From Escherichia coli (GTDB taxonomy: Bacteria; Pseudomonadota; Gammaproteobacteria; Enterobacterales; Enterobacteriaceae): a stretch of DNA of 64,000 nt. The stretch lies in NCBI RefSeq assembly GCF_013315695.1, contig NZ_CP054353.1; one strand, 5' to 3'. The notes under the pieces were generated by a model. It saw only the letters and a program-made list of their open reading frames with translations, made no database searches and had not been told where the DNA came from. The position numbers were made by a program, and so were the translations under genes. Numbering within the stretch: the first letter of the stretch is position 1; the number at the start of each line of letters is the position of its first letter. Of this stretch, positions 1 through 64,000 are shown in pieces.

Positions 1-10128: not shown

Positions 10129-11814
10129 ATGTACGATTTTAATCTGGTGTTGCTGCTGCTTCAGCAGATGTGCGTTTTTTTAGTCATTGCGTGGTTAATG
10201 AGTAAAACGCCATTATTCATACCGTTAATGCAGGTCACGGTTCGTCTGCCGCATAAATTTCTCTGCTACATCGTCTTTTCCATCTTCTGCATCATGGGCA
10301 CCTGGTTTGGGTTGCACATTGACGATTCTATTGCCAATACCCGTGCGATAGGCGCGGTAATGGGCGGCTTACTCGGCGGTCCGGTCGTCGGTGGGCTGGT
10401 TGGTCTGACCGGCGGGTTACATCGATATTCGATGGGGGGCATGACCGCGCTAAGTTGCATGATCTCGACCATCGTTGAAGGATTGCTCGGCGGCCTGGTA
10501 CACAGCATCCTGATCCGTCGCGGGCGCACTGATAAAGTCTTTAACCCCATTACCGCCGGTGCCGTCACGTTCGTCGCTGAAATGGTGCAAATGTTGATCA
10601 TCCTGGCGATCGCCCGACCTTATGAAGATGCGGTGCGTCTGGTGAGTAATATTGCTGCGCCAATGATGGTCACCAATACCGTCGGCGCGGCACTGTTTAT
10701 GCGTATATTGCTCGATAAACGCGCGATGTTTGAAAAATACACTTCAGCTTTTTCTGCCACTGCGCTGAAAGTGGCGGCCTCGACGGAAGGCATTTTGCGT
10801 CAGGGGTTTAACGAAGTGAACAGCATGAAAGTGGCACAGGTGCTGTATCAGGAGCTGGATATTGGTGCAGTCGCGATTACCGATCGAGAGAAATTGCTGG
10901 CCTTTACCGGAATTGGTGACGACCACCATTTACCCGGCAAACCGATTTCTTCAACTTATACCTTAAAAGCGATTGAAACCGGTGAAGTGGTCTACGCTGA
11001 TGGCAACGAAGTGCCTTACCGTTGCTCTTTGCATCCGCAATGCAAACTGGGGTCGACGCTGGTCATTCCGTTGCGTGGTGAAAATCAGCGAGTGATGGGT
11101 ACCATCAAATTGTATGAAGCCAAAAACCGTTTATTCAGTTCAATCAACCGCACGCTGGGCGAGGGGATTGCGCAACTGCTTTCGGCGCAGATCCTCGCCG
11201 GGCAATATGAGCGGCAAAAAGCGATGCTCACCCAGTCAGAGATCAAACTGCTTCACGCCCAGGTGAATCCCCATTTTTTGTTTAATGCGCTTAACACCAT
11301 TAAAGCGGTGATCCGCCGCGACAGCGAACAGGCCAGCCAGCTGGTGCAGTATCTTTCCACTTTTTTCCGCAAAAACTTAAAGCGGCCTTCGGAGTTTGTT
11401 ACTCTCGCCGACGAAATTGAACATGTGAACGCTTATCTGCAAATTGAAAAGGCGCGCTTCCAGTCGCGGTTGCAGGTCAACATTGCTATTCCGCAAGAAT
11501 TATCCCAGCAGCAATTGCCCGCGTTTACCCTGCAACCGATAGTGGAAAACGCCATTAAACATGGGACATCACAACTGCTGGATACAGGGCGAGTGGCAAT
11601 CAGCGCCCGACGTGAGGGGCAACATTTGATGCTGGAGATCGAAGACAATGCAGGTTTGTATCAACCGGTAACCAATGCCAGTGGGCTGGGGATGAATCTG
11701 GTGGATAAGCGTTTACGTGAACGGTTTGGCGATGACTATGGGATAAGCGTCGCCTGTGAGCCTGATAGTTACACCCGAATAACGTTACGACTACCATGGA
11801 GGGACGAGGCATGA
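10129..11814 (+). CDS. btsS: Sensor histidine kinase BtsS (YehU), LytS-type
   Basis: ORF 10114..11814; conserved start [13 protein letters not shown]; 5TM-Lyt, GAF and kinase regions. Confidence 0.9.
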
Positions 11815-12530
11815 TTAAAGTCTTAATTGTCGATGATGAACCGTTAGCACGGGAGAACCTGCGCGTATTTTTGCAGGAGCAGAGCGATATTGAAATCGTT
11901 GGAGAGTGTTCAAACGCCGTAGAAGGGATCGGCGCGGTGCATAAACTGCGCCCGGATGTGCTGTTTCTCGATATCCAGATGCCGCGCATCAGTGGTCTGG
12001 AAATGGTGGGGATGCTCGACCCGGAACATCGCCCGTATATTGTTTTTCTCACCGCGTTTGACGAATACGCCATTAAAGCCTTTGAAGAACATGCCTTTGA
12101 TTATCTGCTGAAGCCAATTGATGAAGCGCGACTGGAGAAAACGCTGGCGCGATTGCGTCAGGAGCGCAGCAAGCAGGATGTTTCGCTGTTACCAGAAAAT
12201 CAACAGGCGCTGAAATTTATCCCTTGTACGGGACATAGTCGGATTTATTTGCTGCAAATGAAAGATGTGGCATTTGTCAGCAGTCGGATGAGCGGTGTCT
12301 ACGTGACCAGTCACGAAGGGAAAGAGGGCTTTACCGAACTGACATTACGTACCCTGGAAAGTCGTACACCATTACTGCGCTGCCATCGTCAGTATCTGGT
12401 TAACCTCGCGCATTTACAGGAGATCCGTCTGGAAGATAACGGCCAGGCCGAGTTGATTTTGCGTAATGGCTTAACCGTGCCGGTCAGCCGCCGTTATCTG
12501 AAAAGCTTAAAAGAGGCGATTGGCCTGTAA
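11811..12530 (+). CDS. btsR: Response regulator BtsR (YehT), LytTR family
   Basis: [16 protein letters not shown] receiver start; ATGA start/stop overlap with btsS; 239 aa. Confidence 0.9.
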
Positions 12531-12576
12531 AAGACTGCTAAAATGGCTTTTTGCCTCATCAACACCTGAAGGCCTC

Positions 12577-13047
12577 ATGCTAAGTAATGATATTCTGCGC
12601 AGCGTGCGCTACATTTTGAAAGCCAATAATAATGACCTGGTGCGTATTCTGGCGCTGGGTAATGTCGAAGCCACCGCGGAACAGATCGCCGTCTGGCTAC
12701 GTAAAGAAGACGAAGAGGGTTTTCAGCGTTGTCCGGACATTGTTTTGTCTTCATTCCTCAATGGCCTGATTTATGAAAAACGCGGCAAGGATGAGTCTGC
12801 TCCGGCACTGGAGCCGGAACGTCGCATTAATAACAACATCGTGCTGAAAAAAATACGCATCGCGTTTTCGCTTAAAACCGATGACATTCTGGCAATCCTC
12901 ACCGAACAGCAGTTCCGCGTTTCGATGCCGGAAATTACGGCGATGATGCGTGCACCGGATCATAAAAACTTCCGCGAATGCGGCGATCAATTTTTACGTT
13001 ATTTTCTGCGTGGACTGGCAGCGCGCCAGCATGTGAAGAAAAGCTAA
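12577..13047 (+). CDS. yehS: YehS (DUF1456 family)
   Basis: ORF 12520..13047 with likely start at MLSNDILRS; position after btsR. Confidence 0.8.
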   Translation: MLSNDILRSVRYILKANNNDLVRILALGNVEATAEQIAVWLRKEDEEGFQRCPDIVLSSFLNGLIYEKRGKDESAPALEPERRINNNIVLKKIRIAFSLKTDDILAILTEQQFRVSMPEITAMMRAPDHKNFRECGDQFLRYFLRGLAARQHVKKS

Positions 13048-13054
13048 GACGGGT

Positions 13055-13084
13055 ATGGCGGCCATGCGAAACATGGCCGCCGAC
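13055..13084. terminator. Bidirectional hairpin between convergent yehS and yehR
   Basis: ggcggccatg-cgaaa-catggccgcc perfect stem. Confidence 0.55.
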
Positions 13085-13087
13085 AGA

Positions 13088-13549
13088 TTATTTCACTTCT
13101 TTAAAACCAGCGGCTTTCATCACCAGTTCCATTTGCGCCATAGTGATACCTTTTTTGGCATCTTCAGCAGAAACGTTGATTCCTGAAATACCCTGCAGGG
13201 CTTTAAAATCCACTTTTTCCATATCAATAGTCACGTTTTCCTGCGCGTAGGTATCGGTATAGGTTAATTTTTCTTCAACACCCGCGATGTTTTTGTATTT
13301 GGCGCTTAACGGCTCAAGTGTCCTGGCGGCATCTTCTTTGGTGGTTGCACCAATGGAGGCAAATTGAATTTTGGTTTCAGAAGATTGCTTAAGCACCTTG
13401 TCACCTTTGTAGACATAGGTAATGGCAATTTCAGTGCCGTTCAGATTGGCGCTGAATTTCTTTGATTCTTCTTTGTCACCGCAGCCAGCAAGAGAGAAAA
13501 CCAGAACAGATGCAACAACAAGGGAAAACAGCTTATTGAAAGCCTTCAT
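13088..13549 (-). CDS. yehR: Lipoprotein YehR
   Basis: Signal peptide with lipobox (LAGCG); start at MKAFNKLF. Confidence 0.8.
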   Translation of the reverse strand: MKAFNKLFSLVVASVLVFSLAGCGDKEESKKFSANLNGTEIAITYVYKGDKVLKQSSETKIQFASIGATTKEDAARTLEPLSAKYKNIAGVEEKLTYTDTYAQENVTIDMEKVDFKALQGISGINVSAEDAKKGITMAQMELVMKAAGFKEVK

Positions 13550-13673
13550 GTAAAACTCCATTTTATTTAATCAAGGAACTGGTGACTCTCACCAGGGGCT
13601 ATATAGGATATGCCTAATACTATGGCGTGAGCAGTCCGGAACAGGAGTAGAACTCTTAATAAAAAGCACTATT

Positions 13674-15674
13674 TCATCCTTGTTGCTGAAGCATGGGGAA
13701 TAATTGTTCGCAAAGCAAAACACCGTTATTCATTGCTTCTACCCGTGCCTCGCTTTCTGTATTACGAAATTGTCCCAACACATGTGCCAGCCGATAAAAA
13801 CCCACCGCGGTGAGGTCATTCGCCAGCAACTCTGCCTGACCAATAGCACTCTGTTCCTGATAGCGCCAGCCGTTATGGAGCAGTTGAATAAGTAACGCCT
13901 GGCAGCGCATCAGCAACTGATGAGCGGTAGACGGCACAGGCAGAACGCTGGCAGAAGGTAGCGGTGCCACAGGCGCAGTTTCTGCGTCCAGCGCCCAGGC
14001 GCGGGTTTTTGTCATCATCACCCGTGGTTCCAGTGTCAATTGCCCCTCTACAAAACTGACAAAGCCAGAAACCAGGCTCACGGGGTTGTCTGTTTGTTGC
14101 AAAAGCGCCGCCATGCGTTCAACGGCAAAAGGAGAACAGGCAGATGCCGGAAGGGATAACGTCAGCACATTATCTTCCCCTTCGCCACTGATTACCTGCG
14201 CATCCAGTGTCTGGCGGCTGCTATCCCAACCGAGCGAAATACACTCCGCTACCGGCAGAATAAATAAGTTATCGACCTGGTTGAGTGGTCGTATGCAGGC
14301 GGGGGGACGCTGGCGTAAATATTCCCGCAAAGCCACAATGCCCGGCTGGCGCAACGGCGCGCTCAACATTTGCCAGGCGTCTGGCGACAGTGGAACAACA
14401 CTACTCAAGCGGTTACGGGTCGCTAACAGCAGCTCGCCATCGGCACTGCGTTTTGCTGCTTGTGAAACAATTTGCCCACCAGCCAGTGCGCCAGCCTGAA
14501 AACTAAATAGCCGACGTTTTGTCGCGGGAGCGTTTTCTTGTTCGCTTCTCGGCCAACTACGCGAAAGGTGCAAAATACTGCCGGTGTCGGGATCGGTGAA
14601 CCAGATGCGTAAACCATACTGCTCAATATCCTGCCAGCAACGCATACCTAAAGACACCAGCCGCAGATGATCAAGCTTTGCTTCTCCGGCAATGCCAGAG
14701 CCAACGACCGTGCGCCACGGCACAGGAGGAACTTCACCAACACTGTCGCGCCGCGCCATCTCTTGTGCGCAATTTAATCGACTGTTTAATGCCGCAAGCT
14801 GACGTAAGCATTCTCCGGCATGGTAGTGGCTGGCGCGGGCGTGGAAGGCATCAACGCTGGCGCGCAATTGCCGTAGCGATTCACTCACCCATCGCCAGTT
14901 GCAGCGTTCCGCCGCTTGCTGCGCGCGGCTGAAAGCGGCCTCGTAATGAATAAGCGGCTGGCTGATGCCGCTCAGCCATAATGCCTGGCTTAGTTGCTGA
15001 ACATATTGACGACACGCGTTGCCCTCTTCGCTGGCAAACGGATCGTCAGATGATGTGACGTGTTCGCTGCGCATCTGCCAGATTAAATGGTTAAATTCTG
15101 CTTGCTGCGCTTTGGCCTGGACAAAGGCCTGTACTGCCAGCACAACATGTTCGCAAAGTGTTCCTTCAATACAATCACAGCGTGCGAAACGAATGCTGCT
15201 GCGGGAATAAAAACGTACATCGCTCATCGGTAAGCGGGCAGAGGGAATTTCGCCCGGCGTACAGAACAACTCAATGGTGATGCCTTTAGCGACCAGCGCC
15301 TGCGCGCGTTTGCGGGTGGCATCGGGAAGGGTAGCCAGTTCTTCTAGCCAGATTGCCGGATCCCACTCTTCTTCTTTTTCCGTAGGCTGGGTGGTGGCGC
15401 AAAGTCGCTGATAACTTAAAACCAGCATCACGCGATGGCGGCACATGCCGCTGGCCCCGCAGCTGCATTGAGCCTCTTTCAGTGCCTGACCGTTCGCCAG
15501 CTGGGTACGGACACCGTCACTGAAGGTGGCGATTAAAGCGCCGTTCTTATGGCTGATTTCCGGGACGTTGCCATTTTCCAGTTCCTTAAGACTGCGTTTA
15601 ACAAAACCGGCATTGCTTAACGCCGTCAGGGCCTGCGGCGTCAGTTCTAATAATTCCGGACGTAGTGAATTCAT
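13674..15674 (-). CDS. yehQ: YehQ, SWIM zinc-finger domain protein
   Basis: 666-aa ORF; Cys/His SWIM-like motif near the N-terminus; gene order. Confidence 0.75.
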   Translation of the reverse strand: MNSLRPELLELTPQALTALSNAGFVKRSLKELENGNVPEISHKNGALIATFSDGVRTQLANGQALKEAQCSCGASGMCRHRVMLVLSYQRLCATTQPTEKEEEWDPAIWLEELATLPDATRKRAQALVAKGITIELFCTPGEIPSARLPMSDVRFYSRSSIRFARCDCIEGTLCEHVVLAVQAFVQAKAQQAEFNHLIWQMRSEHVTSSDDPFASEEGNACRQYVQQLSQALWLSGISQPLIHYEAAFSRAQQAAERCNWRWVSESLRQLRASVDAFHARASHYHAGECLRQLAALNSRLNCAQEMARRDSVGEVPPVPWRTVVGSGIAGEAKLDHLRLVSLGMRCWQDIEQYGLRIWFTDPDTGSILHLSRSWPRSEQENAPATKRRLFSFQAGALAGGQIVSQAAKRSADGELLLATRNRLSSVVPLSPDAWQMLSAPLRQPGIVALREYLRQRPPACIRPLNQVDNLFILPVAECISLGWDSSRQTLDAQVISGEGEDNVLTLSLPASACSPFAVERMAALLQQTDNPVSLVSGFVSFVEGQLTLEPRVMMTKTRAWALDAETAPVAPLPSASVLPVPSTAHQLLMRCQALLIQLLHNGWRYQEQSAIGQAELLANDLTAVGFYRLAHVLGQFRNTESEARVEAMNNGVLLCEQLFPMLQQQG

Positions 15675-16737
15675 GACTGAAGATTCTCCGCAAGCCAGGC
15701 CGCCAGCTCGCCCGGTGTCATGGCGGCTATTTGTGCGCCGACATTAACTAGCGCCTGGGCCGTATCGTGGTCATAGCAAGGTGTTGCGGTGCTATCGAGC
15801 GCCGCCAGTCCCAGCACTTTGATGCCGCTCTGGACACACTTTTTCACCTGATGCGTCAGTAATGATGATGAACCCCCTTCGTAAAAATCGCTCACGAGGA
15901 TAATGACGCTTTTCGCTGGTTGTTCAATAAGTTGCCGACCATATTCCATGGCACTGGCGATATTGGTTCCGCCGCCTAATTGCACTTTCATTAATAACTC
16001 TACCGGATCGGCAACGTCTGCCGTGAGATCAACCACGCTGGTGTCAAACGCCACCAGATGGGTACGAATACCGGGTAACTGCCATAAACAGGCCGCCATC
16101 ACCGCTGAGTGGATCACCGAGTCCACCATTGATCCGCTTTGATCAACCAGTAAGACCAGTTGCCATTGTTCGCTTTGGCGTTTAATGCGGCTGTTAAAGC
16201 GGGGGGATTCGATATACAACTTGCCGTGTTGCGGGTGCCAGTGTTGCAGGTTGGCGCGCAGAGTACTTTTGAAATCAAAGTTTCGCGCCAGTGGAATAAA
16301 TGAGCGGCGACGGCGATCGCGGACACCAGAAAAAGCCTGACGAACTTCCTTTGCCAGTCGCGCCATAATTTCTTCCACAACCTGGCGTACTTTTCCGAAG
16401 GCTGCATACGTTCCAGCACGTCGAGATTTGTCACCACATCTTCAATGCCGTAGCGCAGTACGGCATCGCTTTCCAGCCGTTCAATCACCTGTTGCGGAAA
16501 CAGCGTGTGAATACTGTTGATCCACTCAGGGGTGGTGAGATTTGAGCCACCTAATCCACCGGAGCGTTCACCACGCTGGAGCCGTTCAGGATCGCGCCCG
16601 TACAGCCACTCCAGCGCGTGGTCTATCTGCCGGGCGTTGTCATCCAGCCCACAAAGCGTCGTTTCTGCCGCTTCGCCAAGAATTAATCGCCAGCGTTGTA
16701 GCTCACGGGTGGTCAGAAGATCGTTCAGTTCAGACAT
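15671..16737 (-). pseudogene. yehP: yehP (von Willebrand factor A domain), apparently frameshifted
   Basis: Two overlapping minus-strand ORFs in different frames (16114..16737 N-terminal part; 15671..16378 VWA part with DQSGSM motif); 1067-nt span is not a multiple of 3. Confidence 0.6.
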
Positions 16738-19009
16738 GGAAAACTCCCCAGTGTTGCAGCGATGTCAGTGCCTGCTGTTCGAGTTGTTGATGATGTGCAA
16801 TGGCTTGCGGTGGACAATGCAACGGCATTTGCAGCGCTGAAATGGGAAGCTGTGCGAGCTGGTAATGCTCAAGCACCTGATGCGCCAGCGTCCCGCGTTC
16901 TCGTGGTGGTAGCCAGGCCATCGCCGCGCGTAAATTGGGCAGGGCGTTAATAAAATCGTCGTCACTCAGTTGATTTAAATGACTACTGAAACCGGCGATA
17001 AATGCCGGCTGACAGGCCAGTTGATGACGGGCTAATGCCAGCAAACCGTGCAGCGCCTCGCCGGATTGTGCCGGGGATAACTGCGCCAGCATCGTCAGCG
17101 CCGCTTCGGCACTGGCGTTGGGATGTTCCAGACGCATTAGTGCGCCAAGAGCCGCGCCGCGATCCAGCGCCGGGGCATGAATCGCCTGACTGCGGCGCTC
17201 CAGTAAGGCTACCGCCGCAGAAAGCGAAACGCCGGGTAAATTAACGCCGCTATGTAGATCGCGCAGGATATGGCAAAGCGCTTGCCAGCTATGCAGGTGA
17301 GCGTGAAACTCCTTTTCATCCGGTCTGCCGTTGGATTCACACAGCCAGAGTGTGCGATCGATAGCTGCGCATAACGTCGTCTGTAATATCTGCGCGCCTT
17401 GCATACCGCTAATTTCATCCAGCCGCCATAAGGCGTATAGCACTTCCAGCGCCTGGCCCATTTCGGCAAACTGATTTTCCTGGGCGATTAATAATGTAAG
17501 TTGCTCCAGTAATTGTTGACTGAAGGACGCCAGACCCGCTAACGCCGCCTGGCTAAGACATGTGGTGATACTGCCGATTCCACCCGCGTCCAGCATATCG
17601 GCTTCTAATTTATGGCGTGCGGCTTCCTGGAGTGTGGCACCAAAGCAGGCGGCCTCAATTAATGCCGCATGTTGGCTAAGCGGGCGGGTTAATTTCCAGC
17701 GTTCTTCACCGTTGCCTGCAAGTGTCAGTGTACTTCCCTGCTGGCGCACAACCCCTGGGATCTCCAGTATTACCAGCCGATGTAACACCTGACTTTGCGC
17801 CAGTCCATCGGGGGTAAAGCGATTTAAGGTAAGCTCCGCCGGAAAAGAGATTCCGGTACGTTCCAGTTCGCAGGTGACATCTTTTGGCAGAGGTGGCTGT
17901 GGCGTCGAGGGGGCAAGTTTACCGAATCCGTCACCCGCTAATGTGTCTATCAACGTTAGCAGAATCGGATCGGTATCGGGATGAATAACGCCGCGATAGC
18001 TCCACGGCAACGGCGCGTTCAGGGCTTCTTTGATCAGCGAGCCGGCTATAGCATCCAGCCAGTCAGTGCGTAACGGTAGTGTATGACCGCGCAACTGTGC
18101 CAGTGCCATCGCATGCAGATGAGCGGCAGCCATATCCGCTGTTGAAGCAGGCAAGTGGTGCTGGCGCAAACGGGTAAGAACCGTTTTCAGTAGTTGTTCA
18201 CCTGCCTGCTGCAAGCCCCACCGCCAGCACCAGTTTTGCCAGACCGGGGCAGGCATTCCTGAAAGGTATCCTGCCAGCACATCAAGGCGCTTTTCACTGT
18301 ATGGCGTGAGATAGCAACCTGTAACGGCATCTGCCAGCGACGGCAATTCTGGCTTGTTAATTTCTTGCGGGCATTCGCGCCACATTTTTGCCAGTGCCGG
18401 AGCGTGCCAGCCACCGCAGACAACTAACACGTCGCCATTATTTTGCTGCATCGCCCATCCAATCCAGCGGGCCATAAAGGCTTCGCGCTGACGATTGAGA
18501 GCATCTCCGGGGGAGTCGCCCCGCAGTTGGGCAAAATAGTGCGCCAGTGCAGAGGGTAATGCAGTTTGCTGGCTTTCATCTTCGAACAAGTGATCCCACA
18601 GGGTGTCGCTGTTATCCATGCGGGTGGCACGCAGCAGCAAGGCCTGGCTTTCCTCTTGCATATCAGGCGAATCGTCCTCTTCTTCACTTTGTGCCCAGCA
18701 AGGCAAATCGATGAAGTAAGTTTGTGCCTGAATACGACGTGCGGCTTGTAGCGCCTGCCACTCCGGCGAAAATTCAGCAAATGGCGTCCAGGCACCACGC
18801 CCGGGGGCTGCACCGTCCTGATACTGGCAATAACTGTAAATAGCTACCGGAAGCTGGTGGGCTAACAACAGTTCGTCTACCCGGTCATTAAAATCAGCCG
18901 GGCCTTCAATCAACACGTATCGTGGCCGCTGGCTTTCGATTAACGATTTCACCAGCCGGGCGCAGGCCGGACTATGATGCCGGATGCCGACAATTAACGG
19001 CTCGCTCAT
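16730..19009 (-). CDS. yehM: YehM, uncharacterized large protein
   Basis: ORF 16730..19150; likely start at MSEPLIVGIRHH giving 759 aa. Confidence 0.8.
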   Translation of the reverse strand: MSEPLIVGIRHHSPACARLVKSLIESQRPRYVLIEGPADFNDRVDELLLAHQLPVAIYSYCQYQDGAAPGRGAWTPFAEFSPEWQALQAARRIQAQTYFIDLPCWAQSEEEDDSPDMQEESQALLLRATRMDNSDTLWDHLFEDESQQTALPSALAHYFAQLRGDSPGDALNRQREAFMARWIGWAMQQNNGDVLVVCGGWHAPALAKMWRECPQEINKPELPSLADAVTGCYLTPYSEKRLDVLAGYLSGMPAPVWQNWCWRWGLQQAGEQLLKTVLTRLRQHHLPASTADMAAAHLHAMALAQLRGHTLPLRTDWLDAIAGSLIKEALNAPLPWSYRGVIHPDTDPILLTLIDTLAGDGFGKLAPSTPQPPLPKDVTCELERTGISFPAELTLNRFTPDGLAQSQVLHRLVILEIPGVVRQQGSTLTLAGNGEERWKLTRPLSQHAALIEAACFGATLQEAARHKLEADMLDAGGIGSITTCLSQAALAGLASFSQQLLEQLTLLIAQENQFAEMGQALEVLYALWRLDEISGMQGAQILQTTLCAAIDRTLWLCESNGRPDEKEFHAHLHSWQALCHILRDLHSGVNLPGVSLSAAVALLERRSQAIHAPALDRGAALGALMRLEHPNASAEAALTMLAQLSPAQSGEALHGLLALARHQLACQPAFIAGFSSHLNQLSDDDFINALPNLRAAMAWLPPRERGTLAHQVLEHYQLAQLPISALQMPLHCPPQAIAHHQQLEQQALTSLQHWGVFHV

Positions 19010-19019
19010 GCATCTTTCC

Positions 19020-20108
19020 TCACGGCAGGCGGTGGCGAGCTTGATAATAAGCCTGCCAGTGAGCTTCTTTATGTGTAGCGACACGTTGTTCGAAGTAACG
19101 GCGCAGACGTGCGCGATCTTCTTCGTTATCTTTGACGATGGTTCCGGCAATACAGTCCACCAGGTCGGCTGGCTCCCCCGCGCGATTCGCTAAAAACCAG
19201 GCGCGGACACCCACAGCGTGGGCTACGTTCACGGCTTCAGCGGTGGACATAATCGCTGTCAGTGTATCCATTGACGTTTTCTTTTCGCCGTTGGCACGCA
19301 GATCGCGGAAGGTGCGTACCAGTAACTCCAGTACCGCGTCAGGAACTTTATGCGGAATGCCACTATGGGCCAATAAACGCGCCGAAGCACTGGCGACCAG
19401 TTCCAGTTCCTGGGCGAAATCCATAATCGGAAAGACCGTTTCAAAATCGAATCGACGCTTTAGCGCAGCGCTCATTTCATTGACGCCGCGATCGCGGGTA
19501 TTGGCAGTGGCAATAATATTAAAGCCTTCTCGCGCATAGAGCTGACTGGCTTCACCAGTGAGTTCCGGCACCGTCATTACCCTGTCAGAAAGCATACCTA
19601 ACAGACAGTCTTGTACTTCCAGCGGTGTACGCGTTATCTCTTCAAAACGGACGATTTTGCCGTCGCGCATTCCCTGGTAAAGCGGGGCAGGGACCAGTGC
19701 TTCCGTTGACGGACCATGGTTGATAAGCAGGGCGTAGTTCCAGCCGTACTTGATTTGATCTTCGGTGGTAGATGCGCCGCCCTGGATGGTTAACCCGGCA
19801 TCGCCGCTAATAGCGGTTGCCAGTAATTCAGACAGGAGAGATTTTGCGGTGCCAGGTTCCCCCACCAACATCAAACCGCGCCCGGTGGCAAGAGTGACTA
19901 ACATGCGTTCGACAGCGGAGGGACTAATCACCACTTTACGGCTAATATTTTGCGCGCTATCGCCAAGGATAAAAGCACGGGCCGCAGGCAAACTTAACTG
20001 CCAACCGGGCGGGCAAGGTGCGTGATCATTTTGTTTTAATTTTGCCAGTTCATCGGCGTATAACACAGCGGCAGGCGGACGCTGCAGATGATTATTCTGC
20101 GGTGACAT
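19020..20108 (-). CDS. yehL: YehL, MoxR-type AAA+ ATPase
   Basis: Walker A (GEPGTAKS); likely start at MSPQNNHL giving 362 aa. Confidence 0.85.
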   Translation of the reverse strand: MSPQNNHLQRPPAAVLYADELAKLKQNDHAPCPPGWQLSLPAARAFILGDSAQNISRKVVISPSAVERMLVTLATGRGLMLVGEPGTAKSLLSELLATAISGDAGLTIQGGASTTEDQIKYGWNYALLINHGPSTEALVPAPLYQGMRDGKIVRFEEITRTPLEVQDCLLGMLSDRVMTVPELTGEASQLYAREGFNIIATANTRDRGVNEMSAALKRRFDFETVFPIMDFAQELELVASASARLLAHSGIPHKVPDAVLELLVRTFRDLRANGEKKTSMDTLTAIMSTAEAVNVAHAVGVRAWFLANRAGEPADLVDCIAGTIVKDNEEDRARLRRYFEQRVATHKEAHWQAYYQARHRLP

Positions 20109-20224
20109 ATATTCATCCCTGAAATGTATTAATGAAATAAACGATATTTTACGCGCAATAAATGTTTGGCGCATTAGTTGTTTGAGCGGAAAATATCTGG
20201 AAAGCAGATCACAGTAAATAAAAA

Positions 20225-20250
20225 AACCTGCTGGTGAGGCAGGTTCTTTT
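20225..20250. terminator. Bidirectional hairpin upstream of yehL
   Basis: aacctgc-tggtgag-gcaggtt with T-runs on both sides. Confidence 0.5.
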
Positions 20251-20548
20251 ATTTACTACTTTCAGGCCTAACACCACGGCCTGTGCAACATCGTGTTCCA
20301 ACGAACGAATTATAACCATCGGTGGACCCCGTTGCAATTAAGATAATGAGATTTATAATCCTGACTGTTGGGAGGTTGCGCCGGATCGAACCCATTTCAA
20401 GTCCTGGCTACCGGACGGGTGGTGCCGCAGGTAGTGCCCTGATCCGGAGTGCAACATCGTGGTCCAACATACGTAAACCAGTATCGACAGGCAGGTGATG
20501 CTGCCAACTTACTGATTTAGTGTATGATGGTGTTTTTGAGGTGCTCCA

Positions 20549-20824
20549 GTGGCTTCTGTTTCTATCAGCTGTCCCTCCTGTTCAGCTACTGACGGGGTGG
20601 TGCGTAACGGCAAAAGCACCGCCGGACATCAGCGCTATCTCTGCTCTCACTGCCGTAAAACATGGCAACTGCAGTTCACTTACACCGCTTCTCAACCCGG
20701 TACGCACCAGAAAATCATTGATATGGCCATGAATGGCGTTGGATGCCGGGCAACAGCCCGCATTATGGGCGTTGGCCTCAACACGATTTTACGTCACTTA
20801 AAAAACTCAGGCCGCAGTCGGTAA
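20549..20824 (+). CDS. insA: IS1 InsA
   Basis: 91-aa ORF inside IS1 copy A. Confidence 0.9.
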
Positions 20825-21246
20825 CCTCGCGCATACAGCCGGGCAGTGACGTCATCGTCTGCGCGGAAATGGACGAACAGTGGGGCTATGTCGGGGCTAA
20901 ATCGCGCCAGCGCTGGCTGTTTTACGCGTATGACAGGCTCCGGAAGACGGTTGTTGCGCACGTATTCGGTGAACGCACTATGGCGACGCTGGGGCGTCTT
21001 ATGAGCCTGCTGTCACCCTTTGACGTGGTGATATGGATGACGGATGGCTGGCCGCTGTATGAATCCCGCCTGAAGGGAAAGCTGCACGTAATCAGCAAGC
21101 GATATACGCAGCGAATTGAGCGGCATAACCTGAATCTGAGGCAGCACCTGGCACGGCTGGGACGGAAGTCGCTGTCGTTCTCAAAATCGGTGGAGCTGCA
21201 TGACAAAGTCATCGGGCATTATCTGAACATAAAACACTATCAATAA
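20743..21246 (+). CDS. insB: IS1 InsB (expressed as InsAB' fusion by frameshifting)
   Basis: 167-aa ORF overlapping insA inside IS1 copy A. Confidence 0.9.
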
Positions 21247-21256
21247 GTTGGAGTCA

Positions 21257-21967
21257 TTACCCAGTAGCATATTCCAGACCGCCTTCCTGAATAATCTGAT
21301 CCATAACATCCTCACGCTCTTTATATCTCGTGCAGTGCAGTTCAAGTGCCGCGAGTACAGCCATTACCGGTGATGGTAATTTTGTCGTTTTCGGGCTGTT
21401 AATCAGATCGATCGCCTGAGCGATGAAGTTTTGCCACTCTAAAGTACAGGCGCTGAAGTCAAATGTAGCTGTTTTGTTATCCCGTTGCGACACGCCACAG
21501 GCTAAGCGACGTAACTGGGTTAATTTATCTACAGGTGTAACAGGATCTCCGGGAAAGCGGCGATGGCTTAAGGTGGTGGGTACGACTTCAAGCGGAAAAA
21601 CGACAGCAATATCTTTTGCCAGCCACGGTAAAATAACGTCTGTATTTTTGTCAGCCACGTAGATTTCTGGTGTAACTGAGGGCTGTTCCTGAATGATGGT
21701 AGAAAAGTCAGATAATTCGAGAGTTTTCGTTACCGTTCGAGTATGTTTCGATGTAGCATTCTCCGCTTGTTCCACATACCCCTTTTTCGTTTTCTCCGCA
21801 ATCAGCTTGAGTTCCGCTTTTTCCGCCGCCGCAGCATCTGCAAAGCTTTTTACCTGACTTTGCCCGTTGGTGCCGACTTTGCCCCAACTGATATTCAGTT
21901 CGTTTCCCTGCTGCTCCACCGCCCAGAATTTATGTGATTTTTCGTCCTGATAAATATAGGTTTTCAT
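21257..21967 (-). pseudogene. yehI: yehI-like WGR-domain protein, N-terminal 235 codons only, truncated by IS1 copy A
   Basis: ORF begins MKTYIYQDEKSHKFWAV (WGR) and its stop codon lies inside the IS1 terminus. Confidence 0.65.
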
Positions 21968-23658
21968 TGCAAAGTCCTTTTAATCAAAAAGTGATTCGAT
22001 GTCGTTAATGAGTTCGCTGGCGGTGATGTCGTCGAGCATGGAAAAAGTAAGTAAAGGTTGTTTACCGTAGCGATCATCTGGCGAGGTGATTTTTACGCTT
22101 TCAACAGGTAACAGGTCGCCATAACCTGTTTCGCCGTAAATTAATGAAAAATGTTCTGTTTCAAGTTCGAGATCGCCATAAGGGGTAGATTTGCGCATCG
22201 CATAGACGCTGCCGCTTTCTTCCAGGCGTTGCCAGCCTCGGCGCACTAGCCCGACAATGCGCCCTGCCTGGCAAAGACGTCCGCTCCAGCGTGTCAGTTC
22301 ATGAGTATTCTGTTCATTATCAGCAAGACGATAACTACCACGATCGAGCTGTTGGAAGGGGGGAAGCAGTTCGTAATCAGCGTAAATTTGCCTGAATGCA
22401 GCGGCAGATTCAGGGGGGATTTCCAGCATATGCGGAATACCGATGTTTCCTGCTGGTAGCGTGAATAGCTCATCCTGCATATCGCTGTAAGTGCTGTCTT
22501 CTGCGACCCGGAAGCAGGCAATCAGCGTGTTTTCCTCAGTATATACCCCCCATAACAGTCGTCGGGTTAAGTGACGTACCAGTGGGTGCTCCACCATGAA
22601 CAGGCGGAACTGCTCTGTTGTCCAGCGTCTGCGCTGGCACATAGCCTGTTCCAGACGATCAATCTGCTGGCTGGCTATGGCGCGTACATCTTTTTTCAAC
22701 TGTTTGAAGAGGTTAACGGCGTCAGTTGCCAGTGTTTTATCATCGCTCTGGTTTGGTTTGGGTAAGTCTTTCAGGACTTTGCCGTTTGCGTCACGAACCA
22801 TGGGTTTTAAGGTTTCGTCAAAACCAACGGTGAATTGACGTGGGCCGAAATCAAGTGTCAGCGAGCCGTTGATATCAAGCCCCAAATCTGGAGCCAGACG
22901 GTCTTCCAGTTCAGCCATTGTCAGTCCGCGATTTTTGGCGACCATATTGATTTTGTCGCTCGCATGTTCCTGCAATGCGGCGAATTTAATTTTTTGCGCA
23001 ATGCCATTAAGCAACATTAGCGCAATGTCGCTACCGATACTGGCTAACACATCCAGCCCGTAAACCGCGCGTTTATGCTGGGATTCACCCGGCCAGGCGC
23101 GGATAAGCGGGGTTAATTTACGCGCGGTGTCGTCATCGCCTAAAATTCCCAGCGAGGTAAATGCCCAGTTTTCTTTTGCGGGAGCGCCAGCTTCTGTCCA
23201 GGCGGTATACAGATCCCAGCCAAAGTCAGCCAGGGAATCGCGGGTGAAGGTGTCTTTGATGATCTCCAGCCCAGCGTAGGCGGTAATGTCGCGTGAAAAG
23301 CTCAACATAGTGCCGAGGTGGCGCATAGCGTCATCTGGCAGAGGCAGGTTGTTACTTTTAAGCCGTGGTCTGCGCCATAAGGTGAACTGATAAAAGCCGG
23401 GCAGTGGGGCGATTTTTGCGGGATGATCCTCAAGCGGATCGCTATCAAATAATGTTGCCAGCGCTGCTAAAATATCAGGTTGATTATATCCTTGGGCGAT
23501 TTCCTCAATCGTTTCTCGCTGGTTTAATTTCACTAGCAGGAGGAGTGCCTGGCGGGCATATTCCCGATTTTGGCACGGTTTGCCCAGCGCCAAAGGCAGT
23601 AGCCCGGCGGCGGCATGGCGCGGGTTATTTGCCAGCCAATTAACGGCATCCTTGTAAG

Positions 23659-25084
23659 TAATGCCAGTCAGTTAAGCAACTGACTGGCTCTTTTTCGGGG
23701 CTGTGGGGTATTTCCAGGGCCTCTCCTTTACCACTCTCGGGAAGGCCCTTTCCCTTCTTGTCGGTAATTTCACAAGTTGTCCCATACTTGCAAGATCGCG
23801 CATCAGCTCCGGTATACGTCCCGGTGAAGCGCCCTGCAATGTCATCAGCATTCTCATCACCATTCCGCATGATTCTGAGAAACTCAGTTGATTCGGCCAG
23901 TAACCTTTCAGATGTTCCGCCATTTTAATCATCTGATATCTCACCAGATTATAAGCCAGTAAGACACCCCACAGCTCTTGCTCCACAAGCTCCGGTTTTT
24001 TACTTCTCAGCGTCAGCCTGCTCAGTTGCATCGTCTGTTTTATCTCCCTGTATCCCAGTTCGATTTCCCAGCGATGACTGTACAGATCCGCCATTTCTCC
24101 TCCGGGGAAGCGCATGGCGTCCGTCATCGACGTCAGCAGATGGCAGACTTTTCCTTTGCGCGTCACGGTCAGCAGGCGGGCTGTCACTTCATTTCCCAGT
24201 CCCGGCCACTTTTTTCGTGCCTGCGGGCTGGTTTTCAGCTTCACCAGATGATCGCCTTTACCCAGTTTTCTGATCTCTTCATATTGCGCTCCCTTTCTGA
24301 GAGGTATCATCCAGTGGCGGTGTTCTCCCGCCAGGCTCCAGGCATTTAACAGTCCCAGTGAGTAATAACCTTTATCCATTAACGTCAGAGTGTTATCGCC
24401 GGTTTGTTCTATAAGTTGCTCAGCAAGCTCATTTTCGCTGTTCTTCATCGTGCCGAAGGCTGCAGCCGTCAGCAGATGGCTGGTCAGTTCCATCTGGCAG
24501 ACCATTTTGACCTGCGGGTAGAGCGCCGGGTTCCCGGCATGTGTCTGGCGGGGGAAGGCTGCATCGTTCTCTGGTGTATCCGGTGTGCGCCAGAACACAC
24601 CATCGATGGCCAGCAGGGTCAGGCCGCACCAGTGCGGATGCGGCGTGGCGTTATGCCAGAGCTGCGCTGTTTTCGTGAACACGCGGCGGACAGCCTCACT
24701 TCCCAGGCGCTGGCGGGCCTGAATAACGGCACTGGGGGCAACGAAGGGGCGATTGCCCGGCAGCATGATGTCCAGGCGATTCACAATCTGGTGAAGAGGT
24801 TCTTTACGCTCAAGCGCCATGCCAACAATACACCAGACCATCATTTCGAGGGGAAGACGGCGCTTGCGTAGCGTTACAGTACCTGATTCGGCAAGGCAAC
24901 GAGAGATGAGTTCGGGGTCGAGGTAATCCCCCAGAGAAGTCAGTGGGTTACGCAGAGAATCGTAACGGGATACCAGATCAAGAGCCTGTCCAATGTGCAT
25001 AAAAAAATCCGGAAACAAGTGAGCGTTTCCGGATTCTTACACAGCCACTGGATCGGTCAACTGATCCTTAACTGATCGGCATTA
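23659..25084 (-). mobile_element. IS4 (1426 bp) with 12-bp target-site duplication catccttgtaag
   Basis: Termini taatgccagtcagttaag … cttaactgatcggcatta; identical 12-mers at 23647-23658 and 25085-25096. Confidence 0.9.
23672..25000 (-). CDS. insG: IS4 transposase (DDE family)
   Basis: ORF 23672..25018; likely start at [10 protein letters not shown]. Confidence 0.85.
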
Positions 25085-27322
25085 CATCCTTGTAAGCCAT
25101 TTTTTTCTGTAACCGCTGCGCCATTGGTAAGGCTAGTTCACTGGCCCCAATAAAGAGGGTGAATATCCACAGTCGTTGATGATCTCGTTGCAAGCAGGTC
25201 ATAAACGAAGGAATGGCCGTACTGCCAAAAATCCCCAGAATCTCTTTCTCACCTGAATATTGCTCCTCAATGATTATTTGGTTGAGAAATGAAATCGCCT
25301 GTTGTCCCGGTAAGTAACAAAGTGCAGATAGATTCCAGCTCTTGTTGGCATTGTTGTGATATTTCGCAAACTCAGCTTTTAGTGTTGGAAAATCAAAGCG
25401 CAACAAGGCATCAACAGCGCTTTGCGGTATATATTTTTTTTCATGCAAGTCATCCTCGCAATGCCGCCATTCATTAAAACCTAATTGCCAAAGGATTTGT
25501 TGTTCTGGTGTAAAAGGAATGAAAGATGTCTCCCAACTTTCTTTTTCAATTAGTGGCAGATCGGTAAATAAGGTTTGCTGTGATGCCTGATATTGCGCGA
25601 TTTCACTGAATCTGGATATGTCAGTATGACTGATTAACTCTGTAATTCCAGGTGTGATATCCGTCACGGCTGGAACAGGAAGCACAGGTAAATCAAATAC
25701 GGGTATTACATTTTTCTTCTTATTTATTACCCACGGTGGAGCGACAAATAGCTGCGGTAGCATATCCGCAGTAGCGTATTCATATTCTTCAGCGACTGAC
25801 TGAGGACGACATTCAGATAAGATGCCTGCCGCCTTAGCATTAACCCAGGGAATGACGTCGCATACTAACTCTGGCGTGATGGTAATCAATTTGACAAGCG
25901 CTTTATGCCACTCTTTATCTTCATGTATTGCCAGCAAAGTTGCATAAGCGGCAATAGCCGCAGCGGGATGTTTTTGACAGGCTTTGCTTAAGTATTCCAG
26001 GTGCTTTTTCTTGCCAATTACACCGAGGATCAGAATTTGAATCGCATCCGGGTGATTCGTTTTCCATAACCATTTGACAAGATCTTCAGTCTCGCTGATG
26101 CGCTCGAAGAGATAAGTGGGATTGTCAGAATGCTCTTCCACAAACTCAGTAAGTATCCGGCTTACACCGCTCACCCCATTATTTGCCAGCAACATTGCCA
26201 GATAAGCGCGAAAATCACGATATAACGGTGGGAAGTCGTATTTTTCTGCTGCAGTCAGAGCGGCATCATCGGTTACTACCAGTCTTAACCAGGTCATCGC
26301 CGGAACGTTTTGGTCTGCGTAACGTAGAGCCATAGCATTGGCAATATCCGGGCGTTCAGGGAGCAGTAACGCCGCAAAAGGTTGCCGTGCTGGGGATAGC
26401 GTCGGAATAGCAGTAAGCACTTTATTCACACAGCGTTGCCACTCATCTTCTGAAGCGAGTGAAAGATGATGACATAGACGTTGATGCCAACTCGGTAGCG
26501 ATTCTGCTTTGTGACCAGGTGGAATGATGGTGGTGACTGCGCCTTTTACTGGTTTATATTTGAGTTGAAGAGCAAAAAGGGCGATTTCAACGGCACTTTC
26601 CAGACCACAGCGAATGACTAAGTCATCGACCAGTTCATCTGCAGAGTAAGAGTTCCAAAAACTCCAGAGCAATGCCGCATCAGATTGCGCACTCCCTGTT
26701 TGTTGATTGTCCAGAATTCGACTTTGTAACTCGGCAAACGCTTGCTGCCAGTTTTCAGGATAAGAGCGGTAATTATTGTCGGGGTCATATGCCCTGGTGT
26801 TATTCGCAATGCGCTGCCATATTTGACCATCTTTGTGCAGATAATTGATCTCTCTGGGGCGAGAGCGATGTGGAAAAGCAAATCGATTAATATCGTCAGT
26901 GACAGGAATGACTGCATCATCAGCCAGCCATGGGTGTTTATTTTGACTCACAGGGGGAGTTTTAACTTCAGGAGTGGCTTTGGTGACTGGAGGGAGATAT
27001 ACGTTTGCCGAATTGCCTTCCACATACCCCTTTTTCGTTTTCTCCGCAATCAGCTTCAGCTCCGCTTTTTCCGCCGCCGCAGCATCCGCAAAACTTTTTA
27101 CCTGGTTTTGCCCTTTGGTGCCAACTTTTCCCCAACAGATATGCAACTCGTTTCCCTGCTGCTCCACCGCCCAGAATTTATGTGATTTTTCGTCCTGATA
27201 GATAAAGTGTTTCATTCTGCATTCCTGTAATTTTATCCAGTTGAATGCTGATGCTACCAGTATTTATGCGGGTTAGAGAGAGACAAAATCGCAAGAAAAC
27301 AACTTTAGGAATTTATAAAGAA

Positions 27323-27346
27323 AAGGCGCTGTCGATGCAGCGCCTT
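27323..27346. terminator. Bidirectional hairpin between metG end and molR start
   Basis: aaggcgctg-tcgatg-cagcgcctt with T-run on the minus strand. Confidence 0.55.
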
Positions 27347-27355
27347 GAAGGGGGA

Positions 27356-29389
27356 TTATTTCACCTGATGACCCGGTTTAGCACCAGCATCCGGGCTTAG
27401 CAGGAAGATATCTTTCCCGCCAGGACCGGCAGCCATCACCATGCCTTCGGAGATACCGAAGCGCATTTTACGTGGTGCCAGGTTAGCCACCATAATGGTG
27501 TGACGACCAATCAGTGCCTGCGGATCCGGGTAAGCAGAACGAATGCCGGAGAAGACATTGCGTTTTTCACCGCCGAGATCCAGCGTCAGGCGCAGCAGTT
27601 TGTCAGAACCTTCAACAAACTCTGCGTTTTCGATCAGCGCCACGCGCAGGTCAACTTTGGCGAAGTCGTCAAAGGTGATGGTTTCCTGAATCGGATCATC
27701 TGCCAGTGGGCCAGTAATTGGCGCGGCAGCTGCTTTCACTTCTTCTTTAGACGCTTCCACCAGTGCTTCAACCTGCTTCATATCGATGCGGTTATACAGC
27801 GCTTTGAACGGATTCACTTTGTGGCCCAGCAGCGGTTGCTGGATACCATCCCAGGTCAGTTCTGTATTGAGGAATGCTTCTGCGCGCTCGGTCAGTTTCG
27901 GCAGTACCGGCTTCAGGTAAGTCATCAGCACGCGGAACAGGTTTATGCCCATTGAGCAAATTGCCTGCAGGTCGGCATCGCGGCCTTCCTGTTTTGCCAC
28001 CACCCACGGAGCCTGTTCATCGACATAGCGGTTAGCCAGATCAGCCAGCGCCATGATTTCGCGTACTGCTTTACCAAATTCGCGGCTTTCCCACGCTTCA
28101 CCAATCACTTCAGCGGCATCAGTGAAGGTTTTGTACAACTGCGGGTCAGCCAGTTCGCTTGCCAGCACGCCGTCAAAACGCTTGTTGATAAAGCCCGCAT
28201 TACGAGAGGCCAGGTTAACCACTTTGTTAACGATATCGGCATTCACGCGCTGAACGAAATCTTCCAGGTTGAGATCGATATCATCAATGCGCGAAGAGAG
28301 TTTCGCAGTGTAGTAGTAACGCAGGCTGTCGGCGTCAAAATGATTCAGCCAGGTGCTGGCCTTAATAAAGGTACCGCGAGACTTAGACATCTTCGCGCCG
28401 TTCACCGTCACATAGCCATGAACAAACAGGTTGGTCGGCTTGCGGAAGTTGCTGCCTTCCAGCATTGCTGGCCAGAACAGGCTGTGGAAGTAAACAATAT
28501 CTTTACCGATGAAGTGGTACAGCTCGGCGGTGGAGTCTTTCTTCCAGTATTCATCGAAGCTTACGCTGTCGCCGCGCTTGTCGCACAGATTCTTGAAAGA
28601 ACCCATATAGCCAATCGGCGCATCCAGCCAGACGTAGAAATATTTACCCGGCGCGTTCGGAATTTCAAAACCGAAGTACGGCGCGTCGCGGGAGATATCC
28701 CACTGTTGCAGGCCGGATTCAAACCACTCCTGCATTTTATTTGCCACCTGCTCCTGCAACGCACCGCTGCGGGTCCATGCCTGCAACATTTCGCTGAAAG
28801 AGGGCAGATCAAAGAAGAAGTGTTCAGAATCACGCATTACCGGCGTAGCGCCAGAAACCACCGATTTCGGTTCGATCAATTCAGTCGGGCTGTAGGTCGC
28901 GCCGCAGACTTCGCAGTTATCGCCGTATTGATCCGGGGATTTACATTTCGGGCAGGTGCCTTTCACAAAACGGTCCGGCAGGAACATGCCTTTTTCCGGA
29001 TCGTACAGCTGAGAAATAGTGCGGTTTTTAATAAAACCGTTTTCTTTCAGGCGGCTGTATATAAGCTCTGACAGCTGACGGTTCTCTTCGCTGTGCGTAG
29101 AGTGGTAATTGTCGTAGCTAATGTTAAAGCCTGCGAAATCAGTCTGATGCTCCTGACTCATTTCGCCAATCATCTGCTCCGGGGTGATACCGAGCTGCTG
29201 AGCTTTCAGCATGATCGGTGTACCGTGGGCATCGTCGGCGCAGATGAAGTTGACCTCGTGGCCGCGCATTCGCTGGTAACGGACCCAGACATCAGCCTGG
29301 ATGTGCTCCAGCATATGGCCGAGGTGGATTGAGCCGTTAGCGTACGGCAGTGCGCACGTCACCAGAATTTTCTTCGCGACTTGAGTCAT
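27356..29389 (-). CDS. metG: Methionyl-tRNA synthetase
   Basis: ORF 27356..29398; start [26 protein letters not shown] (HIGH motif), KMSKS present; 677 aa. Confidence 0.95.
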
Positions 29390-29520
29390 AGTAGGCATTA
29401 CTTCTTAATAGTGAAAAGGGGTTAGATAGTACCAAATGGGAAAATGTTAAGTAAGTACTTCTCTATATTCTTCAGGTAAACTATCAGCTGATGGTTTATC
29501 TATACAAAAAAGGAGTCGGG

Positions 29521-30630
29521 ATGAACGAACAATCCCAGGCCAAATCACCAGAAGCCTTGCGCGCAATGGTCGCCGGGACACTGGCCAATTTTCAGCACCC
29601 AACCCTGAAGCATAACCTCACCACGCTGAAAGCGTTGCACCATGTCGCCTGGATGGACGACACGTTGCATGTGGAACTGGTTATGCCATTCGTCTGGCAT
29701 AGCGCGTTCGAAGAGTTAAAAGAGCAATGTAGCGCCGAACTGCTGCGTATCACCGGGGCGAAAGCTATCGACTGGAAACTGTCGCACAATATCGCCACCT
29801 TAAAACGCGTGAAGAATCAGCCGGGAATTAACGGCGTGAAGAACATCATTGCGGTCAGCTCCGGTAAAGGCGGCGTGGGTAAATCCTCCACGGCGGTAAA
29901 CCTGGCGCTGGCACTGGCGGCGGAAGGGGCGAAAGTCGGCATTCTGGACGCCGATATCTACGGCCCATCAATCCCCACCATGCTGGGCGCAGAAAATCAG
30001 CGTCCAACTTCGCCGGACGGTACCCACATGGCACCGATTATGTCTCATGGCCTTGCAACCAATTCAATTGGTTATCTGGTCACTGACGACAATGCGATGG
30101 TGTGGCGTGGTCCGATGGCGAGCAAGGCGTTAATGCAAATGTTGCAGGAAACCTTGTGGCCGGATCTCGACTATCTGGTGCTTGATATGCCGCCAGGCAC
30201 CGGTGACATTCAATTGACACTGGCACAAAACATTCCAGTAACTGGCGCGGTAGTGGTCACCACCCCGCAGGACATTGCGTTGATCGATGCGAAAAAAGGC
30301 ATTGTGATGTTCGAGAAAGTCGAGGTTCCGGTGCTCGGTATTGTCGAGAACATGAGTGTGCATATTTGCAGTAACTGTGGTCACCATGAACCGATTTTCG
30401 GTACCGGTGGTGCAGAGAAACTGGCCGAGAAATACCACACGCAGTTGCTGGGGCAGATGCCGTTACACATCTCCTTACGTGAAGATCTCGATAAAGGCAC
30501 GCCAACGGTTATCAGCCGTCCGGAGAGCGAATTTACCGCTATCTACCGCCAGCTGGCTGACCGCGTTGCAGCCCAGCTTTATTGGCAGGGAGAAGTCATT
30601 CCTGGCGAGATTTCCTTCCGCGCGGTCTAA
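29521..30630 (+). CDS. apbC: Fe-S cluster carrier ATPase ApbC (Mrp)
   Basis: ORF 29491..30630; start MNEQSQAKSP; P-loop GKGGVGKS; CxxC motif. Confidence 0.9.
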   Translation: MNEQSQAKSPEALRAMVAGTLANFQHPTLKHNLTTLKALHHVAWMDDTLHVELVMPFVWHSAFEELKEQCSAELLRITGAKAIDWKLSHNIATLKRVKNQPGINGVKNIIAVSSGKGGVGKSSTAVNLALALAAEGAKVGILDADIYGPSIPTMLGAENQRPTSPDGTHMAPIMSHGLATNSIGYLVTDDNAMVWRGPMASKALMQMLQETLWPDLDYLVLDMPPGTGDIQLTLAQNIPVTGAVVVTTPQDIALIDAKKGIVMFEKVEVPVLGIVENMSVHICSNCGHHEPIFGTGGAEKLAEKYHTQLLGQMPLHISLREDLDKGTPTVISRPESEFTAIYRQLADRVAAQLYWQGEVIPGEISFRAV

Positions 30631-30660
30631 CGCGTATTAACCTTTTTGGTTGTTTTTCAT

Positions 30661-30700
30661 ACACCGCAGAGATGTACATTGATGCGGTGTATTTGTTTTT
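30661..30700 (+). terminator. Intrinsic terminator after apbC
   Basis: acaccgca…tgcggtgt hairpin followed by atttgttttt. Confidence 0.55.
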
Positions 30701-30891
30701 GCCGCATTAATGAACACTTATTTAATGCTACGAATATTCTGCGGACCTTCGTCCGAAACTCTATAAAGTCGATTGATCGTACAGGCAATGCTTCATTATC
30801 ATCCTTCGTGGCTGTGTAGTGGATGTACAGCTATAGTTTGTTATGCACTCATTCTATCCAGGCATAACCTTTACTACAGGGATAACGTTCA

Positions 30892-31148
30892 ATGAATAAG
30901 TACTGGCTGTCAGGAATTATTTTTCTTGCCTATGGAATGGCTTCTCCCGCGTTCTCTTCACAGACTGCCACATTAACGATTAATGGCAGGATCAGTCCCC
31001 CAACATGCAGTATGGCTATGGTTAATGGTCAACCTCAACAGCATTGTGGTCAGTTAACGTATGATGTTGATACCCGTCATCAGGTTTCTTCGCCAGTCAA
31101 AGGTGTAACGACAGAAGTGGTTGTTGCAGGTAGCGATAGCAAACGTCG
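30892..31148 (+). pseudogene. yehE: yehE, 3' end truncated by IS1 copy B
   Basis: ORF 30892..31170 has a signal peptide then runs into the IS1 left end, which supplies the last codons and the stop. Confidence 0.65.
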
Positions 31149-31203
31149 GGTGATGCTGCCAACTTACTGATTTAGTGTATGATGGTGTTTTTGAGGTGCT
31201 CCA

Positions 31204-31479
31204 GTGGCTTCTGTTTCTATCAGCTGTCCCTCCTGTTCAGCTACTGACGGGGTGGTGCGTAACGGCAAAAGCACCGCCGGACATCAGCGCTATCTCTGCT
31301 CTCACTGCCGTAAAACATGGCAACTGCAGTTCACTTACACCGCTTCTCAACCCGGTACGCACCAGAAAATCATTGATATGGCCATGAATGGCGTTGGATG
31401 CCGGGCAACAGCCCGCATTATGGGCGTTGGCCTCAACACGATTTTACGTCACTTAAAAAACTCAGGCCGCAGTCGGTAA
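31204..31479 (+). CDS. insA: IS1 InsA
   Basis: Identical to the other copies. Confidence 0.9.
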
Positions 31480-31901
31480 CCTCGCGCATACAGCCGGGCA
31501 GTGACGTCATCGTCTGCGCGGAAATGGACGAACAGTGGGGCTATGTCGGGGCTAAATCGCGCCAGCGCTGGCTGTTTTACGCGTATGACAGGCTCCGGAA
31601 GACGGTTGTTGCGCACGTATTCGGTGAACGCACTATGGCGACGCTGGGGCGTCTTATGAGCCTGCTGTCACCCTTTGACGTGGTGATATGGATGACGGAT
31701 GGCTGGCCGCTGTATGAATCCCGCCTGAAGGGAAAGCTGCACGTAATCAGCAAGCGATATACGCAGCGAATTGAGCGGCATAACCTGAATCTGAGGCAGC
31801 ACCTGGCACGGCTGGGACGGAAGTCGCTGTCGTTCTCAAAATCGGTGGAGCTGCATGACAAAGTCATCGGGCATTATCTGAACATAAAACACTATCAATA
31901 A
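31398..31901 (+). CDS. insB: IS1 InsB
   Basis: Identical to the other copies. Confidence 0.9.
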
Positions 31902-31967
31902 GTTGGAGTCATTACCTAAATAGGCTTGATGAAAGTTCTATTTCTATATTTTTCAATATACAAATTT

Positions 31968-31995
31968 CCCCAAAAACGGCGTGAATATCACGCCG
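31968..31995 (-). terminator. Intrinsic terminator for the 94-aa ORF
   Basis: cggcgtg-atat-cacgccg hairpin followed on the minus strand by ttttt. Confidence 0.55.
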
Positions 31996-32000
31996 ATCAA

Positions 32001-32285
32001 TCATACTTCAGAACACATACTCAATGTGTAAACAGCCATCTCTCCATCGGGATTAGAAGGGCGTAATACAAATATCGGTATACTGCCATTGTCAATGTAT
32101 GTGGCTGCAACCCCTCCGTCAGGTGTAGCATACAAATCAAGTCCTTCACAAAACTCTTTTGCCGTAACCTTTTTAAGATGGTCAGCATATTTGATCATCT
32201 GGAGGTGCATTTCCATCGTTTGGCTATTTCGTGGTGCGCTGCTAATGGCTTGCTTAATGTTCTCGTAGATCTGGGTTTCTGTCAT
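32001..32285 (-). CDS. Hypothetical 94-aa protein of unknown function (orphan gene divergent from thiM)
   Basis: Clean ORF (MTETQIYENIKQ…) with its own terminator and an AT-rich upstream region carrying a perfect palindrome; I do not recognise the family. Confidence 0.5.
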   Translation of the reverse strand: MTETQIYENIKQAISSAPRNSQTMEMHLQMIKYADHLKKVTAKEFCEGLDLYATPDGGVAATYIDNGSIPIFVLRPSNPDGEMAVYTLSMCSEV

Positions 32286-32316
32286 TGTTTATCCCACCTA
32301 TCAAATTTAGAAAAAT

Positions 32317-32338
32317 AATATTAATTAGCTAATTAATA
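32317..32338. promoter_or_regulatory. 22-bp perfect palindrome atattaattagctaattaatat, candidate operator
   Basis: Perfect dyad symmetry read directly; lies about 32 bp upstream of the 94-aa ORF start. Confidence 0.4.
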
Positions 32339-32494
32339 TAATCAATGGTTTTCACCATCTGAATGATAGTCGCTAATTGTTTCTTTTTCATTCCTTCTAT
32401 GGGGTACAAAATGGGGTACACAGAGAAGAAGCAATTAATGGAGGCGAGCTTGCATCTGCAAGCCACTTCCCCTAAGCTGGCACAAAATATAGAG

Positions 32495-32631
32495 ATTCAA
32501 CCAAACGACTCGGGGTGCCCTTCTGCGTGAAGGCTGAGAAATACCCGTATCACCTGATCTGGATAATGCCAGCGTAGGGAAGTCACGGACCACCAGGTCA
32601 TTGCTTCTTCACGTTATGGCAGGAGCAAACT
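32495..32631 (+). promoter_or_regulatory. TPP (THI-box) riboswitch in the thiM leader
   Basis: Contains ggggtgcccttctgcgtgaaggctgagaaatacccgtatcacctgatctggataatgccagcgtagggaa, the classic thiM THI-box, directly upstream of the thiM start. Confidence 0.85.
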
Positions 32632-33420
32632 ATGCAAGTCGACCTGCTGAGTTCCGCGCAATCTGCGCACGCGTTACATCTTTTTCACAAACATTCCCCC
32701 CTTGTGCACTGTATGACCAATGATGTGGTGCAAACCTTTACTGCCAATACCTTACTGGCGCTCGGTGCATCGCCAGCGATGGTCATCGAAACCGAAGAGG
32801 CCAGTCAGTTTGCGGCAATCGCCAGTGCGTTGCTGATTAACGTTGGCACGCTGACGCAGCCACGCGCACAGGCGATGCGTGCCGCCGTTGAACAGGCAAA
32901 ACGCTCTCAAACACCCTGGACGCTTGATCCAGTAGCGGTGGGTGCACTCGATTATCGCCGCCGTTTTTGTCTGGAACTTCTGTCTCATAAGCCAACCGCC
33001 ATACGTGGTAATGCTTCGGAAATCATGGCATTAGCTGGCGTTGCTAATGGCGGACGGGGAGTGGATACCACTGATGCCGCAGCTAACGCGATACCTGCTG
33101 CACAAACACTGGCACGGGAAACTGGCGCAATCGTCGTGGTCACTGGCGAGGTGGATTATGTTACCGATGGACATCGTATCGTTGGCATTCACGGTGGCGA
33201 TCCGCTAATGACCAAAGTGGTAGGAACTGGCTGTGCATTATCGGCGGTTGTCGCTGCCTGTTGTGCGCTACCAGGCGATACGCTGGAAAATATCGCATCT
33301 GCCTGTCACTGGATGAAACAAGCCGGAGAACGCGCAGTTGCCAGAAGCGAGGGGCCAGGCAGTTTTGTTCCACATTTCCTTGATGCGCTCTGGCAATTGA
33401 CGCAGGAGGTGCAGGCATGA
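32632..33420 (+). CDS. thiM: Hydroxyethylthiazole kinase
   Basis: 262-aa ORF downstream of the TPP riboswitch. Confidence 0.95.
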
Positions 33421-34217
33421 AACGAATTAACGCTCTGACGATTGCCGGTACTGATCCGAGTGGTGGTGCGGGGATTCAGGCCGATCTTAAAACCTTCTCG
33501 GCACTTGGCGCTTATGGTTGCTCAGTTATTACTGCACTGGTGGCGCAAAATACCCGTGGCGTACAGTCGGTGTATCGCATTGAGCCTGATTTTGTCGCCG
33601 CCCAGCTCGATTCGGTGTTCAGTGATGTGCGAATCGACACCACTAAAATCGGTATGTTGGCGGAAACCGATATTGTTGAAGCGGTGGCAGAACGGTTGCA
33701 ACGTTATCAGATCCAAAACGTGGTACTCGACACCGTTATGCTGGCAAAAAGCGGCGACCCGCTGCTTTCACCTTCGGCGGTTGCTACGCTGCGCAGTCGA
33801 TTATTGCCACATGTTTCATTAATAACGCCAAACTTGCCCGAAGCAGCCGCCTTGCTCGACGCGCCACACGCGCGCACCGAACAGGAAATGCTGGAACAAG
33901 GGCGATCGCTGTTGGCGATGGGCTGTGGCGCAGTGCTAATGAAAGGTGGTCATCTGGATGATGAGCAAAGCCCGGACTGGCTGTTTACTCGTGAGGGGGA
34001 ACAACGGTTTACCGCACCGCGCATTATGACCAAAAACACTCACGGCACTGGTTGTACGCTCTCTGCGGCGTTGGCTGCACTGCGCCCGCGCCATACAAAC
34101 TGGGCTGACACCGTACAGGAGGCAAAAAGCTGGCTTTCATCGGCGTTAGCCCAGGCCGACACGCTGGAAGTTGGTCACGGTATTGGTCCGGTTCACCACT
34201 TCCACGCCTGGTGGTGA
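33417..34217 (+). CDS. thiD: Hydroxymethylpyrimidine / phosphomethylpyrimidine kinase
   Basis: 266-aa ORF; ATGA overlap with thiM. Confidence 0.95.
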
Positions 34218-34272
34218 GCACCGTACTATAGCTGCTTTGGTGATTGTCAGCCTTTGGCGCTGACATTCAGGG

Positions 34273-35100
34273 ATGAAACCAATGCAGCTGAGAATCACCA
34301 GTCGAAAAAAATTCACCGCTTTATTATGCGCTCTTGGGCTAATTTCCATCGTTGCAATTTATCCGCGTCAGACGGTGAATTTTTTCTATTCGACAGCAAT
34401 TCAGATTAAAGACTACATCCACTTCTACGGTTATCGCCCGGTCAAATCTTTTGCTATTCGCATTCCTGCCAGTTACACCATTCATGGTATTGATGTTTCA
34501 CGCTGGCAGGAGCGAATCGACTGGCAGCGGGTGGCAAAAATGCGCGATAACGGTATTCGCTTACAATTTGCCTTTATTAAGGCGACGGAAGGCGAAAAGC
34601 TGGTGGACCCCTATTTTTCGCGTAACTGGCAACTAAGCCGCGAAAATGGCCTGCTGCGCGGGGCGTATCATTATTTTTCCCCGTCGGTATCCGCTTCAGT
34701 TCAGGCGAGATTATTTCTGCAAACGGTGGATTTCTCACAAGGCGATTTCCCTGCCGTGCTGGACGTAGAAGAACGGGGAAAATTATCGGCAAAAGAATTA
34801 CGCAAGCGGGTAAGTCAGTGGCTAAAAATGGTCGAAAAAAGTACGGGGAAAAAGCCGATTATTTACTCAGGAGCCGTTTTTTATCACACGAATCTGGCGG
34901 GCTATTTCAATGAATATCCGTGGTGGGTGGCTCACTACTATCAACGTCGTCCGGACAATGACGGCATGGCCTGGCGCTTCTGGCAGCATTCCGACCGTGG
35001 ACAGGTCGATGGCATTAATGGTCCGGTGGATTTTAATGTGTTTAATGGCACAGAGGAGGAGTTGCAGGGATTCGTTGATGGGATTAAAGAAACGCCTTAA
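34273..35100 (+). CDS. yegX: YegX, glycoside hydrolase family 25 (lysozyme-like)
   Basis: 275-aa ORF with N-terminal signal/anchor; start may be at 34282 (MQLRITS). Confidence 0.75.
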   Translation: MKPMQLRITSRKKFTALLCALGLISIVAIYPRQTVNFFYSTAIQIKDYIHFYGYRPVKSFAIRIPASYTIHGIDVSRWQERIDWQRVAKMRDNGIRLQFAFIKATEGEKLVDPYFSRNWQLSRENGLLRGAYHYFSPSVSASVQARLFLQTVDFSQGDFPAVLDVEERGKLSAKELRKRVSQWLKMVEKSTGKKPIIYSGAVFYHTNLAGYFNEYPWWVAHYYQRRPDNDGMAWRFWQHSDRGQVDGINGPVDFNVFNGTEEELQGFVDGIKETP

Positions 35101-35151
35101 ATAAGAAGCAGTGATATACTCCCACCAGACTCCCCGGCAGGAAAAAGACAA

Positions 35152-35898
35152 ATGGAACAAGCGCATACCCAGCTGATTGCCCAACTGAACGAACGTATTT
35201 TAGCGGCGGATAACACGCCGCTTTATATTAAGTTTGCCGAAACGGTAAAAAATGCCGTGCGCAGCGGGGTGCTGGAGCATGGCAATATTTTGCCCGGTGA
35301 GCGTGATTTAAGTCAGTTAACCGGCGTTTCGCGCATTACGGTGCGCAAGGCGATGCAGGCGCTGGAAGAAGAGGGCGTGGTGACGCGTTCGCGTGGTTAC
35401 GGCACGCAGATCAACAACATCTTCGAATACTCGCTGAAAGAAGCGCGGGGGTTTTCTCAGCAGGTGGTATTGCGCGGGAAAAAGCCCGATACGCTATGGG
35501 TTAACAAGCGTGTCGTGAAATGTCCCGAAGAAGTCGCGCAACAGCTGGCGGTCGAAGCGGGAAGTGATGTCTTTTTGCTTAAGCGTATTCGCTATGTCGA
35601 TGAAGAGGCGGTATCGATTGAGGAATCGTGGGTTCCGGCGCATTTAATTCATGATGTTGATGCCATCGGAATTTCTCTTTATGACTACTTCCGCAGCCAG
35701 CACATTTACCCACAACGTACGCGTTCCCGCGTTAGCGCCCGGATGCCGGATGCCGAGTTTCAGTCACATATTCAGTTAGATAGCAAAATACCGGTGCTGG
35801 TGATCAAGCAAGTGGCGCTTGACCAACAGCAACGGCCTATTGAGTACAGCATCAGCTACTGTCGCAGCGATCTATACGTTTTTGTGTGCGAGGAGTAG
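35152..35898 (+). CDS. yegW: GntR-family transcriptional regulator YegW
   Basis: 248-aa ORF; N-terminal winged HTH, C-terminal effector domain. Confidence 0.85.
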   Translation: MEQAHTQLIAQLNERILAADNTPLYIKFAETVKNAVRSGVLEHGNILPGERDLSQLTGVSRITVRKAMQALEEEGVVTRSRGYGTQINNIFEYSLKEARGFSQQVVLRGKKPDTLWVNKRVVKCPEEVAQQLAVEAGSDVFLLKRIRYVDEEAVSIEESWVPAHLIHDVDAIGISLYDYFRSQHIYPQRTRSRVSARMPDAEFQSHIQLDSKIPVLVIKQVALDQQQRPIEYSISYCRSDLYVFVCEE

Positions 35899-36837
35899 TT
35901 CCTCGCGCGTTGGCGCACAATCACCGCCCCGATGCCCGACAACCCACGACGCCACTGCATTGCCCAGTAATACGGCATCCGCCAGTGGCAGACCAGAGGC
36001 CAGCCCGGCAAGTACGCCGCCGGCATGACTGTCGCCCGCCCCAATGGTGTCTACAACTTGCGTTGGAAATGCCGGAATGCAGCCAGAAGCGTCGTTGCTG
36101 AAATACCATGCGCCCTCTTTATCGAGACGAATGATCAACGGCGCGGCAAATTTCTCCTGCCATTGCTTGCCTAGTGTTGTTATCTCTGCGGATAGAGCAA
36201 AACGTTCGGCGGCAATCTCAGCCTCCTGACGATTGAGTGACACTAAAGGTCGACAGGCCATGATCCGCGCCAGTAATACATCCGGGATATCGCCAATACG
36301 TGGGCCAAAATCGATAAACGGCGTCACGTCTTGCAGCTTTTCCAGCCATTCCACTAACAATTCGCCGCAGGGCGAGGCCAGTTGATAACCGGAAAAATAG
36401 AGCAGGCTGCCAGGCGCAACGGTTAATCGCGCCAGCCACTGGCGATTCCACTGATTTTCCACACCGCTGAATGACATAAAAGTGCGTTCGCCATCCGGCT
36501 CAACCAGCGCCAGACACCAGCCGTTATCACCTTCGGCGTTATCGATCAGGCTGATTAAGTCCTCTTTTGCCATCCGGTTGCGAATAATCTCCGCCCACAC
36601 CCCCTGACCGAGCGGCAAGGCATTACCCGCTTCGATGCCGAGGCGCTTTAATGCCACGGCAATATTCAGTGCACAGCCGCCAACGTTAACGCTCTGCTGT
36701 TTCAGTTCGATATCGCACCCACGCCAGGGGAGGGCATAAGCGTCGGCGATCACATCAATGACCGCCGCGCCGACGACCATCACCGGCTGACGCGTGGCTA
36801 ATTCAGGCAGCAGCGTGTGTAATCGAGCGCCGCTCAT
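35872..36837 (-). CDS. yegV: PfkB-family sugar/nucleoside kinase YegV
   Basis: 321-aa ORF with PfkB-type motifs (GAGD). Confidence 0.85.
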   Translation of the reverse strand: MSGARLHTLLPELATRQPVMVVGAAVIDVIADAYALPWRGCDIELKQQSVNVGGCALNIAVALKRLGIEAGNALPLGQGVWAEIIRNRMAKEDLISLIDNAEGDNGWCLALVEPDGERTFMSFSGVENQWNRQWLARLTVAPGSLLYFSGYQLASPCGELLVEWLEKLQDVTPFIDFGPRIGDIPDVLLARIMACRPLVSLNRQEAEIAAERFALSAEITTLGKQWQEKFAAPLIIRLDKEGAWYFSNDASGCIPAFPTQVVDTIGAGDSHAGGVLAGLASGLPLADAVLLGNAVASWVVGHRGGDCAPTREELLLAHKNV

Positions 36838-37838
36838 ATCGCCTCCCGTTGTTGGCGATACTTCGCCAGCGCCGTGGCATAGCGGTTGAAATCAAGCTGA
36901 TTTACTGCATCCAGTTCCGCCTTTAACGCAGGATCGATAGCGTTAACGCCATGCAACGCGCCGCAAATTGCCGTCGCCATAGCACCGATGGTGTCTGTGT
37001 CGCCGCCAAGGTTAGCGCACAGGACGGCGCAACGGTTCGGGTCGGTTTGTGCCAGTTCAACCAGCGCAATGGCGCACGGAACGGACTCAATAGTGCTGGT
37101 ACCTGCGCCAACGACCTGGTAAAGCTGTTCGCTGGCGGATTCGGTGCCATCGGCATTGCGCACAATTTTCAGCGCAATCTCCAGACGTGCTGCCAGTGAG
37201 GCGCTGAAGGTAGTGATGCGTTTTTGTTGAGCATGTCGCGCAATTGAAGGCAGTGAATCAACAATCGCTGACCAGCTTTCTCCGTCAATGGCACGAGAAA
37301 TCGCCCATGCGATGACTACCGCCCCCGCAACCGCCAGATCGGATTTATGTGTCGGGCTGGAGGCCAGCGCCACATCATCAATAAAAGAGTCAATATCGCG
37401 CGCCGGAAGCAAACAACCTAATGGCGAGACGCGCATCGCTGCGCCGTTGGTCACGCCGTTATTTTCCAGTTCAGCAACGGGTTTACCGTCGCGAATGGCG
37501 TTAAGCGCAATCTTCGAGGTCGGACCTAGTACGTTTTTGTTAAAGGCGTCGAAACGCAGCGCCCAGTCGAGAATATTACGCCCAATCAGATCCGGATCGA
37601 TCTTGCCTTCACGTTCCAGTAACGCATCCGCCAGACACAGCGCCATCGAGGTATCGTCGGTGAATTCGGCGCGGTTAAAATAACAGGCTGCGTTATTCTC
37701 CTTTGGCCCAGGCAGAAAACGGTCAATCCAGCCAAAGTGTGCTTTGACGCGACTGCGCGGCCAAAGCTCGGAGGGCATCCCCATCGCATCCCCTAACGCC
37801 TGCCCATAAAGAGCACCGAGAATACGTTCTGTTTTCAT
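36834..37838 (-). CDS. yegU: ADP-ribosylglycohydrolase-family protein YegU
   Basis: 334-aa ORF; 4-nt overlap with yegV. Confidence 0.85.
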   Translation of the reverse strand: MKTERILGALYGQALGDAMGMPSELWPRSRVKAHFGWIDRFLPGPKENNAACYFNRAEFTDDTSMALCLADALLEREGKIDPDLIGRNILDWALRFDAFNKNVLGPTSKIALNAIRDGKPVAELENNGVTNGAAMRVSPLGCLLPARDIDSFIDDVALASSPTHKSDLAVAGAVVIAWAISRAIDGESWSAIVDSLPSIARHAQQKRITTFSASLAARLEIALKIVRNADGTESASEQLYQVVGAGTSTIESVPCAIALVELAQTDPNRCAVLCANLGGDTDTIGAMATAICGALHGVNAIDPALKAELDAVNQLDFNRYATALAKYRQQREAI

Positions 37839-39112
37839 TTAACTTCCCCTTGTGTCAACGCAATATCGCGATCATCGACCTTGATAGCCGTAATTTCGTT
37901 GTCGGATTCGCGGAAAAAAATCATGAACAGCACGGCGATAATGGCAATCATCACCGCGCCGAAAGTCCACATCCCGGCCCAGTTGAAAGTCAGTCCGTTT
38001 ACCGGTTCCTGATAAGCGAACATCTTTTCCATCATCACACCGCCAAGACGATAGCCGAGCAAACTGCCGAAGCCCTGGCAGCAGAGCGTGATCAGCCCCT
38101 GCGCGGCGGTACGCATATGCACGGGAGCTTTTTTATCGACATAGATGTAAGCGGTAACGTAGTAAAAATCGTAACTTACGCCGTGCAGCAAAATACCGAG
38201 GAACAGTAACGCGTAGGTGAAATATTCATCCGCACTACCGTAAATAAAGAAGCCATAGCGGATCGCAGCGGTGACCAGACCAAGTAATAATACCTTTTTG
38301 ATACCAAAGCGTTTGGTAAAAAACGGTAATGCCAGCATAAAGAAGATTTCAGAGAACTGGCCGAGCGTCATCCAGCCAGTGGCGTTTTTCATGCCAACTT
38401 CGGTCAGATAACCGTTGGCAAAGATGTAATAGAACGCCAGTGGCATCGCAAACAGGAATGAACAGAAGAAAAAGACGAGGAAGTTCTTATCGCGCAGCAG
38501 GATCAGCGCATCCAGGCCGAGCATGACTTTAATATCCATTTTGCCGGTGCTTTTTGGTGGCGTGTCGGGCAGGAAAAACGCAAACACACCAAGCAGAGCA
38601 GAACTTCCGGCGGTAATCAGCAGCGGGATGTTCGTCGGTGAGATATCGGCATAACCCAGCATTTGCGGCAAGAATCCACATGCCAGACCAGAGGCAATCC
38701 AGCCGATAGTGCCCATCACACGAATGCGCGGGAAATCACGCTCCACATCCGGCACGTTGGCAAAAGCGATACTGTTAGTCAGCGCAATGGTCGGCATATA
38801 GGTTAGCGAGTAGGCCAGCAGTAACGGGAAGAAGCCGGCAAAAGTGGTCTGTTGCGCAGCGAAATACATCAGCACCGCACCAGCGAACATCAATACCGCC
38901 AGCACTTTCTGTGCCGAGAAAAAGCGGTCAGTGATGGAGCCAACCAGAATCGGCGACAGGATCGCCGCAATGGCGGTACAGGCATACGACCAGCCAATTT
39001 CTCCGGCACTAAAACCGCTTTTACTTAACCACAACCACAATGGCACAAACCACGCGCCCCAGATAAACCATTCAACAAACATCATGAACGACAGCTTTGC
39101 TGTTGTTTTCAT
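37835..39112 (-). CDS. yegT: MFS nucleoside transporter YegT
   Basis: 425-aa polytopic membrane ORF; overlaps yegU start. Confidence 0.85.
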   Translation of the reverse strand: MKTTAKLSFMMFVEWFIWGAWFVPLWLWLSKSGFSAGEIGWSYACTAIAAILSPILVGSITDRFFSAQKVLAVLMFAGAVLMYFAAQQTTFAGFFPLLLAYSLTYMPTIALTNSIAFANVPDVERDFPRIRVMGTIGWIASGLACGFLPQMLGYADISPTNIPLLITAGSSALLGVFAFFLPDTPPKSTGKMDIKVMLGLDALILLRDKNFLVFFFCSFLFAMPLAFYYIFANGYLTEVGMKNATGWMTLGQFSEIFFMLALPFFTKRFGIKKVLLLGLVTAAIRYGFFIYGSADEYFTYALLFLGILLHGVSYDFYYVTAYIYVDKKAPVHMRTAAQGLITLCCQGFGSLLGYRLGGVMMEKMFAYQEPVNGLTFNWAGMWTFGAVMIAIIAVLFMIFFRESDNEITAIKVDDRDIALTQGEVK

Positions 39113-39170
39113 CTTTTAATTCCTTCATGACAGGTAATGTAAGGTACGCGATGACGGTAATGACTCCAAC

Positions 39171-39674
39171 TTATTGATAGTGTTTTATGTTCAGATAATG
39201 CCCGATGACTTTGTCATGCAGCTCCACCGATTTTGAGAACGACAGCGACTTCCGTCCCAGCCGTGCCAGGTGCTGCCTCAGATTCAGGTTATGCCGCTCA
39301 ATTCGCTGCGTATATCGCTTGCTGATTACGTGCAGCTTTCCCTTCAGGCGGGATTCATACAGCGGCCAGCCATCCGTCATCCATATCACCACGTCAAAGG
39401 GTGACAGCAGGCTCATAAGACGCCCCAGCGTCGCCATAGTGCGTTCACCGAATACGTGCGCAACAACCGTCTTCCGGAGCCTGTCATACGCGTAAAACAG
39501 CCAGCGCTGGCGCGATTTAGCCCCGACATAGCCCCACTGTTCGTCCATTTCCGCGCAGACGATGACGTCACTGCCCGGCTGTATGCGCGAGGTTACCGAC
39601 TGCGGCCTGAGTTTTTTAAGTGACGTAAAATCGTGTTGAGGCCAACGCCCATAATGCGGGCTGTTGCCCGGCAT
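39171..39674 (-). CDS. insB: IS1 InsB
   Basis: Identical to the other copies. Confidence 0.9.
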
Positions 39675-39868
39675 CCAACGCCATTCATGGCCATATCAAT
39701 GATTTTCTGGTGCGTACCGGGTTGAGAAGCGGTGTAAGTGAACTGCAGTTGCCATGTTTTACGGCAGTGAGAGCAGAGATAGCGCTGATGTCCGGCGGTG
39801 CTTTTGCCGTTACGCACCACCCCGTCAGTAGCTGAACAGGAGGGACAGCTGATAGAAACAGAAGCCAC
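39593..39868 (-). CDS. insA: IS1 InsA
   Basis: Identical to the other copies. Confidence 0.9.
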
Positions 39869-40145
39869 TGGAGCACCTCAAAAACACCATCATACACTAA
39901 ATCAGTAAGTTGGCAGCATCACCCGCGATGACAATACCACTTAATAATACCTTTTAAATACCTTTGCGGTGAAAACTTGACCGCTGTAACATTTTTTCTG
40001 ATGAATCGAGCCAACAGAAAACGCTGAAAAAACATCCAAAAGATGGAAAAACTCGCCCGTAACGACCAGGATTATGATTGCCCGCAAAAGGCGGGCCAGG
40101 ACAATCCATAGCCGATATCCAATCGGAATTTACGGGAGCATAGTA

Positions 40146-41198
40146 ATGACAGATATTGCGCAGTTGCTTGGCAAAGACGCCGACAACCTTTTACAGCACC
40201 GTTGTATGACTATTCCTTCTGACCAGCTTTATCTCCCCGGACATGACTACGTAGACCGCGTGATGATTGACAATAATCGCCCGCCAGCGGTGTTACGTAA
40301 TATGCAGACGTTGTACAACACCGGGCGTCTGGCTGGCACAGGATATCTTTCTATTCTGCCGGTTGACCAGGGCGTTGAGCACTCTGCCGGAGCTTCATTT
40401 GCCGCTAACCCGCTCTACTTTGACCCGAAAAACATTGTTGAACTGGCGATCGAAGCGGGCTGTAACTGCGTGGCGTCAACTTACGGCGTGCTGGCATCGG
40501 TATCTCGGCGTTACGCGCATCGCATTCCATTCCTCGTCAAACTTAATCACAACGAGACGCTAAGTTACCCGAATACCTACGATCAAACGCTGTATGCCAG
40601 CGTGGAGCAGGCGTTCAATATGGGCGCGGTGGCGGTTGGGGCGACTATCTATTTTGGCTCGGAAGAGTCACGTCGCCAGATTGAAGAAATTTCTGCGGCT
40701 TTTGAACGTGCGCACGAGCTGGGCATGGTGACAGTGCTGTGGGCCTATTTGCGTAACTCCGCCTTTAAGAAAGATGGCGTTGATTACCATGTTTCCGCCG
40801 ACCTGACTGGTCAGGCGAACCATCTGGCGGCAACCATAGGTGCAGATATCGTCAAACAAAAAATGGCGGAAAATAACGGCGGCTATAAAGCGATTAATTA
40901 CGGTTATACCGACGATCGTGTTTACAGCAAATTGACCAGCGAAAACCCGATTGATCTGGTGCGTTATCAGTTAGCTAACTGCTATATGGGCCGGGCTGGG
41001 TTGATAAACTCCGGCGGTGCTGCGGGCGGTGAAACTGACCTCAGCGATGCAGTGCGTACTGCGGTTATCAACAAACGCGCTGGCGGAATGGGGCTGATTC
41101 TTGGACGTAAGGCGTTCAAGAAATCGATGGCTGACGGCGTGAAACTGATTAACGCCGTGCAGGACGTTTATCTCGATAGCAAAATTACTATCGCCTGA
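40146..41198 (+). CDS. fbaB: Fructose-bisphosphate aldolase class I
   Basis: ORF 40074..41198; start [18 protein letters not shown]; 350 aa. Confidence 0.9.
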
Positions 41199-41238
41199 TA
41201 CGCCTTATACGAACAGCACTACCCCGTATGACGGAAAA

Positions 41239-41260
41239 GGCGTTTACGTCGCATCCGGCA
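41239..41260. repeat. REP-like palindromic unit
   Basis: ggcgtttacgtcgcatccggca motif. Confidence 0.4.
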
Positions 41261-41283
41261 TAAAAACACGCGCACTTTGCTAC

Positions 41284-41311
41284 GGCTTCCCTATCGGGAG
41301 GCCGTTTTTTT
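41284..41311 (+). terminator. Intrinsic terminator after fbaB
   Basis: ggcttccc-tatc-gggaggcc hairpin followed by gttttttt. Confidence 0.55.
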
Positions 41312-41371
41312 GCCTGTCATTCTGATTAATTTTCGAATTGTCGTTTTTGTGATCGTTATCTCGACATTTGA

Positions 41372-43571
<2,200 letters not shown>

Positions 43572-43854
43572 GGACGGTATATGACTAACCTGTTTGTTCG
43601 TAGCGGAATTTCTTTTGTCGATCGTAGCGAAGTTTTAGCCCATATCGGTAATGAGATGCTCGCGAAAGGTGTGGTTCATGATACCTGGCCACAGGCATTA
43701 ATTGCCAGAGAAGCAGAATTCCCTACCGGGATAATGCTTGAGCAGCACGCCATTGCAATACCGCATTGTGAGGCGATTCATGCTAAGTCGTCAGCCATTG
43801 GTGATGCTGCCAACTTACTGATTTAGTGTATGATGGTGTTTTTGAGGTGCTCCA

Positions 43855-44130
43855 GTGGCTTCTGTTTCTATCAGCTGTCCCTCCTGTTCAGCTACTGACG
43901 GGGTGGTGCGTAACGGCAAAAGCACCGCCGGACATCAGCGCTATCTCTGCTCTCACTGCCGTAAAACATGGCAACTGCAGTTCACTTACACCGCTTCTCA
44001 ACCCGGTACGCACCAGAAAATCATTGATATGGCCATGAATGGCGTTGGATGCCGGGCAACAGCCCGCATTATGGGCGTTGGCCTCAACACGATTTTACGT
44101 CACTTAAAAAACTCAGGCCGCAGTCGGTAA
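43855..44130 (+). CDS. insA: IS1 InsA
   Basis: Identical to the other copies. Confidence 0.9.
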
Positions 44131-44552
44131 CCTCGCGCATACAGCCGGGCAGTGACGTCATCGTCTGCGCGGAAATGGACGAACAGTGGGGCTATGTCGG
44201 GGCTAAATCGCGCCAGCGCTGGCTGTTTTACGCGTATGACAGGCTCCGGAAGACGGTTGTTGCGCACGTATTCGGTGAACGCACTATGGCGACGCTGGGG
44301 CGTCTTATGAGCCTGCTGTCACCCTTTGACGTGGTGATATGGATGACGGATGGCTGGCCGCTGTATGAATCCCGCCTGAAGGGAAAGCTGCACGTAATCA
44401 GCAAGCGATATACGCAGCGAATTGAGCGGCATAACCTGAATCTGAGGCAGCACCTGGCACGGCTGGGACGGAAGTCGCTGTCGTTCTCAAAATCGGTGGA
44501 GCTGCATGACAAAGTCATCGGGCATTATCTGAACATAAAACACTATCAATAA
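44049..44552 (+). CDS. insB: IS1 InsB
   Basis: Identical to the other copies. Confidence 0.9.
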
Positions 44553-44840
44553 GTTGGAGTCATTACCTCAGCCATTTATCTGTTAAGGCCAACAAATAAA
44601 GTTCATTTTCAGCAAGCGGATGATGATAACGACGTGGCGGTATCGTTGGTTATTGCGTTGATTGTGGAAAATCCGCAGCAGCAATTGAAACTTTTACGCT
44701 GTTTATTTGGCAAGTTACAACAGCCCGATATCGTCGAGACACTAATTACTCTTCCTGAAACTCAGTTAAAGGAATACTTCACAAAGTATGTTTTAGATTC
44801 AGACGAATAAATCCCTCTGTAACAATAAAAAGGACTGTTT

Positions 44841-45125
44841 ATGAAACGCAAGATTATTGTCGCTTGCGGAGGCGCGGTTGCGACCTCCACGATGGCGGCG
44901 GAAGAAATTAAAGAGTTGTGTCAGAGTCATAATATTCCTGTTGAATTAATCCAGTGTCGGGTTAATGAAATAGAAACCTATATGGATGGCGTGCATTTGA
45001 TATGCACCACGGCCAAAGTGGATCGTAGTTTTGGCGATATTCCGTTAGTTCACGGCATGCCTTTTGTTTCTGGTGTCGGTATCGAAGCATTACAAAATAA
45101 AATTCTGACTATCTTACAGGGGTGA
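44841..45125 (+). CDS. gatB: Galactitol PTS EIIB
   Basis: 94-aa ORF with active-site Cys near the N-terminus ([11 protein letters not shown]). Confidence 0.9.
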
Positions 45126-45128
45126 CCT

Positions 45129-46484
45129 ATGTTTTCAGAAGTCATGCGTTATATTCTCGACCTCGGCCCTACGGTGATGCTGCCGATTGTCATCATTATT
45201 TTTTCTAAAATATTAGGCATGAAGGCAGGCGATTGCTTTAAAGCGGGTCTGCATATCGGGATTGGCTTTGTTGGCATTGGCCTTGTGATTGGCTTAATGC
45301 TGGATTCCATTGGTCCGGCGGCGAAAGCGATGGCGGAAAATTTCGACCTGAATCTGCATGTGGTCGATGTCGGCTGGCCGGGCTCTTCACCCATGACCTG
45401 GGCGTCGCAAATTGCGCTGGTGGCGATTCCGATTGCGATTCTGGTTAACGTGGCGATGTTACTGACCCGTATGACGCGGGTGGTAAATGTTGATATCTGG
45501 AATATCTGGCATATGACCTTCACCGGCGCGTTGCTGCATCTGGCAACCGGTTCATGGATGATAGGGATGGCGGGTGTGGTAATTCACGCGGCGTTTGTTT
45601 ATAAGCTCGGCGACTGGTTTGCCCGCGATACCCGAAATTTCTTTGAGCTGGAAGGCATTGCCATCCCGCACGGTACGTCGGCGTATATGGGGCCAATTGC
45701 GGTGCTGGTGGATGCTATCATCGAGAAAATCCCAGGCGTTAACCGAATTAAATTTAGTGCCGACGATATTCAGCGCAAATTTGGTCCGTTTGGCGAGCCT
45801 GTCACCGTGGGTTTTGTGATGGGGCTGATTATCGGCATCCTCGCGGGTTACGATGTCAAAGGTGTATTGCAGCTGGCGGTAAAAACGGCGGCGGTTATGC
45901 TGCTGATGCCACGGGTGATTAAACCCATCATGGATGGTTTAACGCCCATCGCTAAGCAGGCCCGTAGTCGTTTACAGGCGAAGTTCGGCGGTCAGGAGTT
46001 CCTGATTGGCCTGGATCCCGCATTACTGCTGGGGCATACGGCGGTGGTATCGGCAAGCCTGATTTTTATCCCGCTCACCATTTTAATTGCTGTTTGTGTG
46101 CCGGGTAATCAGGTGCTGCCGTTTGGCGACCTTGCCACCATCGGCTTCTTTGTGGCGATGGCGGTCGCGGTGCATCGTGGAAATCTGTTCCGCACCTTAA
46201 TCTCGGGTGTCATCATTATGAGCATCACCCTGTGGATCGCGACGCAAACTATTGGTTTGCACACCCAACTGGCGGCTAATGCGGGCGCGTTAAAAGCCGG
46301 GGGTATGGTGGCTTCAATGGATCAGGGCGGTTCTCCCATTACCTGGTTACTGATTCAGGTTTTCTCCCCGCAAAATATTCCCGGTTTCATTATTATCGGC
46401 GCAATTTATCTGACCGGTATTTTCATGACCTGGCGTAGAGCGCGTGGTTTTATTAAACAAGAGAAAGCCGTTCTCGCAGAATAA
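45129..46484 (+). CDS. gatC: Galactitol PTS EIIC permease
   Basis: 451-aa polytopic membrane ORF. Confidence 0.9.
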   Translation: MFSEVMRYILDLGPTVMLPIVIIIFSKILGMKAGDCFKAGLHIGIGFVGIGLVIGLMLDSIGPAAKAMAENFDLNLHVVDVGWPGSSPMTWASQIALVAIPIAILVNVAMLLTRMTRVVNVDIWNIWHMTFTGALLHLATGSWMIGMAGVVIHAAFVYKLGDWFARDTRNFFELEGIAIPHGTSAYMGPIAVLVDAIIEKIPGVNRIKFSADDIQRKFGPFGEPVTVGFVMGLIIGILAGYDVKGVLQLAVKTAAVMLLMPRVIKPIMDGLTPIAKQARSRLQAKFGGQEFLIGLDPALLLGHTAVVSASLIFIPLTILIAVCVPGNQVLPFGDLATIGFFVAMAVAVHRGNLFRTLISGVIIMSITLWIATQTIGLHTQLAANAGALKAGGMVASMDQGGSPITWLLIQVFSPQNIPGFIIIGAIYLTGIFMTWRRARGFIKQEKAVLAE

Positions 46485-46531
46485 TTTTTACCTGAGGGGG
46501 AGGTTATCCCCCTTAACAATCAGGAGTTTTT

Positions 46532-47572
46532 ATGAAATCAGTGGTGAATGATACTGATGGTATCGTGCGCGTAGCAGAAAGCGTCATTCCTGAAATTAAA
46601 CATCAGGATGAGGTGCGGGTAAAAATTGCCAGCTCGGGCTTATGTGGTTCCGATTTACCCAGGATATTTAAAAATGGTGCACATTATTATCCAATAACGT
46701 TAGGCCATGAATTTAGCGGCTATATTGATGCGGTGGGATCCGGTATTGATGATTTACATCCCGGCGATGCGGTTGCCTGTGTGCCGTTATTACCCTGTTT
46801 TACTTGTCCAGAGTGTCTGAAAGGGTTTTATTCCCAGTGCGCAAAATATGATTTTATTGGCTCACGGCGTGATGGTGGATTTGCCGAATATATTGTCGTT
46901 AAGCGAAACAATGTCTTTGCACTACCTGCGGATATGCCTATTGAGGATGGCGCTTTTATTGAACCGATTACCGTTGGCCTGCATGCGTTCCATTTAGCGC
47001 AAGGATGTGAGAATAAAAACGTTATTATTATTGGTGCCGGAACCATTGGCCTGCTGGCAATTCAGTGCGCTGTCGCGCTGGGAGCAAAGAGTGTGACGGC
47101 TATCGACATTAGCTCAGAAAAACTGGCACTGGCAAAATCTTTCGGTGCGATGCAAACATTTAACAGCCGTGAAATGAGCGCGCCGCAAATACAGGGCGTT
47201 TTACGCGAGCTGCGCTTTAATCAGCTTATCCTCGAGACGGCTGGCGTCCCGCAAACCGTCGAACTGGCGGTAGAGATTGCCGGTCCTCATGCCCAACTGG
47301 CGCTGGTGGGCACGTTGCATCAGGATCTGCATTTAACATCGGCAACGTTTGGCAAAATATTGCGTAAAGAGCTGACGGTGATTGGCAGTTGGATGAACTA
47401 CTCCAGCCCTTGGCCGGGGCAGGAGTGGGAAACGGCGAGCCGGTTGCTGACAGAACGTAAGTTAAGCCTGGAGCCATTAATCGCTCACCGTGGAAGCTTT
47501 GAAAGCTTCGCCCAGGCGGTGCGTGACATCGCTCGTAATGCTATGCCGGGCAAAGTGTTGCTCATTCCCTGA
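46532..47572 (+). CDS. gatD: Galactitol-1-phosphate 5-dehydrogenase (zinc-dependent MDR family)
   Basis: 346-aa ORF with zinc-ligand Cys/His and GxGxxG motifs. Confidence 0.9.
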   Translation: MKSVVNDTDGIVRVAESVIPEIKHQDEVRVKIASSGLCGSDLPRIFKNGAHYYPITLGHEFSGYIDAVGSGIDDLHPGDAVACVPLLPCFTCPECLKGFYSQCAKYDFIGSRRDGGFAEYIVVKRNNVFALPADMPIEDGAFIEPITVGLHAFHLAQGCENKNVIIIGAGTIGLLAIQCAVALGAKSVTAIDISSEKLALAKSFGAMQTFNSREMSAPQIQGVLRELRFNQLILETAGVPQTVELAVEIAGPHAQLALVGTLHQDLHLTSATFGKILRKELTVIGSWMNYSSPWPGQEWETASRLLTERKLSLEPLIAHRGSFESFAQAVRDIARNAMPGKVLLIP

Positions 47573-47671
47573 AACCGCGGGCCAGCGTGATGCTGGCCCG
47601 GTATTGTGCAAAACAGATCATTCACCAATGGTCCCCCTTCGTTTACACTAGCCACAATTGAATATGGGTAA

Positions 47672-48451
47672 ATGACGATGAATTCATTCGAGCGAAGGAA
47701 TAAGATCATCCAATTAGTGAATGAACAGGGAACCGTGCTTGTTCAGGATCTGGCGGGAGTATTTGCTGCCTCGGAAGCGACAATCCGTGCCGATTTGCGC
47801 TTTCTCGAACAAAAAGGCGTGGTTACGCGCTTTCATGGCGGTGCGGCGAAAATAATGTCCGGTAATAGTGAAACCGAGACCCAGGAAGTCGGGTTTAAAG
47901 AGCGATTTCAGCTCGCCAGCGCGCCAAAAAACAGAATAGCGCAGGCGGCAGTCAAAATGATCCACGAAGGGATGACCGTTATTCTCGACAGCGGAAGTAC
48001 GACAATGCTTATCGCCGAAGGATTAATGACCGCCAAAAATATCACGGTGATTACCAACAGTCTCCCGGCAGCATTTGCCCTTTCCGAAAATAAAGACATT
48101 ACTCTGGTCGTCTGCGGTGGCACGGTCCGCCATAAAACGCGCTCGATGCATGGCTCCATTGCTGAGCGTTCATTGCAGGATATTAATGCCGATTTAATGT
48201 TTGTCGGTGCTGATGGTATTGATGCGGTTAATGGTATTACGACCTTTAATGAAGGCTATTCGATTAGCGGGGCGATGGTCACAGCCGCAAATAAAGTGAT
48301 TGCCGTTCTCGATTCATCGAAATTTAATCGTCGCGGTTTTAATCAGGTACTGCCAATCGAAAAAATTGACATTATTATTACCGATGATGCTGTGTCTGAG
48401 GTGGATAAACTGGCATTGCAGAAGACACGGGTAAAATTAATTACGGTGTAG
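47672..48451 (+). CDS. gatR: DeoR-family repressor GatR, apparently intact
   Basis: 259-aa uninterrupted ORF with N-terminal HTH and C-terminal sugar-phosphate binding domain. Confidence 0.85.
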   Translation: MTMNSFERRNKIIQLVNEQGTVLVQDLAGVFAASEATIRADLRFLEQKGVVTRFHGGAAKIMSGNSETETQEVGFKERFQLASAPKNRIAQAAVKMIHEGMTVILDSGSTTMLIAEGLMTAKNITVITNSLPAAFALSENKDITLVVCGGTVRHKTRSMHGSIAERSLQDINADLMFVGADGIDAVNGITTFNEGYSISGAMVTAANKVIAVLDSSKFNRRGFNQVLPIEKIDIIITDDAVSEVDKLALQKTRVKLITV

Positions 48452-48462
48452 TATTGTTCTGT

Positions 48463-48496
48463 ATGCCGGATAAGGTGTTTACACCGCATCCGGCAT
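48463..48496. repeat. REP-like palindromic unit between gatR and yegS
   Basis: tgccggataaggtgtttacaccgcatccggca. Confidence 0.45.
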
Positions 48497-48532
48497 TACG
48501 GATTCTCCCTGGTTCAACAGAGAATAGTTTGA

Positions 48533-49432
48533 TTAACGCAATAATGGACAATCTGGTGGTAATCGACAACGCAACGCCGCCGGAAGTATTTCAATATGGA
48601 AGTTTTGCCCACTCAACGGTTCGCCATCAAGATTAAAAGTGATTTCGTGTGGGGCTTGTATATCAAACCACGACGAAGCGCCTTCGATAATATTCGGGTT
48701 ATCTTCGTCAGATTTTAAGGTTGATACGAGAGCCGGAAGAATTTCATCGCCGGTAAAAATGCGCAGTTGCAGCAAGCCATCGTTAATTAACGCGTTCGGG
48801 CACAATTGCTGACCGCCACCGGCCTGACGCCCGTTACCAATACCAATGACCAGGGCGTCACCTTGCCAGTGAAAGTTTTCACCGCGGATTTCACAACGGT
48901 CCGGTTGCAGAGTATCCATGCGCATTAAGCCATGAATGATGTAAGAGACGCCACCCAGCGCGGCTTTTAATTTTTCCGGCGTTTCTGTGGTAATACGCGT
49001 CCCAAATCCGCCTGTCGCCATATTAATAAAACAGGTTTGTTTGTTGACCTGCGCTATATCTATCGCAATGGCGTTACCGGCAATTGCCAGTTTCAGCGCC
49101 TTATCCAGTGCCTCAGGAATCCCTACACTGGTGGCAAAATCATTGGCGGTTCCTAATGGCAAAATTCCCAGCGCGGGTATGTCATCCCCCTCACACTGAA
49201 TCAACGCCGTAGAAACTTCATTAATGGTGCCATCGCCACCACCGGCAATCACCGTTGCGACGCCCAACTTCCGGGCCTCCTCTACATATCGTGCGGCATC
49301 GCCTTTCTCCCAGGTGACCCGCACATGGATCGTCATTCCTTCCTCACGCAACAGCATAATTGCTTCGCGCAGGGGTAGATTGTCAGTACTTTTGCCATTA
49401 AGAATCAGTAAGCTGGCGGGAAATTCTGCCAT
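48533..49432 (-). CDS. yegS: Lipid kinase YegS (diacylglycerol-kinase-like fold)
   Basis: 299-aa ORF with GGDGT motif. Confidence 0.9.
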
Positions 49433-49846
49433 GATCGTATGTGCCTTTATGATTGGTCTGTAGATAGTGTAGAGCAGAAAAGAAAAGGTAGAGTCAGAAC
49501 AGGATGAAAGTCGGAGGATAAAAAGTCAGTTCAAGTATGGAAGATTCAGTGGTTACCACCAGGAGCTTGCAATGGGGACAGCGAATACTAACGGCAGCCA
49601 CCGATAAATTTCAAAAAAGAGCATATACCTAATATTCAACTAAACAGTGGCATCTTCAATATACTATTAAAAATATATTAACCCCCCCATGGGGTTACCC
49701 GGAAGGGCATCCGTGTCTGTAATTCCTACTTATGTAGGAAATGTTGTACAGAACATTTATTATAATCCTATTCAAATATAATAATCATGCCATTATTATA
49801 TTTAAACACCAGAGCGTGTCGTTGGTATTTAATGGGGGAAGGTAAG

Positions 49847-50164
49847 ATGAAAAAGATAGCTGCTATATCATTAATTAGTGTTTTTCTTATGTCTGGTTGT
49901 GCTGTGCATAATGATGAGACAAGTATCGGTAAATTTGGCCTTGCATATAAAAGTAATATTCAGCGTAAACTCGATAACCAATACTACACCGAAGCCGAAG
50001 CTTCTTTAGCCAGGGGCAGAATTTCTGGTGCAGAAAATATAGTAAAAAATGATGCAGCTCATTTCTGTGTTACTCAGGGAAAAAAAATGCAGATAGTTGA
50101 CCTGAAGACAGAAGGTGCAGGATTACATGGCGTCGCTCGTCTGACATTCAAATGTGGAGAGTGA
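49847..50164 (+). CDS. yegR: Lipoprotein YegR
   Basis: ORF 49787..50164; likely start MKKIAAISLISVFLMSGC (lipobox). Confidence 0.75.
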   Translation: MKKIAAISLISVFLMSGCAVHNDETSIGKFGLAYKSNIQRKLDNQYYTEAEASLARGRISGAENIVKNDAAHFCVTQGKKMQIVDLKTEGAGLHGVARLTFKCGE

Positions 50165-50324
50165 GAATATTTTTTGGTAAGCGTCAAATATGCGCGTTCT
50201 GGCTGTGCGTAGCCGGAACCTGTGGGAGCACGATGCCGATAAGTGAAAGGCATCGTGCTATGAAGGAGGATTCTATCGATGTGGTCAATGGAAGATGGTT
50301 ACCAGGATACGACGGCTTATGCAT

Positions 50325-50411
50325 AAAAAATAAGCCCGTGTAAGGGAGATTACACAGGCTAAGGAGGTGGTTCCTGGTACAGCTAGCATTTTATGGGTTA
50401 TGTTTTTCAGC
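50325..50411 (-). ncRNA. cyaR: CyaR (RyeE) small RNA
   Basis: Minus strand reads gctgaaaaacataacccataaaatgctagctgtaccaggaaccacctccttagcctgtgtaatctcccttacacgggcttatttttt, matching the CyaR sequence as I recall it, with its terminator. Confidence 0.85.
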
Positions 50412-50495
50412 GAAACGGATGATAACCTTAATAAATGCAGCTGTATGTGATCGGTTTCTAAGAATTTTCCATCCGGGAAAAATAATCGAAATTAA

Positions 50496-51857
50496 TCACT
50501 TACCGTGGGGGTTACGCGTGGTTTCCCCGGAGAAATTACGCATCAGCAGCGCGTAATTTAGCTCAAGATCCTGCGGGACCGGGATCCACACAGTATAACC
50601 ATCGCCTGGTGCGACCGGCATTGCTTCGCCTTTGGCGTTTTCCATATGCTCAAGGGTAAAGTTAATGTTCCCTTGCGGCGTCATCAGCTCAAGGCTGTCG
50701 CCAACGGAGAATTTATTTTTCACCGCTACCGCCGCGAGGTCGCCCTTGCGCTCACCGGTAAACTCACCAACAAACTGCTGGCGGTCAGAAACTGAATAAC
50801 CGTATTCGTAGTTCTGATAATCGTCGTGAGTATGACGACGCAGGAAACCTTCGGTATAGCCACGATGCGCCAGACCTTCCAGAGTTTCCAGCAGGCTGGT
50901 ATCGAATGGTTTTCCCGCAGCTGCGTCATCGATAGCTTTACGGTAAACCTGCGCGGTGCGTGCGCAATAGTAGAAAGATTTTGTACGACCTTCGATTTTC
51001 AGCGAATGCACGCCCATTTTGGTCAGGCGTTCAACGTGGGCGATAGCGCGCAGATCTTTCGAGTTCATGATGTAAGTGCCGTGCTCATCTTCAAACGCAG
51101 TCATATACTCGCCCGGACGCTGAGCTTCTTCGATCATAAACACTTTGTCGGTTGGCGCGCCGATACCCAGCGTCGGCTCAACATTTTGCACCGGAATCGG
51201 CTCGTACTTATGTACGATGTTGCCAACATCATCTTCTTTCCCTTCCTGGACGTTGTACTCCCAGCGGCAGGCGTTGGTGCAGGTGCCCTGGTTCGGGTCG
51301 CGCTTGTTGATATAGCCAGAGAGCAGGCAGCGACCGGAGTAGGCCATGCACAGCGCGCCGTGAACGAAGATTTCGATCTCCATATCCGGCACCTGATTGC
51401 GGATCTCTTCAATCTCTTCCAGCGACAGCTCGCGAGAGAGGATCACGCGGGTCAGGCCCATTTGCTGCCAGAATTTCACCGTCGCCCAGTTCACGGCGTT
51501 AGCCTGCACCGAGAGGTGGATCGGCATTTCAGGGAAGTGCTCGCGCACCAGCATAATCAGCCCTGGATCGGACATAATCAGCGCATCCGGCCCCATCTCC
51601 ACCACCGGTTTCAGGTCACGGATAAAGGTTTTCAGCTTGGCGTTGTGCGGTGCAATGTTGACCACGACATAAAACTTTTTCCCCAGCGCGTGGGCTTCAT
51701 TGATGCCGAGCTGAAGATTTTCGTGGTTGAATTCGTTGTTGCGCACACGCAGGGAGTAACGTGGCTGGCCCGCATAAACAGCATCTGCGCCATAAGCGAA
51801 AGCGTAACGCATATTTTTCAGCGTTCCCGCCGGGGAAAGGAGTTCCGGTTTAAACAT
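50496..51857 (-). CDS. yegQ: Peptidase U32 family protein YegQ
   Basis: 453-aa ORF; gene order next to cyaR. Confidence 0.85.
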   Translation of the reverse strand: MFKPELLSPAGTLKNMRYAFAYGADAVYAGQPRYSLRVRNNEFNHENLQLGINEAHALGKKFYVVVNIAPHNAKLKTFIRDLKPVVEMGPDALIMSDPGLIMLVREHFPEMPIHLSVQANAVNWATVKFWQQMGLTRVILSRELSLEEIEEIRNQVPDMEIEIFVHGALCMAYSGRCLLSGYINKRDPNQGTCTNACRWEYNVQEGKEDDVGNIVHKYEPIPVQNVEPTLGIGAPTDKVFMIEEAQRPGEYMTAFEDEHGTYIMNSKDLRAIAHVERLTKMGVHSLKIEGRTKSFYYCARTAQVYRKAIDDAAAGKPFDTSLLETLEGLAHRGYTEGFLRRHTHDDYQNYEYGYSVSDRQQFVGEFTGERKGDLAAVAVKNKFSVGDSLELMTPQGNINFTLEHMENAKGEAMPVAPGDGYTVWIPVPQDLELNYALLMRNFSGETTRNPHGK

Positions 51858-51959
51858 AATTCTCTCGTTCTGATGACAGGTCAGATCCGCTTCACCTGAT
51901 GAAGCGGTTAGGGGAGTGCCCCCACTTTAAGGGCGGGCATTGTAGCGCAATCGGCGGGT

Positions 51960-52256
51960 TTAGCTCCAGTGTAAATGTCTGGAGGCGTCCTGGTTTTGGT
52001 TAAGGATACGAATGACGATAATTTCCTCTGGCGATTGCAGGAAATAAATTACGTGGCGTTCAAAAGGAAGAACAAAAATACCTTCGCCTAATTCAGGTCT
52101 GGGCGTACCTATATTATTGTTACTCAGAATCTGGAGAACGTCTGAAAGATGTTCCACATATCTGTCGGCTTGTGGTTCGCCGAAATGGTGATAGCTGTAA
52201 TACCAGATGCCTTCTAAATCCTCATTGGCTTTTGGCATGAGTTTTATAGTACGCAC
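51960..52256 (-). CDS. ParE/RelE-family toxin (type II toxin-antitoxin)
   Basis: 98-aa ORF; start 1 nt after the upstream antitoxin stop (GTG at 52256, or ATG at 52238). Confidence 0.7.
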   Translation of the reverse strand: MRTIKLMPKANEDLEGIWYYSYHHFGEPQADRYVEHLSDVLQILSNNNIGTPRPELGEGIFVLPFERHVIYFLQSPEEIIVIRILNQNQDASRHLHWS

Positions 52257-52257
52257 A

Positions 52258-52509
52258 TTATTTCCTTATCCCTGCTTTCACCTTCCGTAAAAACGCGTCC
52301 TTTTCCCACGGCTGAGCTTCACCACTACTCAACCCTTCAGCGAGCATGTCACGTAACGCTTGCAGGCGAGACTCTGCTTGCTTTTCTCGAAGTAAGCGCA
52401 GCGACTCACGGATCACTTCGCTTTGGGTGCGATAGTCGCCGGATTCAATTAAGGACTCGATAAATTCACGCAACTCATCGCCGAGATCAACCGTCATCGT
52501 TCTGGCCAT
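52258..52509 (-). CDS. ParD-like ribbon-helix-helix antitoxin
   Basis: ORF 52258..52554; likely start MARTMTVDLGDELREFIESL; 83 aa. Confidence 0.7.
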   Translation of the reverse strand: MARTMTVDLGDELREFIESLIESGDYRTQSEVIRESLRLLREKQAESRLQALRDMLAEGLSSGEAQPWEKDAFLRKVKAGIRK

Positions 52510-52762
52510 TTTACACCCGCCTGTAAGTAAAAATCTTACATCAGTGTATTTCATAAACCGGATAGCGTCACGAAAGTATTAGAAGATATTTTGGCATATG
52601 AACATGTTCAGGAAGATAAGTATGGGATGGTAAACAAAGAAAGCACAACGAGTGCTCGTCAGTGCCCACTATTTTAATGGCGGAGGTTAATCTTAATTAT
52701 CAATAACTAAGAGTTGTTTTGATATAAAGCCGGACGCCAACAACCCACGCCCGGCATCGTAA

Positions 52763-53095
52763 TTACGTATTGTCTTTTACCGTCTGGCTTGTGCCATTGG
52801 CTTTAACGGAGGCAATTCCGGTTTCACGAGATTGCGCGGTGGCGTACATCTGGCTGGAGCCGATAATTTGATGATTGGCGGCTTTCAGATTGAAATAGAA
52901 TTTGCCGTTACTTGCCGTTTTTTTCTCATAGCGTTCTTCTTGCGGGCTGTTGCTACGTACCGACGCGATGCCCTTTTCCGCAGAGGCTTTTGAGGTATAC
53001 AGCTCGCTGGTGAGGATAGTCTCACCATTGCCCGCTTTTAGCACAAACCGGAATTGATTATCACTGCTCTTACTGAGTTCAAACCAACCAGCCAT
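52763..53095 (-). CDS. yegP: YegP (DUF1508 tandem-domain protein)
   Basis: ORF 52763..53134; likely start MAGWFELSKSSDNQFRF; two internal repeats; 110 aa. Confidence 0.8.
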   Translation of the reverse strand: MAGWFELSKSSDNQFRFVLKAGNGETILTSELYTSKASAEKGIASVRSNSPQEERYEKKTASNGKFYFNLKAANHQIIGSSQMYATAQSRETGIASVKANGTSQTVKDNT

Positions 53096-53285
53096 AATGA
53101 CTCCTTGATTGAAATTGCGTATCGAAAACAGCATCTAAAAGGACTGTTTGCCGATTAAAGTATGAGCGATTTTCAGGTGCTTGCCAGGGCGGAGAGATAA
53201 TGTCAGTTTGCTGACCATGCGTGGGATAATGTTGCCGGATCTGGTCTGAATGCCATCTCCGGCTAACAAAGTCATGTCGCTAAAA

Positions 53286-54008
53286 CTAAACGATGCGGCA
53301 AGCGTCGGCTTCCCAGCGATAACCGACACCGTAGACGGCGCGGATAAAAGACTGCTCTTCGTCCAGAGCTTCCAGCTTGCGGCGCAGGTTTTTAATGTGG
53401 CTGTCGATGGTGCGGTCGGTTACTACGCGGTAGTCGTCATAAAGATGGTTCAGCAACTGCTCGCGGGAGAACACTTTTCCTGGTTCATGAGAGAGCGTTT
53501 TCAGCAGACGAAATTCCGCAGGCGTCAGGTCAAGCATTTTTCCGCGCCATGAAGCCTGAAAACGACCTTCGTCGATAATCAACGGGCTTTCAGCATCCTG
53601 TTGCTGCAACTCGCGCTGCGGTTTGCAACGGCGCAAAATGGTTTTGACGCGCGCTACCACTTCCCGTGGGCTGTACGGCTTACAGATATAATCATCTGCG
53701 CCAATCTCCAGTCCGAGCAGGCGGTCGATCTCTTCGATTTTTGCTGTCACCATCACGATCGGAATGTCAGAAAAACGACGAATCTCCCGACACAACGTCA
53801 GGCCATCGGTGCCAGGGAGCATCAGATCCAACAGGATCAGATCCGGTGGTGTCTGGCGCACATATGGCAGTACCTGATCGCCGTGGCTGATAAGCGTCGG
53901 CGCATAGCTCGCAGCACGCAGATAATCAATGAGTAACTGTCCCAGCTTCGGTTCATCTTCCACGATCAAAATACGCGGTGTGTTTTCGTCGATTGGTAAC
54001 TCGGTCAT
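53286..54008 (-). CDS. baeR: Response regulator BaeR (OmpR family)
   Basis: 240-aa ORF; receiver plus winged-helix; overlaps baeS stop. Confidence 0.95.
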
Positions 54009-55408
54009 ACTTCTCTCTGTAAATCCCGTTCCAGCGGTAACTCTACTGTAATGCTTACCCCGCCAAAAGGCGAATGGGCAGCAATAATGCGACCATTATG
54101 TGCTTCAACAATGTTCAGGCAAATCGCCAGCCCCAGCCCGGAACCGCCGCTGGCTCGGTTGCGGGAGCCTTCGGTGCGATAAAAACGTTCAAACAATTTT
54201 TGTAGCTGATCGTCACTGACGCCCGGCGCGCTGTCGGCAAAGGTCAGGCGCACCGTTTTGTCGTGCTGCTCGGCAGAGATTTTCAGGCTACCGCCGCTGT
54301 CAGTGTAGCGCAGGCTGTTTTCCAGTAAGTTATTGAATAACTGCATTAAACGGTCGCGATCGCCAAATACGGTAATACTGTCTGGCAGGGAAAATTGCAG
54401 TTTCAGGCCACGGCTGGCGAATCGTTCGCGAAATGCGCCGCCCGCCACTTCCAGCAGTGGGATCAAATCTACCGGTGCTTTTTGATAGGCGAGAGCGCCT
54501 TCATCAGACATCGACAACTGATGGAGATCGTCAACCAGTTTGGTCAGTGTACCGACCTCCGCCTGTAAAGACGCCACCGTCTCCGGCGTGAATTTACGCA
54601 CGCCATCCTGAATAGCTTCCAGTTCGCCGCGCAGTACCGCTAAAGGCGTGCGCAGCTCGTGGGAGATATCGGCCATAAAATCGCGGCGCATCTGTTGGTT
54701 TTTCTCCAGCGTGCTGGCGAGCTGGTTGAAGTCTTGCGCCAGTTTGCCCAATTCATCTTCACTGGTGGGCGTCACGCGAGTAGTGAAATCGCCCGCTGCC
54801 AGTTTGTGTGTACCGTCCACCAGTCGTTTGACCGGAGCCAGCAAACCGCGCGCCAGTGGGAATGTCGCCAGCGCCGCTAACAAGGTAGATAAAGCGACAA
54901 TCAGCCAACTGGTTTGCCTCTGTTGTCTGTCAAAATTGATATCGGTATTGCGGGTCAGTCGTTCAACAGGGGAGGCGATCACCGCACCCACTTCCGCCCC
55001 ATTGACCATAATGGGCCGCCGTGTGCCGTCTGGTGGAATCGGTGCTCGCGGGCCAACCAGCACTTTGTTGTTTTGATCAACCACCCAGAATTGCGTGCGC
55101 CAGCCGTGTGGCGGCATACCGGGGCCGGGCTTATCTTCGTTGTTATCATGCTCCAGCGAACGTAGGATCTGAAATACAAAGCGATCGTTATTACGCAGGA
55201 AGCGCCAGTTCCCGTGCTGGGCGTACTGCTCACCAAGCGCATCGCCGAGCATTTGCAGCCGTTGTTCATTACCATGCTTGATGTAATCAATAAAGCCACG
55301 CTCAAAACTGATACGCACCGCCCAGTGCATACTGATCAGCAAGACAATGCAGGTGGCGAAAATCGCCAGAAACAGTTTGCCGGTAATACCGGGTCGCCAG
55401 AACTTCAT
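54005..55408 (-). CDS. baeS: Sensor histidine kinase BaeS
   Basis: 467-aa ORF; two TM segments, HAMP, H-box (SHELRTPL), ATPase domain. Confidence 0.95.

Positions 55409-64000: not shown

Follow-up and report, generated by a model that had tools for sequence, protein, structure and literature searches.

A conserved MoxR/vWA gene cluster of Escherichia coli, putatively SOS-linked and often lost, and its stepwise erosion in one clone

In the characterised pairs RavA-ViaA, CbbQ-CbbO, NorQ-NorD and CoxD-CoxE, a gene for an AAA_5/MoxR ATPase is accompanied in the same operon by a gene for a vWA/MIDAS protein, and the logic expected of such pairs is the ATP-driven remodelling of a client that is held by the vWA domain. 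The yeh locus of Escherichia coli contains a pair of this kind (YehL and YehP), and YehL is reportedly named as a MoxR subfamily by Snider and Houry (2006). However, this locus differs from the characterised pairs in having three extra conserved partners (a DUF5682 protein, a SWIM protein and WGR/DUF4132 proteins). In midasin/Rea1, too, an AAA_5 motor and a MIDAS domain work together, pulling factors off a large complex. Midasin is, however, one giant eukaryotic polypeptide acting on pre-ribosomes; in the yeh system the motor and the MIDAS domain are small individual proteins and have different partners. A MoxR-vWA core with further conserved components is also found in the MoxR-vWA ternary conflict systems (PMC7159879), which, like the yeh system, are abundant in actinomycetes and myxobacteria and have fast-diverging partners of varying gene copy number. 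Of their four defining third components (viz. VMAP, inactive STAND, FtsH or beta-propeller) none is present in the yeh locus, YehP carries none of the variable C-terminal effector domains of their vWA proteins, and YehL is not mentioned in the paper on these systems (Kaur, Burroughs, Iyer and Aravind, 2020; PMC7159879).

In the present work, we have analysed this locus in a 64,000-nucleotide stretch of an E. coli chromosome (contig NZ_CP054353.1; hereafter the window), whose bases 13000-28000 are 100% identical to those of strains AF3 and MSB1_4I. The features identified are listed in Table 1. The DUF4132 proteins of this E. coli lineage form three deep paralogs, viz. P1, P2 and YehI; in sequence comparisons P1 is assigned as the metG-proximal WGR/DUF4132 paralog and P2 as the ortholog of K-12 molR (yehF/yehH). 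The gene split by IS4, which the original prediction had called molR, is P1. The WGR fragment at 21262-21967 is the 5' end of P2, and yehI, described as truncated in the original prediction, is gone entirely.

Table 1. Features of the yeh locus in the window
Feature	Position	Strand	Basis or remark
yehQ, SWIM-type zinc-finger protein, 666 aa, intact	13674-15674	-	ORF and RefSeq annotation
yehP pseudogene, vWA (MIDAS) partner of the ATPase	15671-16737	-	
yehM, DUF5682 protein, 759 aa, intact	16730-19009	-	
yehL, MoxR-class AAA+ ATPase (Pfam AAA_5), 362 aa, intact	19020-20108	-	
OrzO-P antitoxin sRNA, toxin gone	20220-20295	-	Rfam RF02083, 98.9 bits
IS1, 768 bp, marks adjacent 7,287-bp deletion	20494-21261	+	Junctions compared with AF14; no target duplication
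5' remnant of P2, 706 bp, 235 codons, WGR domain	21262-21967	-	Annotation and comparison with AF14
P1, 3' part (DUF4132)	21980-23658	-	
IS4, 1,426 bp, inside WGR/DUF4132 gene P1	23659-25084	-	
P1, 5' part (WGR domain and helical region)	25085-27215	-	
LexA-box-like site AACTGGATAAAATTACAGGA (CTG-N10-CAG)	27223-27242	-	Just upstream of the P1 start codon

YehL is an AAA+ ATPase of the MoxR/AAA_5 type: its orthologs carry a precomputed Pfam AAA_5 assignment, and its best sequence matches among solved structures are the midasin AAA modules (E = 7e-10) and the MoxR protein 2r44. Its family-invariant motifs, GEPGTAKS at the P-loop and RFEE at Walker B, depart from the canonical forms (GxxxxGK[ST] and hhhhDE, respectively) that set the characterised pairs apart from it; these Walker motifs, conserved but non-canonical, leave YehL a candidate for ATPase activity and weigh against the mechanism proposed below. 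The vWA gene neighbours the ATPase gene, and YehP (378 aa; Pfam VWA_CoxE/VWA_2) has the vWA domain at its end, with a complete MIDAS of the DxSGS form (DQSGS...GGGT...SDF) that is conserved in seven orthologs. In YehQ the motif CxCxnCxH occurs twice, at residues 70 and 166, the Pfam SWIM match being weak, and the yehQ of the window shows neither stops nor indels relative to strain A36.

Our analyses also identify a fold for YehM that is new here: its N-terminal domain (DUF5682) has the TIKI/TraB/ChaN hydrolase fold, with a putative hydrolase activity. [quoted passage not shown] Invariant positions comprise GxRHH (H11, H12), E35, E83, E143, R175-E176 and GGxH202, and the His and Glu residues among them are candidates for a 2His/2Glu catalytic constellation. 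Large clusters of truncated YehM proteins are found in public data.

The first gene, P1, keeps a LexA-like box at its promoter (Table 1), the core of which is shared with K-12, A36 and UTI89. Published work places molR among genes with a known SOS box/LexA regulon membership (PMC6590174), and the Deinococcus DdrO radiation regulon includes WGR and DUF4132 proteins (PMC8533742). By analogy with other MoxR-vWA pairs, YehL and YehP would constitute an ATP-driven remodelling pair that gates or assembles YehM, whose N-domain combines the fold of TIKI/TraB/erythromycin-esterase-type hydrolases with invariant His and Glu positions. Recognition of nucleic acids or targets would fall to the WGR/DUF4132 paralogs and to YehQ, and expression of the first gene would be coupled to DNA damage through the LexA box. 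We consider it somewhat more probable than otherwise (about 0.55) that the locus encodes an SOS-linked, MoxR/vWA-gated hydrolase system which is non-essential and often lost, and that its losses in the clone examined here represent a ratchet.

Three separate mutational steps have disabled parts of this conserved five-protein system in the E. coli strain studied. One is a simple insertion of a full-length IS4 into P1, flanked by a target duplication of 12 bp, CATCCTTGTAAG (23647-23658 and 25085-25096), within the 11-13-bp class; the target DNA is complete, and once IS4 and one of the two repeats are excised in silico, P1 is an unbroken ORF of 1,265 codons again. Another is a net 70-bp deletion in yehP at ~16386-16391 (nt 347 of 1137), which causes a frameshift after residue 115, upstream of the vWA domain, and bears out the suspected yehP frameshift; an in-frame ORF with a GTG start (15671-16378) still codes for that domain. 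The third is marked by IS1, which replaces 7,287 bp (8996-16282 of the corresponding AF14 locus, L005) relative to AF14, a 99.9%-identical strain. The sequences flanking this IS1, GACAGGCAG and CAGTAGCAT, are unlike each other, its end abuts the breakpoint and there is no target duplication, as in an IS1-mediated adjacent deletion; recombination between two IS1 copies could also have produced this loss. The missing DNA comprised the zorO toxin gene (a zorO-like ORF at 9042-9131 of L005 in AF14, from the OrzO-P/zorO locus described in PMC2887945), the whole of yehK, the whole of yehI and the 3' 81% of P2. An IS1-associated deletion had thus been predicted correctly, but not a 3' remnant of yehK, which is wholly absent. 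The P2 remnant shows 100% identity to residues 1-235 of AF14 P2 and 76% to K-12 YehF, and its junction with IS1 is found only in AF3 and MSB1_4I. The neighbouring housekeeping genes were rightly described as intact: metG, apbC and btsSR are unbroken, and so are yehR and yehS.

The erosion was stepwise, because the IS4 insertion and the yehP deletion are present in all 4 of the clone genomes and the IS1 deletion in 2 of these 4. The IS4 insertion and the 70-bp deletion came first, the latter taking away what would be the obligatory vWA partner; the IS1-mediated removal of P2, yehI, yehK and zorO (7.3 kb) followed in an IS1-rich genome. Neighbouring accessory loci are being lost from this genome as well, and the decay may be understood as a ratchet, in which losses that are neutral or mildly beneficial follow a first knock-out, rather than as a coordinated event. 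The system is dispensable in this clone, as it is already broken there, although its function may not be lost completely, the vWA half of YehP still having its in-frame ORF.

The decay of the module is real yet not special to this strain. The original prediction of a concerted loss in this lineage is supported only in part. The lesions are genuine and the system is dispensable, but the decay is not specific to the module: its ~20 kb took 3 events and the other ~45 kb of the window outside the prophage took 2-3, a difference without significance (binomial P = 0.18-0.27) and numbers too small to show decay directed at the module. Nor is the decay specific to the lineage: in 9 of 14 other E. coli genomes sampled, nonsense or frameshift lesions of independent origin are seen in yehQ, yehP, yehM, yehL, P2 or P1. 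The 13 pseudogene calls, all at distinct positions, compare with 2 in flanking genes, a 4.6-fold excess per kb at P = 0.017 (P = 2e-5 in a gene-wise Fisher test), in a small sample, with statistics that ignore phylogeny and some 1-bp frameshifts that could be assembly errors. The intact alleles are under purifying selection, with dN/dS values of 0.04 for YehL, 0.06 for YehP, 0.10 for YehQ, 0.13 for YehM, 0.19 for YehI, 0.23 for P1 and 0.29 for P2 (metG, 0.015), and yehI has zero disruptions in the 14 genomes, which is hard to reconcile with a uniform relaxation. In E. coli the system is non-essential, combining long-term purifying selection with frequent inactivation on terminal branches. Disruption of the locus by a transposon has been published for ST131 (PMC9334617), and the locus is deleted in Shigella sonnei lineages 2/3 (PMC12795559).

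These lesions might reflect pure background decay, in which IS1/IS4 expansion and drift hit ~20 kb of non-essential DNA amid local IS1 transposition, and their co-occurrence would then be uninformative on the unity of the genes or on relaxed selection. Insertion sequences, IS-mediated adjacent deletions and small deletions likewise erode non-essential loci in IS-expanded Escherichia/Shigella. Four IS1 copies and one IS4 are present in ~65 kb of ancestral DNA, where ~0.46 would be expected from ~37 copies per genome (P = 1e-4); the part of the window outside the module is enriched just as strongly, the module has no significant surplus of lesions (P values as above), and the yehA-D fimbrial operon, rcnRAB and gatA have also been destroyed in the window. 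However, no IS caused the 70-bp deletion in yehP, and the 9 pseudogenised genomes are unrelated and have no IS expansion. Pseudogenes made by point mutation in many lineages poor in IS elements distinguish the yeh locus from IS-driven erosion alone, and the conserved gene order described below independently marks the genes as one unit. We regard background decay alone as an unlikely, if the least unlikely, alternative.

A slightly less probable alternative is that certain niches make the system a burden or a source of harm (e.g. by self-damage on SOS induction, or by action against useful prophages, plasmids or IS elements), so that its inactivation is positively selected and recurrent. Such selection would accord with the repeated appearance of independent knock-outs, which differ in gene and position and are spread over the phylogroups, alongside strong purifying selection on intact alleles, with the sensor-like paralogs being the fastest-evolving (P2 forms deep allelic lineages of 77-96% nucleotide identity and P1 is variably present), with the H-NS silencing of the yehL-yehM region (PMC3686432) and the SOS link of the first gene (PMC6590174), and with the presence in the clone of many IS copies and of a lambdoid prophage that adjoins the locus. 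Niche-dependent relaxed selection, however, predicts the same pattern; 5 of the 14 genomes retain everything intact, the chromosomal position is fixed and lies in no defence island, and a search of PADLOC-DB 2.0 gave zero family matches at E <= 0.01 for all seven proteins.

The order [DUF4132 x1-5]-YehL-YehM-YehP-YehQ is kept in 71-76 of 80 species from four phyla (Pseudomonadota, Actinomycetota, Myxococcota and Acidobacteriota): YehL, YehM, YehP and YehQ occur together in 76 of the 80 species loci, and with a DUF4132 gene in 71. The same arrangement at the level of domains, DUF4132(+/-WGR)-AAA_5/MoxR-DUF5682-VWA_CoxE-SWIM-like, is found in Klebsiella, Serratia and Burkholderia, and also at 31-38% identity; one genome encodes a DUF5682-vWA fusion protein. 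These results support the proposal, made originally for one dispensable system, that WGR/DUF4132 proteins, YehL, YehM, YehP and YehQ form one widely conserved multi-protein unit. The gene yehK, missing from Klebsiella and frameshifted in many strains, is rejected as a member. Within E. coli the expected co-occurrence is seen for yehI and yehLMPQ (96% of genomes each) but is not uniform, P1 being full in 30%. It is improbable, more so than adaptive loss, that the WGR/DUF4132 genes are functionally apart from yehLMPQ, their juxtaposition due to chance and the hits in the two halves unrelated. The halves do have separate promoters and regulators, the WGR/DUF4132 half being SOS- and BglJ-RcsB-regulated (BglJ-RcsB activates the molR promoter, which H-NS does not repress; PMC3950696) and yehL and yehM being H-NS-repressed (PMC3686432). 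They are also kept apart by yehK and a type I toxin-antitoxin locus (PMC2887945), the frequency of P1 differs as stated, and 7 of the 80 loci are without a DUF4132 gene within 10 kb. Nevertheless, several of these 7 exceptions are at contig ends, in the 71 species of four phyla the DUF4132 gene lies directly beside that of the ATPase and shares its strand, and in Burkholderia it has been relocated yet stays in the same cluster, at its 3' end.

Although frameshift flags in a single assembly can be errors (a yegT stop and a gatY frameshift flagged in AF3 are not in the window sequence), sequencing or assembly error is refuted as the source of the present disruptions. The yehP deletion spans 70 bp, the IS4 element measures 1.4 kb and has a target duplication, and the deletion at IS1 took 7.3 kb; the junctions of these lesions recur in 4 (the exact yehP 50-mer, in 4 of 5,426 genomes), 6 and 2 independent complete assemblies, respectively.

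The genes of the module (the WGR/DUF4132 genes, yehL, yehM, yehP and yehQ), yehK apart, are one dispensable unit, and their decay in the window, an ordinary ratchet that advanced step by step in an IS1-rich clone, is one case of a species-wide pattern. The original prediction held that molR, yehI, yehK, yehL, yehM, yehP and yehQ are decaying together as one system dispensable in this lineage; the lesions on which it rested are real, but several of its gene labels were wrong. Intact genomes such as A36 contain three deep paralogs, viz. the metG-proximal WGR/DUF4132 paralog (P1), a second WGR/DUF4132 paralog (P2), and YehI, from which the WGR domain is missing. Protein identity is 44% between P1 and P2, 37% between P2 and YehI, and 31% between P1 and YehI. 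Only two paralogs are present in K-12, where the molR pseudogene (yehF/yehH) consists of the body of P2 with its first ~200 nt of P1 type. The gene split by IS4, which had been taken for molR, is P1, molR being the P2 ortholog; the supposed truncated yehI is a stump of P2, and both yehI and yehK, the latter described as a 3' remnant, are entirely gone. The frameshift reported in yehP is genuine.

Features of the window, with the condition of the module genes (all on the minus strand)
Feature	Position	Strand	Remarks
Lambdoid prophage tail genes	1 to ~9900		gpJ, Lom, tail fibre, DinI-like; ending beside btsS
yehQ	13674-15674	-	full-length, 0 stops/indels vs intact reference
yehP	15671-16737	-	net 70-bp deletion at nt 347 of 1137
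GTG-started ORF left in yehP	15671-16378		in frame with vWA half
yehM	16730-19009	-	full-length, 0 stops/indels vs intact reference
yehL	19020-20108	-	full-length, 0 stops/indels vs intact reference
OrzO-P antitoxin sRNA	20220-20295	-	upstream of yehL; Rfam, 98.9 bits
IS1	20494-21261		flanks not forming target duplication
P2 remnant	21262-21967	-	first 235 codons of P2
IS4	23659-25084		splits P1; 12-bp target duplication
LexA-type box	27223-27242		just upstream of P1
IS1	31149-31916		directly following yehE
HTH-like gene fragment and integrase/HNH islet tail	32139-32597		just upstream of sole remaining thiM TPP riboswitch
IS1	39156-39925		in yegT-fbaB spacer
IS1	43800-44567		splits gatA (galactitol PTS IIA)
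CyaR sRNA	50328-50413	-	Rfam, 100.7 bits

The product of the damaged yehP comprises residues 1-115 followed by out-of-frame sequence. At the IS1 adjoining the P2 remnant, 7,287 bp are absent relative to AF14, in which this DNA contains a zorO-like type I toxin gene, the whole of yehK and yehI, and the 3' 81% of P2. Excision in silico of IS4 and one copy of its target duplication restores an uninterrupted P1 ORF of 1,265 codons, and IS4 is therefore the sole lesion in P1. A zor-orz locus in the yehI-yehL spacer has been described previously (PMC2887945). In the window the OrzO-P sRNA of this locus is left as a type I antitoxin without a partner: the ORF for the cognate ZorO-like toxin (29 aa, MDTLTQKLTVLIAVLELLVALLQLIDLLK; AF14 locus L005, 9042-9131) lay within the DNA taken out by the IS1 deletion.

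The exact junctions of these lesions were sought in 5,426 complete E. coli genomes. The yehP deletion junction is found in four of them, which we refer to as the clone, the IS1/P2 junction in two of these four, and the IS4/P1 junction in the four clone genomes and two others (six in total). Within the clone, the IS4 insertion and the yehP deletion are older and the IS1 deletion is younger. Nested ancestry was rejected as an explanation for the six-genome IS4 count, the P1 allele of CFSAN061770 (one of the two non-clone genomes) being just 91-93% identical to that of the window. The module of CFSAN061770 is otherwise intact, and its IS4 thus either inserted independently at this target or arrived by transfer; the identical junctions (window 23634-23683; CFSAN061770 locus L106, 18001-18050) imply that IS4 repeatedly enters one preferred target, or that recombination carried the insertion across.

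Across window positions 13000-28000, the complete chromosomes of AF3 (blood, UK) and MSB1_4I (rectal swab, Australia) show 100% identity, and AF14 and OZ546911 show 99.9%. Since the allele of its yehP-lesion left flank is common to IAI39, CE10 and ST648-type strains, the clone is probably a relative of phylogroup F. Collinearity between the window and AF3 is incomplete: past position 31916 it is missing 5.1 kb present in AF3 and MSB1_4I (viz. a yehA remnant, rcnBAR, one TPP riboswitch copy, an integrase and most of an HNH gene), and it therefore derives from a more-deleted relative of both strains. In AF3 the integrase/HNH islet is complete, with the TPP riboswitch duplicated around it. The yegT stop and gatY frameshift of AF3, where both genes are flagged as pseudogenes, are absent from the window, in which both are intact ORFs.

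The four IS1 and one IS4 of the window compare with ~0.46 expected from ~37 copies per genome, and this enrichment is equally strong outside and inside the module; IS1 outside the module has removed yehD-yehA and rcnRAB and split gatA. Compared with CFSAN061770, the entire yehD-yehA fimbrial operon and rcnB-rcnA-rcnR nickel/cobalt efflux locus are missing. The presence of four IS1 per ~54 kb, against ~37 IS1/IS4 copies genome-wide, suggests local IS1 hopping. Concerted loss peculiar to this lineage does not hold: events number 3 per ~20 kb in the module vs 2-3 per ~45 kb elsewhere (P = 0.18-0.27), and 9 of 14 genomes outside the clone carry module pseudogenes of their own at distinct positions. 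The decay is hence not demonstrably module-specific within this genome, and it is clearly not lineage-specific.

The 14 genomes comprise 11 from similarity-search results and three chosen references (A36, K-12 and O157:H7). Lesions were identified in yehQ (stop at codon 615 in K-12, stop 270 in Rb-23, 7-bp deletion in S1), yehP (1-bp deletion in AVS0744), yehM (stop 510 in O157:H7, 7-bp deletion in UTI89, 1-bp deletion in Rb-23, stop 224 in AR_0150), yehL (11-bp deletion in AR_0150), P2 (stop 275 in K-12 and ETEC6, stop 306 in 2014C-3051, heavy degradation in O157:H7) and P1 (stop 243 in O157:H7), and none in yehI among these 14 genomes. The flanking genes contain 2 pseudogenes among ~180 genes, and pseudogenes are thus 4.6-fold more frequent per kb in the module (P = 0.017; gene-wise Fisher P = 2e-5). 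Truncated YehM proteins form large clusters in public data, in agreement with this excess, and published work places a transposon within the "metG/DUF4132/yeh region" of ST131 (PMC9334617) and reports that S. sonnei carries a deletion spanning yehM and yehL (PMC12795559).

The module DNA is nearly core in E. coli. At a coverage of at least 80%, the yehLMPQ block is present in 5,202 of the 5,426 complete genomes, yehI and yehK in 5,220, P2 in 4,012 (a figure lowered by allelic divergence), and P1 in 1,629. A query for co-loss of the 11.3-kb yehI-yehQ segment in the same genomes was confounded by the yehK-yehL spacer, which varies from 0.3 to 1.2 kb and split the BLAST match in ~1,200 genomes. 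Intact alleles are under purifying selection, with dN/dS values of 0.04 for YehL, 0.06 for YehP, 0.10 for YehQ, 0.13 for YehM, 0.19 for YehI, 0.23 for P1 and 0.29 for P2 (metG, 0.015), and dS is near the metG value for all module genes but P1 and P2. The P2 alleles (L002 14981-18775 compared with L099, L100 and L102) form deeply divergent lineages in E. coli (77-96% nucleotide identity, dS ~0.28), those of P1 diverge by 6-13%, and both are far above the adjoining core genes. The function of the module has long been maintained and has often been lost in recent times, an unusual population pattern in which long-term purifying selection is combined with recurrent young knock-outs.

That these genes constitute one unit is borne out, except for yehK, by their conserved order. 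Neighbourhoods of YehM relatives from Klebsiella, Serratia, Burkholderia and three metagenomic/MAG contigs (the latter at 31-38% identity), labelled with Pfam, all show the order DUF4132 (with or without WGR), AAA_5, DUF5682, VWA_CoxE and a YehQ-like protein of ~650-750 aa; the Klebsiella cluster is syntenic with metG, and those of Serratia and Burkholderia lie in other genomic contexts. In one genome a single contig (GCA_022841245.1, L011 3227-23468) carries two tandem copies of the system; the first encodes a DUF5682-vWA fusion protein, and the second has a HEAT-repeat protein in place of the DUF4132 gene. With each species represented by one genome, a YehM relative was identified in at least 581 species. 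When the best 80 loci were searched with our own HMMs for YehL, YehM, YehP, YehQ and DUF4132, the first four were found together in 76 of 80, and with at least one DUF4132 gene in 71; DUF4132 copies numbered one in 41 loci, two in 16, three in 14, five in 2 and zero in 7, several of these last being at contig ends. The cluster occurs in Enterobacterales, Burkholderiales, Xanthomonadales, Myxococcota, many Actinomycetota and one acidobacterium. The gene yehK is missing in Klebsiella and frameshifted in A36, AF14, UTI89, Rb-23, AVS0744 and strain 1437.

YehL belongs to the MoxR/AAA_5 ATPase family, its closest solved structures by sequence being midasin AAA modules, and its P-loop (GEPGTAKS) and Walker B (RFEE) are unusual, yet invariant across the family. 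YehP has a complete MIDAS motif, YehQ has two SWIM CxCxnCxH motifs, and P1 and P2 each combine a WGR domain at the N terminus, matching that of structure 2ra8, with a C-terminal DUF4132. Residues invariant in YehM are GxRHH(8-12), E35, H51, E83, D101, E143, R175-E176 and GGxH(199-202). A Foldseek search of the PDB with the whole YehM model gave only weak helical-repeat matches (importins, cohesin SA2; all E > 0.02), because the C-terminal solenoid dominated, and modelling the N-terminal domain alone resolved this. Sequence searches found no solved structures for YehM, YehQ or YehP, PADLOC defence models gave no matches to any of the seven proteins, and the NCBIfam matches (GvpN, MadB, a cobaltochelatase and, through the WGR domain only, a Leptospira protein) were all weak and below threshold. 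A literature search on the yeh gene names, which mostly matched authors, found no functional study of YehLMPQ.

The LexA-type box is conserved in K-12, A36 and UTI89, and molR is among the genes listed with a known SOS box (PMC6590174). It has also been reported that molR is activated by BglJ-RcsB (PMC3950696), that repression of yehL and yehM is lifted in hns/stpA mutants (PMC3686432), and that the Deinococcus DdrO radiation regulon includes one WGR and one DUF4132 protein (PMC8533742). We infer a mechanism in which the WGR/DUF4132 and SWIM proteins would recognise a nucleic-acid or protein cue, within a DNA-damage-linked system, and the MoxR/vWA pair would remodel or activate a TIKI-type hydrolase. 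The defining features of published MoxR-vWA ternary conflict systems are absent from the Yeh system, which is an uncharacterised variant of MoxR-vWA systems. To the fuller reading we assign a probability of about one in five: the cluster may be an undescribed class of DNA-damage- or foreign-DNA-linked conflict/stress system, in which diversifying WGR/DUF4132 sensors and the SWIM protein would recruit a MoxR/vWA motor unleashing the TIKI-family protease/esterase YehM, and a fitness cost (self-damage in SOS, or else interference with prophages, plasmids or IS elements) would lie behind its repeated inactivation in E. coli.

Taken alone, the decay is an ordinary case of accessory genes eroding in an IS-rich clone, and its value lies in what its examination has revealed about the system. 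A five-component cluster, conserved in at least 581 species over several phyla and present for decades in E. coli K-12 without a function, gains a testable hypothesis, viz. a MoxR/vWA-gated TIKI-superfamily hydrolase with WGR-type nucleic-acid sensors under SOS control. The copies in K-12, O157:H7 and UTI89 are all broken, which makes standard laboratory strains poorly suited to a phenotype search, and intact alleles (e.g., those of A36, GPEC403-625, strain 64 and EC21Z-014) are needed. The assignment of a TIKI fold to DUF5682, the SOS link and this list of strains make the system experimentally approachable.

Two further features of the window lie outside the module. The prophage ends beside btsS at the position that mlrA (yehV) occupies in non-lysogens, a known phage attachment site; a 66-bp remnant alone is annotated in the place of mlrA, and O157:H7 shows the same junction arrangement. 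The CyaR sRNA occupies its usual position by trhP/yegQ and is ordinary.

Follow-up and report, generated by a model that had tools for sequence, protein, structure and literature searches.

The 64,000-nt stretch of Escherichia coli DNA analysed here, referred to below as the window, carries the genes yehL-yehM-yehP-yehQ-yehR in the same order as K-12, and the locus of interest is yehP (Table 1). In the ORF list, yehP is represented by two minus-strand ORFs that share 265 nt but are read in different frames, and the span from the native start to the native stop leaves a remainder of 2 when divided by 3. The first-pass annotation had reported both features, and both were borne out here; the two-ORF pattern reflects a genuine lesion in the sequence and not a chance arrangement of reading frames. 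The translation of the upstream ORF begins MSELNDLLTTRELQRW and runs to a stop codon at 16114-16116, whilst the downstream ORF ends with ...GELAAWLAENLQS, its stop codon overlapping the ATG of the next gene, yehQ, in the tetranucleotide ATGA.

Table 1. Features of the yehP locus and its surroundings (window coordinates unless an accession is given)
Feature	Position	Strand	Description
yehP pseudogene	15671..16737	-	1067 nt; intact gene 1137 nt / 378 aa
Upstream yehP ORF	16114..16737	-	207 aa from ATG; native YehP residues 1-115, then 92 residues out of frame, ended early by TGA
Downstream yehP ORF	15671..16378	-	235 aa from an internal GTG; native frame, YehP residues 144-378
yehP deletion junction	16391..16392	-	GGAAA/AGTACG on the minus strand, split after GGAAA; 70 bp gone between
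yehQ	13674..15674	-	SWIM zinc-finger protein, 666 aa; intact
yehM	16730..19009	-	DUF5682 protein, 759 aa; intact; differs from the ancestral allele of the lineage by D692N and A749T
yehL	19020..20108	-	MoxR-family AAA+ ATPase, 362 aa; intact; presumed partner of YehP
IS1A copy	20494..21261		Replaces 7,287 bp; 386 bp upstream of yehL
MSB1_4I yehP	NZ_LR898874, JMX41_RS16650		Annotated 'yehP, vWA domain-containing protein, frameshifted'; identical to the window locus

The annotated yehP gene is 1137 nt long and encodes 378 aa in both K-12 MG1655 and strain MS 21-1, so that the K-12 protein length given in the first-pass annotation was correct. Alignment of the window with K-12 and with the near-identical intact allele of MS 21-1 opened one gap, corresponding to yehP nt 347-416 (codons 116-139), and revealed no other length difference; the loss that had been estimated at roughly 70 bp is exactly 70 bp. 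Outside the deletion, the window differs from K-12 at 33 of the 1067 aligned nucleotides (97% nucleotide identity) and from MS 21-1 at none. The absence of any difference between the remnant and an intact allele indicates that the lesion is young. Orthology with the K-12 gene (b2121, VWA domain-containing, 378 aa) is supported by this high nucleotide identity and by synteny, as both genes occupy the same chromosomal place between yehM and yehQ and the two genomes also have yehL, yehR, yehS and btsSR as common neighbours. The two loci differ in which gene is broken. K-12 yehP is intact, whereas the window gene is frameshifted by the deletion; conversely, yehQ is a complete 666-aa ORF in the window but is interrupted by an internal stop in K-12, where it is annotated as a pseudogene (K-12 MG1655 segment 7197-9197). 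The yehP orthologues have a continuous frame of 378 codons, whilst the window has 1067 nt divided between two frames. Because the 70-bp deletion breaks this continuous frame, we classify the window yehP as a pseudogene rather than as a functional member of the family.

An exhaustive test of possible placements located the deletion junction at a single position with 0 bp of exact microhomology, which argues against repeat-mediated slippage. An imperfect pair of 7-mers, CGGAAAG and CGGATAG, is found at the edges of the deletion; however, these are 71 bp apart rather than 70, and recombination between them would give a different product. Nor does a hairpin or quasi-palindrome account for the event, as the intact region folded as DNA was unexceptional (z=+0.84; 162 of 200 shuffled sequences folded as well). 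Translocation of the segment was rejected because the missing 70-mer has no copy elsewhere in the window, even when up to 3 mismatches are tolerated. Programmed frameshifting or phase variation was likewise rejected, given the lack of a slippery or repeat tract and the confinement of the allele to 4/5,426 complete genomes.

The consequences of the lesion for the protein can be read from the position of the deletion. In intact YehP, the Pfam domain VWA_CoxE (PF05762) covers residues 151-372 and matches the model from end to end (positions 1-222 of 222, E=1.1e-71), and the deletion falls a short way before the start of this domain, which is located entirely downstream of the frameshift. The coding sequence for the domain is therefore retained in the window, but it is out of frame with the yehP start codon. 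It includes the MIDAS motif DxSxS, read from the translation of the downstream ORF as DQSGS within LLVDQSGSM, which is predicted to bind metal. Translation from the native start would yield residues 1-115 followed by 92 aberrant residues and a premature stop, and for this reason the CoxE-type VWA domain would not be made.

To place the allele among other E. coli, window positions 16800-15600 (a 1201-bp query) were compared by megablast with 5,426 complete E. coli genomes. The yehP region is present in 5,335 of these, and at least 80% of the query was matched in 5,327. Among the approximately 70 records listed, full-length matches span 1271 bp in two aligned pieces, with the exception of four genomes that align to the query as one 1201-bp piece. 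A 40-bp query centred on the deletion junction, which cannot seed on intact alleles, found the identical junction in exactly four of the 5,426 genomes: MSB1_4I, from a rectal swab in Australia, and AF3, AF10 and AF14, from blood cultures in the UK. All four have the same junction and the same 1067-nt remnant as the window, and RefSeq/PGAP marks yehP as a 'frameshifted' pseudogene in each of them. MSB1_4I shows 100% identity to the window across the 13.2 kb from 9600 to 22800. Over the whole window, identity is 99.7%, with 80 mismatches that are mostly outside the yeh region, and a segment of approximately 5.1 kb, bounded by two IS1 copies in MSB1_4I, is missing from the window. These mismatches and the absent segment identify the two as separate assemblies, and the window is a fifth, slightly different isolate of the lineage that carries the yehP deletion.

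Comparison of the carriers gives the order of events in this lineage. AF10 and AF14 have the yehP deletion, but in both genomes yehI and the upstream gene encoding a WGR+DUF4132 protein are still intact. In AF3, MSB1_4I and the window, the deletion is accompanied by an IS1A lesion; relative to AF10 and AF14, the IS1A copy at 20494-21261 has taken the place of yehI and yehK in their entirety and of the greater part of the WGR+DUF4132 gene. AF3 and MSB1_4I also have an IS4 further upstream. Because AF10 and AF14 carry the deletion in the absence of the IS1A lesion, the yehP deletion is older than the IS1 event and has been inherited vertically: it is ancestral, and the IS1A lesion came later. 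Among genomes with an intact yehP, MS 21-1 is the closest; it already has a frameshifted yehK, but its mlrA is intact, whilst a prophage is found in mlrA in all four carriers and in the window.

Some of the genes flanking yehP have also changed since the deletion. The lineage has acquired YehM D692N and A749T, YehQ D530N and, in AF3, G413S, all of which are nonsynonymous; the YehM and YehQ substitutions are G-to-A transitions, located in the window at 16765 and 16936 (yehM) and 14087 (yehQ). There is one synonymous change within the lineage in yehL, and there are no lineage changes in yehR, yehS or btsSR. The ratio of 4:0 nonsynonymous to synonymous changes in yehM and yehQ suggests a possible relaxation of constraint, with which it is compatible, although so few changes cannot tell relaxed selection apart from the surplus of nonsynonymous substitutions that clones commonly show over short time spans.

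The presumed partner of YehP, YehL, is encoded two genes upstream. YehL is one of two MoxR-family AAA+ ATPases in E. coli K-12 and the namesake of the YehL subfamily (PMC3893208). Its assignment to that subfamily rests on the literature (PMC3893208); its NCBIfam matches to the MoxR-clade proteins GvpN and MadB are weak and below the curated cut-offs, and NCBIfam gave at most sub-threshold matches for the proteins of the module. In characterized MoxR-VWA pairs, the metal site of the VWA protein captures a substrate peptide, which the ATPase then remodels (PMC7159879), and in the RavA-ViaA pair the VWA protein binds the ATPase physically and stimulates its activity (PMC3893208). The yeh cluster resembles these systems in two respects: intact YehP matches VWA_CoxE end to end, a likeness to RavA-ViaA, CoxD-CoxE and NorQ-NorD, and YehP is encoded in the same cluster as a MoxR ATPase, as in the pairs described (PMC7159879). 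It is unlike them in having the additional DUF5682 (YehM) and SWIM (YehQ) proteins and, in the window, in having a broken VWA partner. By analogy with the other MoxR-VWA pairs, YehP may act as a substrate-binding adaptor and co-chaperone of YehL, in which case its loss would disable the YehL-YehM-YehP-YehQ module. No relative with a solved structure was found by sequence for these proteins. A search of the PADLOC-DB defence models with YehL, YehM, YehP and YehQ returned no family at E<=0.01, and we therefore rejected a defence-system identity for the module.

The remaining members of the module may also be affected. As the ATG of yehQ overlaps the stop codon of the broken yehP, yehQ is left without its translational coupling partner, and its expression is probably lowered by termination 440 nt upstream, which would act both by abolishing the ATGA coupling and by polarity. 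H-NS binds both yehL and yehM, and only in hns/stpA mutants are these genes derepressed (PMC3686432); the yeh module is therefore largely silent in the laboratory.

Three other explanations for the state of yehP were weighed against simple decay. That the genome truly has an intact yehP, from which 70 bp were dropped during assembly, might be entertained because the window and MSB1_4I could be related assemblies, given their identity across 13.2 kb. However, the one junction is found in four complete genomes that were sequenced independently, by no fewer than two projects and in at least two countries, as well as in the window, and the carriers differ from each other both in SNPs and in local structure, some having the IS1A deletion and some lacking it. 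The allele also nests coherently in the history of the lineage, in genomes with and without the later IS1 deletion. Furthermore, loss of 70 bp from unique, non-repetitive and non-homopolymeric sequence is an atypical mode of error, and the folding potential of the region (z=+0.84) is not unusual. As five assemblies share a single junction in unique sequence, an assembly indel is very unlikely, and we consider the probability of an artefact to be close to negligible. A split gene, in which the downstream ORF is translated alone, as 235 aa or as 231 aa from the ATG at 16366, and still works with YehL, is also improbable. The downstream ORF does encompass the VWA_CoxE match in full (151-372), its MIDAS motif is undamaged, the in-frame GTG (16378) and ATG (16366) just after the junction could give a VWA-only fragment, and the remnant has gained no further mutations. 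On the other hand, this lack of mutations is expected anyway in a young lesion. The possibility that a new promoter within the gene drives this ORF was examined and rejected, as no sigma-70-like promoter was found in 15600-16900, and the ATG is preceded by only a weak Shine-Dalgarno-like sequence, GGAAG, as read from the sequence. Ribosomes in the shifted frame pass both internal starts and continue for another 260 nt; because the shifted upstream frame reads through them, re-initiation by coupling is unavailable. Lastly, the N-terminal approximately 140 residues are part of full-length YehP in essentially all E. coli. On these grounds the downstream ORF is probably not translated.

Whether the loss was favoured by selection is a separate matter. 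On a pathoadaptive reading, positive selection would have favoured the knocking out of the yeh MoxR-VWA module in a human-associated lineage that includes blood-culture isolates, and in its fullest form this reading holds that the MoxR-VWA-SWIM-DUF5682 module and its WGR/DUF4132 neighbours were dismantled in a human extraintestinal lineage, with the yehP deletion first and the IS-mediated loss of yehI and yehK next. If that were the case, the silent yeh module would be costly, or its function counter-selected in the host. Several observations could be read in this way: one module has received successive hits (the yehK frameshift, the yehP deletion, IS4 and the 7.3-kb IS1A deletion), the changes in yehM and yehQ comprise four nonsynonymous and no synonymous substitutions, and three of the four carriers are from blood cultures. 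Yet the allele is rare (4/5,426 genomes), the counts are too small for a test of selection, and IS hits would be expected everywhere in a strain so rich in IS1, of which the window alone contains four copies. Silencing of the module by H-NS under laboratory conditions (PMC3686432) means that its loss is probably phenotypically silent, and unrelated lineages have varied lesions that are typical of neutral decay. We regard adaptive loss as highly improbable, both in its general form and as the stepwise dismantling of the whole region.

Simple decay is the explanation that we favour, and we hold with high confidence that yehP in this lineage is a recent, non-functional pseudogene derived from a single ancestral deletion, most likely by neutral decay. 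In this model, the 70-bp deletion would have been a single spontaneous event in the ancestor from which a small E. coli lineage descends, with loss of YehP function as its likely result, and neutral decay would have been followed by clonal inheritance. The deletion is most likely to have been neutral, as the module is dispensable, silenced by H-NS and repeatedly decaying in E. coli.

Lesions in the same region of other strains illustrate this last point. The unrelated bovine isolate OkiPb01695 has lost yehP independently, through a deletion of approximately 2.1 kb that joins a truncated yehM directly to yehQ (segment 4736-6016), so that yehM lacks its 3′ part and yehP is gone entirely; its yehI is frameshifted. 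In Shigella sonnei, yehM and yehL are deleted in lineages 2 and 3 (PMC12795559), and in a sublineage of ST131 the resistance transposon TnMB1860 is located in the DUF4132/yeh region (PMC9334617). Taken with the yehQ pseudogene of K-12 and the frameshifted yehK of MS 21-1, these lesions make a lineage-specific yehP deletion an ordinary event, and the present allele adds to the recurrent and diverse lesions by which the yeh/DUF4132 region, silenced by H-NS, is degenerating in both E. coli and Shigella. The pseudogene was already flagged in RefSeq and represents ordinary gene decay, with nothing novel in kind; our analysis documents the exact lesion behind the existing 'frameshifted' flag. The allele nevertheless has practical uses. 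The 40-bp junction offers a handy clonal marker by which members of this small lineage, recorded in Australia and the UK, can be recognized, and the carriers are natural yehP nulls for the study of YehL-subfamily MoxR proteins, available both with yehI and yehK (AF10 and AF14) and without them (AF3, MSB1_4I and the window).

Outside the yeh cluster, the window contains several further traces of mobile elements. The four IS1 copies in the 64 kb are located at 20494-21261, 31149-31916, 39156-39923 and approximately 43800-44571. At 31149-31916 there is a single IS1 where MSB1_4I has two, flanking the segment of approximately 5.1 kb, which in that genome encodes an HNH endonuclease, a tyrosine integrase, rcnR, rcnA, rcnB and a truncated fimbrial adhesin gene; the nickel/cobalt efflux genes have apparently been lost from the strain of the window by IS1-IS1 recombination. 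In the first part of the window (approximately 1-9907), all that is left of mlrA (yehV) is a stub of 66 nt (approximately 9842-9907), and a lambdoid prophage that carries DinI-like, tail fibre, Lom and gpJ genes is integrated there. This prophage probably accounts for the majority of the 80 mismatches that distinguish the window from MSB1_4I.

Follow-up and report, generated by a model that had tools for sequence, protein, structure and literature searches.

An IS1-associated deletion scar between yehL and a truncated WGR-domain gene in Escherichia coli

Results

Organization of the locus

The window analysed here, a 64,000-nucleotide stretch of the Escherichia coli contig NZ_CP054353.1, contains a group of yeh genes interrupted by an insertion sequence, IS1 copy A, at 20494–21261 (+ strand). 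The first intact gene to the left of the element is yehL (19020–20108, − strand), which encodes a MoxR-type AAA+ ATPase (AAA_5, 1.6e-34); yehK and yehI, which normally lie upstream of it, are missing. Between yehL and copy A lie the antitoxin sRNA gene orz (20220–20295, −) and a remnant of its partner zor (20332–20493, +). To the right, a truncated WGR-domain gene (21257–21967, −) reads into the IS1 end. An extra WGR/DUF4132 paralogue (21980–27215, −) follows, placed between this yehF/yehH orthologue and metG; an IS4 element with its transposase CDS at 23672–25018 divides it in two. This paralogue is absent from K-12, and over its first ~200 bp it shares 91% identity with the beginning of the truncated gene. 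The IS4 split is also found in AF14 (NZ_OZ546925.1), a close relative in which the region is intact, and it thus predates the deletion described below.

Further along the locus, yehM encodes a DUF5682 protein, yehQ a SWIM protein, and yehP (15671–16737, −) a vWA protein whose gene is frameshifted into two ORFs. The yehP frameshift is annotated in AF3 (NZ_OZ547117.1), MSB1_4I (NZ_LR898874.1) and AF14 alike and therefore also predates the IS1 scar. Since the frameshifts of yehP and yehK and the IS4 split are all present in AF14, the locus was already decaying before the deletion. Membership of the yeh genes in a defence system was considered and set aside, none of seven proteins matching a PADLOC defence model at E ≤ 0.01. 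A literature search on DUF4132, yehI, yehL and yehM yielded a single relevant work, a type I toxin-antitoxin paper. At the left end of the window (1–9950) lambdoid prophage tail genes (minor tail L, gpJ, Lom and tail fibre) and a DinI-like gene lie beside btsS, where K-12 and M505 have mlrA-yohO-yehW. The ~0.3% divergence of the window from AF3 and MSB1_4I probably lies mostly in this segment.

IS1 copy A and its flanks

Copy A is an intact, 768-bp element of the IS1A type, in which insA (20549–20824) and insB (20743–21246) are connected by a programmed frameshift. Its termini are imperfect inverted repeats, with the sequence GGTGATGCTGCCAACTTACTGAT at the left end and, after reverse complementation, GGTAATGACTCCAACTTATTGAT at the right end. 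Length (~768 bp), imperfect terminal repeats and the insA/insB' frameshift all correspond to the IS1 family, and RefSeq assigns the identical sequence in AF3 and MSB1_4I to the IS1A family transposases, with a programmed frameshift. The element is oriented with its left inverted repeat (IRL) towards yehL and its right inverted repeat (IRR) towards the truncated WGR gene. A search with the IS1 left end located four copies in the window, A, B, C and D, which are base-for-base identical.

The 9-mer at the left end of copy A is CGACAGGCA (20485–20493) and that at the right end is CAGTAGCAT (21262–21270). The two differ, and no target duplication of 8 or 9 bp is present, whereas copies C (39156–39923, −) and D (43800–44567, +) are each flanked by a perfect 9-bp duplication, GTCATCGCG and TCAGCCATT, respectively. 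This contrast had been drawn when the DNA was read without database searches, and it holds. The lack of a duplication leaves the identification of the element as IS1 unaffected and is expected if a deletion came after, or together with, the insertion. The empty sites for C and D in AF14 overlap by exactly 9 bp, which identifies both as simple insertions. The AF3 counterpart of D interrupts gatA and that of C lies between yegT and fbaB; yegT of AF3 also has an internal stop and gatY a frameshift. The damage to gatA, yegT and gatY indicates that the whole 64-kb region is accumulating pseudogenes.

Identity of the truncated WGR gene

The truncated gene retains 706 native nucleotides (235 codons), after which the reading frame passes through GGG, the junction codon, and stops at a TAA within the IS1 IRR, and its product is thus 236 residues long, 235 of them native and one contributed by the junction. 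The end coordinate of the earlier observation, 21967, is the start codon of this ORF and does not mark the end of IS1. The gene is annotated as a pseudogene in RefSeq. Its product matches residues 1–235 of a 1,262-residue WGR and DUF4132 protein of AF14 at 100% identity and is 76% identical to K-12 YehF over 235 residues, while the identity to YehI is only 35–37% and is restricted to residues 110–235. Similarly, Pfam detects a WGR domain in the remnant (5.5e-19) and in the AF14 protein, but none in YehI. The DNA of AF14 and K-12 is collinear across the region (89–94%), which makes the gene the positional orthologue of K-12 yehF/yehH, formerly molR, and in AF14 its intact counterpart lies just upstream of yehI. 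Judged by protein identity and gene order, the truncated gene is the yehF/yehH ('molR') orthologue and not yehI, and yehI has been deleted in full. The sequence-only reading of a yehI-like WGR ORF running into IS1 was accordingly right in its anatomy, 235 native codons and then the IS1 end, and wrong in the name of the gene, which is of the YehF type. The K-12 yehF/yehH copy is the same positional gene with the same WGR N-terminus and is non-functional as well; no IS1 is involved in its disruption, and yehI and yehK still follow it. The gene in the window, unlike that of K-12, breaks off at codon 235, and the DNA beyond it up to the zor leader has been lost.

Extent of the deletion relative to AF14

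The region 19000–23600 of the window was compared by megablast with 5,426 complete E. coli genomes. The whole arrangement was found in only two of them, AF3 and MSB1_4I, while AF14 and OZ546911 are near-identical genomes that do not have copy A. AF14, as the nearest relative without the element, served as the reference (locus L007, whose coordinates are used here). Window positions 14420–20493 correspond to L007 22001–15928 and window positions 21262–29892 to L007 8632–1, both at 99.95% identity. The left breakpoint lies at L007 15928/15927 and the right one at 8632/8633, so that L007 8633–15927, exactly 7,295 bp, is missing, with both breakpoints flush with the IS1 ends. The alignment to an intact relative therefore maps both endpoints and places the gap precisely at the element, in agreement with the earlier proposal of an IS1-associated deletion scar. 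An apparent overlap of 5–6 bp ('ATTACC') at the right junction in the BLAST output is an artefact of gapped extension, and direct reading of the junction is unambiguous. An inversion is ruled out by the collinearity of the flanks with AF14.

As annotated in AF14, the missing interval comprises the last 3,083 nucleotides of the 3,789-nucleotide 'WGR and DUF4132' gene, or 81% of this yehF/yehH-type gene counted from its 3' end, the whole of yehI and yehK, the latter already frameshifted in AF14, and 190 bp past yehK. None of the lost genes resides elsewhere in the window: the remainder of the truncated gene, yehI and yehK were not recovered, and the deleted segment gave only weak paralogous matches to the IS4-split gene at 21980–27215. 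The 385 bp between IS1 and the start of yehL (20109–20493) likewise hold no yehK or yehI sequence, bearing out the earlier observation that neither a complete yehK nor the C-terminus of yehI separates the two. Nor was the lost DNA found again in AF3 or MSB1_4I, the two complete genomes with the scar. At ≥99% identity the segment occurs in three genomes only, AF14, OZ546911 and MS 21-1, none of which has the scar (0/3).

IS copies are frequent sites of mis-assembly. The junctions could in principle be such artefacts at a repeat, or AF14-like strains could have gained the segment so that nothing was deleted. Both possibilities merit next to no credence and are effectively refuted: at least 80% of the segment is present in 4,805 of the 5,426 complete genomes (~89%), lying between metG and yehL in every record inspected, which makes its presence the common state and its absence a true loss in this clone. 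In addition, the truncated ORF breaks off within the gene precisely at the IS1 terminus, the zor leader is interrupted within the transcript, and the same junctions recur in complete assemblies of independent origin (UK, Australia and other sources). It is thus nearly certain that 7,295 bp of the chromosome were deleted and that the two ends of one intact IS1 mark the limits of the loss.

The zor-orz remnant

The zor-orz locus has been described in the yehI-yehL intergenic region (PMC2887945), and its features in the window, which occupy the same location, were matched to the published descriptions (PMC2887945, PMC5397157 and PMC11264685). The Orz antitoxin gene (20220–20295, −) is recognized by the Rfam model RF02083 OrzO-P with 98.9 bits (gathering threshold 60; E = 3e-17). 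It is transcribed divergently from zor, has its own −10 element at 20309–20314 (−), and ends in an intrinsic terminator. The zor remnant (20332–20493, +) consists of the promoter, with a shared −35 TTGCAA (20332–20337) and a zor −10 TATAAT (20354–20359), and about 127 of the 174 nucleotides of the 5' UTR. The conserved GGAGTG is still present in this leader. So is the Orz-complementary box that is expected 72–92 nucleotides upstream of the zor ATG (PMC5397157, PMC11264685), here at 20446–20465 with the sequence GTGCAACATCGTGGTCCAAC. It has 13 contiguous nucleotides complementary to the Rfam-defined Orz, and the complementarity reaches 19/20 if Orz starts about 7 nucleotides further upstream, as the orz −10 suggests. 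A tRNA-like 3' end (GGTTCGATCC...CCA) within 20380–20410 was rejected, as ARAGORN finds no tRNA there and the stretch belongs to the zor leader.

The left deletion breakpoint falls at about +127/+128 of the zor 5' UTR, 47 nucleotides upstream of the would-be zor ATG. The 29-codon zor ORF and its ribosome-binding site (RBS) are absent from the window. In AF14 both lie inside the interval that was deleted; the ORF, at L007 15880–15791 on the strand opposite to the yeh genes, encodes MDTLTQKLTVLIAVLELLVALLQLIDLLK, which is 28/29 identical to the published ZorO (PMC6669753). The deletion thus took the toxin ORF with its RBS and spared the antitoxin gene, leaving orz an orphan, with the left breakpoint inside the zor-orz locus. 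The earlier account of the lost genes recognized the deletion, but the loss of ZorO and the position of the breakpoint in the zor 5' UTR had escaped notice. Transcription from the zor promoter would now enter IS1 in the direction of insA.

The 'orz-only' state is found in about 30% of E. coli (Shore et al. 2024, PMC11264685). Loci of this kind, such as orzPmg of MG1655, likewise have an Orz gene with promoter and terminator and no Zor ORF in the yehK-yehL intergenic region. [quoted passage not shown] In contrast, the allele in the window keeps about 127 nucleotides together with the pairing box, was made by IS1, and forms part of a 7.3-kb deletion. It corresponds to the rare 'disrupted locus' class, which accounts for <0.1% (PMC11264685). 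As discussed in the same paper, it is harmless for the toxin to be lost ahead of the antitoxin, and the toxin-first loss of this type I pair would be 'safe'.

Copy B and recombination between IS1 elements

Copy B (31149–31916, +) lies 9.9 kb from copy A in the same orientation. Its flanks are also mismatched, with no target duplication, a point that the sequence-only reading did not stress, and it too bounds deletions. In AF3 and MSB1_4I copy B bounds a 4,299-bp deletion relative to AF14 that extends across yehE'-yehD-yehC-yehB-yehA'. MSB1_4I has a further IS1, 'X', with the perfect 9-bp duplication TAAATAGGC, and copy B of the window combines the left flank of the MSB1_4I IS1-B with the right flank of IS1-X (window 31917–32497). 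These hybrid flanks show that B and X recombined, and the exchange additionally removed yehA', rcnB, rcnA, rcnR and an integrase/HNH islet that lies between two copies of a TPP riboswitch. A composite transposon running from A to B is ruled out, given that the outer flanks CGACAGGCA and TAAATAGGC form no duplication and the inner flanks mismatch too.

Copy A could have arisen by the same kind of event. One IS1 in the zor leader, with the duplication CGACAGGCA, would have recombined with a directly repeated second one in the WGR gene, with the duplication CAGTAGCAT, excising 7.3 kb and one IS1 and leaving a hybrid element whose two flanks come from different parents. Deletions between direct IS repeats give an identical end product, a single IS with mismatched flanks in collinear DNA, and since the four IS1 copies are identical, a recombinant element would carry no internal mark of its origin. 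The process is documented in the same lineage only 10 kb away at copy B, the 100% identical copies are ideal substrates, and with four to five IS1 copies in 64 kb the local density is high enough to make a two-IS1 intermediate plausible. Copy B is a proven direct-repeat deletion with a two-IS1 parent in MSB1_4I, while copy A is without a known parent: a two-IS1 state was not found for it among the 5,426 complete genomes, nor does any of them carry either parental insertion. Three events would also be needed, two insertions in the same orientation and the recombination itself. We therefore regard this origin of copy A as a serious possibility, tentatively held and somewhat short of even.

Inheritance of the scar and a nested deletion

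The scar is identical in AF3 and MSB1_4I, 216 blocks of the assembly collection contain the 236-residue ORF, and the order WGR'-IS1-yehL is retained in every long contig shown. The scar is thus inherited, and it is inherited in a widespread clinical clone. In OZ039894.1 (GCA_964047195.1, locus L024) the same IS1 and the same right junction are accompanied by a further deletion of ~385 bp that starts at the IRL. This deletion corresponds to window ~20108–20493, with a junction ambiguous by 2 nucleotides, and takes away orz, what remained of zor and the start codon of yehL. The stepwise extension resembles the growth of adjacent deletions reported in the LTEE (PMC11708052). It could itself also be the product of recombination between two IS1 copies.

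IS1 events at the same block in other lineages

Simple IS1 insertions with 8/9-bp duplications are present in the same gene in CM2 and H10407, and in the yehK-yehL spacer in EF5-18-41 and DETEC-E480. Their shared orientation makes them compatible with two parental insertions that later recombine; as ordinary insertions in both target regions they also support an adjacent deletion. Independent IS1-bounded deletions without duplications overlap the same block in MDR_56, SY3626 and the M505 group (loci L006, L004 and L012/L013). MDR_56 lacks about L007 8967–15487. In the M505 group (12 genomes) the deletion has taken yehH through yehQ and extends to yehR; its right junction and that of the window are 13 bp apart. 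An IS1 hotspot or orientation bias within the WGR gene was considered, with junctions at L007 8619–8966 in one orientation, and was rejected as a search artefact: the queries join only same-strand IS1 pieces within 650 bp, which makes both the clustering and the uniform orientation artefactual and supports no claim of a hotspot.

Discussion

Route to the scar

Three routes can lead to one intact IS1 with mismatched flanks: adjacent deletion, recombination between two IS1 copies and, possibly, a one-step event (PMC11708052 for the last). Adjacent deletions have been described classically for IS1 and were re-examined in PMC11708052. They arise by intramolecular replicative transposition and show the same features as copy A, namely a retained element, a deletion that starts flush with its end and no duplication (PMC11708052). 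The anatomy of an adjacent deletion is present here, as the gap is flush with the IS end, the element is kept and the flanks are collinear with undeleted AF14; in comparison with the adjacent-deletion systems, copy A is assigned by anatomy and parsimony only. Adjacent deletion by a resident IS1 is the most likely route, and we give it about an even chance. It is favoured by an intact IS1 with both breakpoints flush with its ends and by the need for two events instead of three. It is further supported by the additional deletion in OZ039894.1, which starts exactly at the IRL of the same IS1, and by the insertions seen at both targets in other lineages. The sequence-only reading had proposed an IS1-mediated adjacent deletion; the deletion at the IS1 ends stands, while the adjacent mechanism is only one of at least two routes that fit the scar.

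Under adjacent deletion, an ordinary IS1 insertion would first have occurred at one of the two breakpoints. The WGR gene is slightly favoured as the insertion site, in which case the original duplication would be CAGTAGCAT. The transposase would then have acted from the other end of the element, the IRL, by intramolecular transposition into a nearby target in the zor leader. Everything between the two sites, together with the original duplicate, would have been deleted while the IS1 stayed in place, and the outcome would be a loss of function for genes of an already decaying locus.

Precursors were sought with 300-bp queries centred on each junction in the 5,426 complete genomes. A precursor insertion in the WGR gene would present the junction ...ATTACATCAGTAGCAT joined to GGTGATGCTGCC, with the IS1 IRL beside intact WGR-gene sequence, and one in the zor leader the junction ...GGAGTCATTACC joined to CGACAGGCAGTGTAAGGG, with the IS1 IRR beside intact zor sequence. 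A single full-length match to either junction was obtained for AF3 and MSB1_4I only, and an IS1 at just one breakpoint with the other side intact was found in none of the 5,426 genomes (0). Thus, with no precursor in this set, we can only infer the order of events and the end that anchored the deletion.

The same result might point to a one-step movement in which a new IS1 arrived and the 7.3 kb were lost together, with no prior resident element. IS movements accompanied by rearrangements and lacking a duplication have been reported, and one-step events were proposed for some IS5 and IS481 cases (PMC11708052). In that study, however, all 14 of 14 LTEE cases resolved into an insertion followed by an adjacent deletion when earlier time points were inspected. 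No one-step event of this kind is known for IS1, and a precursor missing from sampled genomes is weak evidence. A one-step origin of copy A is thus improbable, and adjacent deletion by a resident IS1 remains the preferred reading.

Significance

An IS1-associated deletion scar of this type is an ordinary and well-understood kind of insertion-sequence damage. Its practical consequences are modest and it opens no new biological question. Two more far-reaching readings can be formulated, and we consider it quite unlikely that either applies. The zor promoter may raise the supply of transposase in cis and make copy A an unusually active local generator of deletions, which the nested deletion of OZ039894.1 and the clustered IS1 events within 25 kb would fit. 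Alternatively, the IS1-bounded loss of the yehF/yehH-yehI-zor block may have been selected convergently, a reading that draws on the independent IS1-bounded deletions of MDR_56, SY3626 and the 12-genome M505 group.

The analysis corrects the label of the remnant gene, which is of the yehF/yehH type and not yehI. The window as a whole presents a small natural series of IS1 damage, from the simple insertions C and D through the scar at copy A and the deletion by IS1 × IS1 recombination at copy B to the nested deletion of OZ039894.1. The clone that carries the scar is without YehI, YehK and ZorO, yet it keeps Orz as an orphan sRNA, along with the box that Orz targets.

Follow-up and report, generated by a model that had tools for sequence, protein, structure and literature searches.

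In Escherichia coli K-12, the gene known as molR is composed of yehF and the pseudogene yehH (b2115/b4499), and the metG-yehF promoter is activated by BglJ-RcsB (PMC3950696). Almost nothing was found in the functional literature on DUF4132, yehLMPQ, or bacterial WGR domains. In sublineage L1a of ST131, the transposon TnMB1860, which carries blaCTX-M-15, is inserted in the metG/DUF4132/yeh region (PMC9334617); its insertion in a successful clinical lineage shows that the genes at this locus are dispensable. Here, we analyzed this locus in a 64,000-nt stretch of E. coli DNA (the window, i.e., the whole stretch at its full length), whose lineage has MSB1_4I, AF3, and AF10, all bloodstream isolates, as close relatives. 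Its present state is very probably best explained by an IS4 insertion that split the metG-proximal gene, later IS1 deletions, and recombination between repeats shared by paralogues.

Results

Downstream of metG, some 30% of E. coli genomes have a tandem array of three paralogues, A, B, and yehI; in these three-gene strains, yehK, the zorO/orzO module, and yehLMPQ come next. We refer to the IS4-split WGR/DUF4132 gene adjoining metG as gene A and to the next WGR/DUF4132 paralogue downstream as gene B. In both products, a long variable body separates a WGR domain at the N-terminus from a DUF4132 domain at the C-terminus, and the two share 43% amino acid identity. In the window, yehI and yehK have been deleted, and gene B is a stump of its first 706 nt (235 codons; 21,262–21,967, minus strand) that is cut by IS1. 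A previous interpretation of this DNA, made from its letters and open reading frames (the sequence-only reading), labelled the split gene molR-like and the downstream gene yehI-like; neither label held. The metG-A intergenic region (27,216–27,355, minus strand) is homologous to the K-12 metG-yehF ("molR") promoter region, and a K-12 match of 96.7% runs contiguously across apbC, metG, the intergenic region, and the WGR segment. Within gene A itself, only this 197-nt WGR segment (91%) and a paralogous stretch of ~70% identity match K-12 nucleotides. Gene A, which is absent from K-12, thus lacks full-length nucleotide collinearity with yehF/yehH and is a paralogue of molR, not its orthologue. It is gene B that is the true molR (yehF/yehH) orthologue: full-length B alleles show 92–93.5% nucleotide identity to the K-12 gene (93.5% in the full-length comparison of yehF/yehH with B), and the stump is, over its 706 nt, 99.9% identical to B of strain N32 and 83.6% identical to K-12 yehF. 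YehI, a 1210-aa DUF4132 protein with MDKELPWLAD at its start, is a paralogue of A and B in the body and DUF4132 domain (31–39% amino acid identity), but its N-terminus corresponds to residue ~95–100 of A and B. Since YehI lacks a WGR domain, it cannot be the partner in the 5' repeat described below. The gene B stump begins with a WGR domain (MKTYIYQDEKSHKFW...) and aligns to YehI only from its residue 110 (37%). These assignments correct the annotated orthology, in that K-12 molR differs from the metG-proximal gene of three-gene strains.

The element that splits gene A is 1426 bp long (23,659–25,084, minus strand), with its transposase co-oriented with gene A. Its ends, TAATGCCAGTCAGTTAAG and TAATGCCGATCAGTTAAG, form 18-bp terminal inverted repeats that match at 16 of 18 positions. 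The transposase ORF (23,672–25,018, minus strand) is intact, with 448 codons from a TTG start, and its product scores 304 bits against NCBIfam NF033592 (cut-off 115) and matches the Pfam families Nterm_IS4 (E=8e-33) and DDE_Tnp_1 (E=1e-31). The 12-bp target-site duplication, CATCCTTGTAAG, is perfect in its left (23,647–23,658) and right (25,085–25,096) copies, and the position and duplication that the sequence-only reading gave for IS4 were exact. The element has 0 mismatches relative to the AF10 copy and to a copy at a different locus in USVAST219, and is 99.0–99.7% identical to many copies annotated as IS4/insG. With all four features of IS4 membership present, it is an ordinary, already-annotated IS4.

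The insertion leaves an N-terminal fragment of gene A (25,085–27,215, minus strand; codons 1–710, including the right duplication copy), delimited by the ORF list, in silico excision, and Pfam, and a C-terminal fragment (21,980–23,658, minus strand) that carries the DUF4132 domain. Removal of IS4 together with one duplication copy restored an uninterrupted 1265-codon ORF that runs from 27,215 to 21,980 on the minus strand, as had been proposed for an in-frame join without a stop. The restored product could be aligned along its entire length with four intact alleles (1265–1268 aa, 87–94% identity), and no extra stop or frameshift was found in the alignment with these four alleles; excision followed by comparison with intact homologues thus bore out the proposed split. 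Pfam assigned a WGR domain (PF05406, E=2.5e-17) to residues 7–69 and a DUF4132 domain (PF13569, E=8.5e-47) to residues 999–1169, and the WGR segment matches PDB entry 2ra8; on these matches, restored A is a member of the WGR + DUF4132 ("MolR-like") family. The dN/dS ratio of A is 0.17–0.27 overall and 0.06–0.41 in 150-codon windows, compared with 0.01–0.04 for metG; these values rule out positive or diversifying selection on A and indicate selection that is relaxed relative to metG, yet purifying. In codons 451–750, dS exceeds 1 between the A alleles of the window and L008. Gene A is also strongly mosaic, with frequent recombination: the alleles of the window and N32 are identical in a central ~2 kb plus IS4 and differ by 6–17% in their outer parts.

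Among 5426 complete E. coli genomes, IS4 occupies this site of gene A in six, and the site is empty in 1611. IAI39 has such an empty site, with a single copy of the 12-mer CATCCTTGTAAG, and the flanks in the window differ from this uninterrupted allele by 0–2 mismatches per 200 nt over 22,620–23,658 and 25,085–25,800. Because so few genomes are occupied, the insertion is young; the equality of its flanks to the uninterrupted allele and the lack of further lesions in either half of A in the window also argue for a recent event. At least five closely related genomes have the insertion in common, and AF10 has already gained an additional frameshift in the 3' fragment of A. The earlier claim of recency is thus upheld by the perfect duplication, the restored frame, the near-identical flanks, and the six occupied genomes, but in a relative sense only, since several genomes share the insertion; in these relative terms, the IS4 insertion is evolutionarily young and clean.

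One occupied genome narrows this claim further: in CFSAN061770, IS4 occupies the same site in an A allele that is 8% diverged, and one recent event therefore cannot account for all occurrences. It is possible, though unlikely, that every occupied site traces back to one IS4 insertion that was spread among A alleles by homologous recombination, with no independent hit in CFSAN061770. The mosaic structure of gene A, with the central ~2 kb and IS4 shared by the window and N32, is compatible with such a spread, and CFSAN061770 is identical to the window between nt −110 and +47 relative to the position of the insertion. Beyond this stretch of ~160 bp, however, the CFSAN061770 flanks are 2–12% diverged from the window and near (about 1%) to the uninterrupted L007 allele. 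Moreover, its IS4 is of a different haplotype (four linked SNPs) that is identical to the ynbB/ynbC copy of UPEC132, whereas the window haplotype is that of the USVAST219 copy at another locus. IS4 also has a clear target-sequence preference, a further point against a single insertion. In our own comparison of five other IS4 sites, on which this pattern rests, we found 12–13-bp duplications in a shared context of an A-rich stretch followed by a T-run, for example, cagccttgagctg between aaaacgg and ccgttttttt. The gene A target (~45 bp, ccaattaacggcatccttgtaagccattttttt) fits this preference: A-rich, about 18–20 bp, and then a T-run. The presence of two IS4 haplotypes at the same 12-bp target in diverged alleles is a clean natural example of strong IS4 target selectivity.

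The 5' ends of genes A and B encode the WGR domain (codons 1–66; 27,018–27,215 in A and 21,770–21,967 in B, both minus strand) and form direct repeats of 198 coding nt, or 199 nt when a single upstream base is counted, with about 91% identity (17–18 mismatches, 60 of 66 residues). The sequence-only reading had described near-identical repeats of ~220 bp at 21,743–21,967 and 26,990–27,215, with the first 65 residues nearly identical. Direct repeats and a shared WGR start are indeed present, but they are shorter and less alike than that: the homology between A and B stops abruptly after codon 66, and the 27 nt that the sequence-only reading added at the gene-distal side show no homology. Between A and B, the proportion of synonymous differences is 0.26 in codons 1–66 and 0.63–0.96 in all other 100-codon bins. 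In a table of variable sites, the window A allele has B-type bases at nt 168, 171, 186, and 189 of the repeat. Within-genome A-B distances of the repeat are not consistently below between-genome distances, indicating that gene conversion is episodic; we thus rejected continuous concerted evolution of the WGR repeat, and it is only the sharing of tracts that supports conversion.

K-12 yehF is A-type through nt ~165 of the repeat and B-type from nt 168, and no A body is present at the locus; the K-12 gene is therefore a chimera with an A-type 5' end and a B body, which switches between nt 165 and 168. An A-less metG-B junction as in K-12 was found in 3658 of the 5426 genomes (67%), and in A-bearing genomes the partial matches to this junction break off exactly where the repeat ends (query position 537). 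The suggestion that the repeats could drive deletion or gene conversion is borne out by the K-12 chimera, the 3658 A-less genomes, the B-type tract in the window A allele, and the low synonymous divergence of the repeat; the 5' repeats do serve as natural substrates of recombination. Most likely, K-12 has lost gene A across the repeat, the direction (deletion, not gain) resting on parsimony in an unrooted comparison. The opposite direction, in which the two-gene form of K-12 is ancestral, a minority of strains acquired A between metG and B, and the repeats mark this gain, is improbable in our judgment. The two-gene form is the majority form, and the very divergent segments of A (dS above 1 between the window and L008, codons 451–750) could be imports. 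However, the switch from A-type to B-type in K-12 yehF is expected from a crossover between A and B and not from an untouched B; synonymous sites between A and B have reached saturation, which makes the duplication ancient; and A is found in diverse backgrounds, where it is under purifying selection (dN/dS 0.17–0.27).

The similarity of the repeats could have another origin, namely, purifying selection only, whether for the WGR domain or for a signal at the nucleotide level, for example, a translation-initiation structure. Among the protein segments, WGR is conserved best (91% amino acid identity, dN 0.045), but synonymous sites are conserved in the repeat as well (pS 0.26), whereas those of the DUF4132 region, which shows 70–76% amino acid identity between A and B, are saturated (pS 0.68–0.77). 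Furthermore, the shared tracts switch between A-type and B-type, the K-12 chimera shows real exchange inside the repeat, and the repeat has no Rfam match; we consider selection as the sole cause very unlikely. A structured RNA in the repeat was also rejected, as the only Rfam families found within 19–33 kb were OrzO and a TPP riboswitch, neither of which matches the repeat.

IS1, a 768-bp element with 23-bp terminal repeats, insA/insB, and a 9-bp target duplication, classically makes adjacent deletions, and a missing 9-bp duplication is expected afterwards. The window contains four IS1 copies, all of 768 bp, identical, and with canonical ends; 9-bp duplications are present at the copies at 39,156 and 43,800 and absent at those at 20,494 and 31,149. 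The latter two, copy a (20,494–21,261, plus strand) and copy b (31,149–31,916, plus strand), have the same orientation, and each abuts a deletion as mapped against AF10: copy a, a 7.29-kb deletion of zorO, yehK, yehI, and the 3' 3.08 kb of B; copy b, one of yehD-yehA and rcnBAR. The same IS4-split A is found in AF10, with three mismatches and a 2-nt indel over 9.9 kb, but AF10 has no IS1, and its B, yehI, and yeh fimbrial operon are intact; N32 is similar. The IS4 insertion thus predates both IS1 events, given that AF10 has the split gene without IS1. No cross-matching 9-bp duplications were found among the four flanks of copies a and b, so a composite transposon or a reciprocal rearrangement was rejected; separate adjacent deletions explain the two copies better. 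As direct repeats, the two copies flank a segment of 9.9 kb with the essential gene metG inside, and a deletion of this segment between them should be lethal. The sequence-only reading overlooked the IS1 truncation of gene B, the two IS1 copies, and the adjacent deletions. These two copies, with the deletions next to them, have a greater influence on the form of the locus than IS4. Both elements are abundant in this lineage (15–20 matching places per genome), but the idea that assembly misplaced an IS4 copy into this repeat-containing region, for which nothing specific speaks, has a negligible probability, as the junctions and the duplication are identical in six independently assembled complete genomes and the duplication and frame restoration are exact.

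Discussion

These comparisons point to a stepwise history. Very probably, IS4 transposed into codon ~707 of gene A, where a 12-bp staggered cut by its DDE transposase gave rise to the CATCCTTGTAAG duplication; the insertion truncates A and probably has a polar effect on B and yehI as well. Two later IS1 events then removed most of B and all of yehI, yehK, and zorO and, on the other side, yehD-yehA/rcnBAR. This course, with IS4 first and IS1-adjacent deletions later, shows how IS elements have eroded an accessory locus step by step in a clinical lineage. Unequal recombination across the repeats, presumably dependent on recA, most likely gave rise to the arrangement with a chimeric "molR" (yehF/yehH) and no A that K-12 shares with about two-thirds of E. 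coli genomes, and inter-paralogue recombination and gene conversion keep the 5' repeats far more alike in nucleotides than the rest of the genes.

A search of A, B, YehI, and YehK/L/M/P/Q against the defence-system profiles of PADLOC-DB v2 returned no match except a marginal WGR-only one (E=0.006), and a known anti-phage defence system was rejected on this basis. The yehLMPQ products are a MoxR-type AAA+ ATPase, a DUF5682 protein, a vWA protein, and a SWIM protein. As a speculation to which we give little credence, the WGR/DUF4132 array and yehLMPQ could form a modular system, for example, one for nucleic-acid sensing or conflict, with the WGR 5' module as a recombination anchor for swapping, gaining, or dropping highly divergent sensor bodies. 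The allele classes with dS above 1, the homology breaks at the repeat end, and the two-gene/three-gene polymorphism fit this picture. Inactivating lesions at the locus include IS4, IS1, and frameshifts in yehP, yehK, K-12 yehH, and B of IAI39. If the modular reading were true, such frequent inactivation would mean selection against the system in some niches.

Compared with the known systems, the K-12 IS4 (insG; IS4 family, IS4 subgroup) and the window element are alike in length, ends, ORF, and duplication, and the window copy differs only in where it lies, namely, in the metG-proximal WGR/DUF4132 gene at codon ~707. Copies a and b of IS1 resemble the classical IS1 adjacent deletion, as each lacks the 9-bp duplication and borders a multi-kb deletion when compared with a nearly identical sister genome. 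In the TnMB1860 case, the same locus was hit by a mobile element in a successful clinical lineage, but that element is a resistance transposon and the lineage is a different one. K-12 "molR" and gene A are alike in their WGR + DUF4132 architecture, size (about 1,265 aa), position directly downstream of metG, and upstream promoter region; however, the body of K-12 "molR" is orthologous to gene B, unlike that of the IS4-split gene A, and yehF was inactivated by a 1-nt frameshift whereas gene A was inactivated by an IS. All observations fit the already known biology of IS4, IS1, and paralogue recombination, and the current understanding of IS elements and paralogue recombination is unchanged by these results.

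An IS4 insertion splits a molR paralogue that K-12 lacks

Read along the locus, where the relevant genes are on the minus strand, apbC (29491-30630, plus strand) and metG (29398-27356, minus strand) are followed by gene A, which starts at 27215 and is split by a 1426-bp element with exact ends at 23659-25084. This element is IS4: its ends form an 18-bp inverted repeat (16/18 matches), and its sole ORF (23672-25018) is uninterrupted, scores 304 bits against the NCBIfam IS4 transposase model (cut-off 115), and contains the Pfam domains Nterm_IS4 and DDE_Tnp_1. Other strains carry identical IS4 copies at unrelated loci, and many copies annotated as IS4/insG match the element at 99.0-99.7% identity. 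The perfect 12-bp direct repeat CATCCTTGTAAG is present on both sides (23647-23658 and 25085-25096), confirming the element and duplication described in the sequence-only reading. In IAI39, the site is empty with one copy of CATCCTTGTAAG, and the window differs from it by 0-2 mismatches per 200 nt for ~0.7-1 kb on either side of IS4. RefSeq records of sister genomes already annotate both IS4 and the pseudogene fragments.

In silico removal of IS4 and one duplication copy, the check suggested in the sequence-only reading, gave a single 1265-codon ORF (27215 to 21980) with a WGR domain (residues 7-69) and DUF4132 (residues 999-1169), bearing out the in-frame join proposed earlier. Restored A aligned end to end with the intact alleles of IAI39 (1268 aa, 93.8%), 2013C-4282 (92.9%), C1 (90.4%), and 4/1-1 (87.1%), and no further stop or frameshift was found against these four uninterrupted alleles.

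In many strains, metG is followed by three paralogues in tandem: A (1265-1268 aa), B (1253-1264 aa), and yehI (1210 aa). A and B share 43% identity, and the alignment of YehI to them begins only at residue ~95-100. In K-12, the former molR, made up of yehF and the yehH pseudogene, shows collinearity with B (92-93.5% nucleotide identity, one frameshift), and the body of A is absent from the K-12 locus; thus, the IS4-split gene is not molR, after which it had been named, but a paralogue that K-12 lacks. The second repeat-bearing gene had been called yehI-like; however, YehI is without a WGR domain, and the gene is identified by its collinearity as B, the true molR orthologue. Only the first 706 nt of B are left in the window (21262-21967), running into the IS1 at 20494-21261 (IS1-a), a truncation overlooked earlier.

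In strains retaining A, the gene is under purifying selection (dN/dS 0.17-0.27), with constraint relaxed by comparison with metG (0.01-0.04). The A alleles (L002 and L004-L008, including C1 as L007 and 4/1-1 as L008, compared with window 21980-27215) form a patchwork of blocks only 0-1% diverged interspersed with others diverged by 10-35%, and dS between the window and 4/1-1 reaches 1.1-1.6 in codons 451-750. In B alleles, nucleotide homology breaks off exactly where the WGR repeat ends. These patterns suggest old allele classes shuffled by recombination.

Recombination between the WGR-coding repeats

The 5' starts of A and B (27018-27215 and 21770-21967) are direct repeats of 198 coding nt that encode the WGR domain. 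The repeats reported earlier therefore exist, but rather than ~220 bp and near-identical they are 198 bp with 17-18 mismatches (about 91% identity; 60/66 residues match), and the similarity ends abruptly past codon 66. At synonymous sites, the proportion of differences between A and B is 0.26 across codons 1-66 versus 0.63-0.96 in all remaining 100-codon bins, those of the DUF4132 region (70-76% protein identity) among them, so protein constraint alone does not account for the repeat similarity.

A variable-site table of the repeats revealed mosaic tracts. At nt 168, 171, 186, and 189, the bases of the window A allele are of the B type, unlike those of most other A alleles, which are A-type; in K-12 yehF, A-type sequence extends to nt ~165 and B-type sequence begins at nt 168. 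Of 5,426 genomes, 3,658 gave full coverage of a query across the K-12 metG-to-yehF junction; where A is present (about 1,638 genomes), the match ends at query position 537, the repeat end. The simplest reading is that an unequal crossover inside the WGR repeat deleted the body of A and produced the K-12-type arrangement; that A was instead gained, rather than lost from K-12-type genomes, would be less parsimonious. The yehF switch, the 3,658 genomes, and the B-type bases in the window A uphold the earlier suggestion that the repeats could drive deletion or gene conversion. An equivalent crossover in the window would delete 5,248 bp, all pseudogene material.

Frequency of the insertion and order of events

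Among 5,426 complete E. coli genomes, a 2.4-kb occupied-site query (IS4 with 500 bp on either side) was fully covered in only six (MSB1_4I, AF3, AF10, OZ546925, N32, and CFSAN061770), versus 1,611 for the corresponding empty-site query. The IS4 query matched 15-20 places in occupied-site genomes versus a median of 2 per genome, i.e., IS4 has expanded in the window's lineage.

In CFSAN061770, IS4 occupies the same site as in the window and is flanked by the same duplication. Its A protein is only 91.6% identical to that of the window, its flanks have diverged from the window past ~110 nt to one side of the insertion and 47 nt to the other and are close there to the uninterrupted C1 allele, and its IS4 is another haplotype (four linked SNPs), identical to the UPEC132 copy at ynbB/ynbC. 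Five other IS4 sites (L009-L013: bamD, ynbB/C, tam, ydcO, and a glycosidase gene) have duplications of 12-13 bp in a shared context of an A-rich stretch, ~18-20 bp, and a T-run. Given this shared context, separate transposition into a preferred target is the favoured explanation; it seems less likely that recombination brought the insertion to the CFSAN061770 allele. The context also occurs at window 23620-25125 (A-rich stretch, 12-13-bp duplicated core, 2-3 nt, T-run). At IS4 sites the core often begins with CA/C and is rich in CC/TT, and the context is strong: megablast matches ran 8-17 nt past the IS4 ends.

Over 9.9 kb, AF10 is separated from the window by 3 mismatches and a 2-nt indel. 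Because its A is split by the same IS4, with no IS1 nearby and the downstream genes intact, the IS4 insertion came first in this lineage and the IS1 events afterwards. AF10 has an extra frameshift in the 3' fragment of A that is absent from the window.

IS1-adjacent deletions and decay of the yeh neighbourhood

A 24-kb span of the window holds four IS1 copies that are 100% identical: IS1-a, IS1-b (31149-31916), 39156-39923 (minus strand), and 43800-44567. The last two have 9-bp duplications (CGCGATGAC and TCAGCCATT); IS1-a and IS1-b, which are in direct orientation, flank the locus, and bracket the essential metG, have none. Relative to AF10, a 7.29-kb deletion (zorO, yehK, yehI, and 3.08 kb of B) adjoins IS1-a, and yehD-yehA and rcnBAR have been deleted next to IS1-b. 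On the right-hand side of IS1-b, the window keeps 581 nt (31917-32497) that AF10 (L014, 26002) does not have and that match the distal end of an integrase/HNH island (compared with locus L001, 22632-23517), which AF3 carries upstream of thiM with a TPP riboswitch copy on each side. Still present in AF3 and MSB1_4I, yehA', rcnBAR, and the greater part of this island have been lost from the window, which thus represents a further IS1-adjacent deletion step. Beside IS1-a, the OrzO antitoxin sRNA is retained (20220-20295, minus strand; Rfam RF02083, 98.9 bits; compared with L014 1760-1849; PMC2887945) and the ORF of its cognate type I toxin ZorO (MDTLTQKLTVLIAVLELLVALLQLIDLLK in AF10) falls in the deleted segment, so OrzO is an orphan antitoxin RNA in the window.

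The vWA protein gene yehP (15671-16737, minus strand) is a pseudogene of two overlapping ORFs, with 5 nt in place of 75 K-12 nt (net -70 nt); it is also annotated as frameshifted in AF3. For yehQ, 614 aa are annotated in K-12 (L003, 19101-20945) versus a 666-aa ORF in the window (13674-15674) and AF3; the K-12 version may lack its 3' end, or its annotation may differ. In the window's lineage, decay extends across the whole yeh DUF4132/MoxR/vWA/SWIM neighbourhood.

The locus components matched no PADLOC defence model, and the sole literature information found is that a promoter upstream of the locus is activated by BglJ-RcsB (PMC3950696). Apart from the gene names, the repeat length and identity, and the missed IS1 truncation, the sequence-only reading was accurate in essentials and correct in its mechanistic suggestions. 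Damage comparable to that of the yeh neighbourhood here is seen in K-12 (the yehH frameshift), in IAI39 (B frameshifted, with an IS1 at its 3' end), and in ST131 sublineage L1a, which carries a resistance transposon in this region (PMC9334617). Taken together, all of the findings agree with what is well known about how IS4, IS1, and tandem paralogues behave.

Follow-up and report, generated by a model that had tools for sequence, protein, structure and literature searches.

How did a single full-length IS1 come to lie between yehE and thiM in an Escherichia coli chromosome, with different 9-mers at its two ends, the yehABCD and rcnRAB genes missing, and a short piece of DNA foreign to K-12 separating it from the thiM riboswitch? 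We addressed this question by comparing the window, a 64-kb stretch of contig NZ_CP054353.1, with K-12 and with close relatives of the strain. In our assessment, the single IS1 is probably what remains of a stepwise, IS1-driven deletion that took place in an IS1-rich E. coli clone.

Layout of the yehE–thiM locus

The features of the locus, from left to right in the window, are as follows.

27356–29398, minus strand: metG
ending at 30630, plus strand: mrp/apbC
30892–31170, plus strand: yehE::IS1 fusion ORF, 92 aa; the native yehE part spans 30892–31148 (85 codons plus 2 nt)
31140–31148: left 9-mer, CAAACGTCG, at the constant junction between yehE and IS1 copy 1
31149–31916, plus strand: IS1, IS1A type, full-length, 768 bp
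31917–31925: right 9-mer, TAAATAGGC
31917–32497: right-end remnant of an islet, 581 bp, non-K-12
31977–31995, minus strand: terminator-like hairpin, from a consensus scan
32001–32285, minus strand: ORF of 94 aa, chimeric, with a partial Pfam HTH_73 match
32498–32579, plus strand: islet attachment core, attR copy, 82 bp, inside the thiM TPP aptamer
32501–32597, plus strand: thiM TPP riboswitch aptamer (Rfam RF00059)
32632–33420, plus strand: thiM, 262 aa, intact (tblastn and ORF list)
33417–34217, plus strand: thiD, directly after thiM

The end of IS1 is separated by 581 bp from the point at which K-12 homology and the riboswitch begin, and by 715 bp from the thiM ATG (32632). These distances agree with the first-pass annotation of the window, which had placed about 0.7 kb with a different small gene ahead of thiM; the 94-aa minus-strand ORF lies inside this interval. 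ThiM is 95.8% identical to K-12 ThiM across 262 of 262 residues (tblastn), and its gene forms the right-hand anchor of the deletion. The TPP riboswitch is full length, covering positions 1–105 of the RF00059 model and scoring 71.2 bits (gathering threshold, 54.3).

An intact IS1 without a target duplication

Members of the IS1 family measure about 768 bp and end in imperfect inverted repeats (GGTGATGCTGCCAACTTACTGAT / GGTAATGACTCCAACTTATTGAT, about 23 bp). The element at 31149–31916 is 768 bp long and has the expected right end, terminating in AAGTTGGAGTCATTACC. The left inverted repeat (IRL; 31149–31171, 23 bp) is exact and the right one (IRR) occupies 31894–31916; exact IRL matches occur four times in the window, against zero expected by chance. 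The coding features of the element, all on the plus strand, are listed here.

31204–31479, plus strand: insA, from the ORF list
31398–31901, plus strand: insB frame, from the ORF list
31455–31461, plus strand: A6C slippery run for the -1 frameshift

The sequence of this IS1 is 100% identical to those of the three other copies in the window and of both copies at the same locus in the relative MSB1_4I. Identical elements in relatives are annotated as 'IS1A family transposase, programmed frameshift', and the identical gene there matches PF03811, PF12759, and PF03400 (Zn_ribbon_InsA, HTH_Tnp_IS1, and DDE_Tnp_IS1).

The window copies at 39156–39923 and 43800–44567 are each flanked by perfect 9-bp duplications. 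In contrast, the copy at 31149–31916 has CAAACGTCG on its left and TAAATAGGC on its right, as the first-pass annotation had pointed out, and a 9-bp target duplication is absent. This absence leaves the identity of the element as IS1 unaffected and marks the copy as something other than a simple insertion. Lost target duplications are often due to recombination between IS copies or to adjacent deletion (PMC11708052). A fresh insertion whose duplication has decayed was considered and rejected: the flanks are dissimilar and 9.4 kb of DNA are missing. We infer that the IS1 of the window is the recombinant survivor of two identical copies.

The yehE junction

The yehE-like ORF had been described as entering IS1 after about 85 native codons. 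By measurement, the native sequence stops after 85 codons plus 2 nt, codon 86 takes its third base from IS1, and the left end of the element then adds six more codons and a stop, so that VMLPTY replaces IVLNRYD ahead of the stop codon. K-12 YehE has 93 aa and ends in RRIVLNRYD; in the alignment, the window ORF diverges from it only past SKRR. Thus, 86 of the 93 YehE positions are kept and the seven C-terminal residues give way to six that are encoded by IS1. The earlier description of yehE as truncated is right in that IS1 ends the native frame, but the gene appears to be barely shortened. In MSB1_4I and in another relative, AF3, the identical fusion ORF is carried in RefSeq as 'yehE, DUF2574 family protein' (WP_001571625.1) and not as a pseudogene, and the fusion protein is recorded in 531 blocks of a public collection.

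The left junction, CAAACGTCG followed by IS1, is common to MSB1_4I, AF3, the contigs L013–L022, KFu023, and 23CRST009, whereas the right junctions vary. From the same point in yehE, IS1 is joined to mid-yehA in AF3, to a partial yehC in KFu023, to the 3′ end of yehA in 23CRST009, and to rfb/wca genes in L013. One fixed IS end combined with variable far ends and no duplication is the pattern of IS1 adjacent deletion, and it appears to hold for the first step proposed below as well as for the related genomes. A synthetic junction query representing a simple IS1 insertion in yehE with duplicated CAAACGTCG gave split matches in two pieces and no contiguous one.

DNA lost relative to K-12 and to relatives

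The gene order in K-12 (MG1655) is thiM-rcnR-rcnA-rcnB-yehA-yehB-yehC-yehD-yehE-mrp-metG, which bears out the order given in the first-pass annotation, with yehABCD and rcnRAB between yehE and thiM. Window positions 27019–31148 and 32498–36000 align to K-12, and the endpoints are exact to the base: the 7,104 bp at K-12 positions 2185436–2192539 are without a counterpart. The suspected absence of yehABCD and rcnRAB was confirmed by tblastn with K-12 RcnR, RcnA, RcnB, and YehA–D and by blastn with the 7.1-kb K-12 segment, neither of which gave a match at the locus or anywhere else in the 64-kb window.

Measured against MS 21-1, the closest IS1-free relative, the loss amounts to 9,413 bp (4,299 + 5,114). 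K-12 as the sole reference understates the loss (7.1 kb versus 9.4 kb), and it makes an islet remnant look like a resident gene. A 2-kb query spanning yehE, IS1, the remnant, and thiM found the exact allele of the window, at a coverage of at least 80%, in 0 of 5,426 complete E. coli genomes. The exact configuration is likewise absent from the 10 distinct yehE::IS1 fusion contexts listed among 23 contigs, and the allele rests on one assembly.

An islet remnant at the thiM riboswitch

The segment 31917–32497 has no homology to K-12; in MS 21-1, AF3, and MSB1_4I, it forms a single stretch with integrase and HNH genes. The full islet between rcnR and thiM in relatives is 2.8 kb long and consists of attL, a tyrosine integrase, an HNH endonuclease, a truncated HTH_73 gene, and attR. 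At either end it has an 82-bp direct repeat that corresponds to the 5′ part of the TPP aptamer. Window positions 32498–32579 correspond to attR, and K-12 homology resumes exactly at 32498. In MSB1_4I, AF3, and MS 21-1, a second, 100% identical copy of the 82 bp adjoins rcnR on the upstream side of the integrase. This attL copy, which is carried together with the native thiM promoter region, was lost in the deletion. The window retains the attR core and the 581 bp only and thus holds a remnant rather than an islet; the full set of features of an integrative islet (an integrase near one end, direct repeats at both, and cargo that varies, HNH versus GmrSD) is found in the relatives.

The whole 581-bp segment occurs in only 3 of 5,426 genomes, and its right 355 bp in 563. 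At this site, K_EC180 carries a variant of 8.8 kb in which the integrase and the HTH_73 end are the same and enclose GmrSD and other cargo. The 'rcnR-thiM' site is listed as a defence-island location in supplement file 4 of a published survey (PMC10121019). A search of the literature for integration into the thiM riboswitch found nothing, the site appearing only as 'rcnR-thiM' in that supplementary table (PMC10121019).

Residues 2–51 of the 94-aa ORF match positions 1–50 of the 71-position HTH_73 model (PF24718, E = 1.4e-17), and the ORF does not contain a complete HTH_73 domain. Homology to the intact K_EC180 protein (81 aa) ends near residue 48, and the C-terminal half of the ORF is unrelated to it. 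The 103-aa parental form of the ORF is annotated in RefSeq as an incomplete HTH-like pseudogene, and a 27-bp in-frame deletion between 32133 and 32134 is private to the window. A scan against NCBIfam of the 94-aa ORF and of the intact K_EC180 homologue yielded no meaningful match, and an exact look-up of the 94-aa sequence returned zero records. The 'different small gene' of the first-pass annotation is therefore the chimeric, truncated right end of the islet, not a resident gene.

Just past the stop codon of the 94-aa ORF, a pattern match identified a hairpin (31977–31995) with an 8-pair stem, including 6 G-C pairs, followed by a T run, TTTTTGGGGA. Between IS1 and the riboswitch, no sigma-70 consensus promoter was found on the plus strand; the only two sites are on the minus strand and do not exceed the level in shuffled sequence.

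In the relatives, the aptamer copy at attL scores 61.3 bits; its P1 helix is weakened, and 66 nt separate it from the start codon of the integrase downstream. One could speculate that the 0.58 kb is the tail of an islet family that uses the thiM TPP riboswitch as its attachment site, with excision tied to thiamine and thiMD run from islet DNA, a state that the IS1 recombination would have frozen; we consider this combined proposition rather improbable. If it were true, the islet integrase would, upon integration, come to lie directly behind the host thiM promoter region and a near-complete aptamer, and thiamine salvage in this strain would rely either on read-through from IS1 or on a promoter within foreign DNA.

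Sister genomes showing intermediate arrangements

The arrangements of the locus were compared in genomes that are 99.7–99.98% identical to the flanks of the window. Four states can be distinguished.

State 1, MS 21-1: IS1-free, with yehE-yehDCBA-rcnBAR-islet-thiM intact
State 2, AF3 and at least 6 further assemblies: IS1 at the left junction of the window, its right end in mid-yehA, 4,299 bp lost
State 3, MSB1_4I and the NCTC assembly UGAA01000001.1: the state 2 arrangement with a further IS1, identical and equally oriented, located between the HNH gene and the HTH remnant
State 4, the window: a single IS1 flanked as copy 1 is on the left and as copy 2 is on the right

The second IS1 lies at 6001–6768 of L001 from MSB1_4I and at 13144–13911 of L014 from NCTC UGAA01000001.1, with TAAATAGGC on both sides in each case; in MS 21-1 and AF3, the TAAATAGGC site is single-copy and uninterrupted. 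The TAAATAGGC of the window would thus be what is left of the target duplication from this second insertion, namely its right half. The right flank, IS1 followed by TAAATAGGC, is base-identical to that of copy 2 in MSB1_4I and NCTC UGAA01000001.1, and the left flank, CAAACGTCG followed by IS1, is identical to that of copy 1 in MSB1_4I, AF3, and 10 further assemblies. Both MSB1_4I copies are on the plus strand and mutually 100% identical.

The window and MSB1_4I are collinear across 64 kb except for the loss of 5,885 bp and the 27-bp deletion, and outside the prophage tail genes they differ by 4 substitutions in approximately 54 kb. The changes private to the window are the 27-bp deletion and 2 SNPs. 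At 25759, the sole informative SNP, which is unpolarised by an outgroup, the window has the allele of both two-IS1 genomes and not that of the AF3-like ones; the islet-free L022 also has the two-IS1 allele. The closest genomes come from human blood, rectal swab, and colon samples. They are E. coli, with 99.7–99.9% identity over 64 kb, and an origin of the window from Shigella was rejected on these grounds.

A proposed stepwise deletion and its alternatives

The arrangements above can be ordered into the following course of events. The ancestor would have been MS 21-1-like, with the order mrp-yehE-yehDCBA-rcnBA-rcnR-islet-thiMD and with the 2.8-kb islet (integrase, HNH, truncated HTH_73) residing in the thiM TPP riboswitch between the 82-bp direct repeats. 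In a first step, IS1 would have entered the 3′ end of yehE, and a deletion from its right end would have removed 4,299 bp, comprising the yehE tail, yehD, yehC, yehB, and the first ~160 bp of yehA, to give the AF3 state. The route of this step could have been either adjacent deletion or recombination with an IS1 that was since lost. In a second step, an identical IS1 in the same orientation would have inserted into the islet, in the gap between the HNH and HTH_73 genes, duplicating TAAATAGGC and creating the Tn9-like state of MSB1_4I and the NCTC genome. In a third step, homologous recombination between the direct IS1 copies would have looped out one IS1 and 5,117 bp carrying the partial yehA, rcnB, rcnA, and rcnR, then attL together with the native promoter region of thiM, and the genes for the integrase and the HNH endonuclease.

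The arrangements corresponding to the ancestor and to the first two steps are seen as extant genomes, and the third step is suggested by junction identity that is exact to the base. The predicted product of recombination in state 3 matches the window base for base. The outer flanks of both copies are present in the window, and a two-copy precursor with direct copies of high identity is present in relatives, as expected for recombination between IS elements. The proposed course also explains the missing target duplication, because the flanks of the surviving IS1 stem from different copies, the left one from copy 1 and the right one from copy 2. The crossover point within IS1 is invisible because both copies are identical.

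The same sequence would result if the IS1 in yehE had transposed intramolecularly into the same 9-mer. Under this alternative of direct adjacent deletion, the yehE IS1 of an AF3-like ancestor would have transposed replicatively into TAAATAGGC without a two-IS1 intermediate, and MSB1_4I and the NCTC strain would have been hit in this 9-mer independently. The product is indistinguishable in sequence from that of recombination, adjacent deletion is a frequent cause of lost target duplications (PMC11708052), and this very IS1 makes nested deletions and rearrangements, as the differing right junctions of KFu023, 23CRST009, AF3, and L013 indicate. However, two independent hits in the same orientation on one 9-bp target would be needed in sister genomes a few SNPs apart, and the two-IS1 form exists in two assemblies that share the 25759 allele with the window. 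We therefore regard direct adjacent deletion as an unlikely account of the last step.

An assembly artefact, in which the identical direct IS1 copies of an MSB1_4I-like genome were collapsed and the 5.1-kb segment between them dropped, appears very improbable. Such a collapse over identical 768-bp direct repeats would give exactly the sequence of the window, and the searches described above found the allele in no other assembly. Against it, four identical IS1 copies are resolved in the window in unique contexts, three of which match relatives base for base; the assembly should therefore be a long-read or finished one, and such assemblies readily bridge a 768-bp repeat. Furthermore, its private deletion and SNPs mark the window as a distinct isolate, and deletions between IS copies are common biology.

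The simplest reading of the window against K-12 alone, namely one event that removed yehD–rcnR from a K-12-like locus and left an unrelated resident gene in the 0.58 kb, is hardly credible, as it is contradicted by the islet, whose right end, bounded by the 82-bp riboswitch repeat, makes up the 0.58 kb and contains the IS1 right junction at the very site of the duplicated insertion in sister strains, and by the intermediates, the AF3 state indicating that the yeh deletion first ended inside yehA. Thus, the IS1-marked deletion between yehE and thiM that had been proposed for the window is supported, but its origin in a single event from a K-12-like order is not, at least three steps being indicated by the intermediates in sister genomes.

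Predicted consequences of the deletion

RcnR represses and regulates the Ni/Co exporter genes rcnAB (PMC7055735). With neither RcnA/RcnB efflux nor the RcnR repressor, the strain is predicted, from the gene families concerned, to be more sensitive to Ni(II) and Co(II). E. coli is not known to have another dedicated Ni/Co efflux system. Of the 5,426 complete E. coli genomes, 5,366 (98.9%) carry rcnA, so its absence is uncommon but not unique. The yeh operon is a cryptic chaperone-usher fimbrial operon; Yeh fimbriae would have been lost and were probably already inactivated at state 2.

On the right-hand side of the deletion, thiMD and the riboswitch are intact, and the native thiM promoter region is missing from the locus. 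The islet remnant would be unable to excise because its integrase and attL are gone.

The loss of yeh and rcn provides a usable strain marker, and metal sensitivity is a testable phenotype. The locus also offers an example of how an IS element without a target duplication can mark a multi-step deletion whose intermediates are still present in sister genomes. The allele is new, but the mechanism is textbook, and our findings do not challenge the current view of IS1 or of these loci.

Comparison with known systems

Four known systems bear on the locus. The supplementary table of Hochhauser et al. 2023 places a type IV RM island of E. coli 789 at 'rcnR-thiM' (PMC10121019). The chromosomal site is the same as that of the remnant described here, and K_EC180 has its 8.8-kb GmrSD version there. 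Unlike these islands, the window has the last 581 bp only: the integrase, cargo, and attL are gone, and the gene at the end is chimeric and 27 bp shorter.

In Shigella and in other E. coli clones with expanded IS complements, IS elements drive reductive evolution. The window resembles these cases in carrying four identical IS1 copies in 64 kb, with at least 40 matching places in the chromosomes of the relatives, and in that IS1 copies interrupt or delete accessory and metabolic genes (gatA, yeh, rcn). It differs from them in that the closest genomes belong to E. coli and not to Shigella.

Deletions next to IS150 in the E. coli long-term evolution experiment grow stepwise from a fixed IS end (PMC11708052). 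Similarly, the first step proposed here, KFu023, 23CRST009, and L013 share the fixed yehE junction and have variable far ends without a duplication. The last step in the window, in contrast to the IS150 deletions, is better explained by recombination between IS copies because the far junction coincides with a duplicated insertion in relatives.

In the classical IS1/Tn9 system, direct IS1 copies recombine, the segment flanked by them is lost, and one IS1 is left. The segment bracketed at the present locus is chromosomal (partial yehA, rcnBAR, integrase, and HNH), rather than a resistance gene; the two IS1 copies arrived separately, and the crossover is unmappable as the copies are identical. 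As in the Tn9 system, two identical direct IS1 copies bracket the segment in sister genomes, and the product in the window keeps one IS1 and the outer flanks of both, with no duplication.

Insertion sequences and prophage genes in the window

Features of the window apart from the yehE locus are as follows.

1..~9900: tail genes of a lambdoid prophage (tape measure, L, J, Lom and tail fibre), named from the annotation of MSB1_4I and AF3
20494..21261, plus strand: IS1 lacking a target duplication, with flanks ...ATCGACAGGCA / CAGTAGCAT...
23672..25018, minus strand: IS4 transposase ORF of 448 aa, splitting the large WGR/DUF4132 gene that adjoins metG
39156..39923, minus strand: IS1, simple insertion with a perfect 9-bp duplication
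43800..44567, plus strand: IS1, simple insertion with a perfect 9-bp duplication

One of the two simple IS1 copies lies within gatA (duplication TCAGCCATT) and splits this galactitol PTS IIA gene, so that a galactitol-negative phenotype is predicted. The other, which MS 21-1 lacks, occupies the yegT-fbaB intergenic region (duplication GTCATCGCG). At the WGR/DUF4132 gene, MSB1_4I and AF3 are likewise annotated with an IS4 flanked on both sides by pseudogene halves.

The IS1 at 20494..21261 is common to AF3 and MSB1_4I. Homology to K-12 ends at 20400 and restarts only weakly at 21256 (84%, yehF-like), and thus the DNA equivalent to yehH, yehI and yehK has probably been rearranged or deleted here, as at the main locus. 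The neighbours of this copy are yehL on one side and a truncated WGR-domain gene on the other.

Where the window differs in sequence from its sister genomes, almost every difference falls at 185..9616, inside the prophage tail genes. This clustering suggests recombination or replacement of the prophage rather than point mutation.

The integrase islet and its remnant

In relatives that carry the integrase islet, the TPP aptamer is present in an attL copy.

16072..16240 of L002 (AF3): region with the attL copy of the TPP aptamer, found also in MSB1_4I and in relative L005

This copy scores 61.3 bits (gathering score 54.3) and has a weakened P1 helix. It lies 66 nt upstream of the start codon of the islet integrase, and the native thiM promoter region is there with it. 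The thiM promoter may drive transcription of the integrase, which could respond to thiamine. In the window, the attL aptamer and thiM promoter region are deleted. The chimeric HTH_73 ORF, a remnant of the islet right end, carries a 27-bp in-frame deletion between TACA microhomologies at 32133/32134, which shortens it from 103 to 94 aa and is private to the window (0 of 12 relatives covering the site).

Recurrence of IS1 at yehE

The left junction of IS1 with yehE is shared by relatives with different right sides. In L013 (CP164702.1; IS1 at 7258..8025), the right side is joined to genes of the O-antigen/colanic-acid region (dTDP-sugar epimerase/reductase-like, NTP transferase and WcaM), which indicates a far larger IS1-associated deletion or inversion in that strain. 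In the clone member L022 (OZ039495.1; 10465..11748), yehE-IS1-yehA'-rcnBAR is followed directly by thiM, with a single att core and no islet; either the islet was precisely excised there or it was gained after the IS1 event.

Two strains with 98.2% identity to the window along the 401-bp yehE-IS1 junction query have the identical junction. IS1 in or beside yehE recurs in unrelated backgrounds (23CRST009, KFu023 and E. coli B strains, with BL21/REL606 carrying it at a different site). The yehE-yehD region is AT-rich and seems to be a hot spot for IS1.

Follow-up and report, generated by a model that had tools for sequence, protein, structure and literature searches.

Small dimeric autoregulators of the helix-turn-helix type are well known from type II restriction-modification (R-M) systems, where the C proteins act on palindromic boxes in their own promoter upstream of the restriction genes. 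Genomic islands at the 3' ends of tRNA and tmRNA genes carry a tyrosine integrase at one end, and a duplicated segment restores the target RNA gene. The regulator closest to the locus described here is the RMS-proximal transcriptional regulator RptR of EPEC E2348/69, which forms homodimers and serves as autorepressor in a defence island (Zhang et al., Nucleic Acids Res 2025, PMC12255303; PDB 9R2Z). RptR binds the 6-bp palindrome TAGCTA and tolerates TAGATA, TATCTA and TATATA (PMC12255303). In EPEC its sites form 9-bp direct repeats located -58 to -31 from the start codon and overlapping the -10 box, and two sites are needed for full repression (PMC12255303). Helix α4 contacts the DNA through residues T57-K61, L69, A72 and L74 plus E25 take part in dimerisation, and both α4 helices of the dimer are inserted in a single major groove over 6 bp (PMC12255303).

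The window, i.e. the whole 64-kb stretch of E. coli DNA that was analysed, has the gene order metG, mrp, yehE (with its 3' end cut), IS1, the locus under study (31917-32494), TPP riboswitch, thiM, thiD, yegX and yegW (features in the table). A sequence-only reading had proposed that the locus is an autonomous small cassette with an acquired or unannotated function, built around a 94-aa minus-strand ORF. This ORF is present and starts with ATG, and a Shine-Dalgarno-like motif, GGTGGG (32293-32298), lies 7 nt 5' of it. The DNA upstream is AT-rich as had been noted, with a G+C content of 25% in the 115 bp from 32286 to 32400 versus 52% for the whole window. In K-12, rcnR is located directly upstream of thiM; comparison of the window ORFs with the K-12 order found no rcnR, rcnA or rcnB between yehE and thiM, and the ORF does stand in the expected place of rcnR. 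Its lack of resemblance to CsoR/RcnR was also borne out, with no family found in an NCBIfam scan and HTH_73 as the sole Pfam match. The exact 94-aa sequence (WP_174183221.1) is on record in one E. coli genome; it exists in NCBI, although a search for contigs encoding it did not find it as a called gene. The locus is already explained as the remnant of a known rptR gene with a known operator, not as a new function: with high confidence, it represents a decayed island end which holds a deletion-made chimeric rptR pseudogene together with an RptR operator.

Table. Features of the rptR/thiM island end in the window, and allowed RptR sites upstream of rptR homologues
Feature	Position	Strand	Basis
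IS1 copy, 768 bp	31149-31916	+	insA/insB ORFs, ends read
Last 7 nt (T AAA TAG) of HNH endonuclease gene	31917-31923	+	alignment with MS 21-1
Intrinsic terminator	stem 31977-31995, U-tract 31972-31976 (31967-31995)	minus	fold
94-aa ORF, ATG start	32001-32285	minus	ORF list
Chimera 3' part, codons 49-94 and stop	32001-32141	minus	residues 61-62 and 73-115 of 115-aa protein
Chimera 5' part, codons 1-48, RptR N-terminus (helices α1-α3 only)	32142-32285	minus	Pfam HTH_73, 789 homologue, PDB 9R2Z
22-bp perfect palindrome ATATTAATTAGCTAATTAATAT, predicted RptR operator	32318-32339		TAGCTA at centre
Candidate rptR promoter 1	TTGATT 32340-32345, 16-nt spacer, TAATAT 32318-32323	minus	by eye
Candidate rptR promoter 2	TTCAGA 32358-32363, 17-nt spacer, TATATT 32335-32340	minus	consensus scan
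Tandem TGGGGTACA repeats, 12-bp register	32400-32408 and 32412-32420	+	3 in window vs 0.28 expected
attR, 82-bp thiM TPP aptamer segment	32498-32579	+	alignment of K-12 empty site, 789 attL/attR and window
thiM TPP riboswitch	32501-32597	+	Rfam RF00059, 71.2 bits, E 2e-13
Allowed sites, O157:H7 SS52	-45, -27 from ATG
Allowed sites, AST85	-46, -28 from ATG
Allowed sites, MRE162	-56, -47, -29 from ATG
Allowed sites, Buttiauxella	-56, -47, -29, -20 from ATG
Allowed sites, Pseudoalteromonas (L008, L011)	-49, -40, -31 from ATG; L008 also -93

Comparison with other strains assigns positions 31917-32497 (581 bp) to the right end of a tyrosine-integrase defence island. The idea of acquired DNA is thus well founded: this end of an integrative island is present in about 10% of complete E. 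coli genomes, and about 560 E. coli genomes have kept the segment, at an identity of 85-97%. The intact island of E. coli 789 begins after rcnR with a TPP-riboswitch copy, tyrosine integrase, HNH endonuclease, 115-aa and HTH genes, and continues with a serine recombinase gene, three small ORFs, a 79-aa HTH-like gene and a second TPP-riboswitch copy, followed by thiM. Between the 60-aa ORF and the serine recombinase gene of this island there is an unannotated gap of about 1.8 kb (L003 4800-6565). The cargo differs among strains and includes an HNH type IV-like endonuclease, GmrSD, SIR2 and others; the HNH endonuclease was assigned by PADLOC to mREase_IV (1.3e-23), and the HNH ORF of MS 21-1 ends with PVNK and the stop codon. 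For strain 789, a supplementary table of Hochhauser et al. 2023 has the entry "rcnR-thiM" for an island with RM_type_IV; beyond this table entry, no description of an integration site at thiM or the riboswitch aptamer was found in the searchable literature.

Intact islands have a copy of an 82-bp aptamer segment, CAACCAAACGACTC...GCGTAGGG, at either end, and are thus flanked by two annotated TPP riboswitches (L003 10511-10606 and 2778-2874; L001 3684-3779 and 6612-6708). The window keeps attR only, whereas the integrase gene and attL are present in 789 and MS 21-1. Over the collection, the rptR/attR end was found in about 560 genomes and this integrase by an aptamer copy in 168. The riboswitch of the window is intact, with island DNA as its 5' flank. 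The aptamer copy on the integrase side retains K-12-type upstream DNA, which places a thiamine-sensing aptamer about 66 nt 5' of the integrase gene. Like the islands at tRNA and tmRNA genes, the thiM island has a tyrosine integrase placed at its end, direct repeats of a structured RNA and a reconstituted target. Unlike them, its target is a riboswitch aptamer with an 82-bp repeat, the reconstituted copy before thiM has island DNA upstream, and attR alone is retained in the window. The tandem TGGGGTACA repeats near the island end are kept in other islands, with a single copy in O157, and GGTACAAAA, which is similar to TGGGGTACA, occurs just upstream of the integrase start at attL. These repeats may be arm-type sites of the integrase.

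The left edge of the island remnant is formed by IS1, which ends one base before position 31917. The sequences flanking IS1, CAAACGTCG and TAAATAGGC, show no 9-bp target duplication, which points to a deletion associated with IS1. The element abuts the remnant of the HNH gene on one side and the truncated yehE on the other, and the island remnant stands in place of rcnR as a result of this deletion; the IS1 deletion scar suspected at this place can therefore be recognized. Judged by the gene order of intact islands and K-12, the deletion is taken to have removed the 3' end of yehE, yehD-A, rcnBAR, attL, the integrase gene and the HNH gene. Since rcnRAB and the yehABCD fimbrial genes are lost, the strain is predicted to lack RcnA-mediated Ni/Co efflux. 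Within yehE (30892-31148) the last codons are cut by IS1.

A sensitive profile search of the 94-aa protein gave a confident match to RptR/HTH_73 for the N-terminal half only. Residues 2-51 match positions 1-50 of the 71-position Pfam model HTH_73 (PF24718) at E 1.4e-17, identity to PDB 9R2Z is 65% over 51 aa (33/51), and a profile built from 30 homologues matches PDB 9R2Z at E 6.5e-43. This half belongs to a characterised family (RptR, PDB 9R2Z), and the proposal of an unannotated function is not upheld. A search for PF24718/HTH_73 by name returned nothing relevant in the searchable literature, and the RptR paper was linked through the match to PDB 9R2Z. Members of HTH_73 are strikingly conserved across Gammaproteobacteria and are typically 79 aa long. 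In Pseudoalteromonas (L008-L011, 6001-6240) rptR homologues lie 33 bp 5' of a type I hsdM-hsdS operon, and the loci are found beside GmrSD, SIR2 and FtsZ-like/cREC genes. Among the Buttiauxella and food metagenome loci (L012-L014), Buttiauxella has rptR 49 bp behind a DUF6538-type tyrosine integrase; the element is satellite-like and has a capsid gene. Together, the Pseudoalteromonas and Buttiauxella contexts suggest that rptR recurs at the ends of mobile elements by integrases, not only at R-M systems.

Residues 1-48 of the ORF are identical to residues 1-48 of the 79-aa RptR homologue of E. coli 789, and residues 49-94 derive from the C-terminal part of a 115-aa signal-peptide protein unrelated to RptR (WP_000737406.1, phrog_35183), whose N-terminus MKKLVFAALLIPVMGHATTFS is signal-peptide-like. 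This second parent has no significant match in Pfam, and PADLOC has no families for either the 79-aa or the 115-aa protein. PHROGs likewise splits the ORF into phrog_30666 (residues 1-53) and phrog_35183. With tblastn, residues 1-54 of RptR and residues 72-115 of the 115-aa protein (97.7% identity) abut in the window, and no intact copy of either parent was found in the 64 kb. The breakpoint inside the ORF is also seen in the DNA alignment with MS 21-1 and W13-16. From these alignments, the 94-aa ORF is an in-frame fusion of two gene fragments and the presumed product of an internal deletion.

Both halves occur as separate genes in other E. coli genomes, which speaks against an autonomous cassette. 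In 789 the two parent genes share strand and island and are separated by about 4.8 kb (L003 3090-3329 and 7858-8205). An intermediate is carried by E. coli MS 21-1 in the form of a 103-aa in-frame fusion, made of residues 1-48 of the 79-aa protein and residues 61-115 of the 115-aa protein. The first junction joins GAAGG to ACTTG with a microhomology of 1-2 nt. Homologous recombination between paralogues was considered as the cause of the fusion and rejected, as the parents are unrelated and the junction microhomology is so short. Compared with the 103-aa form, the allele of the window lacks another 27 bp, lost between two TGTA repeats (junction at about 32133-32135), and such an event would be typical of slippage.

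When 5,426 complete E. coli genomes were searched with megablast, three covered the whole locus and all three have the extra 27 bp, so that the 27-bp-deleted allele was present in none of the 5,426. About 560 genomes match window positions 32143-32494, annotated as "HTH-like domain-containing protein" and adjoining the thiM riboswitch. The segment 31917-32134 is found at 99.5% identity in many E. coli genomes, annotated as "hypothetical protein | HNH endonuclease". At an identity threshold of at least 99%, megablast gave 66 records, and among the matches listed all correspond to this 31917-32134 segment. The 103-aa precursor fusion is recorded on at least 350 contigs, the commonest 103-aa sequence being on 350.

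This abundance could be read as the sign of a functional new gene, for example a constitutive small protein with a role other than repression, all the more since the frame stayed open through two successive deletions and the promoter, Shine-Dalgarno motif and terminator are intact. Such a function is very unlikely. Each fragment is a partial domain, i.e. three of the four RptR helices and the last approximately 45 residues of a secreted protein without its signal peptide, and each deletion had a prior chance of one in three of keeping the frame. The 103-aa form was found in E. coli only and with nearly identical DNA, which fits clonal descent, and NCBI PGAP labels the fusion of MS 21-1 a pseudogene. 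In addition, the dimer-interface mutant L74R of RptR could not be recovered after purification, for which destabilisation was suggested by its authors (PMC12255303).

The reading as a chimeric pseudogene is further strengthened by the position of the breakpoint. In an AlphaFold2 model of the 789 RptR homologue (pLDDT 93.7) the helices span residues 3-16, 19-32, 42-49 and 55-71. Homology of the ORF to RptR ends at residue 48-51, so α1-α3 are kept and α4 is absent. The family-invariant residues S54-N64, L69, K70, A72 and L74 are all located past the breakpoint. Among them are the DNA-contact residues T57-K61, of which E58 and K61 are invariant; their positions in the fusion are filled by sequence derived from the 115-aa protein. 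From the dimerisation residues E25, L69, A72 and L74 only E25 is kept. With helix α4 and the invariant residues lost, we infer that the fusion protein can neither form the RptR dimer nor bind DNA, and would not repress.

The locus shares with the EPEC system the N-terminal 48-51 residues (100% identical to the 789 homologue and 65% to 9R2Z), the hexamer TAGCTA 41-46 bp 5' of the ATG, where it overlaps a candidate promoter, and the setting of a mobile defence island. It differs in that the gene is cut before α4 and has a tail from an unrelated gene, and in having one canonical site versus three in EPEC. There is also no adjacent type I R-M system in the window, where terminator and IS1 follow the ORF directly, and the parent island has an HNH type IV-like endonuclease, deleted here. 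The C proteins have no sequence relationship to RptR, and, unlike these autoregulators, the RptR copy of the window is predicted to be inactive.

The palindrome upstream of the ORF is perfect over 22 bp as had been described, but lies one base to the right of the position first given (32317-32338). It extends to 14+14 nt at 93% complementarity. At its exact centre stands TAGCTA (32326-32331; -46 to -41 from the ATG), which is the experimentally defined site bound by RptR homodimers, and its distance from the start codon is as expected. The proposal of an operator for a dimeric regulator is therefore a sound one, and very probably the palindrome has this role. The unit recognised is predicted to be the central 6 bp, of which the window copy holds only one canonical site.

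Two other origins of the palindrome have to be weighed. AT-rich spacer DNA can produce palindromes and ORFs by chance, and the region has only 25% G+C, with TAGCTA not enriched in the window (4 found versus 6.4 expected). Against chance, ATATTAATTAGCTAATTAATAT is unique in the window and no match to the 22-mer was obtained in 100 shuffles, even with 3 mismatches. Together with the conservation in about 560 E. coli genomes and the solved homologue of the N-terminal half (PDB 9R2Z), this effectively refutes a chance origin, which has a negligible probability. The palindrome could also serve recombination in the attR arm, as an integrase-arm, excisionase or IHF site, instead of being an RptR operator, in view of its distance of about 160 bp from the att core, the AT-rich DNA and the nearby arm-like TGGGGTACA repeats. 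Such a role is very improbable, since arrays of TAGCTA/TATCTA lie equally distant upstream of rptR in Pseudoalteromonas, with no integrase or att site within 6 kb, and the central hexamer equals the experimentally mapped site of RptR (PMC12255303).

The predicted operator was compared with the 120-nt upstream regions of rptR homologues in independent contexts. Sites of the allowed set (TAGCTA, TAGATA, TATCTA and TATATA) occur two to four times in the promoters of O157 SS52, AST85, MRE162, Pseudoalteromonas and Buttiauxella, lie as far from the ATG as in the window, and are spaced by multiples of 9 bp, the far -93 site excepted. Only one is present in the lineage of the window, MS 21-1 and W13-16, and also in strain 789. 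Three palindromic sites at 9 bp with symmetric AAT/ATT spacers produce an extended palindrome round the middle site. Three substitutions separate the window/MS 21-1/W13-16 lineage from the O157-type sequence; through them the 22 bp are perfectly symmetric, and the outer positions (TATATT, AATATT and TTTCTA) fall outside the allowed set. W13-16 combines the identical perfect palindrome with an RptR whose C-terminal half is intact. The 22-bp symmetry exceeds what the 6-bp site needs, and could hint at a lineage-specific change of the operator.

Both candidate promoters of rptR overlap the predicted operator. The consensus scan returned 2 sites versus 2.2 expected, which is not significant alone; a TTGAYT-like hexamer precedes the site array in most homologous rptR promoters. 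The intrinsic terminator reported after the ORF was found as well. It begins 5 nt past the stop codon and consists of an 8-bp stem with 6 G-C pairs, a 3-nt loop and UUUUU, with a folding energy of -13 kcal/mol (z = -2.1). In many E. coli genomes this DNA follows the 115-aa gene, which indicates that the terminator is originally that of this parent gene. A bidirectional terminator was considered and discarded, as the + strand has no T-run after the stem.

On these grounds the following course of events is proposed. In intact islands rptR, encoding the 79-aa homodimeric autorepressor, would be transcribed inward from a promoter overlapping the TAGCTA-type array. Loss of about 4.8 kb inside the island, at a microhomology of 1-2 nt, would have joined codon 48 of rptR in frame to codon 61 of the 115-aa gene, giving the 103-aa ORF with the stop codon and terminator of the latter. 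Slippage between the TGTA repeats would then have shortened the ORF to 94 aa by 27 bp, and the IS1-associated deletion would have taken the rest of the island and neighbouring chromosomal genes. As the fusion would neither dimerise nor bind DNA, repression of its promoter is probably lost, unless the genome encodes a further RptR elsewhere. The outcome would be a short terminated transcript and perhaps an unstable protein without function. A clean-looking small gene with promoter, operator and terminator can thus be the by-product of deletions in a decaying mobile island, and caution is advisable before such ORFs are called new cassettes. With its repressor apparently destroyed and the operator kept, the locus offers an independent natural example of the RptR operator.

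More interesting than the ORF is the island context, in which defence islands integrate in the thiM TPP aptamer and displace what lay upstream of thiM. K-12 has, as read by eye, a promoter-like sequence 5' of the aptamer, TTTACA-17-TACCAT. In intact islands this segment stays at attL, before the aptamer copy and the integrase gene, and neither the window nor O157:H7 SS52 (L004 7060-9345) has it. In its absence, thiMD would have to be transcribed from island-end DNA or, here, by read-through from IS1. No convincing + strand promoter for thiM was found between 32340 and 32500, and the sole good + strand -10 element, TATAAT at 32337-32342, has a poor -35 and overlaps the predicted RptR operator. 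A sigma-54 reading of TGGCAC (32479-32484) was rejected, as no TTGC occurs at the required spacing.

It is conceivable, though rather doubtful, that the rptR promoter/operator block at the island end also supplies the promoter of thiMD. If so, a promoter of a mobile element would drive thiamine-synthesis genes in about 10% of E. coli, possibly in an RptR-sensitive manner and in series with the TPP riboswitch. A family of defence islands would then attach at a riboswitch aptamer, and in its intact members the integrase gene would be preceded by the native thiM promoter and an aptamer copy.

Between the TGGGGTACA repeats and the att core, a hairpin, GCTTGCA-TC-TGCAAGC, is located at 32448-32463. 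In the divergent island end of MRE162 its stem is conserved and the loop is different. Conservation within the island end is highest from there to the att core (32464-32497).

Follow-up and report, generated by a model that had tools for sequence, protein, structure and literature searches.

The yegW-yegV-yegU-yegT locus of this Escherichia coli genome raises two questions: which compound its transporter and two enzymes handle, and what an IS1 element inserted upstream of yegT does to their expression. Within the window (the whole 64,000-nucleotide stretch of DNA analysed), the genes concerned are arranged as follows.

35152-35898, plus strand: yegW (= ggaR), 248 aa, from open reading frame and RefSeq name
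35872-36837, minus strand: yegV, 321 aa, PfkB-family kinase, last gene of the operon
36834-37838, minus strand: yegU, 334 aa, ADP-ribosylglycohydrolase-fold enzyme
37835-39112, minus strand: yegT, 425 aa, NHS-family permease, first gene of the operon
40146-41198, plus strand: fbaB, divergent neighbour of yegT across the IS1-bearing spacer

The coordinates of the four yeg genes in the earlier note coincided exactly with open reading frames, all of which were full length, had no internal stops and differed from K-12 by 1-7 aa. RefSeq names in MSB1_4I and K-12 agreed with the gene names used here, and Pfam analysis assigned GntR plus UTRA, PfkB, ADP_ribosyl_GH and Nuc_H_symport domains to the four proteins, all far above gathering scores. 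DNA identity to K-12 and MSB1_4I was 97.8-100%, with synteny between thiMD/yegX and fbaB preserved, and MSB1_4I was near-identical to the locus (2 SNPs in 9 kb). The yegW gene is convergent with yegV, the 3' end of which overlaps the yegW coding sequence by 27 nt. We identify the locus as the E. coli ggaR(yegW)-yegTUV system, with the same genes, order and overlaps as in K-12 (Saito et al. 2024, PMC10819704); it differs from K-12 in having IS1 between the promoter/operator and yegT and a private H236Y substitution in YegW. The locus is already known, and what is rare is its regulatory allele. The earlier note had called the module uncharacterized, which no longer applies to the regulator, published in 2024 as GgaR, or to YegT, for which a structure exists, but still describes the enzymes, whose substrate is undefined; the published substrate and function that would overturn that description are available for the regulator only.

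YegU matched PF03747 (ADP_ribosyl_GH) at 1e-66 and 225 bits (cutoff 26), and its AlphaFold model (pLDDT 97.7), which has the ARH fold, gave Foldseek TM scores of 0.81 to MJ1187 and 0.78 to ARH3. Its GMPSE, TDDT and GGDTDT motifs aligned with ARH3 Glu41, Thr76-Asp77-Asp78 and Asp314/Asp316/Thr317, the catalytic Glu and the binuclear metal site of that enzyme, and D60, H163 and D281 were invariant in 50 homologues. YegU retains the ARH3 metal and catalytic residues together with the phosphate-contacting His. Compared with ARH3, DraG and Tri1, it has the same fold (TM 0.75-0.8) and the same binuclear-metal and catalytic residues, but only ~22% identity. ARH3 Phe143 and Tyr149, which stack on adenine and with Ser148 form part of the ADP-ribose adenine pocket, were not conserved: in a pairwise alignment, Asn, Val and a gap of three residues stood at the Phe143, Tyr149 and Ser148 positions, Ser148 being deleted.

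YegV matched PF00294 at 188 bits and belongs to the PfkB/ribokinase family; its GAGD motif, at residue 266, holds the catalytic Asp, and a GG dipeptide occupies 53-54. Its top NCBIfam match was ribokinase TIGR02152. In an alignment with RbsK, YegV retained GG, Asn46, the catalytic Asp of GAGD and a counterpart of Asp16, and it was 35% identical (3e-56) to a kinase adjoining a YegU homologue of 42% identity. That YegV is a true ribokinase (RbsK equivalog) was considered and rejected, since the TIGR02152 score lay below the cutoff (81 versus 300 bits) and three RbsK ribose contacts, Asn14, Lys43 and Glu143, are replaced by Val, Cys and Ala.

YegT scored 1e-183 against Pfam Nuc_H_symport and 653 bits against TIGR00889 (cutoff 446); it contains the TM10 GxxxD protonation motif (G311-VSY-D315) as well as E255 and K267, and is a member of the NHS family. 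In published work, the 3.1 Å structure of YegT was accompanied by ITC with uridine, adenosine, cytidine and guanosine that gave no significant binding signal (PMC11979927), and no transport of gemcitabine, xanthosine, uridine or cytidine was detected (PMC11241209).

Comparison across bacteria revealed a recurrent association between the two enzymes. A PfkB kinase was adjacent or fused to an ARH hydrolase in all six informative non-enterobacterial contexts, and eight of the ten long YegU homologues were ARH-PfkB fusions, with both domain orders represented. The type of transporter accompanying the pair varied (NHS, NCS1 or ECF), a GntR/UTRA regulator often recurred beside it, and further companions were a nucleoside phosphorylase, a DeoC aldolase and a nucleotide pyrophosphatase. 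This pairing or fusion with a variable transporter supports salvage of an unusual ribosyl compound, and the idea in the earlier note of uptake, glycosidic cleavage and phosphorylation proved sound. In every informative context examined the ARH hydrolase and a YegV-like PfkB kinase were adjacent or fused, and the pair is accompanied by a transporter. The note had also held the substrate to be undefined, and neither the literature searched nor the NCBIfam 2026 equivalogs defined one for the yegTUV enzymes. In the model proposed here, a ribosyl or nucleoside-like compound of non-canonical type is taken up by YegT and phosphorylated by YegV, probably at the 5'-OH of its ribose, and YegU, as an ARH-fold metal-dependent glycohydrolase, would cut the ribosyl bond, releasing an aglycone and a pentose phosphate; the order of phosphorylation and cleavage is uncertain.

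The pseudouridine pathway is a model for the order in which the kinase acts first, followed by cleavage to ribose-5-phosphate; its substrate is a modified nucleoside, and some organisms have its kinase and glycosidase as a single fusion protein. The E. coli psuT(yeiM)-psuK(yeiC)-psuG(yeiN) system likewise combines a nucleoside permease, a PfkB kinase and a glycosidase, but its glycosidase belongs to the YeiN family and its transporter to CNT, whereas YegU is an ARH enzyme and YegT an NHS permease, and the pseudouridine kinase model gave YegV a score of only 18.7 bits (cutoff 540). The ribose-utilisation (Rus) loci of Bacteroidetes bring together ribokinases, a regulator and a transporter with ribose-releasing enzymes that vary between loci, ADP-ribosylglycohydrolases among them (bioRxiv 10.1101/574913); these have a PUL-type SusC/D architecture sensing free ribose and are not orthologous to yegTUV.

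A different function, suggested in the GgaR study (PMC10819704) and regarded here as improbable, would be direct action on ADP-glucose or glycogen precursors, for example uptake by YegT and ADP-sugar processing by YegU and YegV. ADP-glucose frees DNA from GgaR in vitro whereas ADP and glucose do not, glycogen rises 2-3 fold upon ggaR deletion, and yegV deletion is reported to lower it (PMC10819704). However, the effector panel in that study comprised three compounds, with ADP-ribose and phosphoribosyl compounds outside it. ARH enzymes cut bonds at ribose C1'', of which ADP-glucose has none, and YegU lacks the adenine-stacking residues of ARH3; the NCS1 and ECF transporters, phosphorylase, DeoC and pyrophosphatase found beside the pair resemble nucleoside and pentose salvage rather than glycogen metabolism. 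The nucleoside-salvage model offers no obvious explanation for the published ADP-glucose/glycogen link. It is scarcely credible that YegU is a protein de-ADP-ribosylase (DraG-, ARH1/3- or Tri1-like) serving signalling, immunity or defence, with the transporter and kinase unrelated, because, although ARH3, DraG and Tri1 are its nearest characterised relatives by sequence and fold, YegU scored far below the DraG (79 versus 337 bits) and Tri1 (69 versus 490 bits) equivalog cutoffs, none of the four proteins had a PADLOC defence match, its operon partners are a transporter and a kinase, with no ADP-ribosyltransferase gene adjacent, ARH proteins are repeatedly fused or adjacent to PfkB and transporters, and the genes are transcribed as a single mRNA controlled by a HutC repressor of the sugar type (PMC10819704).

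YegW matched PF00392 (GntR; 3e-16, 59 bits) and PF07702 (UTRA; 4e-37, 127 bits), both above gathering scores, and is a GntR-family protein of the HutC subfamily with an N-terminal wHTH and a C-terminal UTRA domain. It shares this architecture of winged helix and effector domain, and the role of local repressor of a transport or catabolic operon, with NagR/DasR, TreR, PhnF and MngR; all HutC-subfamily equivalog models scored YegW below their cutoffs. The H236Y substitution (C>T at 35857) was private to this strain, the SNP being absent from 5,419 genomes, and position 236 was variable among orthologues, with Tyr native in several. In K-12, GgaR is a single-target repressor of the 3.3-kb yegTUV transcript, acting ~30-fold and released by ADP-glucose in vitro, and EMSA and ChIP placed its sites upstream of yegT and within nt 571-869 of the yegT open reading frame, with the strongest binding to a 190-bp upstream probe (PMC10819704). 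That study gives binding but no operator sequence. The candidate control elements in the window are the following.

39930-39962, minus strand: O1, candidate primary GgaR operator, GGTATTTAAAAGGTATTATTAAGTGGTATTGTC, within the 190-bp GgaR-bound probe
38273-38305, minus strand: O2, candidate second GgaR operator, GGTATCAAAAAGGTATTATTACTTGGTCTGGTC, nt 808-840 of the yegT open reading frame
39944-39973, minus strand: predicted native yegT promoter TTCACC-18-TATTAT, sigma-70 consensus match only
39976-39991, minus strand: TGTTA-N6-TCAAG, possible CRP site common to yegT and fbaB, from conservation

O1 comprises 33 nt with three GGTAT repeats spaced by 11 and 13 nt and contains the -10 hexamer; this triple direct repeat differs from the short palindrome typical of HutC-subfamily operators. 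Its native place is -73 to -41 from the yegT ATG. O2 matched O1 at 27 of 33 nt and lies inside the GgaR-bound segment of the open reading frame, and no other 33-mer with 12 or fewer mismatches to O1 occurred on either strand of the 64-kb window (128 kb searched). O1 was nearly invariant in five genera, the O2 core was kept in Salmonella, Citrobacter, Kluyvera and Klebsiella with its rare GTA/TTA codons retained, and a related triple GGTnT repeat lay upstream of a module of 71% identity (L005). From their co-location with the two published GgaR-bound probes, O1 is newly proposed here as the likely GgaR operator and O2 as a putative weaker copy. On the yegT strand of the K-12 spacer, TTCACC-18-TATTAT was the sole site resembling a sigma-70 promoter, and it is likewise present in the window. 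It agrees with the consensus at 9/12 positions, its -35 being poorly conserved, and its predicted start lies ~13 nt upstream of where IS1 inserted. TGTTA and CGGTCAA were invariant in the five genera, and TGTTA-N6-TCAAG may correspond to the CRP site 'fbaB<CRP>yegT' reported by genomic SELEX (PMC3105977).

The insertion itself was resolved into these parts.

39156-39923, minus strand: IS1, 768 bp, terminal repeats and duplication read directly
39593-39868, minus strand: insA, IS1 open reading frame, co-directional with yegT
39171-39674, minus strand: insB', IS1 open reading frame, A6C frameshift site
39147-39155: proximal copy of the target duplication CGCGATGAC, 9 bp
39924-39932: distal copy of the target duplication CGCGATGAC, 9 bp
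39113-39155, minus strand: residual native DNA upstream of yegT, 43 bp, with SD AAGGA, half of a conserved block and the proximal duplication

The element is a complete IS1, with a length of ~768 bp, imperfect terminal inverted repeats, insA/insB', an A6C site and a 9-bp duplication; 43 bp separate it from the yegT start codon, with IRR abutting the yegT side and IRL facing fbaB. It is annotated in MSB1_4I as an IS1A-family transposase and was identical to the three other IS1 copies in the window. When IS1 and one duplication copy were removed, the 256-bp K-12 yegT-fbaB spacer was restored except for 2 nt. The earlier note had placed IS1 immediately upstream of yegT in a divergent promoter region; the element does occupy the yegT-fbaB control region, where the divergent partner is fbaB, yegW not being divergent from the operon. 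The note had also suggested that IS1 may alter yegT expression, and the sequence points to a separation of promoter/operator from the operon, not to subtle modulation.

Among 5,426 complete genomes, IS1 was found in this spacer in five, representing three independent events, and the spacer was uninterrupted in 5,414. The IS1 genes were co-directional with yegT in all five carriers and in the opposite orientation in none. The three events fell within 21 bp: the same nucleotide was struck twice independently, and the third insertion, in B1.H1.18, was 21 bp off at a separate site 22 bp from the yegT ATG. Carrier genomes were IS1-rich, with at least 40 matched pieces. The shared orientation hints at selection for read-out, although with n = 3 it is not significant.

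IS1 landed at the downstream edge of O1 and splits an upstream block conserved in five genera, and 768 bp of IS1 plus the 9-bp duplication now interrupt the contiguity of promoter/operator and yegT. The insertion lies inside the predicted 5' UTR, and the predicted promoter, O1 and the putative CRP site are displaced 777 bp farther upstream of yegT. Transcripts from the native promoter would have to traverse IS1, and its untranslated insB' stretch is a classical cause of Rho-dependent polarity, so yegTUV would be largely disconnected from GgaR/CRP-controlled induction; any transcription that remained would be weak, constitutive and driven from IS1, and O2 could still act as a roadblock. The most likely state is that yegTUV is cut off from GgaR/CRP control, poorly expressed and non-inducible. 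Polar IS1 insertions are classical in gal and lac, and here likewise a 768-bp IS1 and a 9-bp duplication stand between promoter and operon; by analogy with these and with IS activations, either polarity or outward promoter activity would be expected. Overall, a GgaR-yegTUV salvage module with operators O1 and O2, uncoupled by IS1, is the best explanation and one that we consider fairly probable. The strain would then carry not a new system but a rare, naturally occurring regulatory mutation of a known one, in which IS1 probably severs normal control.

Expression could instead be constitutive rather than off, because the IS1 end can supply a -35. At the IS1-yegT junction the scan detected no outward promoter of consensus type, yet the junction hexamers TTGGAG-17-TACCTT (6/12) carry the key T-A---T of a -10. 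Activation of yegTUV by this hybrid, or by read-through from the insA promoter, would be blind to GgaR and would mimic a ggaR null in nature, raising glycogen and slowing growth on glucose minimal medium; we consider it possible but rather unlikely. IS1-derived hybrid promoters and the activation of silent operons by IS1 or IS5 have precedents in bla TEM-6, bgl and acrEF. In this reading the operator-overlapped native promoter would be removed and the IRR end would supply the -35. The hexamers exactly span the 9-bp duplication; the common orientation and close clustering of the insertions point the same way. However, the hybrid falls under the scan threshold, the B1.H1.18 site has no -10 at the right spacing, O2 is still present, and three same-orientation events have a chance probability of ~0.25. 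Moreover, InsA binds IS1 ends and the carrier genomes are IS1-rich, so both the IRL promoter and the IRR hybrid should be repressed, and de-repression is costly on glucose (PMC10819704).

That IS1 has no meaningful effect, either with a promoter in the retained 43 bp or with an operon never expressed in nature and a neutral insertion, is very improbable. The yegTUV transcript is undetectable in wild-type K-12 (PMC10819704), S. Typhi repeatedly truncates yegT, and many insertions in IS1-bloom genomes such as the carriers are probably neutral. Nevertheless, the 43 bp minus SD and spacer leave ~30 bp with no promoter-like hexamers, the strongly conserved block and the GgaR-bound probe place control elements at the IS1 cut, and the predominance of uninterrupted spacers suggests constraint. 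On the other side of the element, fbaB, which is not under GgaR regulation (PMC10819704), still has 213 bp of its native upstream DNA, and IS1 probably affects it little.

Alignment of positions 33000-42000 of the window revealed two base differences from the near-identical reference strain MSB1_4I and 97.8% identity to K-12. The yegW and yegTUV genes were all full length, with 1 to 7 residues different from K-12, and the gene content and coordinates put forward in the earlier note agreed exactly with the open reading frames (ORFs), the RefSeq gene names in both reference strains and the Pfam domains, whose scores were very high for all four proteins. The features of the locus are as follows.

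35152-35898, plus strand: yegW (ggaR), ORF with Pfam GntR and UTRA domains
35872-36837, minus strand: yegV, ORF with a Pfam PfkB domain
36834-37838, minus strand: yegU, ORF with a Pfam ADP_ribosyl_GH domain
37835-39112, minus strand: yegT, ORF with a Pfam Nuc_H_symport domain
39156-39923 (768 bp): IS1, insA and insB' on the minus strand, co-directional with yegT, IRR end abutting yegT
39962-39930, yegT strand: O1, candidate GgaR operator of 33 nt, GGTATTTAAAAGGTATTATTAAGTGGTATTGTC, with the predicted -10 inside
38305-38273 (yegT ORF nt 808-840): O2, candidate GgaR operator, 27/33 identity to O1

The IS1 at yegT was flanked on both sides by a 9-bp duplication, CGCGATGAC, and deletion of the element with one duplication copy restored the 256-bp K-12 spacer, bar two substitutions; 43 bp of native DNA was left upstream of the yegT ATG. 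The earlier placement of IS1 in a divergent promoter region is correct insofar as the element lies within the yegT-fbaB spacer, but the divergent partner is fbaB, whereas yegW is convergent with yegV, the two coding regions overlapping by 27 nt (35872-35898). As yegW-yegV is among the convergent "excludon" pairs or candidates (PMC12288877), silencing or activation of yegTUV could feed back on ggaR expression. A private C>T at 35857, giving H236Y in YegW, had no exact match to its surrounding 61-mer in 5,419 complete genomes; it is probably neutral, since residue 236 is variable in the orthologues, with Salmonella and Pantoea naturally having Tyr there, and it was set aside as a notable change.

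Across five genera, yegT shares a conserved divergent arrangement with fbaB (40146-41198), which encodes a DeoC-family class I aldolase. The GH25 lysozyme-like gene yegX (34273-35100), located between thiD and yegW in E. coli, is missing from the conserved fbaB-yegTUV-yegW-thiDM synteny of Salmonella, Citrobacter, Kluyvera and Klebsiella. An Rfam scan of 32-42 kb identified only the TPP riboswitch upstream of thiMD (32501-32597; RF00059, 71 bits), leaving the yegT-fbaB spacer free of RNA elements. The window contained four mutually identical IS1 copies. The fourth (43800-44567, plus strand; duplication TCAGCCATT) interrupts gatA, which encodes galactitol PTS IIA, and has probably left this strain without a working gat operon. 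The copies at 20494-21261 and 31149-31916 had no matching 9-bp flanks (CGACAGGCA/CAGTAGCAT and CAAACGTCG/TAAATAGGC, respectively), which points to deletion or rearrangement mediated by IS1. Left of 31149, the window does not have the integrase/HNH segment that MSB1_4I carries at that place, and K-12 has rcnR-rcnA-rcnB-yehA upstream of thiM instead.

The view of the module as uncharacterized has been overtaken by published work. Renamed GgaR in 2024, YegW represses a single target and numbers about 20-30 molecules per cell; yegTUV forms one 3.3-kb transcript, undetectable in the wild type and ~30-fold up in a ggaR deletion, which also showed 2-3 fold more glycogen and poor growth on glucose minimal medium; and GgaR was released in EMSA by 10-100 uM ADP-glucose, not by glucose or ADP (PMC10819704). 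The YegT structure has been solved at 3.1 A, with no significant binding result in ITC with uridine, adenosine, cytidine and guanosine (PMC11979927), and transport of gemcitabine, xanthosine, uridine and cytidine by YegT was not detected (PMC11241209). The statement that the substrate is undefined still stands: a literature search on yegTUV, GgaR and ADP-ribosylglycohydrolase (ARH)-PfkB pairs returned no defined substrate, and YegW, YegV and YegU reached no NCBIfam equivalog (June 2026).

A promoter scan of the K-12 spacer revealed a sole sigma-70-like site on the yegT strand, TTCACC-18-TATTAT, found in the window at 39973-39944, on the far side of IS1 from yegT. Alignment of the yegT leaders of E. 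coli, Salmonella, Citrobacter, Kluyvera and Klebsiella showed strong conservation of the last ~95 bp, and the insertion cuts the middle of this block, at approximately +13 of the predicted leader. The IS1 duplication (GTCATCGCG in the yegT sense) starts with O1's final three bases. The insertion has thus left O1, the -10 and a conserved TGTTA-N6-TCAAG element whole, and has added 777 bp to their distance from yegT. A published CRP SELEX site, "fbaB<CRP>yegT" (PMC3105977), makes the TGTTA-N6-TCAAG element a candidate for CRP binding.

In the mapping by Saito et al., exactly two probes bound GgaR: strongly the 190 bp preceding yegT, and more weakly ORF nt 571-869; no motif or footprint was reported (PMC10819704). 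O1 and O2 coincide with these probes and are proposed on that basis as GgaR operators. On both strands of the 64-kb window, O2 was the only other 33-mer with 12 or fewer mismatches from O1. The proposal is supported by retention of the O2 core in four other genera, rare GTA/TTA codons included, and by a triple GGTnT repeat resembling O1 ahead of module L005 (71% identity). Upstream of the more remote modules L006, L010, L012 and L015 no GGTAT-type motif was detected, so the operator motif is restricted to modules of the enterobacterial type.

A complete IS1 thus stands between yegT and its promoter-like element, O1 and putative CRP site. Transcription starting at the native promoter would enter IS1 in the insA sense direction and then cross a largely untranslated insB', the classical basis of Rho-dependent IS1 polarity; no intrinsic terminator was predicted on that strand. 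Given this separation and the transit of insB', yegTUV is most likely no longer inducible through GgaR or CRP and would be expressed weakly, from IS1-derived transcription alone, with O2 as a possible residual roadblock. We therefore favour, with measured confidence, the reading that IS1 uncouples or silences the operon.

The main rival, constitutive activation, in which the IS1 IRR end would supply a weak hybrid promoter free of O1, appears unlikely. It draws on a TTGGAG in the IRR end with TACCTT exactly 17 nt on, just past the duplication, a 6/12 match seen by eye at a junction where the promoter scan returned no consensus outward or hybrid promoter. The second insertion site (described below) is without such a -10, and with so many IS1 copies producing InsA, repression of both IS1-end promoters would be expected. 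That all insertions point the same way is compatible with activation but no proof of it. An IS1 without effect on yegTUV is highly improbable.

Screening of 5,426 complete genomes revealed an uninterrupted yegT-fbaB spacer in 5,414 and a yegT-IS1 junction in five. IS1 lay at the identical nucleotide in three genomes (MSB1_4I, OZ547117 and horse strain A30), while in two wastewater isolates an IS1B was inserted 21 bp nearer yegT, with duplication CATGACAGG and 22 bp left before the ATG. Flanking bases differed from the window at 95 of 4,004 positions in A30 and 42 of 2,535 in B1.H1.18, and these differing backgrounds indicate three independent insertion events, two of them at one base. The element was co-directional with yegT in all five carriers, and none of the genomes matched a synthetic junction built with IS1 reversed; over three events, this shared orientation is not significant (p about 0.25). 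IS1 matches amounted to at least 40 pieces in each of the three genomes with the -43 insertion, against about 10 places in the median genome, so high IS1 supply together with an A+T-rich preferred target suffices as an explanation. In A30 (locus L004, 6100-7276) the yegT-IS1 junction is as in the window, the opposite IS1 end runs into a truncated gatR, with loss of fbaB and gatYZABCD, and a second IS1 lies 1.3 kb further on.

For the earlier note as a whole, the observation was confirmed and the interpretation partly supported. The locus was already annotated and its regulator published, so little is new in kind; new here are the candidate GgaR operator, the IS1 position relative to O1, the three independent insertions and the comparative case for a conserved ARH-PfkB salvage pair. 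As an operator proposal, the 33-nt O1/O2 element lends itself to direct testing. The IS1 allele, rare at 5/5,426 genomes, is a recurrent natural regulatory variant, a mutant parting the operon from its control region that recurs independently at one nucleotide; it could be used to examine the glycogen and growth phenotypes ascribed to yegTUV de-repression and to ask whether the site is a hot spot or a selected switch.

Fold searches placed YegU in the ARH fold (AlphaFold pLDDT 97.7; TM 0.81 to MJ1187 and 0.78 to ARH3), and PDB searches by sequence and by fold put MJ1187, itself uncharacterised, ahead of any characterised small-molecule ARH. YegU retains the residues aligned with the ARH3 catalytic Glu and binuclear metal ligands, plus a conserved Thr-His, and lacks in the alignment the Phe/Tyr pair that sandwiches the adenine of ADP-ribose in ARH3 structures, pointing to a ribosyl or phosphoribosyl substrate that carries no ADP moiety. 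In YegV, the catalytic Asp of PfkB enzymes is conserved, as is the Asp through which ribokinase binds the cis-diol of ribose; three of the sugar contacts of ribokinase are missing, and YegV scored far under the ribokinase cutoff. PADLOC matched none of the four proteins to a defence system.

Comparative evidence is the strongest part of the functional case. Among the best 150 cluster representatives of YegU homologues, 12 were about twice normal length, and 8 of the 9 scanned with Pfam were ARH-PfkB fusions, in both domain orders; P0161, a homologue of 692 aa, is a tandem ARH-ARH protein. Each of the six informative neighbourhoods outside the enterobacteria had a PfkB kinase adjoining the ARH gene or fused to it, one of these kinases being 35% identical to YegV (E 3e-56). 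The transporter type varied (NHS, NCS1 (Transp_cyt_pur) and ECF) and a GntR/UTRA regulator recurred; one cluster also contained a nucleoside phosphorylase, and another a nucleotide pyrophosphatase, an NCS1 permease and a DeoC aldolase. Bacteroidetes ribose-utilisation loci likewise combine ADP-ribosylglycohydrolases with ribokinases. These fusions and transporter swaps give a concrete hypothesis, a kinase and an ARH-type glycosidase acting on a non-canonical ribosyl compound, for yegTUV, which is among the E. coli operons still lacking a known substrate although the regulator is known.

Together with the YegU and YegV residues, this evidence favours a route in which a non-canonical ribosyl compound would be imported, 5'-phosphorylated by YegV and cleaved by YegU to a pentose phosphate and an aglycone. 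Phosphorylation before cleavage is a tentative order, suggested by analogy with pseudouridine catabolism. Since the effector panel comprised three compounds, ADP-glucose may be a mimic of the true phosphoribosyl inducer of GgaR; a salvage route does not readily account for the published ADP-glucose/glycogen phenotype. A broader proposal, which we regard as possible but doubtful, has two parts taken jointly: that YegV and YegU represent a widespread, as yet unassigned two-enzyme route in which the target of the ARH-fold hydrolase is a small metabolite bearing a phosphoribosyl or ribosyl group (a modified or non-canonical nucleoside) and not ADP-ribosylated macromolecules, with a pathway intermediate as GgaR's true inducer and ADP-glucose as a mimic, and that IS1 has a hot spot in the yegT leader, where insertions of one orientation have been selected as regulatory switches freeing the operon from GgaR. 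If true, small-metabolite hydrolysis by a YegU-type enzyme would be a new catalytic role for the ARH fold.

At L015, the distant cluster around a PfkB::ARH fusion, a neighbour with a "Metalloenzyme" match was rejected as a phosphopentomutase, the Pfam scan identifying it as a type I phosphodiesterase/nucleotide pyrophosphatase. The same cluster carries a DeoC-family gene (L015 11150-11875) unrelated to fbaB; the presence of DeoC-family genes beside both modules could be coincidence or a functional link to a pentose-phosphate product.

Follow-up and report, generated by a model that had tools for sequence, protein, structure and literature searches.

The classical gal and lac IS1 mutants carry the element as a polar insertion between the promoter/operator and the first gene, and the strong polarity of IS1 is classical knowledge. 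Other insertions form hybrid promoters, as described for bla TEM-1, acrEF and afaA of ST131, where IS1 lies tens of base pairs upstream of the start and presents an outward-facing -35-like hexamer (PMC8764528, PMC9330008). IS1 activates its neighbours only with a correctly spaced -10, which decides whether expression is raised, lowered or unchanged; it is lowered or unchanged for the insertions at osmB and ugd (PMC8764528).

The regulator GgaR (YegW) acts on one target in the genome. It was shown to bind DNA probes of the 190 bp preceding yegT and, less strongly, of the yegT reading frame (571-869), and it represses yegTUV about 30-fold, while fbaB is unaffected (PMC10819704). Northern blots detect yegTUV only after deletion of ggaR, the wild type giving no signal, and the operator was left undefined, with no footprint (PMC10819704). 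Loss of ggaR makes growth in minimal glucose slower (PMC10819704).

In the window, that is, the whole stretch of 64 kb of Escherichia coli DNA that was analysed, an IS1 element, referred to here as copy C, is located in the spacer between yegT and fbaB. Both the element and the mechanism are already known, and RefSeq genomes already contain the filled allele, with annotation, as a routine IS1 polymorphism; the finding is real but ordinary. Like the classical polar leader insertions, copy C separates the first cistron from the control region, and transcription must cross the element. Unlike them, its sense-strand composition is atypical of a Rho loading site, and polarity at this locus would be expected by analogy. 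With the hybrid promoters it shares the distance of tens of base pairs from a start and the outward -35-like hexamer, but it lacks a -10 at the required spacing at either junction, and it is therefore closer to the osmB and ugd insertions than to that of afaA (PMC8764528). The K-12 GgaR-yegTUV regulon (PMC10819704) has the same intact genes, and the sampled genomes of K-12 size match a 400-bp tile of the spacer at 99.5% identity; unlike in K-12, the spacer site and the promoter are 777 bp further from yegT. The comparison, made on sequence, suggests that a simple IS1A insertion has probably uncoupled yegTUV from its promoter and operator and blunted its induction, leaving fbaB unchanged, at a site that appears to be a hot spot.

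The insertion and its surroundings

The gene yegT (37835..39112, minus strand) encodes an intact nucleoside:H+ symporter of 425 aa (Pfam Nuc_H_symport), and fbaB (40146..41198, plus strand) a class I aldolase of 350 aa (Pfam DeoC/LacD aldolase). The two are transcribed divergently, with the ATG of yegT at 39112 (minus) and that of fbaB at 40146. Downstream of yegT are yegU and yegV, followed by the convergent yegW (ggaR) at 35152-35898. All four reading frames, yegT (425 aa), yegU (334 aa), yegV (321 aa) and yegW (248 aa), are intact in the window, and their lengths equal those annotated in relatives.

Copy C is a 768-bp IS1 of the IS1A type on the minus strand (39156-39923), the ends of which were located by a search with the IS1 terminal sequences. 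Position 39156 is the tip of IRR (GGTAATGACTCC...) and position 39923 that of IRL (reverse complement of GGTGATGCTGCC...). The inverted repeats IRR (GGTAATGACTCCAACTTATTGAT, 39156..39178, plus strand) and IRL (GGTGATGCTGCCAACTTACTGAT, 39901..39923, minus strand) match at 18 of 23 positions. The element is co-oriented with yegT, so that IRL faces fbaB and the promoter side of yegT, and IRR faces yegT itself. Its position is off-centre, 34 bp from the ATG of yegT and 213 bp from that of fbaB.

Between 39140 and 39935 the junctions read ...AAGGTA CGCGATGAC / GGTAATGACTCCAAC ... GTTGGCAGCATCACC / CGCGATGAC AATACC.... The 9-mer CGCGATGAC occurs exactly twice in the 64 kb, as the left (39147..39155) and right (39924..39932) copies of a target-site duplication with no strand assigned, each abutting one end of IS1. 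The chance identity of two given flanking 9-mers is 4^-9, or about 4e-6. Copy C is thus one simple transposition of an intact IS1A into the 9-bp target CGCGATGAC of the fbaB/yegT spacer. A simple insertion with an intact 9-bp duplication had been the original reading, and it is borne out by the presence of CGCGATGAC at both ends and of a single CGCGATGAC in empty alleles; the divergent flanking genes and the coordinates of the element had also been given exactly. An origin of copy C by IS1-mediated rearrangement, either adjacent deletion or recombination between two elements, is rejected, since its flanking 9-mers match.

In comparison with the IS1A of K-12 strain MG1655, copy C is identical at 767 of 768 positions, with one difference, and it shares the length of 768 bp, the inverted repeats matching at 18 of 23 positions, insA and insB', the A6C motif and the 9-bp duplication. 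It differs in location only, K-12 having no IS1 between fbaB and yegT. The insA gene (39593..39868, minus strand) encodes 91 aa with the Pfam domains Zn_ribbon_InsA (1.3e-21) and HTH_Tnp_IS1 (4.7e-31). The overlapping insB' reading frame (39171..39674, minus strand; 167 aa) matches DDE_Tnp_IS1 (2.3e-78), and all three domain matches greatly exceed the threshold. The A6C motif for -1 frameshifting, TTAAAAAACTC (39609..39619, minus strand), is located in the insA/insB' overlap at IS position 305, and copy C is labelled 'programmed frameshift' by RefSeq in relatives. The promoter-like sequence CTGCCA-16-TATGAT (39889..39916, minus strand) is partly inside IRL, reads into insA and then towards yegT, and is taken here to be the IS1 insA promoter (pIRL). 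This promoter is weak and is repressed by InsA. With all tested defining features present, copy C is a standard, apparently functional IS1A, its transposition activity being only implied by the intact reading frames and by the four identical copies in the window.

In the window either terminal sequence of IS1 is matched four times, which defines four copies, each of 768 bp and 100% identical to one another. Three of them had been named earlier, as A to C; the total is now corrected to four. Copies A (20494-21261) and B (31149-31916), both on the plus strand, have different 9-mers at their two ends, and no pairing of their ends yields a match, which confirms the contrast drawn earlier between them and copy C. 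At copy B, the left flank is that of one IS1 in the relative MSB1_4I and the right flank that of another. The fourth element, copy D (43800-44567, plus strand), is flanked by the 9-bp duplication TCAGCCATT. Together with the at least 40 places occupied by IS1 in relatives of the window, the four identical copies indicate a recent expansion of IS1 in this lineage.

Empty and filled alleles

The empty site was reconstructed from 200 bp of the left flank, including one 9-mer, and 200 bp of the right flank. Of 5426 complete E. coli genomes, a set that does not include the window's own genome, 5413 contain this site without interruption. In SMS-3-5 the empty site is 100% identical and aligns with a single CGCGATGAC, and the flank in B1.H1.18 likewise contains CGCGATGAC once. 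Three genomes, those of AF3, MSB1_4I and A30, contain the filled left junction at 100% identity, and a related IS1 junction near yegT is present in B1.H1.18 and B1.H1.1, so that only five of the 5426 genomes carry such leader alleles. None of the 5426 has an IS1 of opposite orientation near the start of yegT. An exact-pattern scan in which the yegT leader and IRR could be 0-30 nt apart found no match in 100,044 species-representative genomes or in metagenome contigs; IS junctions seldom assemble in metagenomes.

Over 28 kb, AF3 and MSB1_4I share 99.9% identity with the window, and they have copies C and D with matching duplications, which places both in the lineage of the window. The yegT gene of AF3 contains an internal stop codon, which fits relaxed constraint after the insertion.

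The allele of the horse isolate A30 has an identical junction on the yegT side, while its IRL adjoins the interior of gatR, and fbaB and gatYZABCD are deleted at the locus. The flanks of A30 and of the window differ by 154 substitutions in 6.1 kb (2.3%), the nearest being 177 bp from the junction. The A30 element at yegT carries T486G, in common with four other sampled IS1 copies of A30, while position 486 is a T in every copy of the window lineage. These sequences are most economically explained by a separate transposition event that hit the same 9 bp and left IS1 in the same orientation. Import of the A30 allele by recombination from the window lineage is disfavoured by the divergence of the flanks 177 bp out and by the A30-wide occurrence of T486G. 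B1.H1.18 contains another IS1 variant, with six differences, inserted in the same orientation 21 bp nearer to yegT and flanked by its own duplication, CATGACAGG; B1.H1.1 also has a different variant at this offset.

By sequence, IS1 would thus have entered the yegT leader at least three times independently, twice at the identical 9 bp and once 21 bp away, always co-oriented with yegT. A 400-bp tile across the site is non-contiguous in 9 of 5422 genomes, compared with 1 of 5422 for a tile in the yegT reading frame and 1 of 5423 for one in yegU; five of the nine are probably the IS1 alleles of AF3, MSB1_4I, A30, B1.H1.18 and B1.H1.1. As a counterpoint, the intact yegT, yegU, yegV and yegW and the rarity of disruptions in the yegT and yegU reading frames across the species fit poorly with a full silencing that is repeatedly tolerated.

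The recurrence suggests that the yegT leader is a natural hot spot for IS1 or, less likely, that it is under selection. The common orientation proves nothing on its own, since three co-oriented events are expected by chance with p = 0.25. The A+T content within ±30 bp of the site is 65%, compared with 48% for the window, and fits the preference of IS1 for A+T-rich regions. Homology to the ends of IS1 is rejected as a cause of the hot spot, the 40-nt IRL and IRR sequences scoring 17 in local alignment with the empty spacer, where shuffled sequences give a null of 15.8 ± 2.2 (p = 0.30). Leftover similarities are the 7-mer GGTAATG and the pentamer ATGAC, which is common to both duplications. The pBR322 hot spot of IS1 is the source of the idea that an IHF site might be the determinant; here it is rejected, WATCARNNNNTTR having no match with at most one mismatch within ±200 bp.

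The yegT control region and a candidate GgaR operator

The best sigma-70-like promoter for yegT is predicted at TTCACC-18-TATTAT (39944..39973, minus strand; 9 of 12 matches). It is located on the fbaB side of IS1 and is the only good sigma-70 match directed towards yegT, the other minus-strand match being in IRL. Neither a published transcription start for fbaB or yegT nor an exact Cra site was found in PMC2759082 and PMC5888115.

The predicted -10 of this promoter is overlapped by a triple GGTAT repeat, GGTATTTAAAAGGTATTATTAAGTGGTATT in the sense of yegT (39933..39962, minus strand), which occupies positions -73 to -44 and is referred to here as candidate operator O1. A near-copy of this 30-mer, candidate operator O2, is found within yegT itself (38276..38305, minus strand; nt 808-837 of the reading frame). 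The two have an exact 14-mer in common, a match that none of 200 shuffles reached. O1 lies inside the 190-bp probe bound by GgaR and O2 inside the bound reading-frame probe 571-869.

The core of the motif was matched exactly in 34 species-representative genomes, and in 33 of them it is located next to a yegT homologue or inside one. The genera are Escherichia, Citrobacter, Salmonella, Enterobacter, Kluyvera, Raoultella, Yokenella, Trabulsiella, Pectobacterium, Providencia and one Vibrio. The motif is positioned either -67 to -85 from the ATG or at nt 808 of the reading frame, with the copies 874-880 bp apart. In an alignment of the upstream regions of 20 species, the block CAAAGGTATTTAAAAGGTATTATTAAnTGGTAT is nearly invariant between variable flanks; the other conserved blocks are a GTACC...TTACCTGTCATGAAGGA leader, a TGTTA-N6-TCAAG box and a CTGGCACGATTCA box. 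The GGTAT repeat is thus a candidate for the operator of GgaR on the basis of sequence and position. With IS1 in place, the two motif copies are about 1657 bp apart, compared with about 880 bp otherwise.

Further elements are found on the fbaB side of the insertion. The TGTTA-N6-TCAAG box (39975..39990, minus strand) is CRP-like, and it is the putative counterpart of the CRP site detected in the fbaB/yegT spacer by genomic SELEX, CRP being a repressor of fbaB (PMC3105977). The site listed for sigma-54 at yegT, 183 nt upstream (PMC4591121), is represented by the motif CTGGCCCGCCTTTTGCG (40083..40099, minus strand), oriented towards yegT. The half-palindrome CTGATGAATCGAGCCAACAG (39997..40016, plus strand) belongs to a conserved block and is a putative Cra-like site, judged by the Cra consensus.

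In the sense of yegT the 9-bp target is GTCATCGCG, at -43 to -35. It begins 1 bp downstream of the 30-bp triple GGTAT repeat and belongs to a variable stretch between the third GGTAT and the conserved GTACC. Consequently, the GgaR-bound region and the predicted promoter are no longer directly upstream of yegT, which is adjoined only by 34 bp of native spacer and the 9-bp duplicate. The remaining native leader (39113..39146, minus strand; 34 nt) contains the AAGGA Shine-Dalgarno sequence. With the exception of this leader and the intragenic copy of the motif, all known or conserved regulatory elements are on the fbaB side. It had been proposed that the insertion could separate regulatory sites from either promoter; this stands for yegT, from which the promoter and the GGTAT repeat are cut off, and fails for fbaB, with which the spacer elements stay contiguous.

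The insertion might also be a neutral passenger, a preferred target hit during a transposition burst, with no measurable change in a yegTUV operon that is mostly silent. The four identical copies of the window, the at least 40 IS1 places in relatives, the local A+T content of 65% against 48%, the independent use of one 9-bp target twice and the rarity of the allele are consistent with such an origin. Yet few non-coding blocks of the locus are as well conserved across genera as the disrupted one, which is unlikely to be functionless, and a change in induced expression is expected when promoter and operator are moved 777 bp from the gene, so that a fully neutral insertion seems unlikely.

Transcription at the junctions and its consequences

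Each end of IS1 contains an outward -35-like hexamer 8 nt from its tip, TTGGCA in IRL and TTGGAG in IRR. On the fbaB side, the flank has no -10 at a spacing of 16-18 bp from TTGGCA. It reads CAATAC, AATACC and ATACCA there, which are unusable as a -10 because none has a T at position 6. On the yegT side, the hexamers at 16-18 bp from TTGGAG are GTACCT, TACCTT and ACCTTA, again with no -10, the best reaching 6 of 12 matches. A strict promoter scan of the plus strand at the fbaB-side junction gave no site, and no internal outward IS1 promoter of at least 8 of 12 matches is present. The suggestion that IS1 supplies outward transcription is thus unsupported by the sequence, there being no -10 at the required spacing at either junction.

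These observations bear on fbaB as the main target of the insertion, either through outward transcription from IRL or through the loss of needed upstream sequence. Hybrid promoters of IS1 are documented in PMC8764528 and in Prentki 1986 as cited in PMC9330008. The TTGGCA hexamer of IRL faces outward, and a relaxed scan gives a marginal ATCACC-19-AATAAT spanning the fbaB-side junction. However, the flank hexamers are unusable and the strict scan is empty, the whole 213 bp that precede fbaB, with the Cra-like and CRP-like boxes among them, are contiguous with the gene and only 34 bp of spacer were moved away, and fbaB is not regulated by GgaR (PMC10819704). Altogether an effect aimed at fbaB is very improbable. 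Since IS1 separates none of the conserved spacer elements from fbaB and creates no hybrid promoter, the regulation of this gene would be unchanged.

For yegTUV, the preferred reading remains that of an operon uncoupled from its control region. The target would correspond to the first transcribed bases of the yegT leader, and the yegT promoter, the GGTAT operator and the CRP-like and sigma-54 sites would all be moved 777 bp away from yegT. The native promoter would fire and, a few nucleotides past the start, enter IRL and insA, while yegTUV would retain only the Shine-Dalgarno region and the weaker intragenic site. As IS1 is co-oriented with yegT, any yegT mRNA would have to be a read-through product from PyegT or from the IS1 promoter, crossing 768 bp that are largely untranslated and bound by InsA.

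Read-through from inside IS1 towards yegT is possible as judged from the sequence. The sense strand from the stop codon of insB' to yegT has no predicted intrinsic terminator. Over the untranslated part of insB' the C/G ratio is about 0.7, a G-rich composition that does not predict a Rho loading site. This dissimilarity lowers the confidence in strong polarity, and much transcription could read through. Overall, yegTUV would have a compressed dynamic range, with the induction controlled by ADP-glucose and GgaR blunted or lost, and what remains would be a low constitutive read-through from the weak, InsA-repressed IS1 promoter.

The same read-through might instead have been selected, with IS1 giving yegTUV a GgaR-independent transcription, from the insA promoter or from PyegT, and turning a near-silent operon into one of constitutive low expression, with altered nucleoside uptake or glycogen accumulation. 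Such a view could draw on the three independent insertions within a 30-bp leader, all co-oriented with yegT, on a leader tile disrupted about nine times more often than the reading-frame tiles, and on the intact yegTUV and yegW in the window. The lack of a sense-strand terminator between insB' and yegT and the G-rich composition, not like that of a Rho site, are also compatible with it, and even weak read-through could be a gain, since wild-type yegTUV is undetectable unless ggaR is deleted (PMC10819704). Against this, there is no -10 at 16-18 bp from the TTGGAG of IRR and no internal outward promoter of at least 8 of 12 matches, the co-orientation has a chance probability of p = 0.25, the alleles occur in only 5 of 5426 genomes, and yegT has a stop codon in AF3. 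The insA promoter is moreover weak and repressed by InsA, and the relatives contain at least 40 copies of IS1. Derepression is not obviously beneficial either, as loss of ggaR slows growth in minimal glucose (PMC10819704). An adaptive rewiring is thus rather doubtful.

A more specific proposal is that the leader insertions are adaptive and orientation-specific, that they uncouple the glycogen-linked yegTUV from the ADP-glucose-sensing GgaR, and that this IS1 copy is itself metabolite-gated. This is less likely still. If true, the transposase genes of that copy would sit directly downstream of a GgaR-controlled promoter.

In the preferred reading, that of an uncoupled yegTUV operon, the locus would represent a naturally occurring allele whose single-target repressor system, GgaR-yegTUV, has been physically separated from its promoter, and MSB1_4I and AF3 would be ready-made tests of the purpose of yegTUV regulation. 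The 30-bp GGTAT-repeat motif is a concrete candidate for the undefined operator of GgaR. The recurrent hits in the yegT leader document what appears to be a chromosomal IS1 hot spot, which may be used for studying the target choice of IS1.

A candidate operator for GgaR and the yegT leader

A 30-bp triple GGTAT repeat occurs twice at the yegT locus, once upstream of the gene (39933-39962) and once inside it (38276-38305, at nucleotide 808 of the open reading frame). The motif is nearly unchanged in about 30 enterobacterial species (loci L009-L042, from species-representative genomes), and the spacing between its two copies is 874-880 bp across these loci. The repressor of yegTUV, GgaR (YegW), was shown to bind two regions at the yegT locus in a study which left the operator undefined (PMC10819704). 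Since the two copies of the repeat fall at both GgaR-bound regions of that study, the repeat is a candidate for the GgaR operator.

The yegT leaders of Escherichia contain around 6 additional nucleotides, GTACCTTACATTACC versus GTACCTTACC (window positions 39113-39146 compared with the alignment of yegT upstream regions), and one additional A ahead of the start codon. A conserved ATG further upstream, within GTCATGAAGGA, shares the reading frame of yegT in most other genera; in E. coli it lies in a different frame. Further towards fbaB, the reported sigma-54 motif directed towards yegT (40083-40099) overlaps a GC-rich hairpin, GCCCGCAAAAGGCGGGC, which would be located within the fbaB leader or immediately upstream of it.

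IS1 at the yegT junction in other E. coli strains

In E. coli A30, an IS1 is present at the same yegT junction (L001 6151-6926), and its IRL end is joined to the interior of gatR; fbaB and gatYZABCD are deleted. This loss looks like an IS1-mediated adjacent deletion. Another IS1 variant adjoins yegS in the same strain, ~1.3 kb away.

The yegT gene is intact in the window and in strain MSB1_4I, unlike in AF3, where the annotation lists the gene downstream of the same IS1 insertion (L003 18830-20107) as a pseudogene carrying an internal stop. The gatY gene of AF3 is frameshifted as well.

Deletion and gene interruption by the other IS1 copies

Copy B (31149-31916) has its left flank from one IS1 of MSB1_4I and its right flank from another (L004 6232-6999 and 12117-12884), so the window strain has lost the intervening 5.9 kb, comprising a yeh fimbrial remnant, rcnB, rcnA, rcnR, an integrase and an HNH gene, through IS1-IS1 recombination; this also explains why copy B has no duplication. 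In both relatives, two annotated TPP riboswitches upstream of thiM (L003 10568-13592 in AF3, L004 9791-13592 in MSB1_4I) flank genes for a tyrosine recombinase and an HNH endonuclease; this resembles a small integrated element whose insertion duplicated the targeted riboswitch.

Copy A (20494-21261) also has no duplication, its flanks being CGACAGGCA and CAGTAGCAT, and no partner for it was found among the other IS1 copies of the 64-kb window. An adjacent deletion presumably took place here, or else a rearrangement involving an IS1 copy beyond the window.

A fourth IS1, copy D (43800-44567), absent from the original prediction, has an intact duplication, TCAGCCATT. As copy D interrupts gatA, the galactitol PTS operon next to fbaB is probably inactive in the window strain.
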